Positions 1 to 64,000 of a DNA stretch of 64,000 bases are shown here, in pieces. Location: positions 120,900,001-120,964,000 of the forward strand of contig OZ024742.1 of assembly GCA_964016885.1 (NCBI GenBank), read 5' to 3'. The notes beneath the pieces are model-generated. The model searched no databases. It was not told the origin of the DNA and was given only the letters and a program-made list of their open reading frames with translations. Both the position numbers and the translations under genes were made by a program. Each line of letters starts with the position of its first letter. Position 1 is the first letter of the stretch. The stretch is from Eledone cirrhosa. Its lineage: Eukaryota.

Positions 1-29
1 TGATATATATATACATATATATACATCTT

Positions 30-245
30 CATCATCACCATTTTTCCACTCAAGAATGGGTTAAACGAGTTGTATCGTTGTGAGACAAGCCAGGTCAGGT
101 GACCATGTCTTGGACATACAAAACTGATTTTGGCTTGGTTTCTATAGCTGGATGCCCTTCCTAACTGCATTTATAGTGTGTGCTGGGTGCTTTTTGTCAT
201 GACATCTACATGACCACTTTACAGTGTGAGCTGAGCACTTTTTGT
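30..245 (-). mobile_element. SINE-family fragment (common interspersed repeat)
   Basis: Shares the GCTGGATGCCCTTCCTAAC...TGCTGGGTGCTTTTTG core with copies near 1480, 5640, 33700 and 62760; a (CAT)n tail lies at the left end. Confidence 0.7.
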
Positions 246-429
246 CGTGTCACCTTGACAGTGAGTGCTTGGTACTTGGGTGGGAGAAGGTGTGTGGAGA
301 TTGAAGAGATAGATCTAGTATCATGTGTGGGGCGGAGTTTTAGGGTGTAGTAATAGGATGTGGGAGGTGTATAGAAGGGGGGGGGGGATATGGAGGTGAA
401 GGTGATGCAGATTAGATGTATGCTTCAAC

Positions 430-1360
430 CTGTGCTCATGGGAATGTGGGTCTTCTGTATTACTGCATCGCCAAAGATCTTGGTCCTATGTAATTGCTTT
501 TGAGAGGTGCGATTGTGCAAGTTCAGCTTTTTTCACCTCATTCCATGTCTTCCTACTCCATAGCTTCCATTAATTTTGAGCACTCCACACCTTTTTATAC
601 AGCTGTCATCCTTCATATGGATCACATGTCTATACCAATGCAATCTCCTCTCTAGTATACTGCATCTGATCCCTCTTAAAGTTTCTCACTCAGTTCATTT
701 ATGCTTTGCCGTTAATCATACATCCATTGAGACATGGAAGCTTCCTTTCTTTCCAATCTTCACAGATCCTCTGCACAGTGCCCAGGTCTCACGAGCATGC
801 AACATTGCTGTTCATATACATGCATCATATAATCTGCCCTTCATTCTGAAGGAAAACCCTTTTGTAGCTAGTGGTAGCAGCTCCCTGAACTTTTTCCATC
901 CCATTCTCACTCTGGCTACTGTACTTTCAGAACACCCACCTCCACTGCCAATTTGGTCATCCAGGTAGCAGAAATTGTTGACTGCTTCCACAGTACCTTC
1001 TAAGAATTTGATAGCACTAGTTTCCCGTGGGCATTTGCTGTTTGCTGCTTCTGTGCAGCAGCCACATGTAAAACCTACATTCTTAGCTAATCACCAACCT
1101 GGGATCCCACATCTCTCGTATACCCATAGTTTGCATTTGGGACAGAGGATGGAATTTCTACCTAAGCCTTTCCTACATACTGAGCAAGGCCATTCAATAT
1201 ACTAGGTTGACTTTAAGACCCTTTGAATGATTTCAGAATTGAAATTTCTTCTTCAGCTAGAAGTGTGAGATCATCTGCAAACAGGAGTTATAGCCTGCAG
1301 AACAATAATAAACTGGAGGGGGCTAACAACACCTACACGCATGCTAAATTCTTCACTATA
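430..1360 (-). mobile_element. RTE-clade LINE reverse transcriptase 3' fragment (decayed)
   Basis: Minus-strand reading gives LFADDL (~1270-1287) and YLDDQIGSGGGCSESTVARVRMGWKKFRELLPLLATKGFSFRMKGRLYDAC, typical of the RTE RT C-terminus. Confidence 0.8.
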
Positions 1361-1479
1361 GTCATTTTTAATCTCGTTTCCCTATACATATATATATATA
1401 TAAGATCCCGTTAAGGGTGAAAATAGTGATTCTTTGCTTAAATTTTAATGTTATTTTAATATATATATTTTTTTTCATT

Positions 1480-1750
1480 TTACGCCCGCTTGGGACAGGA
1501 ACTGATTCTGGCTTGTTTTCTACAGCTGGATGCCCTTCCTAACACCAACCTCATTTACAGTGAGTGCTGGGTGCTTTTTTGCCATGGCACCTCCACGACC
1601 ACTTTGTAGTGGAATGATAGGGACCCATCCCTATCATCTTATTTCTACAACTGAGTAAACTGGAGCAATGTGAAATAAAGTGTCTTGCTCAAGGAAACAA
1701 CACGTCACCTGGTCTGAGAATTGAACTCACAACCTTTCGATATGTGCTTC
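1480..1750 (-). mobile_element. tRNA-derived SINE
   Basis: Contains the CTGAGTAAACTGGAGCAATGTGAAATAAAGTGTCTTGCTCAAGG core. The reverse complement of a tRNA B-box-like GTGAGTTCAATTC lies at the right end. Confidence 0.75.
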
Positions 1751-2237
1751 CATATATATATATATAAGATCCCATTAAGGGTGAAAGCAGCGATTCTTTG
1801 CTTAAACTTAAATTTGTTATTTTAATAAATAAATATATATGGTGATAAATATATTAAATAAATATATATGGTAAAAGATGGTGATGATGATATATGTATA
1901 TACACTCAAATATATATATATATCATCTTTATCATGATATATATATATATATATTATGTTGGTACCACAAAACATCTAGCCCACTGCAAAGTGGTCATGT
2001 ACAACAAAAAGCACCCAGCCAACACTGCTTTCGGTTGCTTCCCTTTGCTTTTGCTGAGATCAAGTAAGTGACGTAGTCACTACTTTAAAACTCATAGTGA
2101 ATGGTTTTCGAAATGTTTTTAAATAAACATACAGTATATTATCAAATATACTATACATACATCGCTATTTCAGAGCACTGATATTAATATATATATATAC
2201 ATGCATACACACACACACACATATATATGCATATGTA

Positions 2238-2410
2238 GTTGACAGCCAAGAGAAAAGAATACTCAATACCGAAGTAGAGTTTAAATATTCATTTTATTAA
2301 GGCTAAATACTGAGTCTTGTTAGTTTCTCCTGCTCCTCATAATGTCTGATGCCTCTGTGATAAGCAGGCGAAACAAGACTCACTATTTAACCTTAATAAA
2401 ATGGGTTTAT
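2238..2410. mobile_element. Penelope-like inverted terminal repeat with degenerate hammerhead core
   Basis: Inverted arms TTTTATTAAGGCTAAATACTGAGTCTTG / CAAGACTCACTATTTAACCTTAATAAAA flank CTGATG...GCGAAAC; homologous to 35590-35715. Confidence 0.5.
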
Positions 2411-2810
2411 GACCAACAACCTCTTAAGTGATGGTGTCATGAAAATGACCCTGGTACACTGCTTGAGTCGTTGATGGGACTGGGACTGGCACCTCACTGT
2501 AGAAACCATGCTTAAAAGGGTTGAGAAGACCCATTAGCTGTGTCAAGGACACAATTTCTCTAGTGTTGCTGATCTACACATTAAACACACCCAGTACACA
2601 TAGAAAGCTTGCCAGACAAGGGGCTAGGAGGACCATTCAGTTTGTGTCAAACGATACTTCTCTATGCTCAATAATGACCATCCATAAGTAGGATACAAAC
2701 CTCCTCAGCCTGTCTGGGACATCAGTAGCCTCACTTTAGTACTGACTTGGTCTATGTAAACCCATCTAACCCTTGCTAGCATGGAAAGCAGATGTTAAAT
2801 ATTGATGATG

Positions 2811-3946
2811 ATGGGGTTGGATGGAAAGTTCCCAGTTTTTCAAAAGAAGGTATTTTGGTAGAGTTTTCTGTTATGCTGTCAAAGGGGAATCAACATAGAT
2901 CTATCGAAATCACTTGTGTCTATTTTATGATTTCAAATCTGGCTTAAGTGCAACAGCATCGAGTCGCCACATTAACATTGCATTTGGGTCGCACACAGTC
3001 TAAACAGTGCCAGGGACTGGTTGGCACACTTTCATTGTGGTGATTACCAGCCTTGAAGATTGAACTTGCGCAGGACATCCATCCAACTTAAATGATGAGC
3101 AACTGTGAGAGTTGCTGGAAGCCAACTCATGCCAAACTTTCATGTTCACTCTCCAATGTGCTTGAGGCATCGAAAACAACCATCCTCAATCACTTTCATG
3201 TAATAGAGAAGGTATCCAAGCTGAACCAATAGTTGCCTCAATCACTTTCATGTAATAGAAAAGGTATCCAAGCTGGACCAATAGTTGCCTCAATCTGACA
3301 GATCATAATCACGTTGAGCAACTTCTCTGCTCTCCTACCATCACACAACCAACTGGTTTTATTCTATTGTCAAGCGCAAGTGATCGTGGATTGATAAAGA
3401 TAAAGATAGCGTGCCAGAAGGGCTGGCCTCCACCCTTACAAGGTCCTACTGAGCATCTGGTGAGACTGGAAGGGTGTCATCCACAAGCTGCTCTCACTGA
3501 ACACCAACATAACCTTTGACATCTTTTGCCAAGAATTAATTAGCAGTGAAAATTGCAGATGCACCCACATCCTATTCAACTCCTTCATGATAATGCTTGG
3601 CTCCATCCACCAAAAATGGCCAGTGAGAAGCTGCTGGAGCTAGATTGGGAGATTCTGCCTAATGTGCTGTATTCACCCAACCTCGCACCTAGAGACTATC
3701 ACCTTTCTCTCAATGGGTTACGTAGTGCAGTCAAAGACCTTTGCCAATGAAGACCAATTTAATCAATGACTGACAAAATTGTTTGCATCAAAGCCAGAAT
3801 TCTACAGCAATGGAATCATGTACCTTCCTAGACAATGGCAGAAGGTAATTGCAAATGATAAGTGATTATTTTGATTTGTAAAATTTTCCTCATGTTAAAA
3901 AATACCAAAGTTTGAAAAATAGTGAGAACATTCTATCCAACCTATT
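2811..3946 (+). mobile_element. Mariner (Tc1/mariner) transposon relic
   Basis: Imperfect TIRs ATGGGGTTGGATGGAAAGTTCCCAG / GTGAGAACATTCTATCCAACCTAT. The ORF remnant at 3553-3750 has LLHDNA and YSPNLAPRDYHL, matching the mariner HDNA and YSPDLAPSD motifs. There is an internal 50-bp tandem duplication at ~3190-3293. Confidence 0.85.
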
Positions 3947-4654
3947 GGGTAATATGTTGGTCATGATAGTAATTTAAAATTGCACCAATTAATACCAAAT
4001 GGATAATTTTCTTTGTAACTAACATGTTCATATACCAGTAGATCGCTAGTCTTCTGCAAAGGCTAGATATTGTTTTATGTATATAGAGCATTTTTATTTA
4101 ACGCTTTAGTAATATAGGACTTTTTCACTTGTTAATGTTTTTCCAAGTTTCTCAGGATACAGGAGTAATATGAAATTAAGATGGCTTCAAAATAAATTCA
4201 TCAAATTAAGGCTCAGATTATGTGGATATAACTATATATTAATAATGGAGTTTAAGTAAATTTCTTGCCATTTTCGTATTTCCCATTCTCCGTTAAAAAT
4301 GTTATCTTGACTATCCATTATTTAAATGTTCTATGTACCTGCATTCGAGCAACATACCAGATTGTTGCTCAAGGTTTAATTTATTTTATTCCATTTGGAC
4401 TATACCTTGGATGAAGTGTTTCCATCTTTGCTTATTATTTGACTATATTTTGGAGGAAATTTGCTGCCATAACTTTACAATCCATAATAGCATAGAAAAT
4501 AGACGTTAAACAATGATGATGTATTTCTTCTTTGCTCATTGTTGAACCATACTGAGCTTAGAAATCTGCTGGCATAACTTTACTGAACTTTGTTATATAT
4601 AGATATATATGCATTATCTGTTCGTAAAGTGCATTATTCTTACTTCCGACCCTC

Positions 4655-4880
4655 ATCATCATTTCATCTTACGTCCACTTTTTCCCTGCTTGCAAGGGTG
4701 GGACGGGAACTGATTTTGGCTTGATGCCCTATCATCTCATTTCTACAGCTGAGGAAACTGGAGCAATGTGAAATAAAGTGTCTTGCTCAAGGAAACAACA
4801 CATCACCCAGTCTGAGAATTGAACTCACAACCTTTCGATTGCAAGGCCAATGCTCTAACCACTAGAACATGTGCCTCACT
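4655..4880 (-). mobile_element. tRNA-derived SINE
   Basis: Same core as the 1480-1750 copy; the head reads TAGTGGTTAGAGCATTGGCC on the minus strand (A-box-like). Confidence 0.75.
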
Positions 4881-5079
4881 TCCAATTTGTTCAACACTGC
4901 TTAAAATTCTATTACCTTTAATTCCCTCATCTCATTATGTACGAGTATCTTTCTAATAGGCATATTGATAACACCTAGTTCAGCTAGTGCACTTTCATAT
5001 ATATATGTGTGTGTGCTTATTTTTCTTCCAATCATTAACTTCAAAAATTGATATATGAACATAGCTTTATAAGCATGGG

Positions 5080-5110
<31 letters not shown>

Positions 5111-5634
5111 GCCAGCATGGAAAATGAATGTAACTGATGATATATATATATATATGCATACCCATGCTTATAAAGCTATGTTCATATCAAATTTTGATCA
5201 TGGTGGCGAAATAAGAAACACACTCTTTCTATGTATATACATAGAGTGTCTTATTTATCCGCCATGATCTAAAATTCATTTCTGTAAAGGGGAATAAATC
5301 TCTCATATTATATATGATGAAGGGTTTCACTTTTTATTTATCTCTGTCATGTTCACATATCTCTCATTAGTCAAAGTTTCATTTTGATTTGTTGGTTGGT
5401 TAGTCTATTCAAATCTTTGTGAAAGATAGAGGAACATTTTTTTTTTGCTATATATGCCATTTAGTAGTTTGTTTTCCTTTTCCTTCAGAACACATGAAAA
5501 CCTGTTTTAATTTAATTAGATGTATATTTGTATTTCCATCTTAATGCAAAATCCCATTGATATATATTACCATGGCTGCTGTGCTTTCATCACTTTATAT
5601 ACTCCTTCACAATTCTGTGTGTATGTATGTGTAT

Positions 5635-5944
5635 ATCATTTAAATGTCCGCTTTTGCCCTGCTTGCAAGAGTGGGACGGGAACTGATTCAGACTTGATTT
5701 CTACAGCCAGATGCCCTTCCTAACACCATACTCATTTACAGTGGGTACTGGGTGCTTTTTTTTGCCGTGGCACCTCCACCACTTTTGCAGTGAAATGATA
5801 GGGACCCCAGTTTCTATCACCTCATTCCTACAGCTGAGTAAACTGGAGCAATGTGAAATAAAGTGTCTTGCTCAAGAAACACATCATCTGAGAATTGAAC
5901 TTAACCTTTCAATTGCAAGGGTCTAACCACTAAGACATGTGCCT

Positions 5945-5946
<2 letters not shown>
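5635..5946 (-). mobile_element. tRNA-derived SINE
   Basis: Near full-length copy of the same family as 62740-63130. Confidence 0.75.
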
Positions 5947-5983
<37 letters not shown>

Positions 5984-5986
5984 CCT

Positions 5987-6019
<33 letters not shown>

Positions 6020-6239
6020 TAGATATTACACACACACGCCAAGAAACAACACTAATCAGAAACTTCACATGAAATATTTTCTTTCAAATTGGTTCCTGCT
6101 CCAACACATTTTTTTCATCTTAGTTTTAATTCATAAAATTTCAAATAAATATTTTAGAACAATTTTTTCATCTGGTACAATCATTTTAATGAAATATTTT
6201 ACAAGCGTTTTTTTTCACGCATACATAGGTTAAATAGTT

Positions 6240-7850
6240 GGAAGACCAGGCAACCGACAATGTTTGGTATGGCTTTCAATGCAAACATGACAGGTTTATT
6301 GATCAAAAGTTCACTCCCTTACTAGTGAATTAGTTTGGAAATTGCAAAGATAGTGGCATCAGCAGCAACTGTGCATTTAGCAAGAACCAGGCTCTTTTGC
6401 CTGACAAGCAGGTCACACAAGCTGTTGGAAGTATTAGCCACTTTTGATATGCTCGCTAAACCTATAGCTGCAAAGATTTCTAGCATTCTTGGTCTCCATA
6501 CCGTCATTTTACTTACTATCAGGACAGTTGGCCACCCACAGGTATAGGTTGGAATGGCTGGCTATTTCAATGCATCTCCAATATACTCCAAAGTAACGCT
6601 TATTTTGTTTACTGGGATGACAAAATGATTGTATATATATATATATATATATGGGACTCTGCATGCTATGAAGCCTATACTGTCCAGGTTATCTTCAATT
6701 TTTTTTTTTTTCCCCCCCAGAATTTTGATACTTGCAATTCACAACAGAGCTTTAACCACAGAAATTAGTCTTGCAAATGGCACTAAATTGCTATCCTGTT
6801 AACCATTTTCCAAACTCGGATTGAAACAAATTTCATTTTGGCTATACTCTAGTACAGCCAAATAGTAAGTGAATGTCACAGAAGCTAAAGTTCATCGCTT
6901 TCAGTGTTGGACCAGCAGACTCAGTTCTCTCCCTTGCTTCGCTCCAAATGGCAATTTCAAAATTACCTTGAAATTTATTTTGACATCCTATCCAACTGCA
7001 CGAAAAAAATGGTTGCCCATGCCTGTTCCAAAGGCAGTTTTGGTTTTAAAATTGCCTTGCAGTTTGATTAGACCCTGTGATCAAAGGTATTCCAGTGATT
7101 ATGTTGAATGCTCTCTTGCTCATCAATTTCAAATGAAACCTGCTGGTGTTTCCTTGTTTATTACACTTAAACTACATCAGTTCAACCAGTTAATGAGTAA
7201 TTTGTAAATGTTACTTCCAAAAACAGCCATCCTTTCCATGAGATTCTCATCTACTTCAATAAATCAAAGCTAAGCATTGGCCTAAGTAGATATGAACAGT
7301 TAATTTATATAATTTGTATGACATACCTTCAGCTGCATCTCTGCAGTGAAACAAGTTTCACCATCATGTGCACACATCTGATTGCTTCAAACGAAGTTCA
7401 CCAGCTTTTATAACCTTTGCATTACTCATTCTACATTCCTGAGCTGTTTATTCTTTACCTCTATGGGTTTTTTAATCCTAATTTTTGGAAGTGTGCTGCA
7501 ATCTTCGCATTCCAAACAAAAGTAACACCTGTGAGCCTGCCAACTATTGTTACCCCTTCCAGCATCTAAAAGGGCAATGGAAATAATTTTTTGATAACCA
7601 TCACCTATTCTTTCTCAAGTGAAAACCTCCACTCAAGGGCTTTCACCCATGACTACTTTAGTGAAAGAAATTATTCTAGCTAAGCTGTTGTCTATTGACT
7701 TATCCATCATTCAGCTCTTTAGTTTACATCATGGACTTGTGACCAATTGTAACCACCATATTTTATTTGCACTCATTTCTAACTGTTCACTCAATCAGAT
7801 GATACTGCTCTTCTGCAGATGTTATCCAAATACAAAATTTCATTAAACTT
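6240..7850 (-). mobile_element. Heavily decayed DNA-transposase-like relic (possibly hAT)
   Basis: Codon-like minus-strand sequence with many stops. Fragments such as IEVDEN, KALVVNCKY and Cys-rich CYFCLEC resemble hAT/ZMYM-type transposases; no termini were found. Confidence 0.35.
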
Positions 7851-7994
7851 GCACTATCCACTATCTCCAATTTAGAACAGCAAAAACAGCATCCCCTAAG
7901 TAGCTTTCTTGAGATCTACAAGACATTTCAGTTTAGTATCAGCCACTGCAAAGCTTAAAATTTCCTGATTCAAGACCAATTTTATCAACCTTAC

Positions 7995-8032
<38 letters not shown>

Positions 8033-9054
8033 TCAGACCATATTCATACTGTCTCTTCTTACTAACTAAATAGTTTTATTATATGCAGATTCACTGTTAA
8101 GATATAATTCTTCAATTGCACACCCAAATATACTTGTTCCATAATTTTGTAATCAAGTTTCCAAAAATGCTAAATATTCTAAACTGTATTCCATCCCCAG
8201 CAATCTTTAGATTCTCATTATCTATATAATCAAGTGTCCAGCCAGGATACCAAATGAGGAGGGGAAATGGACCCTTTGATCTCTGGTGTTGGTGTTCTAC
8301 ATGAACTGAGCCAATACACTGTAAAGTGGTTGGTGATAAGGGCATCCAGCTTGCCAAACAAAGGATTGGACAGACCCATCAGCTGTTTTGAAAGATAAGA
8401 CCGTTTGTAAGCAACTGCCTGGGAGATCAGTAGTCCCACTTCAGTACTGACTCGGGCTATGTAGTCACATTCTTGCTGGAATGCAAAGCAGGCGTTTAAC
8501 AATTAGAGGTGAACCCTGTATATTAGTCAACCCTCAGCAAAACGCATGTACATATCCATGACAATCCTGGATAGATTTTAATGACTTAATTGCCTTTGTA
8601 ATACTCAGTTTATATACACAATGAAGTTTAAACTAAGAGAAAAATGTTCTAATAGGCTAACTGGTCCCAGATATAATCTGCGTTGAAACCTTCAATGGTG
8701 TCCCAAATTCTTAATGGATTATAGGACTCACCACTATCACAAAATTCCTATTATGACAACCTCCTTGCATAGAGTTCGTCTCAACACACAGCAAAGTGGT
8801 ATTTTACCTAAAGTGAATGCAAATAAGAATATAGAATATTAAATCATATATACATTATTCCTAGCTTATAGATTCTCATTATCTATACAATCAAGTATCC
8901 ATAAGAAACTGAACTGTTACTGGTGTGGTGTAACAATATTCTTCAGACAAAACCAACAAAATAATTTCTCAGGCTTATTCTAATTTGATGCATATTTTAA
9001 TGTTCAAACAGAATATAAATCATTTTCTTACTCATTTATTAATTAATCTATCTA

Positions 9055-9300
9055 TCTAGGGCAGGTAAAATTCACGAGTTCCACCCAGAGGTCTGTCCTT
9101 CATCGCTGCCATGTCGTGTCTCCCAGAGACCAGTGTATTCTTATCAATATATCAACCTCGGTCTCCCTCTTCTAGTGTGTCCGTGTAAGGGCTCCCACAG
9201 GAGCACTGAGTGCATTGTCAACTGAATGTCAGTGAGCATGTCCAGCTAACCTCAGTGTTACTTTCAAGCTGACTTTTGGGAGGCTCCTGTACAGCTATTC
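9055..9300 (-). mobile_element. RTE-like LINE 3' fragment
   Basis: Minus strand reads LRLAGHAH...LLWEPLHGHTRRGRPRLIY, typical of the RTE ORF2 end. Confidence 0.6.
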
Positions 9301-12300
9301 AAAAACAGCATTTCATCCTAACATTCAAAAATAGTTAAGACCCCATTCTTAATACACCCAAATTGTTAATTTCATAATTTAATCAATACATTTTTCTTTC
9401 TCTCTTTTAAATATGAAAAGGGAAAGCAGAGGATGACAATAAAATGATTGGATCCTTGATGAAAAGGAAATTTAAAACGACAGGCCAAAATTAAATATAA
9501 GCATCAGGTTTTATCAACCAAGTTGCATTAGGAAAAGTTTGAAGCTCAGTAATTTTTTCGCAGAGTATTTTAAGTAATGTTCCAATCAACATAACTCTGA
9601 TAAACTTGGTGGTTTCTAAGATACCAGACTATTATAGACAGTATCCAAAATCCATGATAATTTTATGTAAGAATCATTGTTTCAAACACTAACTTAAAGA
9701 CTTTTATTCTTGATTATTAAAATGATTTGAATATCATAGGCAGTGTCTTTCATTAGAAATGCAGTAATGAAATTAGACATATAACAAAAGTTACTTAGTG
9801 TATTCCAACAAGGACTCTTCCACCAAAAATTAGCAATTAATTAACATTTACATTTTAAATGTGCCAAATATTGGTGTTATTTTTCCGCTGTTTATGCATA
9901 CGAGTTATCCCCCAAAACAATTGTAGCCTTAGAAAAAGAGGTGATGTTTTAATAGATGGCACTATTGCAAAATGAATGAAAATTAGATTCACAATTGCAT
10001 CCCTCACACAACTAACTTCATATACATAAATCTGATGTAATATTGTTATAAATTAATGAAAGTTCTGTAGCACTAATACCTTTAACAAAAAAAAAAAACT
10101 AAAAAAAATAAAATAAATCAACTGTTATGAGTACATAAACCCAATAAATTAATAACATCTGAAATGAAGATCCAGGCTGCATTCCTAATAGCTTTGAAAA
10201 ATCGTAATCATATTGATTAGATTCTCTTGTGCATTTCCTAACAAAGCAGTTAAGAGTAGCAGGATAACATATCTTGAACAGCTATAGTTACTTTGTTACC
10301 CAGCCCCAGCAGAAATACAAAGAAAAGGAAACACTAGCAAATCACTATCAACATGTAAATTCAAAGAGAAGGTAGGAAAAAGAAAGCAATTTTCCTCAAA
10401 AGCTATCACAAATAAACTTTTTGTGAGTGATTAAGCCAATGCATGCTATTTTTTCCACTAATGCCCCAGATAATCAATAAAAATGAGGACAAATTAGACT
10501 TATGTATGCCTGGATCAAAATTTGGCATATATCATGAATATAAAACTACTGAAACATCACTTGTATATTACAACAGCTGTAGTGGGGGATGGGGTGATTA
10601 AATTGCTTTGAAATAAGACTCCAACACTATAGTAATATGGCTAAAGTTCTATCAAGAAACCACAAAATAGAAACTTTACATAGTGGCAATTGTCATAATT
10701 GGGAATGAACAAAACCAACTAGCCTCAGTACAAGATTCTGCACCACAGGGATATGCATGTAGCTGGAGCAGAATTCTAGCATGGTACATAATAGTGATAT
10801 TGCTATACCCTTTTGTTACTCCTTTAAGAATGACAACAGATGAGAAGCAAGGTGCTATTAAAGAAATTCACTAGGATGAAAATTGTTTTAAAATAAGTAC
10901 ATCTAAATGAAATATACTGTATTTGTACAAACCAGAAAATGAAACATTTAAAATGGTACATGCACACTAGCTTTTCATATATGTGAAAATACAGAAAAAG
11001 ATTCCCTAAAGTAGGTGGTGATATAATAAAAGCATCCAAGTGTGCTGGTCCCACATTAAGACAGCATAAAAATTTATGGCTTAGATATCTGCAATGAGCA
11101 AAGCTTCAGAAGTTACTAAGTTGGATTTACATTACAGTTTAAATTTATAATACCAAGGATGAAAATAGATATTTCAGAGAGTTCCTCAACCAAGAAAATG
11201 AATTGACCATAAATCATACATCCCAACAAGGACATACTGAGAAGGTGACTAACATTAAATGGTATAGTCATAAGCTAAATAGAACAAAAGCAGCCATGGC
11301 AGATGCAGACAAAAGACATGAGATCATAAACATCAAATTTGTGAGACTGAAGTTTTGATTGAGGGAAAGGGATCAATTAAACCATCTGAGCAAAACTAAG
11401 TTTATAAAATATCTAAAGCTTCACTTAATTTTAAATTGTAGAATTCCCAGTCACATTAAATGTACTTGACACAATCATGATTATGGCTTAATTTTATACA
11501 ACTACAATGACTTAATCCATGCTGAATGAAATTGAAAAAGCTGAAAAACTAACAAAATATTTAAAAAAAAAAGAACCTTTTTATTTCTGCCATAATACAG
11601 CAATTAGCTGAAATGAAGAAACACTAAAAGACCATTACCTTTATTACTTGCAGTGCTTCAAGGGTTCACCAAGCCTGAACAGCAAGGGAATAAATTATTG
11701 TCAACATCCCCAAGAATTGCTAGTGCTTAACAAGTAGCAACATTGCTTAAAACATTACTATTAAATTAAGTTGACAAAAACGGCTGGTTTACCTTCGTAA
11801 GAAAATGTGTGTACACACATTAAAACTGTACTTTAAACACATTAAACAATCAATGGAAATGACAAATTCTATTTGCACATGCAATGTTCTTGAAAGAATT
11901 GACAGCAAATCACTTATAGGCCATTTGAAACGTCACACACAATATAGAAATATTTCAATTTATAATATAGCTTACAAAACTGAGCCTAATATATGGTTAC
12001 TGAATACTTGAATTTATGTTAATTTAATTAAATTACTGCTGTAACTTGGAATCCGAAATAACCACTACTGTATACACTGCATAATGCAGAGAAACATCAC
12101 TACTTACCTTTTTTTTAGAAAAAAAAAAAAAAAAGAAATTTGATTGTTAATTTTCAAACAGATTTTCCTATCAAAGCCAAATCTTCTTCAGTGACATAGT
12201 ACATTCTCCATGAATATTCAGCAGGAGCATAATTGTAATTTAGACTTTCAAAAGTGCAATTTTTTTCAGCCATCTTCAGTATTTTAGTATAAGCTCTCTA

Positions 12301-13995
12301 ATGGGGGGTGTATGAAATATGAACCTCAAAGCTGAAAGACATCCACTCCTAACAAATCCATTTTCAAAGAAAACAATATAAATTTCCAGTGGTTAATAAA
12401 TCTCAAGATTATAAATATCATCTAACAGCCTCAAATTTACTTTAGCCAAGTCAACATTCAGCAAACAACCTATTTTATGTCTAAATTGCCAAGATTTAGA
12501 ATTGACCAAACAATTTGGTATATACACTTAACAGAAATTTTATATTTATACTGACCAATTTTCACTTCTATTTTCAATGCCCATTCAAAAATTTATGTAC
12601 TTCTTTGATAAGCTTCATTAGAGTATGTAAATTAAGTACTGCCATCTCCTTCATTCTTAACATAACAGTCAGCTTTGTATCCAAAGTGTCGTGATATGTA
12701 ATGTAATGAGGTGATGTTCTGTTCAGAAGGAGAAAGACAGCTTTAAGGAGTGGCAACACTAGTGATGGGTCTTCGTTAACAAATAGTTCTTCATCATTAA
12801 GTTTCTTACTTGCTGCTGCAAAAAGATCACAGGCAATATAGTTCGAATGTGATAATAAAAAAAAATATCTTGGCTCTTAGTGAGTTTAAATTTGAGCTGA
12901 AGTTATTCTGGGAGTAAAATTTTAGTAGATTGAAATAGAAAATGAAATGTGTTCAAAGCTGTAAGATTTGTCTTTTGTTACGAAGAAATGACTAAATATG
13001 CAACAAATTACCTTAATTTATTTTAGATGGATATAATTTTATCTTTAATGCATGTTTGACAAATTACGAAAGGAAAACAAGTCTTGTCCTAAACAAGCAA
13101 ACAAGTAACCATATAAAAGCAGAAATTTAAAAATTATAAACATTGAAGTTTATTGCTACTATAAAAGGAAAGCGTTTTTGCCCTAAGATTCACCACTAAC
13201 TTTCATTCCAAACAATATTGCCAAGTTCATTTATTCATCTTATTCCATTTCAAATAAGGCACACACCCATTTCCACTAAAATCTCTGTAATGGGAATACC
13301 CAGAAGGAATAAAATAACCTATCAAAGCTAACCCCCCCACCCCTCCCCCACAAGTGAGGATCCAGTCAATATTTAACCAGAGCAGAGTATACTAATAGAT
13401 CAACTGTTTGCAATTGGGTCACCTAATTCTGCAAGAGTGTCAATGTCAAATTGGTGTGAATAATAACCACCAGATCCTTTTAATAAGTTTATTTAAAATA
13501 GAAAGTGTTACATAGTCTTACTGAACAGCAGTTTAGAGTGTAAAACCACAGGATTTCTTAACTTATTACGAAAGTTATAAAGAAAAAAAAAAGATATCAA
13601 TGAATTTTTAAAGGTGTGTTAAAGTGCTCCAAAGAACCTGACTTTTAGGAAGAACTGGAACAGAAGGATAAAAGTAACGGGAATGTTTTTAAATTCACAA
13701 AAAAAAAAAAACAAATGGCACAAAAAAAATATGTAAGTGCCTCATGAAAATTGATTTACTTCTAATCAAGAGCCCAAAGACTAATTCATATAAAATGAAA
13801 GTGATAAAACTTGCATTATAGTAAATTTAACTAATAATTTGAAATGAACTATTTTTAAACTAGTCTCACCAACTAAAATAAATTCAAAAATTAGAAATTT
13901 GTTTTAACAAAGCAAGACAAGCAAGAATATCCTATGTCAATTCAGTCTAAAATAGTCAGCAGTCAGCTAAATCAAAATTGGAATAAAAATGTTAC

Positions 13996-14280
13996 CCATC
14001 TGCTCGACTCCAAGCGGTCTTCTGGCTTCTTTACACAGCTAAAGACTTCTATCTTGGCATATCAAACCCATTTTCTCATTCCCACTTCTTAATTCACCAA
14101 CTCATTATCTTCATATTTTTTTTATTATCTTTAAAAATTATTTTTCTCATTTTTCTTAGCTTCCATGATTTTCATTCAGCCTATTCCGATTTTTCCTTCA
14201 TAGTTCATTCTTTCTTCACGTTCAATCCCTTATTTCAGAGTTCTTTCTTCACCAGCCCATTTCATTTCTTTCTTCATAAC
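13996..14280 (-). other. Candidate alternative AGAA-rich tra2 exon (encodes RYEERNEMGW*; predicted NMD or alternative last exon)
   Basis: Acceptor ttcttgtattgtataaag|GTTATG and donor GATGG|gtaaca. It is in frame with the phase-1 end of exon 9 and holds three TGAAGAAAGAA copies and about 13 AGAA motifs. Confidence 0.55.
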
Positions 14281-14413
14281 CTTTATACAATACAAGAATA
14301 AGTAACATTAATTGTTGGGGACAGAAAGACTGCAATCTACTTTTTACTCTTCATTTGCTCCTGGCTTGATAAAACAACAAAAAATGCTATAGATTAAGAC
14401 ACTCCCATTGATC

Positions 14414-14419
14414 TTTATT
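14414..14419 (-). terminator. Candidate polyadenylation signal of the productive tra2 last exon
   Basis: AATAAA on the minus strand ~235 nt past the stop codon, followed by a U/GU-rich tract (TTTTTTGTTGTTTT, ~14370-14385). Confidence 0.55.
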
Positions 14420-14651
14420 GAAAGTTGGTAACAGTATAGCAGGGAAATAGACAGCACAAAAAAAAAAAACTACAGCTACATGTTTGGTTCTGGCTATAGA
14501 GGGAAAGATATGATAAATTGTGGAAGATGCATTTCTGCCTTATAATTGCTCGGAATTTCCTCACAGGCACAAATATTGACTACACCATAATTATGTACAT
14601 TTATTGAAGAGCTGCTTTTTACTGTAGGCTCATCGCATAGGACAAAACATC

Positions 14652-14662
14652 TCAATAGTGAC
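14652..14662 (-). CDS. tra2: Transformer-2 homolog, exon 10 (last coding exon, R-H-Y-stop)
   Basis: Acceptor cccttttcctcag|GTCACTATTGA completes ...SFSPRHY*, like the vertebrate TRA2 ending YSPRRY*. Confidence 0.88.
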
Positions 14663-17383
14663 CTGAGGAAAAAGGGAAACAAAAAGAATCATGTAATAAC
14701 ACTGAAGCAACATAATAGAAATAGGTTGGTGTTAGCAGTTTTTTTTTTTGTTTTTTTTAAGGGATGTAAAACCTATTACATATTTAGTAAAACTACTGAT
14801 TTACTATGTTTACAAAATGTTTTAGTCTGGAATTCTCACATCACTGTATAATATATACACACATGCACGTGTGTGTACACACACACACACACACACACAC
14901 GTGTATATGTATGTGTGCATATATAAGGAATTAGGTAACTATTTTTCATTTCTGCAAAAATGACCACAAGCGATGAGCTCAGAAAACATGCGTTTCTTAA
15001 ATCACAGAGGAGTGAAATGCTTGGATTTAATAGGTAGCTAATTGTACCATTTAGAAAATTGTCTAGAAATTAAAAAATCCTAGACCTCTTTAGAAAATAT
15101 ATTTTAATGGAAGTAAACTATTCATACAACCAAGAAATAAAATAACGAAAAGCAGTCACTATCATCATGCAGGCCAAAAAAAAATCTAAATCAGCAAAGA
15201 TAGACCTGCAAGAAATATTCAGAAAACATTCAATTGTAGGTATGTAGCAAGAATCACACTTGGATGTGTTAAGTAAAATGTTGATCTCTTAATAGATAAG
15301 CTGAAAATGAAGATCCAACAATTGTTAGTAAAGCAAAGCACAAGAAATGTTTTTAAACAATGCACATCAAAAATAATAATAAGGGAAGACTTAAAAAAAA
15401 TGAATTTAATTCTTGATATTTTTTAAAATATTGAAAACCTTTGGAAGAAAATTGAACTCATAAATACTTAAATTATTTCTAATCATAAATTTTGATGGAG
15501 CTTCAATATAGACAGGGTTCAACAAAGATCTCAACAATCATTGAATGCTTTCAATTGCGTTTTGTTATTTTTAGCCCCAGATTAAAAATGTTTTAAATCT
15601 AATATATAACGCTGAACTCCCATAGAAAAATATATATATATATCCATATACAACAGCTAACTCCTATGAATATTATTTGATAGACTAAAATTCCCATTTA
15701 AAATATCAAAATCGAAAAAATGAAGGATGGGGGGGGGGGGGGAGAATTGAATGTTACACATTTGCAAATTTCATAGATTAAAACGACAAAAACGTTAGCA
15801 GTTACACAAGATTTTTTTTTTTAAATTAGCAAAGCTGCGCAAAAAGAAAATTTCCAGACAAGTCATTTCACATATATTTACAGAAATATATGAAATTAGA
15901 GTAATGGCTTTGACTGAGCAAGCAAAATACAAAGAGTGAAGACAAATTTTATGTGAAAATTTTTTATATTGAAATAAAGTGGAAACAAAGAACAAAGAAA
16001 AGAGAAATGGACAAGCTATTTATTTTAAAAAATGCGAGATAATTATTCTGGTTTACTGCTGTAAATTGCAAATATCACAATTTAGATAATTTTGCATTTA
16101 TATTAAACAGGAGCCAATTTTATAAAACCTCTTTACATTAAAACCCCTTCAATATGCCATGTATAGTTATTTTTGTTATGCCTTAGTCATTGAGGAAAGT
16201 AAGTATTCTGAAACTAGATGATTCATCCAAGGCACCCAAGGGCAGATTGAGTTGGCCACAATAAAATATGAAATGGAGGTTTAAAAAAAAAAAAAACAGG
16301 AACAAATACAAAGCATCTCGTCTGATGCTTCTAGCAATTTTATTGCTACTTTATTTTACTGTTGACCACAACAGGATTTTAGATGCAGAGAACACATTTG
16401 TCCTTCACTACCAAGTACCAATCTTCAGGCGGCTTTATCAGTTTTCTTTTAGCAGCTACAATTTGGTACATATTACATATTAGAAAAATCTTTCTGCTTA
16501 CTCTTCTGTAACATCTCTTTTTAGGGAAGAAGCTATATTTAAAAATGTAATTTAATAGTTTATTACTTGCATAAAAACCAAAACCTTCACTCTTTGCATG
16601 TATTTATAAACATACACATAACATTGAACTGTTGCGTACAATAGCATTATTTTAGCAATATTGTGATGCTAAAATACAAACTTCATTCATTACAAACCAT
16701 CAAATGGAATTTATTAAAACCTTCTGTTACCAAGGTGCCTCTCAAGTTAATACCAATGGCTTTAAAACATACACAACTTATAATTTACAAGGAATATTTG
16801 GTAAATTTATAAGATACAAAAACAAATAGACTATCCAACAAATACTGACATTGATTTTGCACAATCAAACCATTTTTATAAAGTGCACTTCTGTTGTACA
16901 AGCTTAATATCAAATCAGCTTGCATTTTGAGGTAACAGAAGCTATCATTACTAACCATATAAATTTGCAGAAACGTTGTCGGGTAAAAAAAACAGTTGAA
17001 TATCTTTTCTCCTGGCTTTACTATACAGAATAACAATTGTCATTTCCTATACCAAATTCTTGAATTGTAACTAATAAAACATGTCCTTTAATATTGTTAA
17101 ATTTATAATCCAGCAATTTTATGAATTAATCTAAAAATCAGAATTGGTTCTCTTGCCCCGACATCTAAGAACTAAATGCTGAATCAATGATATTGTAAAT
17201 AGTTCTTTTGATGTTTGTCTAATCTAGAAAAATAACCTATATAGTTCAGGCACATATGGTAACAATAGGATTTAAATAAAGGGTCCACTATAATTTACAC
17301 TGACTGATAAGCATTTCCAGAAATATTTCCATATGAAATACTTCATTTAGAATTGCCATGCGAGTTCAATGAAAACTACTTAC

Positions 17384-17472
17384 GAGGAGAAAATGATCTG
17401 GAACGGGATCTAGAGTAACGGTTTCCACTGCGCCGATAGTAAGGAGATGAAGAGCGTTTACTTCTGCCTTCT
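17384..17472 (-). CDS. tra2: Transformer-2 homolog, exon 9 (RS2 domain)
   Basis: tttttcag|...|gtaagt; encodes SEGRSKRSSSPYYRRSGNRYSRSRSRSFSP. Confidence 0.93.
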
Positions 17473-17582
17473 CTGAAAAATCAAATCAATTTTAGATATG
17501 AGAAACATAAATACGGAAATATTCAGCATAATGTATAAAAAGTCATGGTGTGAAAAAAAAAAAAAAAAAGAAAAACACTTAC

Positions 17583-17698
17583 GAAGTTGGCTTCCCTAAG
17601 TAAATACCAGGTGTTGGAGTATGAGCTCTTTCTGTAATGGAATAGTCAACCCTTATTCTTCGACCATCAACTTCAATTCCATTGCACCTATCTTTAGC
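17583..17698 (-). CDS. tra2: Transformer-2 homolog, exon 8 (RRM end plus linker)
   Basis: cttttag|...|gtaagt; encodes [38 protein letters not shown], containing the TRA2-diagnostic HTPTPG linker. Confidence 0.97.
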
Positions 17699-18193
17699 CT
17701 AAAAGAAAGAGAAGAAAAAAAAGGTTACATATAAATACAAGAAAGCTTTCACCAAGCCCAAACTTAGAGAACATTATACACAACTTTATTTCAAATAGTC
17801 ATTTTACTTTCATTTCCTAAATGTGTCATCACTGATTGGAGAACCACAACCTGTTTTACATTTCATATTTGGCATGTTATCTAGGGTTGGATGCCCTTAA
17901 TAATGCCAAACACTTTACAGTATATGCAAGGTGCATGTTAAACACCAGCACTACAACCATACAGTGTAGTAGCAAAAAGTACCTTTTTGCCTGTCACATT
18001 TAGTATCAGGAGGTCATCATATATATAATCAACCCTTCACTCTGTTGCTAACAGTAACACAACAACTTACACCGTCTCACTAACATTTTCAGTACATACA
18101 CCTCCACTGATATCAAGAGCTAGCTACTAATTTAGTATATTTTGGCCAAACATCAGTAGCATACAATTTTAATATACTAAAATGTCCACTTAC

Positions 18194-18253
18194 CTCCATG
18201 GCATTATGTGTCGCTCTAAAATACACGAAGGCAAAGCCACGTGATCTGCCAGT
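18194..18253 (-). CDS. tra2: Transformer-2 homolog, exon 7 (RNP1)
   Basis: cattttag|...|gtaagt; encodes TGRSRGFAFVYFRATHNAME (RNP1 RGFAFVYF). Confidence 0.97.
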
Positions 18254-19341
18254 CTAAAATGAAAAGAGAAAATGTTAATGCTCTTAAAATTACCCTTTGC
18301 ATTGTACTAAACACAAATTTTTTTTTACCTTGTAAAAGATTAATTAAAATACTATTTGTGCAGATCAAAATGTGTATACATATGGGTTTTCATAAGAAAA
18401 TTCTTTCAACCTTAGGGGAATAATTTCAACCCATTCATTTAGTTCTTGCAATTGTAAAATACCAAAGCACTTGAAACTGCCTATTTATACTTATTCATAT
18501 TTAAATGAAAGCAATTTTGGCCACTGCATTAGTGATTTCACTACATTAAAAGCTAAACATTGACATATCTAAATGTAAATTTTGTTTTCAGTGAAACTTC
18601 TTGCTATTTCTTAAAGTTACACATGGGGTGAACTTTGAACCAGATGCTTTAATTTTCAATAGTATAAACAATATCTATCAGTGGCAATGAAAATGGAATG
18701 AAAATGTTTATATATTCATCAGTCACCAAACAAAATATTGCCATAAACACGGACATTTAGGATGCTACATAATCCTATTTTACATGGTGATGGTGGAATA
18801 TAAATTTCAGATAAGTTATCACTAATACCAGTAATATAATGGACAAATACAATGGTATATCAAAGTTTTGCAAATCAAACATCAGATTCTGTTAAGATTT
18901 TAACTTTTATATAAGGAGGAAAAACAATAGTGCGGCAACATAAACATGCTAGACTGATTGTACTGGATATATAAATTGCATTTTTTTAAATTGAAATAAT
19001 CCAATTGGAAAATATTTCTTTACACGCAAATGAAAATGGCACATCGCTTGTAATCAAGTGAATTAGATGGTTAATAAGTTGACCAGGTATAAGTTGTGCA
19101 AATCCCTGGTTTGGTATATAGTAACTATATGAATGCTTTTTTTTTTTTTTAATTATATAGCAAATTTAATTTGCACACCATTGAATTGAAACAATGTATT
19201 TTAATCTAAAATATCTCAAGCATTAAACATCAAGCTAATTTATTAATTGCAAACAGTGTTATCAAAATATGCTATATACCAAATTTTAAATTGGAAACAA
19301 AGATGTTAATCAGTGTGTGGGAGACGGATATAAAATATTAC

Positions 19342-19470
19342 CTGTCTGTCATAGACAACTTGAACATCTTCAACTGGACCATATCGAGTAAAAACCTCTC
19401 GGAGATCTCTTTCTTGTGTATACAAACTGAGGCCAAAAACGCCAAGACACCGAGAAGGCTCAGGGTTGTC
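19342..19470 (-). CDS. tra2: Transformer-2 homolog, exon 6 (RNP2)
   Basis: cctttcag|...|gtaata; encodes [43 protein letters not shown]. Confidence 0.97.
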
Positions 19471-19631
19471 CTGAAAGGAAAAATAGTGAAGAAACTAAAC
19501 TGCTAACAAAAATATTGGAATTTTTCCTCAACTATGGAAAAAAATGTTTAAATGGTTTAAACCATTTTTTAAAATGGAAATATCCAGTGAGCCATGCTAT
19601 ATGAAGATTTGTAAAAATGGTGTAAGTATAC

Positions 19632-19662
<31 letters not shown>

Positions 19663-20966
19663 TACACAATAAGGCTACACAATTGAGCAAACAACAAATT
19701 ATGTAGTTTTACAAATTGTTAACAGTATACAGATTTCTGTTAACTATCAAGTGAAATTCTTTTAAATAAAGAAACATTTTTTTCCTGATAGCAATCATGA
19801 ATGAATTGATCATTCAAATATCCTAATGCAAGACCAAGCCCATATTACGATATTTCTTGAAAATTCTTACCATTGAAATCTACCATAAGTACTATAATGA
19901 CAAAAACAAAAAAAAAATATAAAAAGAAAATAAGTTGCTAATGCCATAAGATGTAGTTAGTGTATGTTTACCTCTCAATACATTACTACTTAAAACAGTA
20001 AGAGCACATCAGTGCATTGCACTTGATGCATACTCACGAATCAGGATCAATGCTTCAAAGAGCATAGGCCCTATAATTCTTTGAAATTCTAAAGCCATGG
20101 ATATTTTGTAAGTGTTCCAAGGATCCCCCATAACCTTGTTTTCTTCAATTTCACTTCCATACTCTGAAGTATGTTGACACCATTTTTCATTATTCACAAG
20201 TTGTTTTGAAAATATTGTTCCAATAAACTGTAAGTGAAACCAATCATATTCTTCTAAAATCTTCACTATATTCTCAGTTCCAATTATTTTCGCTAATCAT
20301 GTCCGCTTCAGCCATATTTGATGCACACATGAAAAAAAACGGTCATATTTATTAAAATTTGTGTCGTGACAAAATTTTAAGGGTACTGGGTTAGGGTTTA
20401 CTTTTTTGTTAGCATGCTTAACTGAGTAGTTAAGATAGCTAATGGTGAGTCACTATTCATTTAAAAGCCAAACAACATAAATAACAAATAGAAATAAGCA
20501 TTTTCCTTAAATCCATTAACATTGATGTTATTAAGATAAAGTAAAGAACTACACCTAATCAGACTGCACTTTTATATTTTCAGAAAACAGAATATGCAAT
20601 TGATTCAGTGTTGTATAGATATTCCACAACTGAAGTCAAATATATTTTAACTGAATTCAAAAGTATGATTGCAGCAGAGTTTCCATTTTCATACAAGAGG
20701 ACCTTACAACATTTTAAATGTTTGGCATCTGAAACCAATGACATGTATCCCTAGAGAAGCAAATTCAACCAGATTTGTTTCTGAAATTCTACACTGGGTA
20801 AAATGAAAACCAACAGCTTACTCAGCAACTGCTAAAGTGAAAGTTAGATTAGTCCACATGCTGGAATACCCTGCCAAGAATGTCTTGCCAGGCCTTTTTT
20901 CTTTTTTTTTTTTTAAGGAATGGGTTATAAGGAAAAGAAATAAAAAAAATGATATACCTCACTCAC

Positions 20967-21096
20967 TCGGCTGCCGCCAAACCTGCGTCGACTAGACATT
21001 GGAGATTTGCAATGGGTGCGATAGTAACCACGTCTTCTGTCATTGTATCCATCTCTGTAATAGTAGGGGGAGTAGCGTCCACGACTGTAAGAACGA
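20967..21096 (-). CDS. tra2: Transformer-2 homolog, exon 5
   Basis: ctccttgcag|...|gtgagt; encodes SRSYSRGRYSPYYYRDGYNDRRRGYYRTHCKSPMSSRRRFGGSR (SPMS-RRR motif of TRA2). Confidence 0.93.
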
Positions 21097-21286
21097 CTGC
21101 AAGGAGCAAACAGTACATACATGTGGAAATCTACTTAAAGACACAAATCATTAAATCTAACTAATATATTTATTTGATTTGTGTTTAAGAAAAAAAAATA
21201 TATATAATTTTAAAACAGACATTAAAACTAATTTTACAACCTACTCTTTTGGGGTGGGTGGGAGGGTTAAAAGATAAATAACTTAC

Positions 21287-21301
21287 CTCCTGCTTCTTGA
21301 A
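21287..21301 (-). CDS. tra2: Transformer-2 homolog, exon 4 (15-nt microexon, YSRSR)
   Basis: tttctttttacag|TTCAAGAAGCAGGAG|gtaagt; phase 2-2, frame-preserving RS sequence. Confidence 0.82.
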
Positions 21302-21420
21302 CTGTAAAAAGAAAAAAATATCGAAGCCTTAGTTTACTAAGATATTCATATAAAGTAATCAGATAATAAATTTACAAGTTTAAATTATTAAAATCAAATA
21401 AGATCAATAACAATACTTAC

Positions 21421-21492
21421 TATCTCCGTCTCTGTGAGTAAGGAGTTCGTGATCGAGAACGAGAACAATATCGCCTACTACGACTTCTTGAT
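21421..21492 (-). CDS. tra2: Transformer-2 homolog, exon 3 (RS1)
   Basis: catag|...|gtaagt; 72 nt encoding RSRSRSRRYCSRSRSRTPYSQRRR. Confidence 0.88.
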
Positions 21493-21580
21493 CTATGATT
21501 TTAAAAAAAGGTTAAATATTAGTTCCAAAAATACAAAAAAAGAAGTGGTTTTTAAAATGCTAGTGTAAAATAGGATTTAC

Positions 21581-21822
21581 CTTGATCTACTGTATGATCT
21601 CCTGTGTCTATGCTTTGATCGAGATCTTGATCTAGATCTGGAACGAGATGGCGAACGTGATTGAGATCTTGATCGGGAACGAGATCGAGAGGCTGATCTC
21701 TGCGAACGAGCAGATTTTGGAGTTGGAGACCTCGAATAAGAATGAGAGGCTTCTGACTTTTGAGAACCAGATTGGTGAGACTTTTCAGATATTTTCGATT
21801 CCCTGGATGCCGAACGGCTCCT
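21581..21822 (-). CDS. tra2: Transformer-2 homolog, exon 2 (RS1)
   Basis: cccattgttatag|...|gtaaat; encodes RSRSASRESKISEKS...RSRSRSRSKHRHRRSYSRS. Confidence 0.92.
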
Positions 21823-22184
21823 CTATAACAATGGGAAAATGGAAAAAAAATTAATACAATCTGATGAAGACTACTAGTTAGATGTAAACAATCTGGAATG
21901 GAAGAAAATGTCTAAAACCTAACCAACCTCCCCATTACTGATCTTTGCGACAATAATTATTAATGCCATCCTCTCAAATATTCAAATTATTAAAATCAAC
22001 TGTAGACAAAGTTTATTTTGCAACAGTAAAACCACTGCTAAAACAATTTACCTGACAAACGCAGTTTTTTGGTTGATGCTCCCCACTCTAGACTAATATG
22101 AACTTTCATATAATGGTTTTGTTGTGCGTTAAATAAAACTAAAAGTGGTCTTTGGTCTTTATAAGAAATTAAGTTTTGAGGTAC

Positions 22185-22220
<36 letters not shown>

Positions 22221-22775
22221 TTATTCGGTACTCCGGTATTGATGAAATTATCTCCCCCTTTTTAGGGGTGGTGAAATTTCAACCTTGTTAGCACTTCTAC
22301 ACCAGAAAATATTGCCTTAAGCATCGATAGTTATTCACCACCAGTTTTACATGTTTTTCCTTGCTAACATGAGCTTAGACGAGACGTTTTGAGGCAGAAT
22401 TGTATGCCAGAGGACCCTTTCTGAAAACATTCGTTTATATTTTTAAGGTAACGATTTTCGCTAAGCAGTGAAACGTAAACAAATACCACCGCCTGTGATG
22501 CTGAATACGAAGAGAAAAAACATTGTATAAATATGTGTGTGTGTGTATTTGAAGTTTCATTGCAGTTTCCGCCCACCAAATCCACTCAGAAAGCATTATA
22601 CATACAAGATATTGTAATTCTCATAACTCTAATAGATTTAAAACAAGGTGTTTTTTTTTTCGGGGAGCGGGGGATATCAATATGATGTTCGTGTTTCTAC
22701 ACAAATATTAAAAATATAAAATACTGCGCGAAAAATTTATTTATAGAAATGTAATTGCTTATATTTTACCGATTA

Positions 22776-22806
<31 letters not shown>

Positions 22807-22836
22807 TATAGGCGTAAAAGTAAATATGCCTTCATT

Positions 22837-23026
22837 GAGCTGTGTGTGTGTGAAGAGAGATATGTAAAATCGTGACCGCAGCGCCAAGCGGTTACGACTT
22901 GTGCCGAAACCGGTTGACGCCGCGGTTATGATTTTACTTATCTCTATAACCACTCGGCAAAATCCTCATGCATTGACTACTCCCACGATTACTGGTCTCC
23001 CCGAGGACCGAGCACATACACAGCTC
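22837..23026 (-). ncRNA. Unassigned structured RNA element in tra2 intron 1
   Basis: A 14-bp closing stem (22837-22850 / 23013-23026), a 43-bp hairpin (22856-22945) and a second stem (22953-23012). GC/CpG-rich island within an AT-rich intron. Confidence 0.5.
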
Positions 23027-25008
23027 GCTTGAATTTAAAATGTCATAATTTGTACTTGTCTGACACCATCAGCTGTTTCATCTTTTTTTTTTAACAATGT
23101 AAATGTAATTATGCAAACAAAATATTTATATATTTTATTTTAAATGCAGCTTTTAATCCAGGCAAAAACTGAAAACCGCCACACATAAAAGGTATGGAGA
23201 GGGTTAAAAATCCTGTCTCAATCGATTAGTGCCTCTCTACTTTTTCCCCGTCTACTTTACCAGATTTTCTAAACTTATTTTTGTCAATGCTTCCAAATTC
23301 AATATTACACCACCATCGATTTCAGTGGGAAATAATTATTTTTCGTTTCGTTTTGTTATTTCGAGCGCTTACCAATCAATCTTACCCTCGAATATACTTT
23401 TCCCCCGGGAATACGAACGGGAAGAGGGTAAAGAAAAAGCCGTGAGGAAAGGGCATGTCCAAGGCCAACATATATGTTTGTAAACAAGACTGATGTAAGA
23501 AATATTTAAGAAGAGTGAAAGAAAAATATCTACCGGAAAAACTTCCTGGTTTACGAACTGACAAGTATAAACTTGCACTGTACAAGTTAAAACGTGCCGT
23601 ATGCAAATAGTTATTTCAACCACATCACAAGCTTTGCCCACACAATTTCTACTATTGATTATATACAGGTATTTTACTAATTAGCTATGATCAAATAAAA
23701 TACAAATCGCTAGTACGGTTAAAATACAATTTAAGTAAGCTATCTGATTAGCTAAACCACATGAAACTACATCACAAAAAATAATCCAAAGTTTAGTGTA
23801 AATAAATGAAACATTTTTAGATATTTTCTATTAAATCATTGTAGGCTGTCATTTTTCATCCATTTTTCTATGCTGGCATAGGTTGGAAGGCGAGTCGTTA
23901 AAGACCAAAAGGACATTTAGGTAACAAAAATATATACTGTATACAAAAAAAAAAGTAAGAACTTGATGTTCTTTATACCAACTAACAAACAATATAAACG
24001 TATCTTAAAGCTTGTCTACTCAAAAGCACACGTAATATATGCAATTTTTCAGTTGTTCAATTTTGTTAAACGCATTCCAACTTATCCTTTAAGATGCGTC
24101 TATATTAGATTCAAAAATTTAATTCAAGTTTTCGACGCTTACATTTTTAGGACAGTTAAATTGGTAAAATATTTGTAGACTTTCTGTATAACAATCAAAA
24201 TAGTATTAAAGTGTTCATAAAAGTTACCAAGTGAGCGCCTTCAACATTTCCTATTATCTCTAAAATAAATAAAAAATGCCATTCTATTTTTCCCTTAAAC
24301 AATAAGGCACCCTTGCCCTCTTTTGTGTATTCGTTATTTCAACAAATACATGGTAGTATAGTCGACAAAAGTTGTTTTATATCCAGTCTTTCTATGTATA
24401 TCTATGATCTAAGATACTTCCACTGCCACTATGCGGCTTGTACGTACATGTACAACGAAAAACGATGGATAAGATAGACAGATACCTTTATAGTAGACAA
24501 TATTTATAAAATATTGAGCATACGATATATGTTTGTATAAATTGCTATCATAACTCTTCCGCTATATAACTATTTCAGTTACAACTATATCAGATCAAAT
24601 CGATTTTTTTTTTTAATTTCGGGTTTTCTAGCCTCCGATCTCTGCACATGGACAGTTTCTTTGCCGCCATAGAAATTAATGAAGGAAGCTTTGTTACTAC
24701 AATTTTAAATCTTATCACCAGTTCAATAATTACAGCTTATCTTACTGATTTAACACTATTATTTTTTTCTCTAACAACAAATATTTTTTTTAAAGACAGC
24801 GAACTAATTAATACATATACTAGTATATATATTAAATGTAGTTACGATTACTTCTAAATACCGATCTTAAATGCTAACATCTTTGAATTTCCGTAAAATG
24901 TGTCGACATCTACATTAATGTAACATACGCAAAAAAGAAATATTACAAGAAGCTCGAAAAAACATTTCAACGAATTTACAATCAAATAGTAATACAATTC
25001 GCATTAAG

Positions 25009-25014
<6 letters not shown>

Positions 25015-25076
<62 letters not shown>
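25015..25076. repeat. (GT)n microsatellite
   Basis: Direct dinucleotide run. Confidence 0.95.
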
Positions 25077-25090
<14 letters not shown>

Positions 25091-25724
25091 CATACACTGT
25101 ATGACGTTGGTGTCAAAAATGTTTTTTGTTGACTTCCAATTAAAAGCAAATATAACAAATGCCAAACGTTTGTTTCTAAAAGTAGATAGCAAAATCTAAA
25201 GGAACTGCAATTGAGATGAGAAGCCTTTAAAGCAACACGCGGTAGACTTCCCTTAAACATGAAAATAGGTAGAAATGGCGGTCAAGCGCCAACAAGTAGA
25301 AACTGCTCACCTAGCTTATTGTATTGTAACTTGCTACAAAATCAGACAAACATCGAAATAATTTAATCAAATGAAGTAGATATTTGTAGGAAAATTATGT
25401 AAATGTAGTCAGGGATAATAATAAAAAAAAAAGCAAAACATTGGATACTTAATATATAAATGTATTTAAAATGTCTAGTAAACGAAAAAAAATCCTATAT
25501 TGTTTTGATGGATGTGCTTATGCGTGAGAAAAAACAATTTATGCATCGGGTAGGTTTTCATCCGTAAATTGATGTTATTTAATAATGGCTACATGATTCT
25601 ACCAAAACACAAATTTGTACATACTACTTTCTTCTTTAGTGATAATTACATGAAATATCTAATAACATTGATATTCGTGTCGAAAACAAAAAAAAAGATA
25701 AATGCGTTATATTAAAATACTTGC

Positions 25725-25745
25725 CTCGTTTTCCTTGTCACTCAT
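25725..25745 (-). CDS. tra2: Transformer-2 homolog, exon 1 coding part (MSDKENE)
   Basis: AAAATGAGTGACAAGGAAAACGAG|gcaagt. The MSD start resembles TRA2 proteins; phase 0 matches exon 2; the donor is GC-type. Confidence 0.8.
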
Positions 25746-25939
25746 TTTGTTACTTTATATATATACTTTGGATTAATATGTTAAAAAATATATTCAAATA
25801 AAGTTTACTCTGCTGTTAAGGTGCAAAGTAGAAAAAAAATCCCCCAACGCTCTAATAACGAGCTGAGGTGACGGATAACTTTGCTTTTTTTTTTTTTTTT
25901 TTTTTTTTTCTTAAATACGTAGGCTAAGAAGAAAAGAAT

Positions 25940-26200
25940 CTAAGGTACGACTAATGAAGAGCATGTGCAGACAGAGACAAAATATGGCGTAAAATAATCT
26001 TGTTTCTTTACTACCTCCCACTTTCACTCCTCCTACTGCTTCTTTACTAACTACCTCTTACTATCACTCCTCCACTGCTTTACTACCTCTTACTTTTACT
26101 CACTCATTGCAACCACTCCTCCTTTTTACCTCGTTCTCGTTTCCTAGAATCTCGTACTCTTTATTCTTAAACCTATTCCTCTTCCCGCTCCTCGCATATA
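25940..26200 (-). promoter_or_regulatory. Probable tra2 promoter/TSS region with YY1-like site
   Basis: CGCCATATT at ~25981-25989 on the minus strand, ~240 nt upstream of the ATG. Further YY1-like sites lie at ~25272 (AAATGGCGG) and ~24663 (GCCGCCAT); CpGs are retained locally. Confidence 0.45.
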
Positions 26201-28199
26201 CACGTCACAAATTTGGCAGCTAAGTTTATGTGTATATACATGTATGAATAAACATATGGATATATATATATAAGTAATGCGTGTATATATATTATAATGT
26301 GTACGTATTCGTAAGCCAAAATAGCAGAGATGGGAGGAGAGGGTCCTAGCTACGCGTATTTGACAGGGAGCGGGAGAGTGAAAATAAATGCAATCTTATT
26401 AAATGTTGTTTCTATTGTTCAGTGTTACCGGAATTTGCCGAATTTTGCCGATTATTGTTTATACATACATATACAACATGTACAACATAAATGTTTAATG
26501 AATTAAATTTTTTTTTTAGAAATATACGACCACAATAATTTCATTGCAAGGTCGTAATATATTTCTAACTAAATATCGAAATAATGTAATAATATTCATT
26601 TTGTTTTGGTTTATTACTATTTCGCGCCGAATTCCTCTATATCTTAGGGCCACTATTAATTTACTGTTTGGTTTATCGGCCTTAGGGGATGAAAAATAAA
26701 TTAATGTAACTGATATTTGGACTTACTAATAGGAGTATGAAAACGAAACAAATAAAAGGCATTTAATAATAGATAAATTATATAGTCTAACTATCAACCT
26801 CATAAACTTAATTCCATCTCTCACTTGAGCCACCCCCAGCCCAAAAAAAGAAACACGAAAACAGACATTAAATATATAGAGAGAGAGAGAGAAAACGCAT
26901 TTAATAATGGTAGACGATTAATCCAACTACCAACCACTTAAACTGAACTCCATCTCTCCGTTTTATCATAATTTCAAATTATACGAAATTATTCCCTTTT
27001 TTTTTTAAATTCAAACTGGATATTTTTAGTATATTTTCAGTATGTATTACTAAGATATCTAAATATAATCGCCATAGATAAACGCTATATTTAATAAACG
27101 TATATTTTTACTCAATGTTTAACTTGCATTTAATTCATTCAGTTATAACCAGATATTTATAACTATAGACGTTGTGCATATGAAGAGATAATTATATCTA
27201 CATTGACGTTAATTTCAAAATGTGTGAAAAGCGAGATTTAAATGTGTTAATTATGAAAATAGTCAAGCTTTTAATTGTAACTGTTGGCTCGTTTGATATC
27301 TCAGGGGAGATTATTTGTAAAACCCAAGTAAAGACTTAGATGTAACTTATAACTTGTAAAAACCTTTATTTATTCAACCTGTTCTAGGTCTGCGTAATAG
27401 AAAATTCGTGAAGAAACATCCATGCCTTAGCGAATGACATTCAAGTATGTAAATCAGAAAGGAAACTTGCTAAATAATAAAAAAATATATAGAGAGAGAT
27501 AAATATACACGAGTGTGTATGATTGTGTATAGAAGATTATATTAATAAAAGGAATTCCAACTTTGTCTGATTTACCCGTTTTATTTACAATCCTTTAAAA
27601 TTTATAATGGTATGAGAACGAAATAGTATGGTAGAATATTAAATGTTAAGTGTTAATTGAACAAGTACTTTCATGCTTTCGTAATCTTCAGGTTCATATT
27701 GTGTGGTGACAGTCAAGTTTGCAATTTTCAACTATATATATTATAAAGTCTACGGTGCCGAGACCGGAGAGATCACAAATCAGGAAAAGAAGTAGACTAT
27801 ACATAATTCTATTTTCTGGTGAACGACTAGCGACCGAAAAGTGAGGACTTTTCCTTTTAAATCAAACGTGAAACTAATATATTCATTGTACTTCATCCTC
27901 TGTTGTGCCCCTCAGTCATGCAGGTTTTGTTTTTTAAACTATTGCATGCTCCGATGGATGTGTAATAGTATACATGAACGGCAAAGTGTATATGGACGGA
28001 GAGAGAAACTAGACATAAGAGGGATTGTGTGCAGAAGAAGAAATTGTGTTGTTACAGCCAGGTGATGCATATGAACGATAAAGCCATGGAGATTTAGAGG
28101 CCACATAAAATCCCTGAGATCTTCACCCTGATATGTCTATTCTTTAAGCATTTTGAATGTCTTCTTCTTCTTCTCCTCCTCATCCTTCTCATCCTCCTC

Positions 28200-28400
28200 C
28201 TTCTGTAATCTCTCAATTTGGAGAAGTAGCGGCTCTACCTGGAGTGACTCTCTGATCTCTGAGCTACGCACTCTATTGAGAAACATTACTACAAAGATCC
28301 TTCGGAGAAACCTCATTTCAGCCGCTTGTATTTTCGATTGTATTCTTTCAGTCATTATCCAAGATTCATGACCATAGGTAAGGTTTGGCATGAATACCAA
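28200..28400 (-). mobile_element. RTE-clade LINE 3' fragment
   Basis: LTYGHESWIMTERIQSKIQAAEMRFLRRI...RSSEIRESLQVEPLLLQIER. Confidence 0.8.
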
Positions 28401-28659
28401 ATTGTGATAATTAACACAAAACTCTCTGCTTTTCAGTGGAATCTGGTGTATGGTAGTACTGTACTTCTCCATCCTCATAATTGTCATTGACTGATAAAAG
28501 CTGACCTTGCGCAACTGAACCTCTCAAAGACCATGACACAGGATCGAGATCTTTGGCGTTACGCAGTTATACAGAAGATACTCCTTGGATGTTAAACGAG
28601 GATAATGATGATTATTATTATTATGCATAAAAACATCAGATAAACCCAGAGGTATCCAA

Positions 28660-29480
28660 TAGAAGTATTCTGCCATTTAGAAGATCTTAACTATGTAGAT
28701 GACTTGGAATCCTTCTTAAAGAGATCATTTATGGGAGGATAGGCTGAACAGTCATGCAAATCAGAGAAGTTTTAATGTCAATGCATCAAAAACATGTCAT
28801 TTGTGTAAATTCCAACAACCCTGCACATATCAATGTCAACAGTGAGTCACTAAACTATGTAGGGGACTTTACATACCTAGGAAGTCTTATCAGTTAAGTC
28901 AGTGATTCTCAACCTTTTTTTGCCAATTACACACCTTTGAACACATGAAAAAATAGTGGCACACCTGGCTAAATATATATGAAAAATATTTGAATTTTAC
29001 AAAATAAAAACATGGCAAGTCATAGACGGCATACAACCGTAGACACATAGAAATAAAGAAAAACACAGCTATGAACTTACTTTATTGCAGTGTTTCGAAT
29101 TTCATCAGTCAAATAGCTGGCTTCTTTAGTGAGAAATTTGTGCCTGGCTTTTATTCATAATTTCCTCAATATTTGGTCTAATATGAGACAGACACACCCT
29201 CATTTCTTCTTCCATTGTACGTAATTGCATTTTCTTAGTGTGCCGTTCAAAATTTCACATCACACTTAGGAAGATCTCACGGCACACTGGTTGAGAATCA
29301 CTGAGTTAAGTCAATGAGGCAAAAAAGAATATCAAAAGAAGATTTATCAAAGCGTGTTAGGCCTTTTTAAGACTTCAATCAATCTGGAAGTCTATAGAAT
29401 ACAGTCTTAGCAGTAAGATGGAACCCTACAACAGCAATGTCAAATCTGTTCTAATGTATGGCCCAGAATCAACACAGTGT
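28660..29480 (+). mobile_element. RTE-like LINE fragment interrupted by a hAT MITE
   Basis: LEDLNYVDDL and FTYLGSLIS lie before the MITE; YNSNVKSVLMYGPES lies after it. Confidence 0.7.
28900..29303 (-). mobile_element. hAT (Charlie-type) non-autonomous element
   Basis: Perfect 15-bp TIRs CAGTGATTCTCAACC / GGTTGAGAATCACTG and an 8-bp TSD AGTTAAGT (28892-28899, 29304-29311). Internal transposase C-terminus EEEMRVCLSHIRPNIEEIMNKSQAQISH*. Confidence 0.92.
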
Positions 29481-30768
29481 AAAAGTAACATACAAAAAGA
29501 AAACTAACAATCTGATGCTAATTCTTACTCTTCTACATATATATGCATGGACTTACATCGAATTTTAATCCTATTCACTACCTTCTACAAACATCGAAAC
29601 TTGGTATTTTATTTCTCTCTGAGACTCAGATCCTTCACCAACTATCTTTACCCTATTTCTGTTGTCTAGATTATACACTATATTCCAACTTTGCTCTAAA
29701 TGGTAATGTCTGCACATGTAGAATTAATTCTCATTGACACTCATATATCTAAGCAACTTGCTGTATATCCTCTCCCCCTTGAAACATTTGATTCCACCAC
29801 TAAACAATGTTCATAATCAGTCTTTCACTAGAACTGCAACCCTAGAATTTTTTTCTCTACATTTTTCCTGAAAAGATTAGCCTGCAGATGATCAAACTGA
29901 ACACCACTTACTTTGATTTTACTCTTCTAAGAGGGCCTGAAAATGTTATAGGAACTTCCCTTCAACCAATGATTAATTGATAATAAAAGAAAAAATAATG
30001 TAGAAAAAAACATGGACTGATAGTTATTAATCTGTTTGAATTACCAGATTGCTGGAAAGATTTATTGCCAAGGTTAAATCCTGAAGTCCGAACATAACAA
30101 GACTATTTATAGTACTACAATAATACAAGTAAATAATTAGTTGAAATTTAAGAAATAAAACTGTTATAATATCTCAAATATCCACTTTAGAACATATAAT
30201 GTATCATGGGCAAAAACGTAAGCCTTGAATTAATGATTTCTTTAATCATATATTGTATATTTGAAGGAGGGGGAAAGCAAATGTTATGATATTCATAACT
30301 ATATCAAGAGAAATTGCACCATAAGTGAAGGAAATTGGATCACCAGGATCTAAGCTCTTTATTCTATAGTGCTTGTTATATCATTTCTTCAGTCTTGCAG
30401 AGTTTGTACATTATCCATTGTTTTCGTATGTTTTTGATGTTCATAAACATATATACAAATGCATACATAAAATTATTTTAGGGAGAGGAAATAATGATTA
30501 TATCAAACTCAGTACTTTATTTTATTGGCTTCAAGAACATGAAAGACTAAGACAACCTCAAGAGGATTTGAACACACATAATATAAAACTAGATACCTTG
30601 TATTACTGACTCTCCCTTTTCAGTTATTTTGTATACATCCCTTATTTTTTTCATCTTTTTTAATGATTATTTTATTTGTCATCTATCATTATTTTTCTCT
30701 TTACCAAAACTGATCTACAGCACTTACAATGTTTGTAGCCTAAGAAACATATATCTGACATTAATAAA

Positions 30769-30827
30769 TTCTTCTTCTTCTTCTTCTTCTTCTTCTTCTT
30801 CTTCTTCTTCTTCTTCTTCTTCTTCTT
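30769..30827. repeat. (TTC)n microsatellite (tail of adjacent LINE)
   Basis: Direct trinucleotide run abutting the LINE 3' end. Confidence 0.9.
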
Positions 30828-31150
30828 GAGAGGGCTGTGGAGGCAGAGTCTTCAAGCATACTTTCCAGTGGGTCCTGTCAGAGGCAACCATTTCCAACTG
30901 ATCCAGCTAGATCCCCAAGCAAGACCAACTAAACTTATGGATGTTATCCAACCATCTTGCTCATGGTCTACCCCTGGGTCCCCTGCTGGTTGGTTTTGGC
31001 CATAAAATCTGCCCAGTGATATTTTCCTTAGACATTCTGACCACATGTCTGTAATATCGAGCAGTGATTTTTCAATTTGGAGAAGTAGCAGCTCAATCTG
31101 GAGTAACTCTCTGATCTCCGAGCTACACACTCTATCAAGTAATGTTACTA
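30828..31150 (-). mobile_element. RTE-clade LINE 3' end
   Basis: Same family as 28200-28400 and 31800-32600 (SSEIRELLQIELLLLQIEKS). Confidence 0.75.
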
Positions 31151-31799
31151 CATAATAATTGCAATATTATTAATTATTATTATTATTAATTATTAGCCGA
31201 GGTCAACTTTGCCTTTCATCCTTACGGGGTCGATAAAATAAAGTACCAGTAATGCACTGGGTAATTGATGGCCTTGTGCCAAAAATAGAAACAATTATTA
31301 ATTATTAGCTATTGAGGTAGATCATAATAATTCCACTTTCTTTCCCATCTATCAATCAACAGGTGATAAATTACTTCAACAAAACTATGAACATTAGGAA
31401 ATTAATTATGTGTGAGTGTATAAATATATGTCAGAATAATTAGGTCTTTTTTGTCATCAACCGTGGAATTTCTATGGGTCAATCTAATTATTACTATTAT
31501 TTTTGTGTAAAGATTTCTGCTCTGCTGCCAGCTTTTGAAACAGATGGCCAAGTATATTTCTTATGCTTAGTAACAATAGCAAAAGAAGTGGTATAGAGAT
31601 TTGTATTTTCTTCTCCAATATTACCCTCATTTTTTTCTTTCATGTATCTGTTGTAGATAAGAATTACCATCCCATTGAGAATATGTCACTAGTATATTTT
31701 AATCATCATGGCTAAGATGACGCTGGAATCCCCCCCCCCCCCCCCCCATCACCATGTAGTTATTATAAAGAATTTTTGATAACATATGTCATACAGATT

Positions 31800-32600
31800 C
31801 TTCTTCACCCACTTATTCCTGAAAGAGTTGTGGGTGCAGAGTCCTCAAACACTCCCTCCAGTGGGTCCTGTCAGAAGCAACCATCTCCAGTTGATCTGGC
31901 TGGATCCTGAAGAGAGACCAGCTGAGCTGATAGATGTAATCCAGCCATCTGTTCAGCGATTCTTTCCTGAGACATTCTAACCACATGCCTGTAATATCAG
32001 AGCTGTGATCTCTCAATTCAGAGAAGTAGCAGCTCAACTTGAAGTGACTTTCTGATCTTCGAGGGTTGGCACAAATACAGAATTGAAGATAGTGAGTTTG
32101 GCTTTTACACCTACCTCCCTTTTTCTGATTACCGGATGCCGAAGCTAGCACATTACTGCAGCAGCTCCACCAATTCTAGCACTTAATTCTGACTCCTGCC
32201 CTCCATCACTCATGAACACAGCCCTAAGATACTTTAACTTCTCCACCTGCTTCAATGGAACTCCACTCACGTGCAGAGAGCATTGTGCAAGCTTCCTTGT
32301 GAGAACAAGTGCCTCAGTCTTTACAGCACTGATTTTCATTCCAGCCATGCAGCACTTGACATCAAACTTATCAAATGCATGCTGGAAATCCCCTTCTGAC
32401 AAGTTAAGTAACACCATGTTGTCTTAAATGCCAGCCGACTGATCCCACATTCAGGAGTCGTGATACAACTTCCAACCTGGCTGCACCTGTCAATCCTGTT
32501 CATGAAGATTATGAACACGAGAGGTGACAGTATGCAGCCGTGGTGAAGTCTAACTCCCATATTGAATGGTTTCAATTTAGCACCATTTATCCAAACACAA
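31800..32600 (-). mobile_element. RTE-clade LINE RT fragment (decayed)
   Basis: GVRLHHGCILSPLVFIIFM, GMKISAVKTE, LKQVEKLKYL and RWLDYIYQLSW. Confidence 0.8.
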
Positions 32601-32734
32601 ATACTTTAATATTCATATAGAGACATCAGGGTAACAAGAAGCTGCAGACCTAATTTCAAAAGTATTCCAGCCATGATGATCCTATCATTTTTTTCTATCA
32701 TTTTTTTCTATCAGATGTTGTTTACTCGAGAGAA

Positions 32735-33495
32735 AGCTACATGGTATGGTCACGTGATGCGCATGAAAGACGACAGCTGTATAAAAAAGTGCAGGGCAAT
32801 AAAAATAGACAGTAGCCACGGAGTAGGCAAACCCAGAAAAACCTGGGACGACTTGATAAATTCCGACCTCACACACTTACACCTTTCCAAGACAATGTCA
32901 CTCGACCGAGATCTTTGGCGCTACACAGTAATAGAGAAGACCCGCCTTACCTAAGTACAAAGTGAAACCTACTACAGTCAGTAGGCACCTCTAACAAAAT
33001 ACACCCCCATCCCACTACCCCCACCCCATCCACACCACCCCTTTCAATGTAAAGTTATGTTGGTACCACAACATCCAGCCCGAAACAGATGAGGTCGTGT
33101 AGATGTCACGACAAAAAAACACACAGTCCACGCGCTGTAAATAATACACCCCCGTCCCACTACCCCCCCCCCATTATACCCCCCCCCCTTTCGATGTAAA
33201 GTTATGTTGGTACCACAACATCCAGTCCTAAATAAATGAGGTCGTGTAGGTGTCACAACAAAAAAACATAGACCATGCTGTAATGTGGCCGTGTAGGTAA
33301 CATGGTAAAAACCTCCCAGTTCCACACTGTAAATGTGGTTGGTGTTAGGAAGGGCATCCAGCCATAGAAAACCCGCCAGACAGTCCTATGCGAGCAAGAC
33401 AACCACTCTTGCCTCAAGTGGGAAAACTCCCGTCTAAACCCATGCAAGCGTGGAATATGGACGTTAAATGATGATGATGATGATGATGATGATAA
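32735..33495 (+). mobile_element. RTE 3' fragment joined to SINE-like tail (similar composite at 36345-36860)
   Basis: WYGHVMRMKDDSCIKKC...GKPRKTW, then GTTAGGAAGGGCATCCAGC and a (GAT)n tail; ~136-bp internal duplication at 32995-33265. Confidence 0.7.
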
Positions 33496-34645
33496 AACCT
33501 ACATTATCAAATGTCTCTTTCCTTTTTTTTATGACAATAGCATTTAATCTACAGAACCTTCTGGATCGAAAAAGCAACAATCTAGTCATACATTAAAACA
33601 ACATACATTATATCCTTTTTCTTGTGAACAATCAGTTTTACCATCCAACATCATCATCATCATCACCGTTTTACGTCCATTCTTCCACGCTAGCATGGGT
33701 TGGATGGCTTGTCCTGTTGTGGGCAGTGCCAGGTCGGGTGACCATGTCTTGCTCATACATGAACTGATTTTGGCTTCATTTCTACAGCTAGATGCCCTTC
33801 CTAACACCAACCTCATTTACAGTGAGTACTGGGTGCTTTTTTGTCGTAACACCTCCACGACCACTTTTCAGTGGGAAGGGATGGGGTCATATTGTCTATA
33901 TGCTTCAGCTTCAGCTTGTACCCATGGGTGCTTCAGCTACATATCCAAAAATTAGTTGCCACTGATTTTATTGGAGTTGTTTCCTAAAATGTTGGCTTAA
34001 GTGACCACTCTTATATCTCCGAATCTTAGGATTTGAAAAGATCCGAATATCTCTTGAAAAATTGCTTTTGCTTGTTTTTCAAAATTTGATATTTTTTTTT
34101 ACAAGTTTACAAGTAATTTGACACCAAATATGCAGCTTGACTCCAATCAGTTTATGATAAACAAAATCATTTATACAAAAAATAAAACACAATAAATATA
34201 TGTTTACACACATATGGGTGTATAGTAACATATCTTTCAAGCATTGACCTGCAATAGTTGATAAAGCAAAATGCATTCATATAATGCCTACATATGGAGA
34301 AAAAATTTCCTTTATTTTTTATTAGTTTTTTGGAGGGATGGTTTGTCATTAAGGTCAAATATTTATTTTCTTCTGTCTATGTACATGAAATGAAAGCTGA
34401 GTCTCTTATTTTATGTCTTTATATTCATATTCATAAAGTACACACAGACAGAAATACACACACACACACATATATATATATACATACATATATATATAGA
34501 TACATACATATATTGTTAGTATATATATATATAAATGCCTTCTACAGGACTAGAACCGTTTCATGCGGGAGAAATCATATTTATACTCTGCTATGGATTG
34601 AGTACTTTACTTACTGTGGTTACCCCCGATTGAACCTGGGATAAA

Positions 34646-34690
<45 letters not shown>

Positions 34691-34693
<3 letters not shown>

Positions 34694-34905
34694 AACAAGT
34701 AGGACCCCGACAGCTGAGCTCAAGCCGTTTTGACGGCTAATTCTGGACTAAATCCAGAATTAGCCGTCTGGACTAGTCCAGAATTAGCCGTCGAAACGGC
34801 TTGAGCTCAGCCGTCGGGGGTCCTACTTGTTCCTATTACCCACTCTACTACCCTAAGTATTGAGTACTTTGGTGCGTTATGGTCCATCTGGTTCCTTAAC
34901 ACTTT
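34691..34905. mobile_element. Penelope-like element end forming a ~145-bp palindrome around hammerhead stems II/III
   Basis: Arms 34691-~34750 and ~34768-34835 are near-perfect inverted copies. A non-palindromic homolog lies at 49645-49783 in reverse. Confidence 0.6.
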
Positions 34906-35520
34906 TCCTTCGTTATATATATATATATCTCCCCCTCTCTCTCCCCCTCTCTCTCTCCCTCTCTATCCATCCCTCCCACTATGATCAATTTAATTCTCTT
35001 TAACTCACTACATTCCACTACATGAAGTCTGCTATCAAAACTGACCAAGGAATCCTTCCACCTCTACCCCTCCCTCCATCTCAGTTTGTCACTCTACTTC
35101 CTACCTCTACCCCCTCCTCTCTCTCTATACTATTCCATCTGTCCCCTCACCTTCTGATTCCTTTCTCTCTATACTAGTAAATACAATTCCAAATAAATGT
35201 TTTTCTCTATATATTAAGAATTATTTCAACAGTAACTTACTATTTTGAAAATTTGGAATGTGAACAACAATTATAATTGAGTGGCTGCTATTTGCAGTAT
35301 AGCAATATAAGGTTGCACTTACCAATGAAACGGTCGTAAATACCTGGATAAAATCCTTCTCTTAATGCTTACCTGTGTTTTCTCTTTTATACTTTATACT
35401 CCAAGATTGAACGGAATTCTTACAAACTTGTGGAGTTACCCCTAACCGTACGTTGAAACCATCCATGAAACTGGCTTTCTTAACCAAAAACTGGATCACA
35501 ATAAGCAATTTTTTGCTTCT

Positions 35521-35572
<52 letters not shown>

Positions 35573-35589
35573 TATATATATCCGTATGT

Positions 35590-35715
35590 GGTTGATGGCT
35601 GAGAGAAAAGAGTACTCAATACCGAAGTAGAGTTTTAATATTCCTTTTATTATGGCTAAATAGTGAATCTTCTTAGTCTGGAGTTTCACCTGTTTATCAC
35701 ATGGTCATCAGACAA
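35590..35715 (-). mobile_element. Penelope-like repeat with hammerhead core
   Basis: Minus strand reads TGT-CTGATGA-CCATGTGATAAACAGGT-GAAAC. Confidence 0.5.
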
Positions 35716-37529
35716 GAATTAAAGTTTCAATAGCAGACACAGTATAAATAAAGGAAGACTCGAAGTGGGGGAGGGGGGTTTATAGTGAGGAGAGGTAATT
35801 AAGATAAGGTGGACAGGGTGGTGGTGGCAGTGGGTGGAGGATAGGGCTGTGTGAAGAAGGTGATAATGGGTGATAATGGACATAACCATAAAATTTATAT
35901 ACATATATATATATATAGACATACATATATACACACAAATACATATTGTTAGTATATATAAATATTATTCTTTTAAATAAATAAATGAAAATCACTGAAA
36001 TTTTCCAAACATGAATTAATATGGTTAAAGAAAAGGCTAAATTTCAGGATTTTACCAGAAAAAAGTCAGCCTAGCAACTTTAATATATAATTTAGTGTGA
36101 ATTGATAACATTAAAACATAGTTCAACTGCTATAAATAAATATTCAATTATCTATTAGAATATTTTTCAACATGTAATCTGTTTGTTTATCACCTTTGGA
36201 ACACTAAAAAATATTTTCACTGAATTAAATAACCAACTGATACACACAAACACATAAATAGGGAACTTATGGATGAAAAGCGAATGCATATAGTATATGG
36301 ACAAAAAAATATTTTCCTTGAATATATGTATAAGTAAAGTGGTCTTAACTTTTGATGGAAGCTATGGAGTAGGAAGATCCAGGAAGACCTTGGACGAGGT
36401 GATAAAAGCTGACCTTGCACAATTGCACCTCTCAAAGATAATGTCACTGGATCGAGATCTTTGGCGCTATGCAGTAATACATATGACCCGCCTTCCCTTG
36501 CATGTGAACTCAAGCATACTTCTAATTTGCACCTCTTAACCACTTAATACACTATACCTCCTTCCATACACCCCCATACGCCTACACTACCCTCACACTG
36601 TAAAATAGTGTAGGTGTCACAACAAAAAGCACTCAGCCCACACTATAAAGTGGTCGTGTAGGTGTCATAACAAAAAGTACCAGTCTATGCTGTAAGGTGG
36701 TTGTGTAGGTGTCACGGCTAAAAGCACCCTGCCCACACTGTAAAGTGGTTGGCGTTAGGAAGGGCATCCAGCTATGGAAATCTAGCCAGAAAAAGTCTTA
36801 TATGAACAAAACATGGTCACCTGATCCAACTTGCCTCTAATAGGACAACCTGTCTAACTCACTAAGTAAAACACTCCATCCCCATCATAAAGAAGAGTGG
36901 AGCCAACACACTCATCGAAATCTTCCCATCAACATTGGGTAGTGATACTGGCATATACTGAATAATCCCTTAAGTGTCCTTCACCTTTGAAATATATACC
37001 ACTTGTATGTTATACCAAGTAGCTGGGTACAACTTGTTTCCCCTATAACATCATGAAAATTTGCCCCTAAATCTTCCTTATCTAAAGAAAATACTTATAA
37101 AAGAGTCCATTCTAGCCCACTGTACTGCCAACCAATGCCTTCCACACCATAGTTGCAACTCACCCATGTCAAACTTATGCTGTGTTTTGTTGGCCTTCTT
37201 AAACCTGGTACTGCCACAAACAGCTCTCCTTTCGTTTTGTCTGAATTTGTAGACTTGAAAAATAATATAGGTATGGCTAGGGACATAATAGTAAAAATCA
37301 GCCTCTCAAAGATTTATATTATACTTAAAAGAGAGAGAAGTAAGATTAAGTCCTATAAAGCACATGGCCTACATGGTCATTTATTATGCTATAAATGACA
37401 GTCACATCTTCATATCATACACAATTGTTTTAAAAATGGCATGATATAAAGAAGTCCCTGATAAAACATTATACCTGACAAAAGGCAAGATTATCATGGC
37501 TGGAATTCCTTTCAGCATAGGTCTCTTCA

Positions 37530-40500
37530 ATCACTGACCTAGGGCTAAACAACAAGATCTCTTCACTCATAAATGACCTAGGCCTAAGTAACAAGATCTC
37601 TTTAACCATTACTGATCTATAGATAACTAACAAAATCTCTTTAACCATTACTAATCTATAGCTAAGTAACAAGATCTCTTCAACCATTACTCACCTGAGG
37701 CTAAGCAACAAGATCTCTTCACTCATCACTGACCTAGGGCTAAGCAACAAGATCTCTTTAACCATTACTGACCTAGGGCTAAGCAACAAGATCTCTTTAA
37801 CCATTACTGACCTGGGGCTAAGCAACAAGATCTCTTCACTCATCACTGACCTGGGGCTAAGTAACAAGATCTCTTCACTCATCACTGACCTAGGGCTAAG
37901 TAACAAGATCTCTTTAACCATTACTGACCTGGGGCTAAGCAACAAGATCTCTTCACTCATCACTGACCTGGGGCTAAGCAACAAGATCTCTTCACTCATC
38001 ACTGACCTAGGGCTAAGCAACAAGATCTCTTTAACCATTACTGACCTGGGGCTAAGCAACAAGATCTCTTTAACCATTACTGACCTGGGGCTAAGCAACA
38101 AGATCTCTTCACTCATCACTGACCTAGGGCTAAGCAACAAGATCTCTTCACTCATCACTGACCTAGGGCTAAGCAACAAGATCTCTTTAACCATTACTGA
38201 CCTAGGGCTAAGCAACAAGATCTCTTCACTCATCACTGACCTAAGGCTAAGTAACAAGATCTCTTCACTCATCACTGACCTAGGGCTAAGCAACAAGATC
38301 TCTTTAACCATTACTGACCTGGGGCTAAGTAACAAGATCTCTTCACTCATCACTGACCTGGGGCTAAGTAACAAGATCTCTTCACTCATCACTGACCTGG
38401 GGCTAAGCAACAAGATCTCTTCACTCATCACTGACCTGGGGCTAAGCAACAAGATCTCTTCACTCATCACTGACCTGGGGCTAAGTAACAAGATCTCTTC
38501 ACTCATCACTGACCTAGGGCTAAGCAACAAGATCTCTTTAACCATTACTGACCTGGGGCTAAGCAACAAGATCTCTTCACTCATCACTGACCTGGAGCTA
38601 AGCAACAAGATCTCTTCAACCATCACTGACCTGAGGCTAAGCAACAAGATCTCTTCACTCATCACTGACCTGGGGCTAAGTAACAAGATCTCTTCACTCA
38701 TCACTGACCTAGGGCTAAGTAACAAGATCTCTTCACTCATCACTGACCTGGGGCTAAGCAACAAGATCTCTTCACTCATCACTGACCTAGGGCTAAGTAA
38801 CAAGATCTCTTCATTCATCACTGACCTGAGGCTAAGCAACAAGATCTCTTCACTCATCACTGATCTAGGGCTAAGCAACAAGATCTCTTCACTCATCACT
38901 GACCTGGGGCTAAGCAACAAGATCTCTTCACTCATCACTGACCTGGGGCTAAGCAACAAGATCTCTTCATTCATCACTGACCTGAGGCTAAGCAACAAGA
39001 TCTCTTCACTCATCACTGATCTAGGGCTAAGCAACAAGATCTCTTCACTCATCACTGACCTGGGGCTAAGCAACAAGATCTCTTCACTCATCACTGACCT
39101 GGGGTAAGCAACAAGATCTCTTTAACCATTACTGACCTGAGGCTAAGCAACAAGATCTCTTCATTCATCACTGACCTGGGGCTAAGTAACAAGATCTCTT
39201 CACTCATCACTGACCTAGGGCTAAGTAACAAGATCTCTTCACTCATCACTGACCTGGGGCTAAGCAACAAGATCTCTTCACTCATCACTGACCTGGAGCT
39301 AAGCAACAAGATCTCTTCAACCATCACTGACCTGAGGCTAAGCAACAAGATCTCTTCACTCATCACTGACCTGGGGCTAAGTAACAAGATCTCTTCACTC
39401 ATCACTGACCTAGGGCTAAGTAACAAGATCTCTTCACTCATCACTGACCTGGGGCTAAGCAACAAGATCTTTTCACTCATCACTGACCTAGGGCTAAGTA
39501 ACAAGATCTCTTCATTCATCACTGACCTGGGGCTAAGTAACAAGATCTCTTCACTCATCATTGACCTGGGGCTAAGCAACAAGATCTCTTCATTCATCAC
39601 TGACCTGAGGCTAAGCAACAAGATCTCTTCACTCATCACTGACCTGGGGCTAAGCAACAAGATCTCTTCATTCATCACTGACCTGAGGCTAAGCAACAAG
39701 ATCTCTTCACTCATCACTGATCTAGGGCTAAGCAACAAGATCTCTTCACTCATCACTGACCTGGGGCTAAGCAACAAGATCTCTTCACTCATCACCGACC
39801 TAGGGCTAAGCAACAAGATCTCTTCACTCATCACTGACCTGGGGTAAGCAACAAGATCTCTTCAACCATCACTGACCTGAGGCTAAGCAACAAGATCTCT
39901 TCACTCATCACTGACCTGGGGCTAAGTAACAAGATCTCTTCACTCATCACTGACCTACGGCTAAGTAACAAGATCTCTTCACTCATCACTGACCTAGGGC
40001 TAAGTAACAAGATCTCTTCACTCATCACTGACCTGGGGCTAAGCAACAAGATCTCTTCACTCATCACTGACCTAGGGCTAAGTAACAAGATCTCTTCATT
40101 CATCACTGACCTGAGGCTAAGCAACAAGATCTCTTCACTCATCACTGACCTGGGGCTAAGCAACAAGATCTCTTCATTCATCACTGACCTGAGGCTAAGC
40201 AACAAGATCTCTTCACTCATCACTGATCTAGGGCTAAGCAACAAGATCTCTTCACTCATCACTGACCTGGGGCTAAGCAACAAGATCTCTTCACTCATCA
40301 CCGACCTAGGGCTAAGCAACAAGATCTCTTCACTCATCACTGACCTGGGGTAAGCAACAAGATCTCTTTAACCATTACTGACCTGAGGCTAAGCAACAAG
40401 ATCTCTTCATTCATCACTGACCTGGGGCTAAGTAACAAGATCTCTTCACTCATCACTGACCTGGGGCTAAATAACAAGATCTCTTCACTCGTCACTGACC

Positions 40501-43500
40501 TGGGGCTAAGCAACAAGATCTCTTTAACCATTACTGACCTGAGGCTAAGCAACAAGATCTCTTCAACCATCACTGACCTGGGGCTAAGTAACAAGATCTC
40601 TTCACTCATCACTGACCTAGGGCTAAGTAACAAGATCTCTTTAACCATCACTGACCTAGGGCTAAGCAACAAGATCTCTTTAACCATCACTGACCTGGGG
40701 CTAAGTAACAAGATCTCTTCACTCATCACTGACCTGGGGCTAAGTAACAAGATCTCTTTAACCATTACTGACCTGGGGCTAAGCAACAAAATCTCTTCAC
40801 TCATCACTGACCTGAGACTAAGCAACAAGATCTCTTTAACCATTACTGACCTAGGGCTAAGTAACAAGATCTCTTCAACCATCACTGACCTGAGGCTAAG
40901 TAACAAGATCTCTTCACTCATCACTGACCTGAGGCTAAGCAACAAGATCTCTTCACTCATCACTGACCTAGGGCTAAGCAACAAGATCTCTTTAACCATT
41001 ACTGACCTAGGGGTAAGTAACAAGATCTCTTCAACCATCACTGACCTGAGGCTAAGTAACAAGATCTCTTCACTCATCACTGACCTGGAGCTAAGCAACA
41101 AGATCTCTTCACTCATCACTGACCTGGGGCTAAGTAACAAGATCTCTTCACTCATCACTGACCTAGGGCTAAGTAACAATATCTCTTCACTCATCACTGA
41201 CCTGAGGCTGAGCAACAAGATCTCTTCAACCATCACTGACCTGAGGCTAAGCAACAAGATCTCTTCACTCATCACTGACTTGGGGCTAAGTAACAAGATC
41301 TCTTTAACCATTACTCACCTGAAGCTAAGTAACAAGATCTCTTCACTCATCACTGACCTAGGGCTAAGTAACAAGATCTCTTTAACCATCACTGACCTGA
41401 GGCTAAGCAACAAGATCTCTTCAACCATCACTGACCTGGGGCTAAGTAACAAGATCTCTTTAACCATTACTCACCTGAGGCTAAGTAACAAGATCTCTTC
41501 ACTCATCACTGACCTAGGGCTAAGTAACAAGATCTCTTTAACCATTACTGACCTGAGGCTAAGCAACAAGATCTCTTCACTCATCACTGACCTAGGGCTA
41601 AGTAACAAGATCTCTTTAACCATCACTGACCTGAGGCTAAGCAACAAGATCTCTTTAACCATTACTGACCTAGGGCTAAGCAACAAGATCTCTTCACTCA
41701 TCACTGACCTGGGGCTAAGCAACAAGATCTCTTCACTCATCACTGACCTAGGGCTCAGCAACAAGATCTCTTCACTCATCACTGACCTGAGGCTAAGCAA
41801 CAAGATCTCTTCACTCATCACTGACCTGGGGCTAAGTAACAAGATCTCTTTAACCATTACTGACCTGAGGCTAAGTAACAAGATCTCTTCACTCATCACT
41901 GACCTAGGGCTAAGCAACAAGATCTCTTCACTCATCACTGACCTAGGGCTAAGTAACAAGATCTCTTTAACCATCACTGACCTGAGGCTAAGCAACAAGA
42001 TCTGTTTAACCATTACTGACCTGAGGCTAAGCAACAAGATCTCTTCACTCATCACTGACCTAGGGCTAAGCAACAAGATCTCTTCACTCATCACTGACCT
42101 AGGGCTAAGCAACAAGATCTCTTCACTCATCACTGACCTGAGGCTAAGCAACAAGATCTCTTCACTCATCACTGACCTAGGGCTAAGCAACAAGATCTCT
42201 TCACTCATCACTGACCTGAGGCTAAGCAACAAGATCTCTTCACTCATCACTGACCTGGGGCTAAGTAACAAGATCTCTTTAACCATTACTGACCTGGGGC
42301 TAAGTAACAAGATCTCTTTAACCATTACTGACCTGAGGCTAAGTAACAAGATCTCTTCACTCATCACTGACCTAGGGCTAAGCAACAAGATCTCTTCACT
42401 CATCACTGACCTGAGGCTAAGCAACAAGATCTCTTCACTCATCACTGACCTGGGGCTAAGTAACAAGATCTCTTTAACCATTACTGACCTGAGGCTAAGT
42501 AACAAGATCTCTTCACTCATCACTGACCTAGGGCTAAGCAACAAGATCTTTTCACTCATCACTGACCTGGGGCTAAGCAACAAGATCTCTTTAACCATTA
42601 CTGACCTAGGGCTAAGTAACAAGATCTCTTCACTCATCACTGACCTGGAGCTAAGCAACAAGATCTCTTCACTCATCACTGACCTGGGGCTAAGCAACAA
42701 GATCTCTTTAACCATTACTGACCTAGGGCTAAGTAACAAGATCTCTTCACTCATCACTGACCTAGGGCTAAGTAACAAGATCTCTTTAACCATTACTGAC
42801 CTGAGGCTAAGCAACAAGATCTCTTCACTCATCACTGACCTGAGGCTAAGTAACAAGATCTCTTCACTCATCACTGACCTGGGGCTAAGTAACAAGATCT
42901 CTTCACTCATCACTGACCTGGGGCTAAGTAACAAGATCTCTTCACTCATCACTGACCTGGGGCTAAGTAACAAGATCTCTTTAACCATTACTGACCTAGG
43001 GCTAAGCAACAAGATCTCTTCACTCATCACTGACCTGGGGCTAAGCAACAAGATCTCTTCACTCATCACTGACCTAGGGCTAAGTAACAAGATCTCTTCA
43101 CTCATCACTGACCTAGGGCTAAGTAACAAGATCTCTTCACTCATCACTGACCTGGGGCTAAGCAAAAAAGATCTCTTCACTCATCACTGACCTGGGGCTA
43201 AGCAACAAGATCTCTTCACTCATCACTGACCTGGGGCTAAGCAACAAGATCTCTTTAACCATTACTGACCTAGGGCTAAGTAACAAGATCTCTTCACTCA
43301 TCACTGACCTGGGGCTAAGCAAAAAAGATCTCTTCACTCATCACTGACCTGGGGCTAAGCAACAAGATCTCTTCACTCATCACTGACCTGGGGCTAAGTA
43401 ACAAGATCTCTTCACTCATCACTGACCTGGGGCTAAGTAACAAGATCTCTTCACTCATCACTGACCTGGTGCTAAGCAAAAAAGATCTCTTCACTCATCA

Positions 43501-46500
43501 CTGACCTGGGGCTAAGCAACAAGATCTCTTCACTCATCACTGACCTGGGGCTAAGTAACAAGATCTCTTCACTCATCACTGACCTGGGGCTAAGCAACAA
43601 GATCTCTTCACTCATCACTGACCTGGGGCTAAGTAACAAGATCTCTTCACTCATCACTGACCTGGGGCTAAGCAACAAGATCTCTTCACTCATCACTGAC
43701 CTAGGGCTAAGTAACAAGATCTCTTTAACCATTACTGACCTGGGCTAAGTAACAAGATCTCTTTAACCATTACTGGCCTAGGGCTAAGCAACAAGATCTC
43801 TTCACTCATCACTGACCTGGGGCTAAGTAACAAGATCTCTTCACTCATCACTGACCTACGGCTAAGTAACAAGATCTCTTCACTCATCACTGACCTAGGG
43901 CTAAGTAACAAGATCTCTTCACTCATCACTGACCTGGGGCTAAGCAACAAGATCTCTTCACTCATCACTGACCTAGGGCTAAGTAACAAGATCTCTTCAT
44001 TCATCACTGACCTGAGGCTAAGCAACAAGATCTCTTCACTCATCACTGACCTGGGGCTAAGCAACAAGATCTCTTCATTCATCACTGACCTGAGGCTAAG
44101 CAACAAGATCTCTTCACTCATCACTGATCTAGGGCTAAGCAACAAGATCTCTTCACTCATCACTGACCTGGGGCTAAGCAACAAGATCTCTTCACTCATC
44201 ACCGACCTAGGGCTAAGCAACAAGATCTCTTCACTCATCACTGACCTGGGGTAAGCAACAAGATCTCTTTAACCATTACTGACCTGAGGCTAAGCAACAA
44301 GATCTCTTCATTCATCACTGACCTGGGGCTAAGTAACAAGATCTCTTCACTCATCACTGACCTGGGGCTAAGTAACAAGATCTCTTCACTCGTCACTGAC
44401 CTGGGGCTAAGCAACAAGATCTCTTTAACCATTACTGACCTGAGGCTAAGCAACAAGATCTCTTCAACCATCACTGACCTGGGGCTAAGTAACAAGATCT
44501 CTTCACTCATCACTGACCTAGGGCTAAGTAACAAGATCTCTTTAACCATCACTGACCTAGGGCTAAGCAACAAGATCTCTTTAACCATCACTGACCTGGG
44601 GCTAAGTAACAAGATCTCTTCACTCATCACTGACCTGGGGCTAAGTAACAAGATCTCTTTAACCATTACTGACCTGGGGCTAAGCAACAAAATCTCTTCA
44701 CTCATCACTGACCTGAGGCTAAGCAACAAGATCTCTTTAACCATTACTGACCTAGGGCTAAGTAACAAGATCTCTTCACTCATCACTGACCTGGGGCTAA
44801 GCAACAAGATCTCTTCACTCATCACTGACCTGAGGCTAAGCAACAAGATCTCTTCACTCATCACTGACCTGAGGCTAAGCAACAAGATCTCTTCACTCAT
44901 CACTGACCTAGGGCTAAGCAACAAGATCTCTTTAACCATTACTGACCTAGGGGTAAGTAACAAGATCTCTTCAACCATCACTGACCTGAGGCTAAGTAAC
45001 AAGATCTCTTCATTCATCACTGACCTGGAGCTAAGCAACAAGATCTCTTCACTCATCACTGACCTGGGGCTAAGTAACAAGATCTCTTCACTCATCACTG
45101 ACCTAGGGCTAAGTAACAATATCTCTTCACTCATCACTGACCTGAGGCTGAGCAACAAGATCTCTTCAACCATCACTGACCTGAGGCTAAGCAACAAGAT
45201 CTCTTCACTCATCACTGACTTGGGGCTAAGTAACAAGATCTCTTTAACCATTACTCACCTGAAGCTAAGTAACAAGATCTCTTCACTCATCACTGACCTA
45301 GGGCTAAGTAACAAGATCTCTTTAACCATCACTGACCTGAGGCTAAGCAACAAGATCTCTTCACTCATCACTGACCTGGGGCTAAGTAACAAGATCTCTT
45401 TAACCATTACTCACCTGAGGCTAAGTAACAAGATCTCTTCACTCATCACTGACCTAGGGCTAAGTAACAAGATCTATTTAACCATTACTGACCTGAGGCT
45501 AAGCAACAAGATCTCTTCACTCATCACTGACCTAGGGCTAAGTAACAAGATCTCTTTAACCATCACTGACCTGAGGCTAAGCAACAAGATCTCTTTAACC
45601 ATTACTGACCTAGGGCTAAGCAACAAGATCTCTTCACTCATCACTGACCTGGGGCTAAGCAACAAGATCTCTTCACTCATCACTGACCTAGGGCTCAGCA
45701 ACAAGATCTCTTCACTCATCACTGACCTGAGGCTAAGCAACAAGATCTCTTCACTCATCACTGACCTGGGGCTAAGTAACAAGATCTCTTTAACCATTAC
45801 TGACCTGAGGCTAAGTAACAAGATCTCTTCACTCATCACTGACCTAGGTCTAAGCAACAAGATCTCTTCACTCATCACTGACCTAGGGCTAAGTAACAAG
45901 ATCTCTTTAACCATCACTGACCTGAGGCTAAGCAACAAGATCTGTTTAACCATTACTGACCTGAGGCTAAGCAACAAGATCTCTTCACTCATCACTGACC
46001 TAGGGCTAAGCAACAAGATCTCTTCACTCATCACTGACCTAGGGCTAAGCAACAAGATCTCTTCACTCATCACTGACCTGAGGCTAAGCAACAAGATCTC
46101 TTCACTCATCACTGACCTAGGGCTAAGCAACAAGATCTCTTCACTCATCACTGACCTGAGGCTAAGCAACAAGATCTCTTCACTCATCACTGACCTGGGG
46201 CTAAGTAACAAGATCTCTTCACTCATCACTGACCTAGGGCTAAGTAACAAGATCTCTTTAACCATTACTGACCTGAGGCTAAGTAACAAGATCTCTTCAC
46301 TCATCACTGACCTAGGGCTAAGCAACAAGATCTCTTCACTCATCACTGACCTGAGGCTAAGCAACAAGATCTCTTCACTCATCACTGACCTAGGGCTAAG
46401 CAACAAGATCTCTTCACTCATCACTGACGTGAGGCTAAGCAACAAGATCTCTTCACTCATCACTGACCTGGGGCTAAGTAACAAGATCTCTTCACTCATC

Positions 46501-48850
46501 ACTGACCTAGGGCTAAGTAACAAGATCTCTTTAACCATTACTGACCTGGGGCTAAGTAACAAGATCTCTTTAACCATTACTGACCTGAGGCTAAGTAACA
46601 AGATCTCTTCACTCATCACTGACCTAGGGCTAAGCAACAAGATCTCTTCACTCATCACTGACCTGAGGCTAAGCAACAAGATCTCTTCACTCATCACTGA
46701 CCTGGGGCTAAGTAACAAGATCTCTTTAACCATTACTGACCTGAGGCTAAGTAACAAGATCTCTTCACTCATCACTGACCTAGGGCTAAGCAACAAGATC
46801 TTTTCACTCATCACTGACCTGGGGCTAAGCAACAAGATCTCTTTAACCATTACTGACCTAGGGCTAAGTAACAAGATCTCTTCACTCATCACTGACCTGG
46901 AGCTAAACAACAAGATCTCTTCACTCATCACTGACCTGGGGCTAAGCAACACGATCTCTTTAACCATTACTGACCTAGGGCTAAGTAACAAGATCTCTTC
47001 ACTCATCACTGACCTAGGGCTAAGTAACAAGATCTCTTTAACCATTACTGACCTGAGGCTAAGCAACAAGATCTCTTCACTCATCACTGACCTGAGGCTA
47101 AGTAACAAGATCTCTTCACTCATCACTGACCTGGGGCTAAGTAACAAGATCTCTTCACTCATCACTGACCTGGGGCTAAGTAACAAGATCTCTTCACTCA
47201 TCACTGACCTGGGGCTAAGTAACAAGATCTCTTTAACCATTACTGACCTAGGGCTAAGCAACAAGATCTCTTCACTCATCACTGACCTGGGGCTAAGCAA
47301 CAAGATCTCTTTAATCATTACTGACCTAGGGCTAAGTAACAAGATCTCTTCACTCATCACTGACCTGAGGCTAAGCAACAAGATCTCTTCACTCATCACT
47401 GACCTGCGGCTAAGTAACAAGATCTCTTCACTCATCACTGACCTGGGGCTAAGTAACAAGATCTCTTCACTCATCACTGACCTGGGGCTAAGCAACAAGA
47501 TCTCTTCACTCATCACTGACCTAGGGCTAAGTAACAAGATCTCTTCACTCATCACTGACCTAGGGCTAAGTAACAAGATCTCTTCACTCATCACTGACCT
47601 GGGGCTAAGCAAAAAAGATCTCTTCACTCATCACTGACCTGGGGCTAAGCAACAAGATCTCTTCACTCATCACTGACCTGGGGCTAAGCAACAAGATCTC
47701 TTTAACCATTACTGACCTAGGGCTAAGTAACAAGATCTCTTCACTCATCACTGACCTGGGGCTAAGCAAAAAAGATCTCTTCACTCATCACTGACCTGGG
47801 GCTAAGCAACAAGATCTCTTCACTCATCACTGACCTGGGGATAAGTAACAAGATCTCTTCACTCATCACTGACCTGGGGCTAAGTAACAAGATCTCTTCA
47901 CTCATCACTGACCTGGGGCTAAGCAAAAAAGATCTCTTCACTCATCACTGACCTGGGGCTAAGCAACAAGATCTCTTCACTCATCACTGACCTGGGGCTA
48001 AGTAACAAGATCTCTTCACTCATCACTGACCTGGGGCTAAGCAACAAGATCTCTTCACTCATCACTGACCTGGGGCTAAGTAACAAGATCTCTTCACTCA
48101 TCACTGACCTGGGGCTAAGCAACAAGATCTCTTCACTCATCACTGACCTAGGGCTAAGTAACAAGATCTCTTTAACCATTACTGACCTGGGCTAAGTAAC
48201 AAGATCTCTTTAACCATTACTGGCCTAGGGCTAAGCAACAAGATCTCTTCACTCATCACTGACCTGGGGCTAAGTAACAAGATCTCTTCACTCATCACTG
48301 ACCTAGGGCTAAGCAACAAGATCTCTTCACTCATCACTGACCTGGGGCTAAGCAACAAGATCTCTTCACTCATCACTGACCTAGGGCTAAGTTACAAGAT
48401 CTCTTCACTCATCACTGACCTAGGGCTAAGTAACAAGATCTCTTTAACCATTACTGACCTGGGGCTAAGCAACAAGATCTCTTCACTCATCACTGACCTG
48501 GGGCTAAGTAACAAGATCTCTTCACTCATCACTGACCTGGGGCTAAGCAACAAGATCTCTTCACTCATCACTGACCTGGGGTAAGCAACAAGATCTCTTT
48601 AACCATTACTGACCTGAGGCTAAGCAACAAGATCTCTTCACTCATCACTGACCTAGGGCTAAGTAACAAGATCTCTTCACTCATCACTGACCTAGGGCTA
48701 AGTAACAAGATCTCTTCACTCATCACTGACCTAGGGCTAAGTAACAAGATCTCTTTAACCATTACTGACCTGGGGCTAAGTAACAAGATCTCTTTAACCA
48801 TTACTGGCCTAGGGCTAAGTAACAAGATCTCTTTAACCATTACTGGCCTA
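37530..48850. repeat. 39-bp minisatellite/satellite array, ~290 units
   Basis: Unit ATCACTGACCT(G/A)(G/A)GGCTAAG(C/T)AACAAGATCTCTT(CACTC/TAACC), with a BglII site in almost every unit and degenerate units at both edges. Confidence 0.98.
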
Positions 48851-49599
48851 CATCTAAACAAAAAATTCATAAATTCGTAAAAGACCTAAAATACTAATTT
48901 TTCTTTACTAAATTAAAGACCATGGTTTTATAGGGCAAGAATACTATCCCTTGAAATACCTCTAGTTTATTACTGGTACTTATTTTATCAAAGACTCAAT
49001 TAACCATTAAACAAAATAACCATAAGCTTAAAGCAACAAGTGAAATGTGGTACCTTTTAATTCAAATTAACTGTATTTGTCATTCCCCACCCCCCAAAAA
49101 AAATCATTTTTTGGCAGACATTCTATGAGGGTGGAGTGGGGGGCATAATCTTTTAAAAAACTTAATCCAGCCCAAATTTTATCCCATCTTTCAAGGGGAT
49201 GAAAGATGAAAATAAATAAGATACCTCTGAGCCTAATCACTGAAATCAAGACTAATCTTTGCATGTCATTTAATCTCATACGTTAGTATCTATAGCAACA
49301 TACTTTCATCTGAAAGGTCACAAGATATCTAAAATATGAGATTAAATTTCAATGAGATACCAAGACAGGTTACATACAAAAAGTTAATGATGTTATGATT
49401 ATAAAGATACAATCAACATAATAAACACTTGGAAGCCCAAACCTCAGTATTTGATTATTCCAGTCACATCACATAGGTTGAACCCTTCCCCATGAAAATA
49501 CATGAAAAAACAGCATGCACCTTATCTACTGGCTTACAAAATATGTTACATTGTAAATGTTATATACAAAACAAAGGTGCATCCCTCCCCCCCCCCTAT

Positions 49600-49634
<35 letters not shown>

Positions 49635-50952
49635 AAACAAAGGTGTGGTAAGATACCAGGTGGACCAAAATGCACCAGAGTACTTGATACTTAGGTTAGT
49701 AGAGTGAGTAATAGGAAAAGAGTCAGGGCCCCGACGGCTGAGCTCTGGCCATTTCGACAGCTAGATCTGAACTAGTCCAGATGGGGTGGGGGGGGGGGAT
49801 ATAATAGCAAATTATAAATATCAAAATCAAATTATACATATTATATATAAATATAGTAAAATAAAAAATATATAATATATATTTATACATAGTATATATT
49901 ATATTATTTAATATATATAAATTAATGATTTTATTTATTATATATTATTTACAATTTGCGTGTAAGCAGGTCGCTCTGTAAATAGGGTTAAGGGGTGCAG
50001 AGTGTACAACATGGCTGTGAGAGGGGCGGTGGCCCTAAACATTTGAGAACCTCTGGTCTATACTGTACATTCATGAAAAGTTTCTATTTGAAATGCAAGT
50101 CTAAATCTGTAGCTGATTTTATTACATCAACCAGCATCATTAATTCAATTAGCTTACTTTAGACAGTCTGTGTAGTTAATTCCTTAACTACAGTAACTCA
50201 GTTATTTTTCCATCCAGACATATTTAACAAGATTAACACAACTATTTCAAGATTAACTAAGCTATTTGTTATTTATATTCTTTTTTTGTTCTTTCTTTTT
50301 TGTTCTTTCAGATCTTCAGATTTTAGACTGTAGCCATGCTGGAGCATGCTTACAAAAGGATGTAATTAATCATCTCAACTCCAGTGTCATTTACCATACC
50401 CTTGGGTCAACTCACGTCTTGTGAGTGAAATTAGGTAGACGGAAACCTGTCTAATGGAAGCCTGTTGAATGGACTGTACCTGAAACTCAAAAGACCAGCT
50501 TATCACACAGTGTCATGCTGAATCTCCCTGAGAATTACATTAAAAATACATATGTTCATGGCATGTTCAGTCACACATTAATTTCATGAGCAGGCTGTCA
50601 ATTGGAACAATGATCATCAGAACTTACACAGATCCAGTGAAACATGTGAAGAGATATGTGATGGGACTACATGTGAAGAAACAATGTAGCAAGTACATAT
50701 TCCTCAGTGAAGAGACATGTGAAGAAACAACATGTGAAGAAACAATATGTAGCAAGTACATATTCCTTAGTGAAGAGACAATATCTGGATATTGAAAAAG
50801 AATCAGATATCATTGTAGTTCTAATTGTAAATGATATTAACTGGTAATTTGCTATTGCTTCTTACACAGGAAACCAATGTTGCTTCCATGGAAAGTATAA
50901 TAACAAAACAATAAATTAAAGAAATTGGCAAAGGTGCACAATATATATTAGC

Positions 50953-51035
50953 TGTTGTTTAGCCCCAGGTCAACCTTGATTGAGCAGACCTATGATCAAA
51001 AGAATTTCAGTTGTATTCAACTTGCCTTCTTTTTT
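50953..51035 (+). mobile_element. Dispersed repeat head homologous to the 39-bp satellite and its left flank
   Basis: TTGTTTAGCCCCAGGTCAACCTTGATTGAGCAGACCTATGATCAAAAGAATTTCAG aligns with the reverse complement of 37480-37552. Confidence 0.7.
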
Positions 51036-51642
51036 ATTTGTTTTAGTCAAGAAGTGGACTCGATTATCCAATACACCTTTCATTTTTTAAAAAAGATATT
51101 AGACTGGGATTTGGAGGATATTTGGTTGTTGTTTCTAGTGGCAGATCAAGCCACTACATAGAGAATGGCTCTGTTACTTGTCAGTCTGATTTTTTTAGAC
51201 TGTGTATGTATGTGTATGGATGAGAGAGATCGGGGTGGGGGAGGATGAGGAAAGAGAGAGGATGGAGAGAGAGTTTTGTTATTGATGAATATTGCATTAA
51301 TATTGATCAATATTGCATTAAATCCCAGGTCAACCCTCATTGAATTCAACCATGATCAACCCATTTCATTCATGATCATCCCATATTTTACTCAAACAAC
51401 ATATTTAGAACTACATTATCTAAAAGAGTATTTCTTTCTCGAGGAAGGTAGGGTTTGATTTGAAGCATATTTAGCTGCTATTTTCAGTAGGTCCAGCAAT
51501 CATGTGGAGGTTCCGTTGTTGGCTGTGTTAGGAACAGAACATGAGGATAAGATTCATATAAAGAACCCACTTTTGATTTTCAGTTATAATGCCCTTTAGA
51601 CAAGTTCTGAATTTACCTTCATCCAAAGAATTCATACTTAAT

Positions 51643-51871
51643 TTAACCCATTAGCATTTAAACTGGCCGTATCTGGTCATAATTCTCTCACCACTTTCTG
51701 TTCAAACCGGTCATAACTGGCCGCTCATACCGAAGTTAAGGTATTATTCTCAAAATAAATAATATCAAAATCTCGAAGATTCAATATTATGTAAGATAAT
51801 TATGTGAGATAAAGCCTTTTCTGTGAAAATACAATAGTAAATATAGAGTAATGTGAATGCTAAAGGGTTAA
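51643..51871. mobile_element. piggyBac-type MITE
   Basis: TTAA-CCCATTAGCATT...AATGCTAAAGGG-TTAA: TTAA flanks and CCC/GGG termini. Confidence 0.8.
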
Positions 51872-52721
51872 GAGATTGTAGTTTGAACATCTTTATACTC
51901 AAAATGAAATCTTTTATTAATACACAAACAGATATTTTATGTATGTTTTTACATAAAGAAAATACATAAAACTTTAGGTGTTTATACATATATACATGTT
52001 CTACATACAATTACATATCTATGCATATCAAATTGATGTCAGTCTTTCTACTTAAATGAGGGTGATGTTTTTACTCAGTAGTAAATCTCGTGAAAGCTTC
52101 ATATTACATGAGTATATCAACTGGTTGAATTGATATGCTGTCAGGTTAACAATAAAAAGATCCATGTATCATGGATAAGACACAAACACTCAAATAAGCC
52201 AGTCTATTTAGCTAGCATACCCACTTCAACCAACATGAATACTGTATGACTTGATGTGTATTTTGCCAGTTTCATACTGTATAAGTTTGTGTGTACTTTG
52301 CTACTTTACAGGGTTGAGTTTGAGTCTTCGTGCAACTGGTGAAAGAATATGCTTTTCTCTATGTTAACTAACTCTACATGGAGACAAAGTAAAAATCTGA
52401 CTTGCTATAGATATATTACATGACAATGGCATTTTCAAGTGGTATAGGCTATCTACACTGCATTGTATTCAGTCATCAGAATTACTGCCCTTAATTTTAC
52501 TATTGTTTTCTTGAAAAAAAAAATATCAAACAATTTGGCTCTTAAAGCATTATTAAGTTTCCTTGAACTACTTATAAAGAAACCTAGATATGAGAGAATC
52601 CATTACAATTATTTAAATCATATTTGTATGGTGAAAAGTTATGTAAACTCTGGCATGAATCAAGCATAAGTCTTGATGTTATAAAACTTGAAACTTTACT
52701 ACTAGGCTATCAAACAAACTG

Positions 52722-53003
52722 TGGAGGCATGTGGCCTAGTGGTTAGTGTATTGGATTTACAATCATAACATCATGGGTTTTATTCCTGGACTAAGTTGTG
52801 TGTTGTTTTCTTGAGCAAAACACTTCATCTCACATTGCTCTAGTAGACTCAGCTGAAAATGAGTACCAGCAGTAACTGAGGTTTTAACCCTGCAATGGAC
52901 TGGTGTCCTGTCCAGGGGGAAGTCTTGTACTCTCAGTTGCTTAATGCTACAGAAACCAAGATAAGCACTGGCTTGATGAGCCATAGGGCTCGAGACAGAC
53001 TTT
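52722..53003 (+). mobile_element. tRNA-derived SINE with V-domain-like body
   Basis: Head TGGCCTAGTGGTTAG; body CCCTGCAATGGACTGGTGTCCTGTCCAGGGG...TGCTACAGAAACC; flanking duplication ATCAAACAAACT. Confidence 0.7.
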
Positions 53004-53006
53004 AGA

Positions 53007-53250
53007 TCAAACAAACTAATATATATTTTTACTACTAGGCTCTCAAACAAACTAATATATATTTTTACTACTAGGCTCTCAAACAAACTAATATATATTT
53101 TTACTACTAGGCTCTCAAACAAACTAATATATATTTTTACTACTAGGCTCTCAAACAAACTAATATATATTTTTACTACTAGGCTCTCAAACAAACTAAT
53201 ATATATTTTTACTACTAGGCTCTCAAACAAACTAATATATATTTTTACTA
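53007..53250. repeat. 36-bp minisatellite, ~6.7 perfect units
   Basis: Unit TCAAACAAACTAATATATATTTTTACTACTAGGCTC. Confidence 0.95.
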
Positions 53251-53269
53251 TTCACTTATACTGAATTAA

Positions 53270-53480
53270 GGTCTTTAGTGGAATCATTGGAGTGTTGGAC
53301 AAAATGTTTTGTAGCATTTTGTTATGGCCCTTTACTTTCTGAGTTCAAATCCCACTCAGGTCGAATTTATCTTTTATCTTTCCAGTGTTGATAAAATAAA
53401 GTACCGGTTAAGTACTGGGATTGATGTAATTGCCTTTTCCATTCCTTAAAATTGCTGGCCTTGTGCCAGTGTTGCAAAGA
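53270..53480 (+). mobile_element. tRNA-derived SINE, second family (also 31195-31290, 54620-54800, 63900-63975)
   Basis: GAGTTCAAATCC B-box followed by a GTCGA...TTTCATCC...GATAAAATAAAGTACC core. Confidence 0.65.
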
Positions 53481-55355
53481 ATTGTAGCCATCATTGGAGC
53501 ATTGCTGTCAGTGTTTCAATGGTGGTGGGGCATTGAGTTAAATAAATGACAAGACTGGGCGTTAAGAATATAGATGGTAAATGAATTGTTTGAATAAGAT
53601 TGGCTAGATTTGGATATGCAGTGTCTGTCTTATTGCACTGTCTGTCTTGTTGACTTGTTGAATAGTTTGAAAAAACAAGCAGTTTGAATTTGGGAAGTTG
53701 TCTGAGGCCTAACATAATTCACAAGAGTTGGTTAGTAGCAAGACAGTCTGTGAACAGCTGTCCATAAATTTCAGTAAATAACAATGCATGTAGAATTCTT
53801 TACCTTTTCATAACCTAAGAAAAAAGTGTATAAATGTGTATACTTTGGTAGATGAAATAAAAAGCTTTGCTGATTTCTCATGACTACAGGTGTGGGAAGA
53901 TCAGGTGTTTGTAGATTTGTCTATGAAAACAGTATTGGTTAAATTGTTAAGGTGTAATGACTAACCATAAGATTCCTTATTAGGTGTATCACTCAGTTGG
54001 TCTAGTGACTTACAAAGGGATGTAGACTTAGTGTGTAGCTAAGAAGAGAGGTAGACTCAAAGTGGAATCATTAATCAAATCCAATTTTCTTAAATGGTGT
54101 TTGTCACTAAGCATATGGTATGAGAATGGTTTAAGGTGACCTGTGAAATTCAACATTTTTGTCAAAAATATAAACCACACCTTTTCCCACAAAAATATGA
54201 TGTGAAAACCCAGCACATAATTTATCTACTGGAAATACAAAACTTCAATTCAAAATACATAATACATTATAAATGCTGTATATAAAAATTTAGACATGTC
54301 ACATCTACTGGTACAACTTATATATGAATATATACAGTGTCTCCTAAATCAAACAGATTTACACTAATTCAAAGGTTGTATAAGGGGTGTATATGAGGAG
54401 ATAGCTTCTAGAAAGTATTAATAAGTATTTCCCAGGGATATTTGATCATCACTCCCATTTTTATTGACTGTTCATTCATTACCGAAGAAAGTCACCCTAG
54501 CAAAGGAAATACAATATATTGATAGATGAAATCTCTGTGACATTGTCTTTACCAATCATATTGCTGCACTAGTAAAGAACATCAAAGATATATAGTCTCT
54601 CATTGATAATGATTTCTACTATAGGCACAAGGCCAGCAATTTGGGAGGGGGAAAGTCGATTAAGTCGACCCCAGTGCATTACTGGTGCTTTATTTAATCG
54701 ACCCCATAAAGATGAAAGGCAAAGCTAACCTCGATGGGAGTTGAACGCAGAACATCAAAGACCATAACTCTATGCTACAAAGCATGGTGTCTGATGCTCT
54801 ACCCTCATTGATAATGCTATCATAGCAGCAGCAGCAATTATTGGCCTCTACAGCATAATCAACTTCACCATCAAGTATCTATATCAGCTTTGGAAGTGAA
54901 TGATTTTACTTACCTGGGAGGCTCCATTTAGATCTTTGAAACCATGAACAAAGAGCTTTATTGGCAAATGGAAGAGGTTTGTTTCCAATCAATCAACTAT
55001 GCAAGATATCTAGATTTCTTCCCCAGGACAAAGATTATATTCTACTATTCCAATATACTCTATTTCCTTTCTTTACAAATTGGAAATATGGTATTTGAAA
55101 ACCAGTCAGAGAAATAAATTTAGCATATTTGATTGCAGATTTCTTCTCAGAATCCTGGTTGTAAAAATGGAGAGGCCTTACTTCACATAATCACATGAAG
55201 AAGCAGACCAAACCACAACCAGTACCTGCAGTTGGATGTAAAACAACAACTCTACCAAGTCATAATTACAAACCAATTCCTTCTGTAGAACCTGAAACAA
55301 CAGAAAAAGGTTACCCAAACATTAACTGGATACAGGTGATCATTCATTAGAACTC

Positions 55356-55420
55356 TTAATCCTTTTGTTACCATATTTTTATTGAAATACACTACCATTT
55401 TCACAGTAAAGGCTTTATCT
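55356..55420. mobile_element. Left half of piggyBac-type MITE split by the Helitron insertion
   Basis: The reverse complement AGATAAAGCCTTTACTGTGAAAAT...AAAAGGATTAA matches the right part of the 51643-51871 copy. Confidence 0.65.
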
Positions 55421-55883
55421 GAAGAGGGCCTTGGATCATTCACTCTTAAAAGTCTCAGCGGCAGAGCTGTCAGCAAAGACGACTCTGATTAGAGGTGGTG
55501 GCCCTTAAGAAGTCCTTCACACCACTTTGGTGTGTCGTATTTGCTTTGCTTGTTATTTGAGATTGTAACCTAGAAAAGTATGTAACAGTCGGTGGCCACA
55601 AAAATGGCCTTGGCAAGATCACGCTGGAATGTCAAAAAATGTGTAAATAAGATGTAGGGAAAAGTAGATTAATTAGGTTAAAACTACGGAACATCGATAG
55701 CAAAGCGTAATAGCAACATATAAATGTGGAAAACGGAGACATTGAACATTTATAATGTATAGCAAAAGCAACCTCAGAGGTGTACGTGGTATTTTCAAAA
55801 GGACAAAAATAGCACACGGATACAGCAAATGTAAGCACTTATACAAAAAAAAAACAGCGATTACATGTTGGCGGATGGGGTGC

Positions 55884-58800
55884 CTACAAAACTTCCTTAT
55901 AGACTATATTTTGTATTTTCTCGCGAGCTGCAAAAGAAAATAGGTTATGTCGGCTCCCCACTCGAGAGCAACCAACATATAGTTGACCATGAGAGAAGCA
56001 CAGTTCTTCTAAATTAAGCCCTACGACCGTCAGCGTCTGACCCTGTGATTTGTTAATCGACATGGCGAAACTGAGTCGGAGAGGGAATTGCAGCCTTCTG
56101 AATGTGAAAGGAATGTCTTTACCAGATGGAATGAGAGGTATCCTTTGTATGAAGACAGTATCCCTCTTACCACATCCTGTAAGTATTGTTGCCTAAATAA
56201 CATGAGGCATCGCCTTTTGGATGACCAGACGCGTGCCGTTGGAAAGCCTTCGGGGTTCAAAATTTCTGAGGAGCATGACAGGGACACCTTTCTTAAGTCA
56301 CAGTAAGTGTGGTGGCAATCCGGGAGGGTCTAGGGAGTTAAGAAATTCTGTGGGGTAATTAACAACTTCGTCCGGATCAGCCATAGAGTCAAGGGACTTG
56401 TAGACGTGCAGGTTTCCAGGCAAGCACAGCATGAGCTGTTCATTGATGCTTCCAACTATGTGGTTTTTCGAAGCCAATATTGCATGTTCACACAACCACT
56501 ATTGATTTGTGTAGTTCTCCTCAAGATTAGGAAAAACAGACGTCCGTAACTCAGTAATTGACTTAACGCATCTGCAAATCCCTGTGAGGTCCGCTGCACC
56601 ATCTCCGTCGAGTGGGACTTTGCCATCTCCCAACAACAAAATGGCAGTAGCAAAACCCGCTGATGTCTCATCACCTTGCAGTTGTGCTCTCATGTTTGTT
56701 GTAAGCGTCAGCTTTCTTACATAACACCAAAGTGGGGAGGCCTTAAGGCATGCACCAACCTCATCAGACCGCGTAACTTTTGGGATTACAGGCAGAGTCT
56801 GTCGGAAGTCCCCAGATAACAGGAAAGTGACACCTGCCATTGGTTCTTGACAGTCTCTGATGTCTCTGAGTGACCGGTCTAATGCCTCGAAAGCCGCCCT
56901 GTGGGCCATTGTACATTCGTCCCAAACAATTAGTAGGCAGCGCTTTAACACCAGCGCTTTTCCGGAAGGCTTGCTGATTTTGCACATGGGTGTCTCAGAT
57001 GATGCCACGTTGAGAGGAAGACTGAAGGCAGAATGGGCCGTTCTGCCACCAGGCAGCAAAGTTGCTGCCATGCCAGAAGAAGCCATGGCTAATGCGATGT
57101 TTCCATGTTGCCTCACTGCAGTGAGTAAAAGTTTGATTACAAATGTTTTGCCCGTGCCTCCAGGAAGAATATACCCCCTCCCCAATTACAGATGGAATCA
57201 ACGACAATGTTGTAGGCTTGTTTTTTGATCCATTAGAAGTTTTGATTCATTCTCTTCAACATACCTTTTGAGTTCGTCGACATCATATGACGTTTCACGT
57301 ATAATGTCGTTGGGAATGTCAGATGGCGCATCTCGAAGTGTTTGCAGAAGCCCATATTTCTCCAAGATATCTCCGCCCATTGAAGCCACTCTGTCTTCAA
57401 TATCAATCAGAGCTCTATTATATATAACGTCTGAAAAGCCGCCATCTAAGTTTTGAGATTGCAATTGAGCGAGACACCTATTTACATCTGCGAAATCATC
57501 TTTAAACTTTTGCCATAAAGAGTAAGGATCGCTCAATTCACAGACATGCAAGAGGATAGCAAAAAGTGGTCTTAGACTACGGGATGATTGTGAGATGGCA
57601 GCTTCCGTCAATGTTACATCCCATTGTGCGTCATCTTCTAAAAGTCCACGCCTCAAGCAGGCTTCCCTGTACGTTCCGCAGGCGTATCCATCGACGGTTC
57701 TCAGATGAGTGAAGCTAGTCGGCCTTCTTACCTCATGAAGCAGAAGTCGCAGGTAGAAGCATTTGTGTTGGGTAGGGTGGACCGTATAAACTCGCCCAAG
57801 GCAATTGTTGAATTTGATGCCTGGATGTCCAACCACCTCTTGTCCTACCTTCCTTCATAGCCATTTTGTCTGGTTCCATGTATAGTAAGACAGTATTTCA
57901 GAATACAGCAGAGTTCGAGCGAAGTGGTCGTGTTGACAAAGTTTGAAAAAAGCGGTGAGTATAGTTTCCTTTGGTGAGATCGCTAGCTGAGCAGCTGTTG
58001 CATCGTTGAAATACACCCGTTGACCGTATTCAAGGTGAACGGCAAGTTGTTTAATGACGTGGTGTCGTTGGTGCAGTAGGAAGCTAAAAACGCGCCAAAA
58101 GGCTTCATTGCTACTAATGTATCAGCCTGCTTGGTAGTCAGATACCTCGTCTCTACTGTTTTCATGACGAAGACCAAAGATGGCAGCATCCGATCCCTTG
58201 TTTACGTACTTACAAACATATTTAACTGATTTTACTGAGTTGCAAAATTCGACGTTTATATGGGCGTTGAACGCTTTCAAGAGGAGAGGGCAATATGGCA
58301 CTATCCAGCTGTTGTCAATTTTGCGTTCACCAACTTTTGCTGTGAACCCACCGTCTTCAAGTCTCCTGCGCCTATACAACGGATATCCGTCACCGCCAGT
58401 CTGTGTTTCCTGTAAAAACGGCCTGGGATATTGTTTTGTACACTTTCCGTCGAGTAAGCACGGGGACTTCATATTGAGTCCATGTCCGCAAGGACCATGG
58501 ACCATGTTTGATGTGACTATAGAGAAGAGGTCCTTGTCAATCGACAGATCAGGTAGTTCGGCAGTAATGAATTTGTCGATGTAGTTTGAAATGATTTTTG
58601 TAACCAACCAAATCAAGATATGGGCATGCGGCAGCCCTCGTTTCTGCCATTCAACCGTGTACCTTTCGCACCTGACAGGCCTGAAAACCTGTCCTTTCTT
58701 TAATAAATCCATTAATTTGGATAATTTCAGGCGAAACACTCTTGCTATGAGACCCTGTGTCTTGGCGCTTGACTGTGGAACAGTTCGTTTGTAATCTCCT

Positions 58801-60437
58801 TCCACTTGGGATTGCATGTAAACGTTATGAAAAGGTCGGGGCGCCCATAATGTCGTACGTAGGTCATGGCATCCTGAGTCCTCTCGTGCATGTATCGGGG
58901 TCCCCCTGTGAACGTTGAAGGCAAAATACACACTTGCCCTAAATTGTCTGGGGATACGTCGTTGTTAATTCCATCGCGTAGATGAATGTAGCATTCAGAT
59001 AGAAGTTTCTTTTGATTTAATTTAATGAACCATAATCCCTCGGACTCCATTTTAACAGCCATATCAACAGCAAATTGTTGGAAAAGTCCCGAGAACGGTG
59101 TAGATGGTTGAATGAATTGTCCCTTACCATAAATCGGAAAGCGTACAAATCCATGCAGGTGACAGTTTTCCTAAGATGTGTCTCACCATGGCCTGCCGAA
59201 TGTTGAGGAATGCCGAAATGGTATCCGTCCTCGCCGTTGACAAATAGCAATGGATACTGGAGTGCATCATAGGACCTGTGTATCTCATTGATACGCTGTA
59301 ATGTGCTCTCAGTGCTTTAGAATATCTCTCTTGTTGTGCTGTTCACCACAAATAACTGCAGCAATCTCATTACATGTTGGTGTGTTGAACCGGCCAGCGT
59401 GTTCTCCAGATGGCCTTCAGTCAGCATGTATGACCACACTAAAGTTTGGGTCAGTGGCTGTCTCCAAAGCGTACTTGAAACTGCGAACATAGCTGTTTTT
59501 GTCGTGAAGCATTTCTTAAAGTTTTATTATGGTTCCAATGTTAGTTTCGGATGAAATAGAGTTTTGCATATCTGCCTGATCCTGATAGTTTCCAACGAAG
59601 TATAACTGAAGAAATTGAGGATCCTTTTCTGCCAGAGGCTGAATAGAACCAATCAAGTGGTAGATTTGCCCCTGGACCTTGAAAGTTGGCATGAACCCAC
59701 GTTCTGAGGCAAGCTTTGCTCCGAAGGATGTCATCTGAAACGCGGAATTGTAGCGGTGGATATTATGCAGAAACTTTGATGATTCCTCCGTCACGTCTGG
59801 CAATGTCTCTGGAGGGTCGTGAATAGGAGGTAGTCTAACTTTACCGTTTGAACAGCACATTCCATCTCTCTCCCCTGGCCACTTTTTCGTACGACAAAAC
59901 TGGCAAGTAGAGGTCATTTCCCCAATTTGAATATCTGCATGGACAGCGTAGTCAGAGGAGGGGTGGTAGTTAAAGGCCTTCAACAACCATCGTGAATTGC
60001 AAGTCCTAGAAATGCCATGTAACGATGATCGCCGCTGTTCACTTTGCAGAAGTCGGCCACGTCGTTACTCTATGGTTTCAGTATTTCATGCAGCAGCAGT
60101 GGCAGTGGCGTCCCTGCTTTGTCGAACAGCGCGTCATCCTTCATCCTCTCCTGCGAGAGCAGCGAATGTTGCAGCGGCGTCCCTGCTACGTCGAACGGCA
60201 CGTCGCCCTTCATCCTCTCGTGCGCGAGCAGCAGCAGTCGCGGCAGCACTTTTGTTCTGTCGAAGTTCACGCCGACTGTCATCCTCCTCCGCTCTTGCAG
60301 CTGCCGTCTGCACAGCATTCTGTGAGAGCCTGATCGCAGTTGCATTTACATCTTCGGTGAGACGCCTTCGCTTAGACTTACTTGCATCATTAGATAATCG
60401 ACCAATGAGAGTTCTTTTCTTGGGGGGGGGGGGGCAT
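55884..60437 (-). pseudogene. Helitron Rep/PIF1 helicase (RepHel), frameshifted
   Basis: N-terminal ~22-aa charged repeats, Zn motif CQFC...CCSNGKV, HUH motif VEWQKRGLPHAHIL and YVCKYVNKG. Helicase motifs GGTGKT, WDECTM, GDFRQTLPV, QFPLRL and FSHGQLYVGCSRV; ends IVYKEVL*. Confidence 0.95.
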
Positions 60438-60759
60438 TGTTTTTAGAAAATTAACCAGGGAGAACGATAAATAGTGGACAAATAACGTTTAAGTAAGCAA
60501 AAAAACACGGATATAAATTGTGAAAAAATGTGATAAATCTATGTGGTCTGAGAAAGTGGGTATGTTTTGCAAGATTTTGTGTACCAGTCAAATTTCAGGT
60601 TTTAAGTTAGGGGCAACACTTCATGCCAGACATATACTGACTTCATAAACTAACACGACATACTAAACACTTTTGAAAGGATACAGGCAAAAATGGCTGA
60701 AAAATCACAGCATGATAAACTGGAACCTTATGACCATAAACACATTAACTAAACCTCCT

Positions 60760-61250
60760 TTAACCCTTTAGTGTTCAAACTGGCCGAAATTATTTCCCCT
60801 TCATTTGTTCAAACCGCCCAAAACCGCCGTAACAGCCACACTTAAATATCGTTCTAAAAATAAACAATACCGTCATCAAAATCTCGTCAATTCGAGATTA
60901 CTGCGCGATTAAGCCCTTACCGCGAAAATTAACACTTAATATAGTGAAACAACTTAAAACAACACGTGTTTTTTTAACGTTGAAAGTAGAACAGATTTTT
61001 TGTTTGTATCAACATGGCTTATGAAAGTAGCGATACCGACTTTGAAGGTTATACACACGACGACATTCAGAATAAACAAGAAACAAAAGATAATATTAGT
61101 GATTATCTTCAAAGGAATCAGATGTTTACATTTCTGAAATTTCATCCGACGATGATTGTTGTTTTGAAAGTGAAAACGAAGATCGAACGTAAACTTCAAA
61201 AGTTATCAGGTCAATGTGAACTTCAATAGATAAGTCGAAGGGAGAGGCTT
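60760..61250 (+). mobile_element. 5' end of a piggyBac-like element inside the Helitron
   Basis: TTAA-CCCTTTAGTGTTCAAACTGGCC is homologous to the MITE at 51643. It is followed by ATG 61014 encoding acidic MAYESSDTDFEGY..., then ISSDDDCCFESENED after a frameshift; no right TIR was seen. Confidence 0.65.
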
Positions 61251-61433
61251 AAGGGGGTTACCTGCCTCTGGGGGCCCCCACAATCGATGTACGGAAAAAT
61301 AAAATAGCCTACGACGCGTAATAGGACTTCAGAAACCTATGTATGAAATTTGGTGCAAATCGGTTGTAAAATGTAGAAATGCATGCTGTTACACAAACAG
61401 ACAGACAGACATCTTCTGTTTTATATATATAGA

Positions 61434-62343
61434 CTAGCAGAAAACCACCCGGTGGGCGGTTTTCTGCTAGCAAATCTAGTGTATATACTGATATTGTTGA
61501 GATTTGGATGAGAAATGTTTTCGGCACCACATGTTCACCGTCTCTCGGTGTGTCTTTTATGCATGTATAAATATATATGTTATCTATACGGTGAAATCTT
61601 TGAAATAAATATATGTTAAAACGAAAAAGGAGAAAATAAATAACTGGTGGTTAGAAAAAAATATTCTTATGAAATTTTAATCATACCATTAGGTGTGAAT
61701 AAGGAAATATTTTTTTATTGTCAAAACAAATGTTCAAAAGTTAAACTTCAATTTTTTTAATTATTTCCAATTTTTTCATGAAATTGAACACTGGACATTG
61801 GCTGCTGGAAATGGAAATTAAATCGTATTTAATTGTATTTAAATTTCTAACCTTATTTTATTATTTATATTTTTTCAATAAGAAATAAAAAAAAAAACAA
61901 AAAAAAATTGAAGAAAAAAATTGAACAAATCAAACGTAGGTTATGGAACTGTGCAATCTGATTAATAAATTACCTCATCAGCAGCAACCTTCTTCAAATG
62001 GTCCTTATTATCAGCAGCAACAACCACAAATTCAATGGCAACCTTCTTCACATGGTGTCAAGTCAGAACCGCCTCGAACTGGTTACTTCTGGCTTGTGCA
62101 TGGTGTCTCTATAGCAACCAGCGATTCCCTCGGCCTCAGTGACCAAAGTCAGTGGAGAGGGGAAGGTAATGTTTCTGTAGCACGTGTTTTAGCGTCTATT
62201 CACTCTCTCTCTCTCCCTCTCTCCCTCCCGCTATCCCCCTCTCGTAGTCTGTCTCTTTCTTTCACTCTCACTCTCTCTCTACGTACGTGTTTCTACTGTC
62301 GGACAGACAGACAGAGAAATTGCTGGTTATGTATATAAGTAGA
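61434..62343 (-). mobile_element. Non-autonomous Helitron (910 bp)
   Basis: 5' A|TCTACTTATATAC...CTGTCTGTCTGTC at 62343. The 3' end is hairpin CCGCCC-ACC-GGGTGG followed by TTTTCTG-CTAG ending at 61434. Confidence 0.8.
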
Positions 62344-62490
62344 TAATATTGAATCTATGAGATTTTGATATTGTTTATTTTGAGAACAATACCTTCACAT
62401 CAGTATGAGTGGCCAGTTACAGCCAGTTTGAACAGAAAGAGTTGAGAGAATTCTGGCCGGATATGACTGGTTTAAATGCTAAAGGGTTAA
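62344..62490. mobile_element. Right half of piggyBac-type MITE split by the Helitron insertion
   Basis: The reverse complement matches 51643-51789 up to ...GATTCAATATTA|; ends AATGCTAAAGGGTTAA. Confidence 0.85.
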
Positions 62491-62734
62491 ATTAATTTTG
62501 CAAACAATCAACCATTTCCCAAAAAGCTGTTTGAAACATTACTTATCAAAAGGTTCTTAAATGATACATGGAATCTAAGTATGAATGCTTTAGAATTAGC
62601 TGCTTTGTATCATAGAACCAGGGGCATTTACAGGCAGTTTCTTATCTAAAGTGTTAAGACAGTGAACAAATCCTAGATTTATGAAATGAGAATGATTACC
62701 GACTGAAATTATTGAAGAGTTTTGACTATTTTAT

Positions 62735-63130
62735 CATCATCATCATCATCATCATCATTTTACGTCCGCTTTTCCCTGCTTGCAAGGGTAGGATGGGAAC
62801 TGATTCTGGCTTGATTTCTACAGCTGGATGCCCTTCCTAACATCAACCTCATTTACAGTGATTGTTGGGTGCTTTTTTTCCATGGCGCCTACACGTCCAC
62901 TTTACAGTGTGGGCTGGGTGCTTTTTTGCTGTGGCACCTCCACGACCACTTTGCAGTGGGATGATAGGGACCCCAGTCCCTATCATCTCATTTCTACAGC
63001 TGAGTAAACTGGAGCAATGTGAAATAAAGTGTCTTGCTCAAGAAAACAACACATCACCTGGTCTGAGAATTGAACTCACAACTTTCGATTGCAAGGCCAA
63101 TGCTCTAACCACTAAGCTATGTGCCTCCAT
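62735..63130 (-). mobile_element. tRNA-derived SINE, full length
   Basis: tRNA-like head at the right end, shared core, and a (CAT)n tail at the left end. Confidence 0.8.
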
Positions 63131-63134
63131 ATGT

Positions 63135-63412
63135 CTCACACAATACAACAGCTCTTTAATTTGAAGAGTTCTAACTATCTTATATATCACACAATACAAG
63201 AGCTCCTTAATTTGAAGAACTTTGACTATTTTATGTCATATACTACAATAGCTCTTTAATTTGAAGAGTTTTGACTATCTTATGTATCACCCAATACAAC
63301 AGCCCTTTAATTTGAAGAGTTCTAACTATCCTATGTATCACACCATATCACAACTCTTTAATTTTAAGAGTTCTATCTTATGTGTCACACAATACAAGAG
63401 TTATTAAATTTA
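63135..63412. repeat. ~47-bp degenerate minisatellite, ~6 units
   Basis: Unit approximately CACACAATACAACAGCTCTTTAATTTGAAGAGTTCTAACTATCTTATATAT. Confidence 0.85.
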
Positions 63413-64000
63413 AGTCATATGGAATTGTTGCAATAGTTTACAATAGATTTGGAAATAATACATAAAAAGAAAAATTAGATTGAAAACTTAAAATCATAAT
63501 CTTCTCTTGTGTCAGCTATTCAAATATACATTATTTATATTAGAATAGAAATAGTTAAAATATTTGTCTGCTTTATTTTAAAATATTCTATAGTTTGCAC
63601 TGTTTTACATTGATGCAATATGGTCTTCCCTGTATTCTAAGCTGAGCTGGCATTCTCTACATAAATGATATTTGCTTTAGGTGAATATATTTTATAAGTA
63701 AAAAAAATGTAAATTTTCAGCTAGACATTCTTTATACAATCAACTGTATGTATGGACCTACAACTCTTGATTGAGTTGTAGGAATGCCATAGAGACATAT
63801 GGCATCTCTTAGGCATTTAATCCTGACAAAGCCCATCTCTCTCACAGCTGATTTCTTCTAGAGAAGTAGAGAGAGAAAGTGAGAAAGAGATATAGAAGAA
63901 GACTTGACCCCCAGTACTGGACTGGTACTTCTTTTATCAACCTCAATAGGATGAGAGGCAAACTTGATCTTTGGAACGAACTGCAAGATAGGTTAAAATA

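Follow-up and report, generated by a model that had tools for sequence, protein, structure and literature searches.

The tra2 gene of the octopod Eledone cirrhosa ends in two alternative forms that share a single exon-9 donor, and the distal of the two competing acceptors, at position 14280, is real and yields a major form of the mRNA. The GAA-rich block that opens at this acceptor is a part of the terminal exon entered via an alternative 3′ splice site, and is not a cassette. Splicing to it exchanges the RHY tail of the protein for RYEERNEMGW, while RS1, RRM and RS2 stay whole. Why should a splicing factor keep a second end of this kind? We put at roughly 0.5 the probability that Tra2 acts on its own GAA cluster to favor the distal acceptor, so that a degron-like tail and/or a longer 3′ UTR would lower the amount of Tra2 by a route other than junction-dependent NMD. 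Positions refer to the window, the whole 64,000-nt stretch of DNA that was analyzed.

The tra2 Gene and Its Two Last-exon Forms

Translation of ten coding exons on the minus strand (Table 1) gives a 294-residue RS-RRM-RS protein. A Pfam RRM_1 match falls in exon 6, the peptide of which is 100% identical to Tra2 records of Octopus and Argonauta, and the product has the marks of the Tra2 family, a single RRM between two RS regions together with an HTPTPG linker.

Table 1. Features of the tra2 locus in the window.
Feature	Position	Strand	Description
tra2 gene	14652..25745	-	10 coding exons; RS1-RRM-linker-RS2
tra2 coding exons 1-5	25745-25725, 21822-21581, 21492-21421, 21301-21287, 21096/21054-20967/20958	-	
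tra2 coding exons 6-10	19470-19342, 18253-18194, 17698-17583, 17472-17384, 14662-14652	-	
tra2 exon 9	17384..17472	-	phase-1 donor at 17384, common to both last-exon forms
Proximal last-exon form	14402..14662	-	strong acceptor 14662, RHY-stop, short 3′ UTR; joint 17384->14662 in 4/4 runs
Proximal poly(A) signal AATAAA	14414..14419	-	U-rich tract downstream; lost on distal acceptor use
Distal acceptor and coding tail	14249..14280	-	AAG/G at 14280, RYEERNEMGW-stop; joint 17384->14280 in 3/4 runs
GAA/AGAA-rich block	13996..14280	-	285 nt; candidate Tra2/SR-protein splicing enhancer
Donor-like GT	13990..13995	-	5/9 U1 match; no use seen
Candidate distal RNA 3′ ends 13941, 13936	13900..13941	-	19 and 14 molecules, X24; U/GU-rich tract follows
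Long unspliced 3′ UTR that extends the GAA block	9250..13995	-	X21 contig 16, X1 contig 2

Four of 24 listed runs (X24, X21, X1, and X13) were aligned to positions 8100-24900, and 15 of 46 joints and 24 of 436 loose ends were listed. X24 is raw stranded RNA-seq of a relative, of which about 2% was read; X21 shares 98% of its words with the window. X21, X1, and X13 were taken as RNA because their contigs contain exon-exon joints. Joints into 19900-19930 were discarded as A-rich artefacts.

The proximal acceptor (CAG, 16/17 pyrimidines) and the distal acceptor (AAG, 11/17 pyrimidines, with the stop codon at 14251-14249) lie 382 nt apart, and distal use drops these 382 nt, and with them the proximal poly(A) signal. 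In X24, 96 junction reads join 17384 to 14280 and 90 join it to 14662; the corresponding contig depths, distal versus proximal, are 342.9 versus 122.9 in X21 and 136.6 versus 76.6 in X1. The distal isoform accordingly makes up 52-74% of the junction signal in three runs. In X13 the proximal joint alone is found among the matches listed, and therefore use of the distal acceptor differs between samples. One donor, two acceptors, no onward junction among the joints listed and separate 3′ ends (14402 versus 13941/13936, resting on one run, X24) characterize this event as an alternative 3′ splice site with an alternative last exon.

The initial annotation had predicted this arrangement, a phase-1 exon 9 followed by two competing acceptors with their short tails, and all of its coordinates check; both junctions exist, and its fallback claim of an altered C-terminus is borne out by the distal junction and the RYEERNEMGW tail. 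Its description of 14280 as the weaker acceptor holds for the sequence but not for use, which at least equals that of 14662 in three of the four runs.

Exon 5 also varies: its alternative acceptors (21096/21054) lie 42 nt apart and its donors (20967/20958) 9 nt apart, the latter adding VSE. Joints at 21054 and 20958 are among the matches listed, and the lengths parallel isoform differences in O. sinensis. Intron 1 (25725) opens with GC (GAG/gcaagt), and exon 1 is read in loose ends at 21824 (X1, X13), which supports the GC-AG junction. Outside the gene, the window contains a tandem array of about 11 kb (37660-48880; unit about 42 nt, long open frames on both strands), in which blocks near 39.8-43.7 kb and 43.7-48.2 kb represent a higher-order duplication. 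Fragmented Rep/PIF1 helicase frames at 55884-60446 (-) are, as we take it from their motifs, Helitron-like.

The GAA-rich Block and Its Conservation

The purine-rich stretch behind the distal acceptor is as first described: 72% purine, with 13 AGAA and 29 GAA, its 3′ boundary at 13996 being only a guess from sequence. The GAA count is the maximum over all 285-nt windows on both strands of the 64-kb window. The AGAA count compares with a mean of 6.7 in 10,000 mononucleotide shuffles (p = 0.009), and is exceeded by one simple repeat near 31056 (20 AGAA). The 11-mer TGAAGAAAGAA occurs at 14276-14266, 14251-14241, and 14218-14208, and these three copies, noticed initially, proved to be the only ones in the window on either strand. 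A cluster of the factor's own binding motif is one property of a poison exon, and alternative inclusion, seen here as both joints in three of four runs, is another. The CLIP consensus of Tra2beta is AGAAGA, several sites being needed to activate target exons (PMC3240583). An origin from a repeat or transposon was rejected, as the block stretch has one match in the 3.0-Gb genome in a search that skips simple repeats. Rfam returned 22 matches at E<=1 over 8000-27000, all under the gathering score and none within 13996-14662, and a non-coding RNA was set aside for want of a match at that score.

A third property of poison exons is conservation above neighboring coding and UTR sequence; a lack of conserved GAA clusters in related species had been named at the outset as evidence against the switch, and the block is conserved. 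On contig pieces of X1 and X13, both close relatives, X1 has 10 substitutions in 413 nt (2.4%) over 13868-14280, compared with 163 in 1943 (8.4%; Fisher p = 4e-6) in the distal UTR and 18 in 244 (7.4%; p = 0.004) in coding exon 2; its proximal exon has 1.5% and RRM exon 6 has 3.1%. In X13 the rate over 13900-14662 is 3.3%. As the coding part of the block amounts to only about 30 nt, the constraint acts on RNA. The vertebrate Tra2b poison exon is likewise more conserved than some coding exons (PMC11791180).

A second conserved, GAA-enriched block lies in intron 5 at 19927-20486 (-), shortly before the RRM exon, with X13 substitutions of 2.9% against 10.2% in coding exon 2. It contains a candidate cassette at about 20305-20038, with an AAG acceptor that is preceded by an AG-free run and by a CTAAC (near 20394), a TTC/gtgagt donor, an in-frame stop at codon 3, 6 AGAA and 17 GAA. 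No joint using this cassette is among the 15 of 46 listed, and intron 5 is apparently retained in an X21 contig (19670-20986, depth 158) and in X13 (depth 96). This block could be a true poison exon of tra2 or a regulated retained intron. In intron 1 of tra2, no 200-nt window has 10 GAA.

3′ Ends and the Long 3′ UTR

RNA ends of the proximal form cluster at 14402 (8 molecules, depth 38, X24), 12 nt past the AATAAA that, with its U-rich element, had been assigned to this form. For the distal form, candidate ends lie at 13941 and 13936, upstream of which a hexamer scan found no canonical hexamer in the window sequence. An internal AATAAA at 14126 had been suggested as the signal for an altered C-terminus; the hexamer is present, but among the RNA-end clusters listed none lies near it. 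Transcripts also continue from the block into a long unspliced UTR, which reaches 11590 in X1, beside an AATAAA at 11585, and 9250 in X21, at the start of a repeat. Proximal-form transcripts reading through 14402 (X21 contig 17, X1 contig 3, X13 contig 9) gain the same long UTR, and therefore the UTR difference between the two forms is not absolute. Apparent skips in the X13 UTR (11757-11839 and others) were rejected as unaligned divergent stretches, because X1 and X21 run through them. The distal UTR (-) further holds AATAAA at 11645 and 11585, a strong donor-like site at 12108 (8/9) and an acceptor-like site at 11673; among the matches listed, none uses 12108 or 11673.

Second Tra2 Tails in Protostomes

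Three homolog searches and three cluster look-ups supplied the Tra2 C-termini, of which a table of 69 named protostome species or genus entries, most with few isoforms sampled, was made by hand. The canonical end is a short one in Y (RRY, RHY, RGGYY). Behind the same intron, a homologous-looking second tail was found in 40 of the 69 entries: 18 are exact, in two reading frames (EER in 15 and xKKE in 3, within 8 residues of the junction), and 22 have a degenerate form. Chance produced the motif at 5 of 1588 random AG/G sites. None of 37 vertebrate records with the anchor has a second tail (46 examined, 9 without the anchor); the cnidarian and the hemichordate record, one each, end in RRY. It is also missing from 4 annelid, nemertean-RRY and priapulid entries (few isoforms sampled); because most entries had few isoforms sampled, an entry without a second tail does not amount to absence.

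The octopod tail RYEERNEMGW is present in Octopus and Argonauta protein records. The EER form occurs in oysters (RCEERKMKRCIG), abalone (RFEERNMK...), chiton (RWEEERK...), horseshoe crabs (RLEERNKG), and termites (RYDEERGIG), and the xKKE form in Ruditapes (RLKKENRR...) and ticks (RRAWKKE...); tails of Hymenoptera and butterfly read RFESRGIG and RIETRSKG. By comparison of peptides, EER and xKKE are two frames of one GAAGAAAGA word, and therefore these peptides pointed to an RNA motif as the object of constraint. An SPR-stop isoform, found in scallops, Littorina, Pomacea, Folsomia, Anabrus, and Tubulanus, may be the third frame of the same word, which is a guess. Both tails are annotated within one species in O. 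sinensis, Magallana, Haliotis, Ruditapes, Limulus, Apis, Periplaneta, and Schistocerca, and RefSeq already contains second-tail isoforms of many species.

These likenesses suggest that the mollusc and arthropod tails are homologous to the octopod distal exon and that the event is probably older than the mollusc-arthropod split. That split dates back over 500 million years. TGAAGAAAG-type words directly behind the distal acceptors, SPR-stop species included, would mark homology at the RNA level.

In freshwater mussels (P0191, P0204) the second tail is a tandem array of FEERKMK/FEDRKMK-type repeats, a hint that the GAA element has been amplified locally in unionids. A metagenome scan for tra2 3′ ends gave 80 loci, nearly all distant RRM matches; the one read, L002, is an RRY-type mRNA that ends about 80 nt past the stop.

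C-degron-like Ends

What could a second tail do to the protein? Six C-degron patterns (APPBP2 Rx2-4Gx0-3, RG/KG, AG/WG/PG, GG, terminal R, and E at -2; PMC7458402) were compared with 61 distinct non-Y tails of at least 5 residues, post hoc, after the tails had been seen, the patterns being loose and derived from human ligases. They fit 28 of 35 motif-class tails, 0 of 7 tails starting with RK, which are likely intron read-through, and 10 of the remaining 19; the rate expected from Markov models of the octopod exon is 30-36%. Counted by clade majority, 9 of 11 clades fit (p about 0.001-0.003). Related species repeat tails, and insects account for 13 of 31 tails in one such count. For RYEERNEMGW the match is to the APPBP2 pattern in its broad form; the optimal RxxGx/RxxGxx is not matched. 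Seven of the 35 motif-class tails, including all three spider tails, miss all six patterns, and the commonest canonical ends, RRY and RHY, also fit a C-degron class (R at -3) that is not among the six. By sequence pattern, and post hoc, the second-tail form thus resembles a C-degron-bearing isoform of the kind addressed by CRL2-APPBP2/KLHDC3/FEM1 and CRL4-DCAF12.

A Proposed Feedback Model and Its Alternatives

An outline of the preferred model is as follows: Tra2 bound at the GAA cluster would promote the weak AAG acceptor at 14280; distal splicing would yield a full-length Tra2 with a predicted destabilizing tail and, at the same time, commit the mRNA to later 3′ ends with a longer 3′ UTR; Tra2 output would then fall via the protein tail, the UTR or both. 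There are precedents for parts of this scheme in the fly: the female exon of dsx contains repeats on which Tra/Tra2 act, and Tra2 restrains its own expression at the level of splicing (PMC3245913). Against feedback specific to Tra2, GAA enhancers are also bound by SRSF1, the consensus of which is similar to that of Tra2beta (PMC3240583). In addition, among the three contig runs the tra2 exon signal is deepest in X13, the run for which no distal joint is listed, and a simple rule of more Tra2, more distal splicing does not predict this; contig depth is, however, a poor gauge of expression.

A wider and more speculative version, offered tentatively, would place in protostome tra2 a protein-level poison exon that predates the mollusc-arthropod split. 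Tra2 in excess might select a GAA-rich terminal acceptor of its own transcript, and the full-length product would carry a C-degron at its end, leading to cullin-RING proteolysis instead of NMD. The RNA motif would stay constant, with the frame and the degron class (RxxG, terminal R, E at -2) turning over.

It is possible, if somewhat doubtful, that the event is instead an ancient isoform switch regulated by other SR proteins or by tissue state, providing a different working Tra2 tail with no feedback loop. The abundance of the distal form speaks for such a switch. The peptide persists in many insects, even over several orders (RFESRGIG, RYDEERGIG, RCEARGVG), with the motif itself degraded (ESR, RTRG), a pattern that is also compatible with a functional protein isoform. 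Crayfish tra-2 isoforms differing in their last exons show unequal sex bias (PMC7363937). On the other hand, mollusc and chelicerate tails vary freely in frame and in length (1 to about 50 residues), and about 250 non-coding nucleotides are as conserved as an RRM exon.

The initial annotation had favored another reading, in which the block is a 285-nt cassette closed by a GG/gtaac donor at 13995 that splices onward, so that the stop becomes premature and the mRNA is subject to NMD. The GT does lie, as claimed, about 250 nt past the RYEERNEMGW stop (253 nt as measured), the size resembles that of vertebrate Tra2 poison exons (Tra2a, 306 nt; PMC3240583), and three stronger donor-like sites are present further down the UTR (13012, 12810, and 12108). 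The predicted junction from 13996 downstream was nevertheless not seen: no joint (15/46 listed) and no loose end (24/436 listed) falls there. Such a form might be rare in steady-state RNA because it is degraded by NMD, and contigs drop rare forms. Yet 13995 is read straight through by contigs of three runs (X21 contig 16, 9250-14280; X1 contig 2, 13868-14280 and on to 11590; X13 contig 9, 13900-14662), and in X24 the depth is still 89 at 13941. It is also the weakest donor: it agrees with the U1 consensus at 5/9 positions, and the 10 tra2 donors scored all agree at 6-8/9. Conservation reaches about 100-130 nt beyond it, but the 3′ ends at 13941/13936 also explain this flank. With no exon junction more than 50 nt after the stop among the joints listed, and with the distal isoform abundant, the reading appears unlikely; of the earlier interpretation, the competing acceptors, the conservation of the block and the altered C-terminus stand, and the cassette closed at 13995 as an NMD target is not supported.

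Less probable still is that the block, bound by Tra2, serves mainly as a 3′ UTR element for poly(A) site choice or mRNA fate, with splicing secondary. It is contained in the read-through proximal transcripts too, and the donor-like site lies about 55 nt upstream of the 3′ end clusters. U1 inhibits nearby polyadenylation; U1 at the unpaired 13995 site could possibly inhibit the ends at 13941/13936. However, these clusters come from one run, and in every clade showing the motif only a few bases separate it from the acceptor, which is where a splicing enhancer would be expected. That the block is chance purine-rich UTR sequence behind a leaky cryptic acceptor is barely credible: its AGAA excess over composition is modest (p = 0.009), but it is single-copy in the genome search with no Rfam family at the gathering score, and the RNA junctions with their high use, the high conservation and the matching tails in two phyla largely refute this reading.

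Relation to Known Systems

The poison exons of vertebrate TRA2B (Sfrs10; exon 2) and TRA2A resemble the octopod block in being about 300 nt long, AGAA-rich, and mostly non-coding (PMC3240583, PMC11791180). They belong to the same gene family and are, like the block, plausible targets of Tra2 feedback, the comparison being one of descriptions. They are, as these sources describe them, cassettes between exons 1 and 3 that trigger NMD (PMC3240583, PMC11791180), whereas the octopod event is an alternative acceptor of the terminal exon that leaves RS1, RRM, and RS2 intact, is abundant and shows no downstream junction among the joints listed. The distal exon acts like an SR-type autoregulatory exon, yet does not show the cassette structure with a downstream junction by which a poison exon is defined. 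A further comparison is with SRSF2/SC35, an SR-type factor that activates its own terminal 3′ splice site via enhancers in a conserved last exon; those events follow the stop codon and are unproductive (PMC2831310). In octopod tra2 the choice is made ahead of the stop, with a different protein end and the loss of a poly(A) signal as its consequences.

The female exon of Drosophila doublesex is a terminal exon with a weak acceptor. Tra2-dependent repeats and a purine-rich element inside it select this acceptor; dsx is a downstream target that requires Tra (PMC3245913), whereas the octopod target would be tra2 itself. Retention of the M1 intron in Drosophila testis is negative autoregulation of a protostome tra2 by splicing, but there removal of an intron is repressed (PMC3245913), while the octopod proposal involves activation of a terminal acceptor.

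The same isoform-level event is very probably present in Cherax CqTra-2A/B/C (PMC7363937) and in RefSeq records of O. sinensis (isoforms X1 versus X2) and Apis (X5 versus 252/253). In the available text and in RefSeq these 3′-end isoforms are given as lists, without the GAA element, homology across phyla or a role in feedback (PMC7363937). Titles and abstracts covered, which mostly exclude subscription papers, include none that concerns a GAA-rich last exon conserved in the tra2 of invertebrates, and nothing in the covered literature concerns its frame-independence, deep homology or role in feedback; a remark on the Hymenoptera FESRGIG may be missed. A text search finds no "tra2" in PMC4379411 and neither "invertebrate" nor "Drosophila" in PMC12632421 and PMC11791180; the accessible parts of PMC8298206 and PMC10066108 add nothing on a terminal tra2 exon. 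Splicing events shared across phyla are rare, a case in SRSF5 having been called a rare example across kingdoms (PMC4379411).

Biological Meaning

Tra2 feedback is documented for vertebrates, through poison exons, and for the fly testis, through intron retention. The octopod finding points to a third arrangement at the other end of the gene, spread over molluscs and arthropods, the second tails of which are hidden in annotation as minor "isoform X" differences. Honeybee, beetle, oyster, and crustacean systems, in which tra-2 RNAi is routine, suit direct testing. A terminal-exon switch would give meaning to the 3′-end tra-2 isoforms met in studies of sex determination, and, if the degron reading is true, splicing-factor homeostasis would have an additional route that is missed by NMD-based screens.
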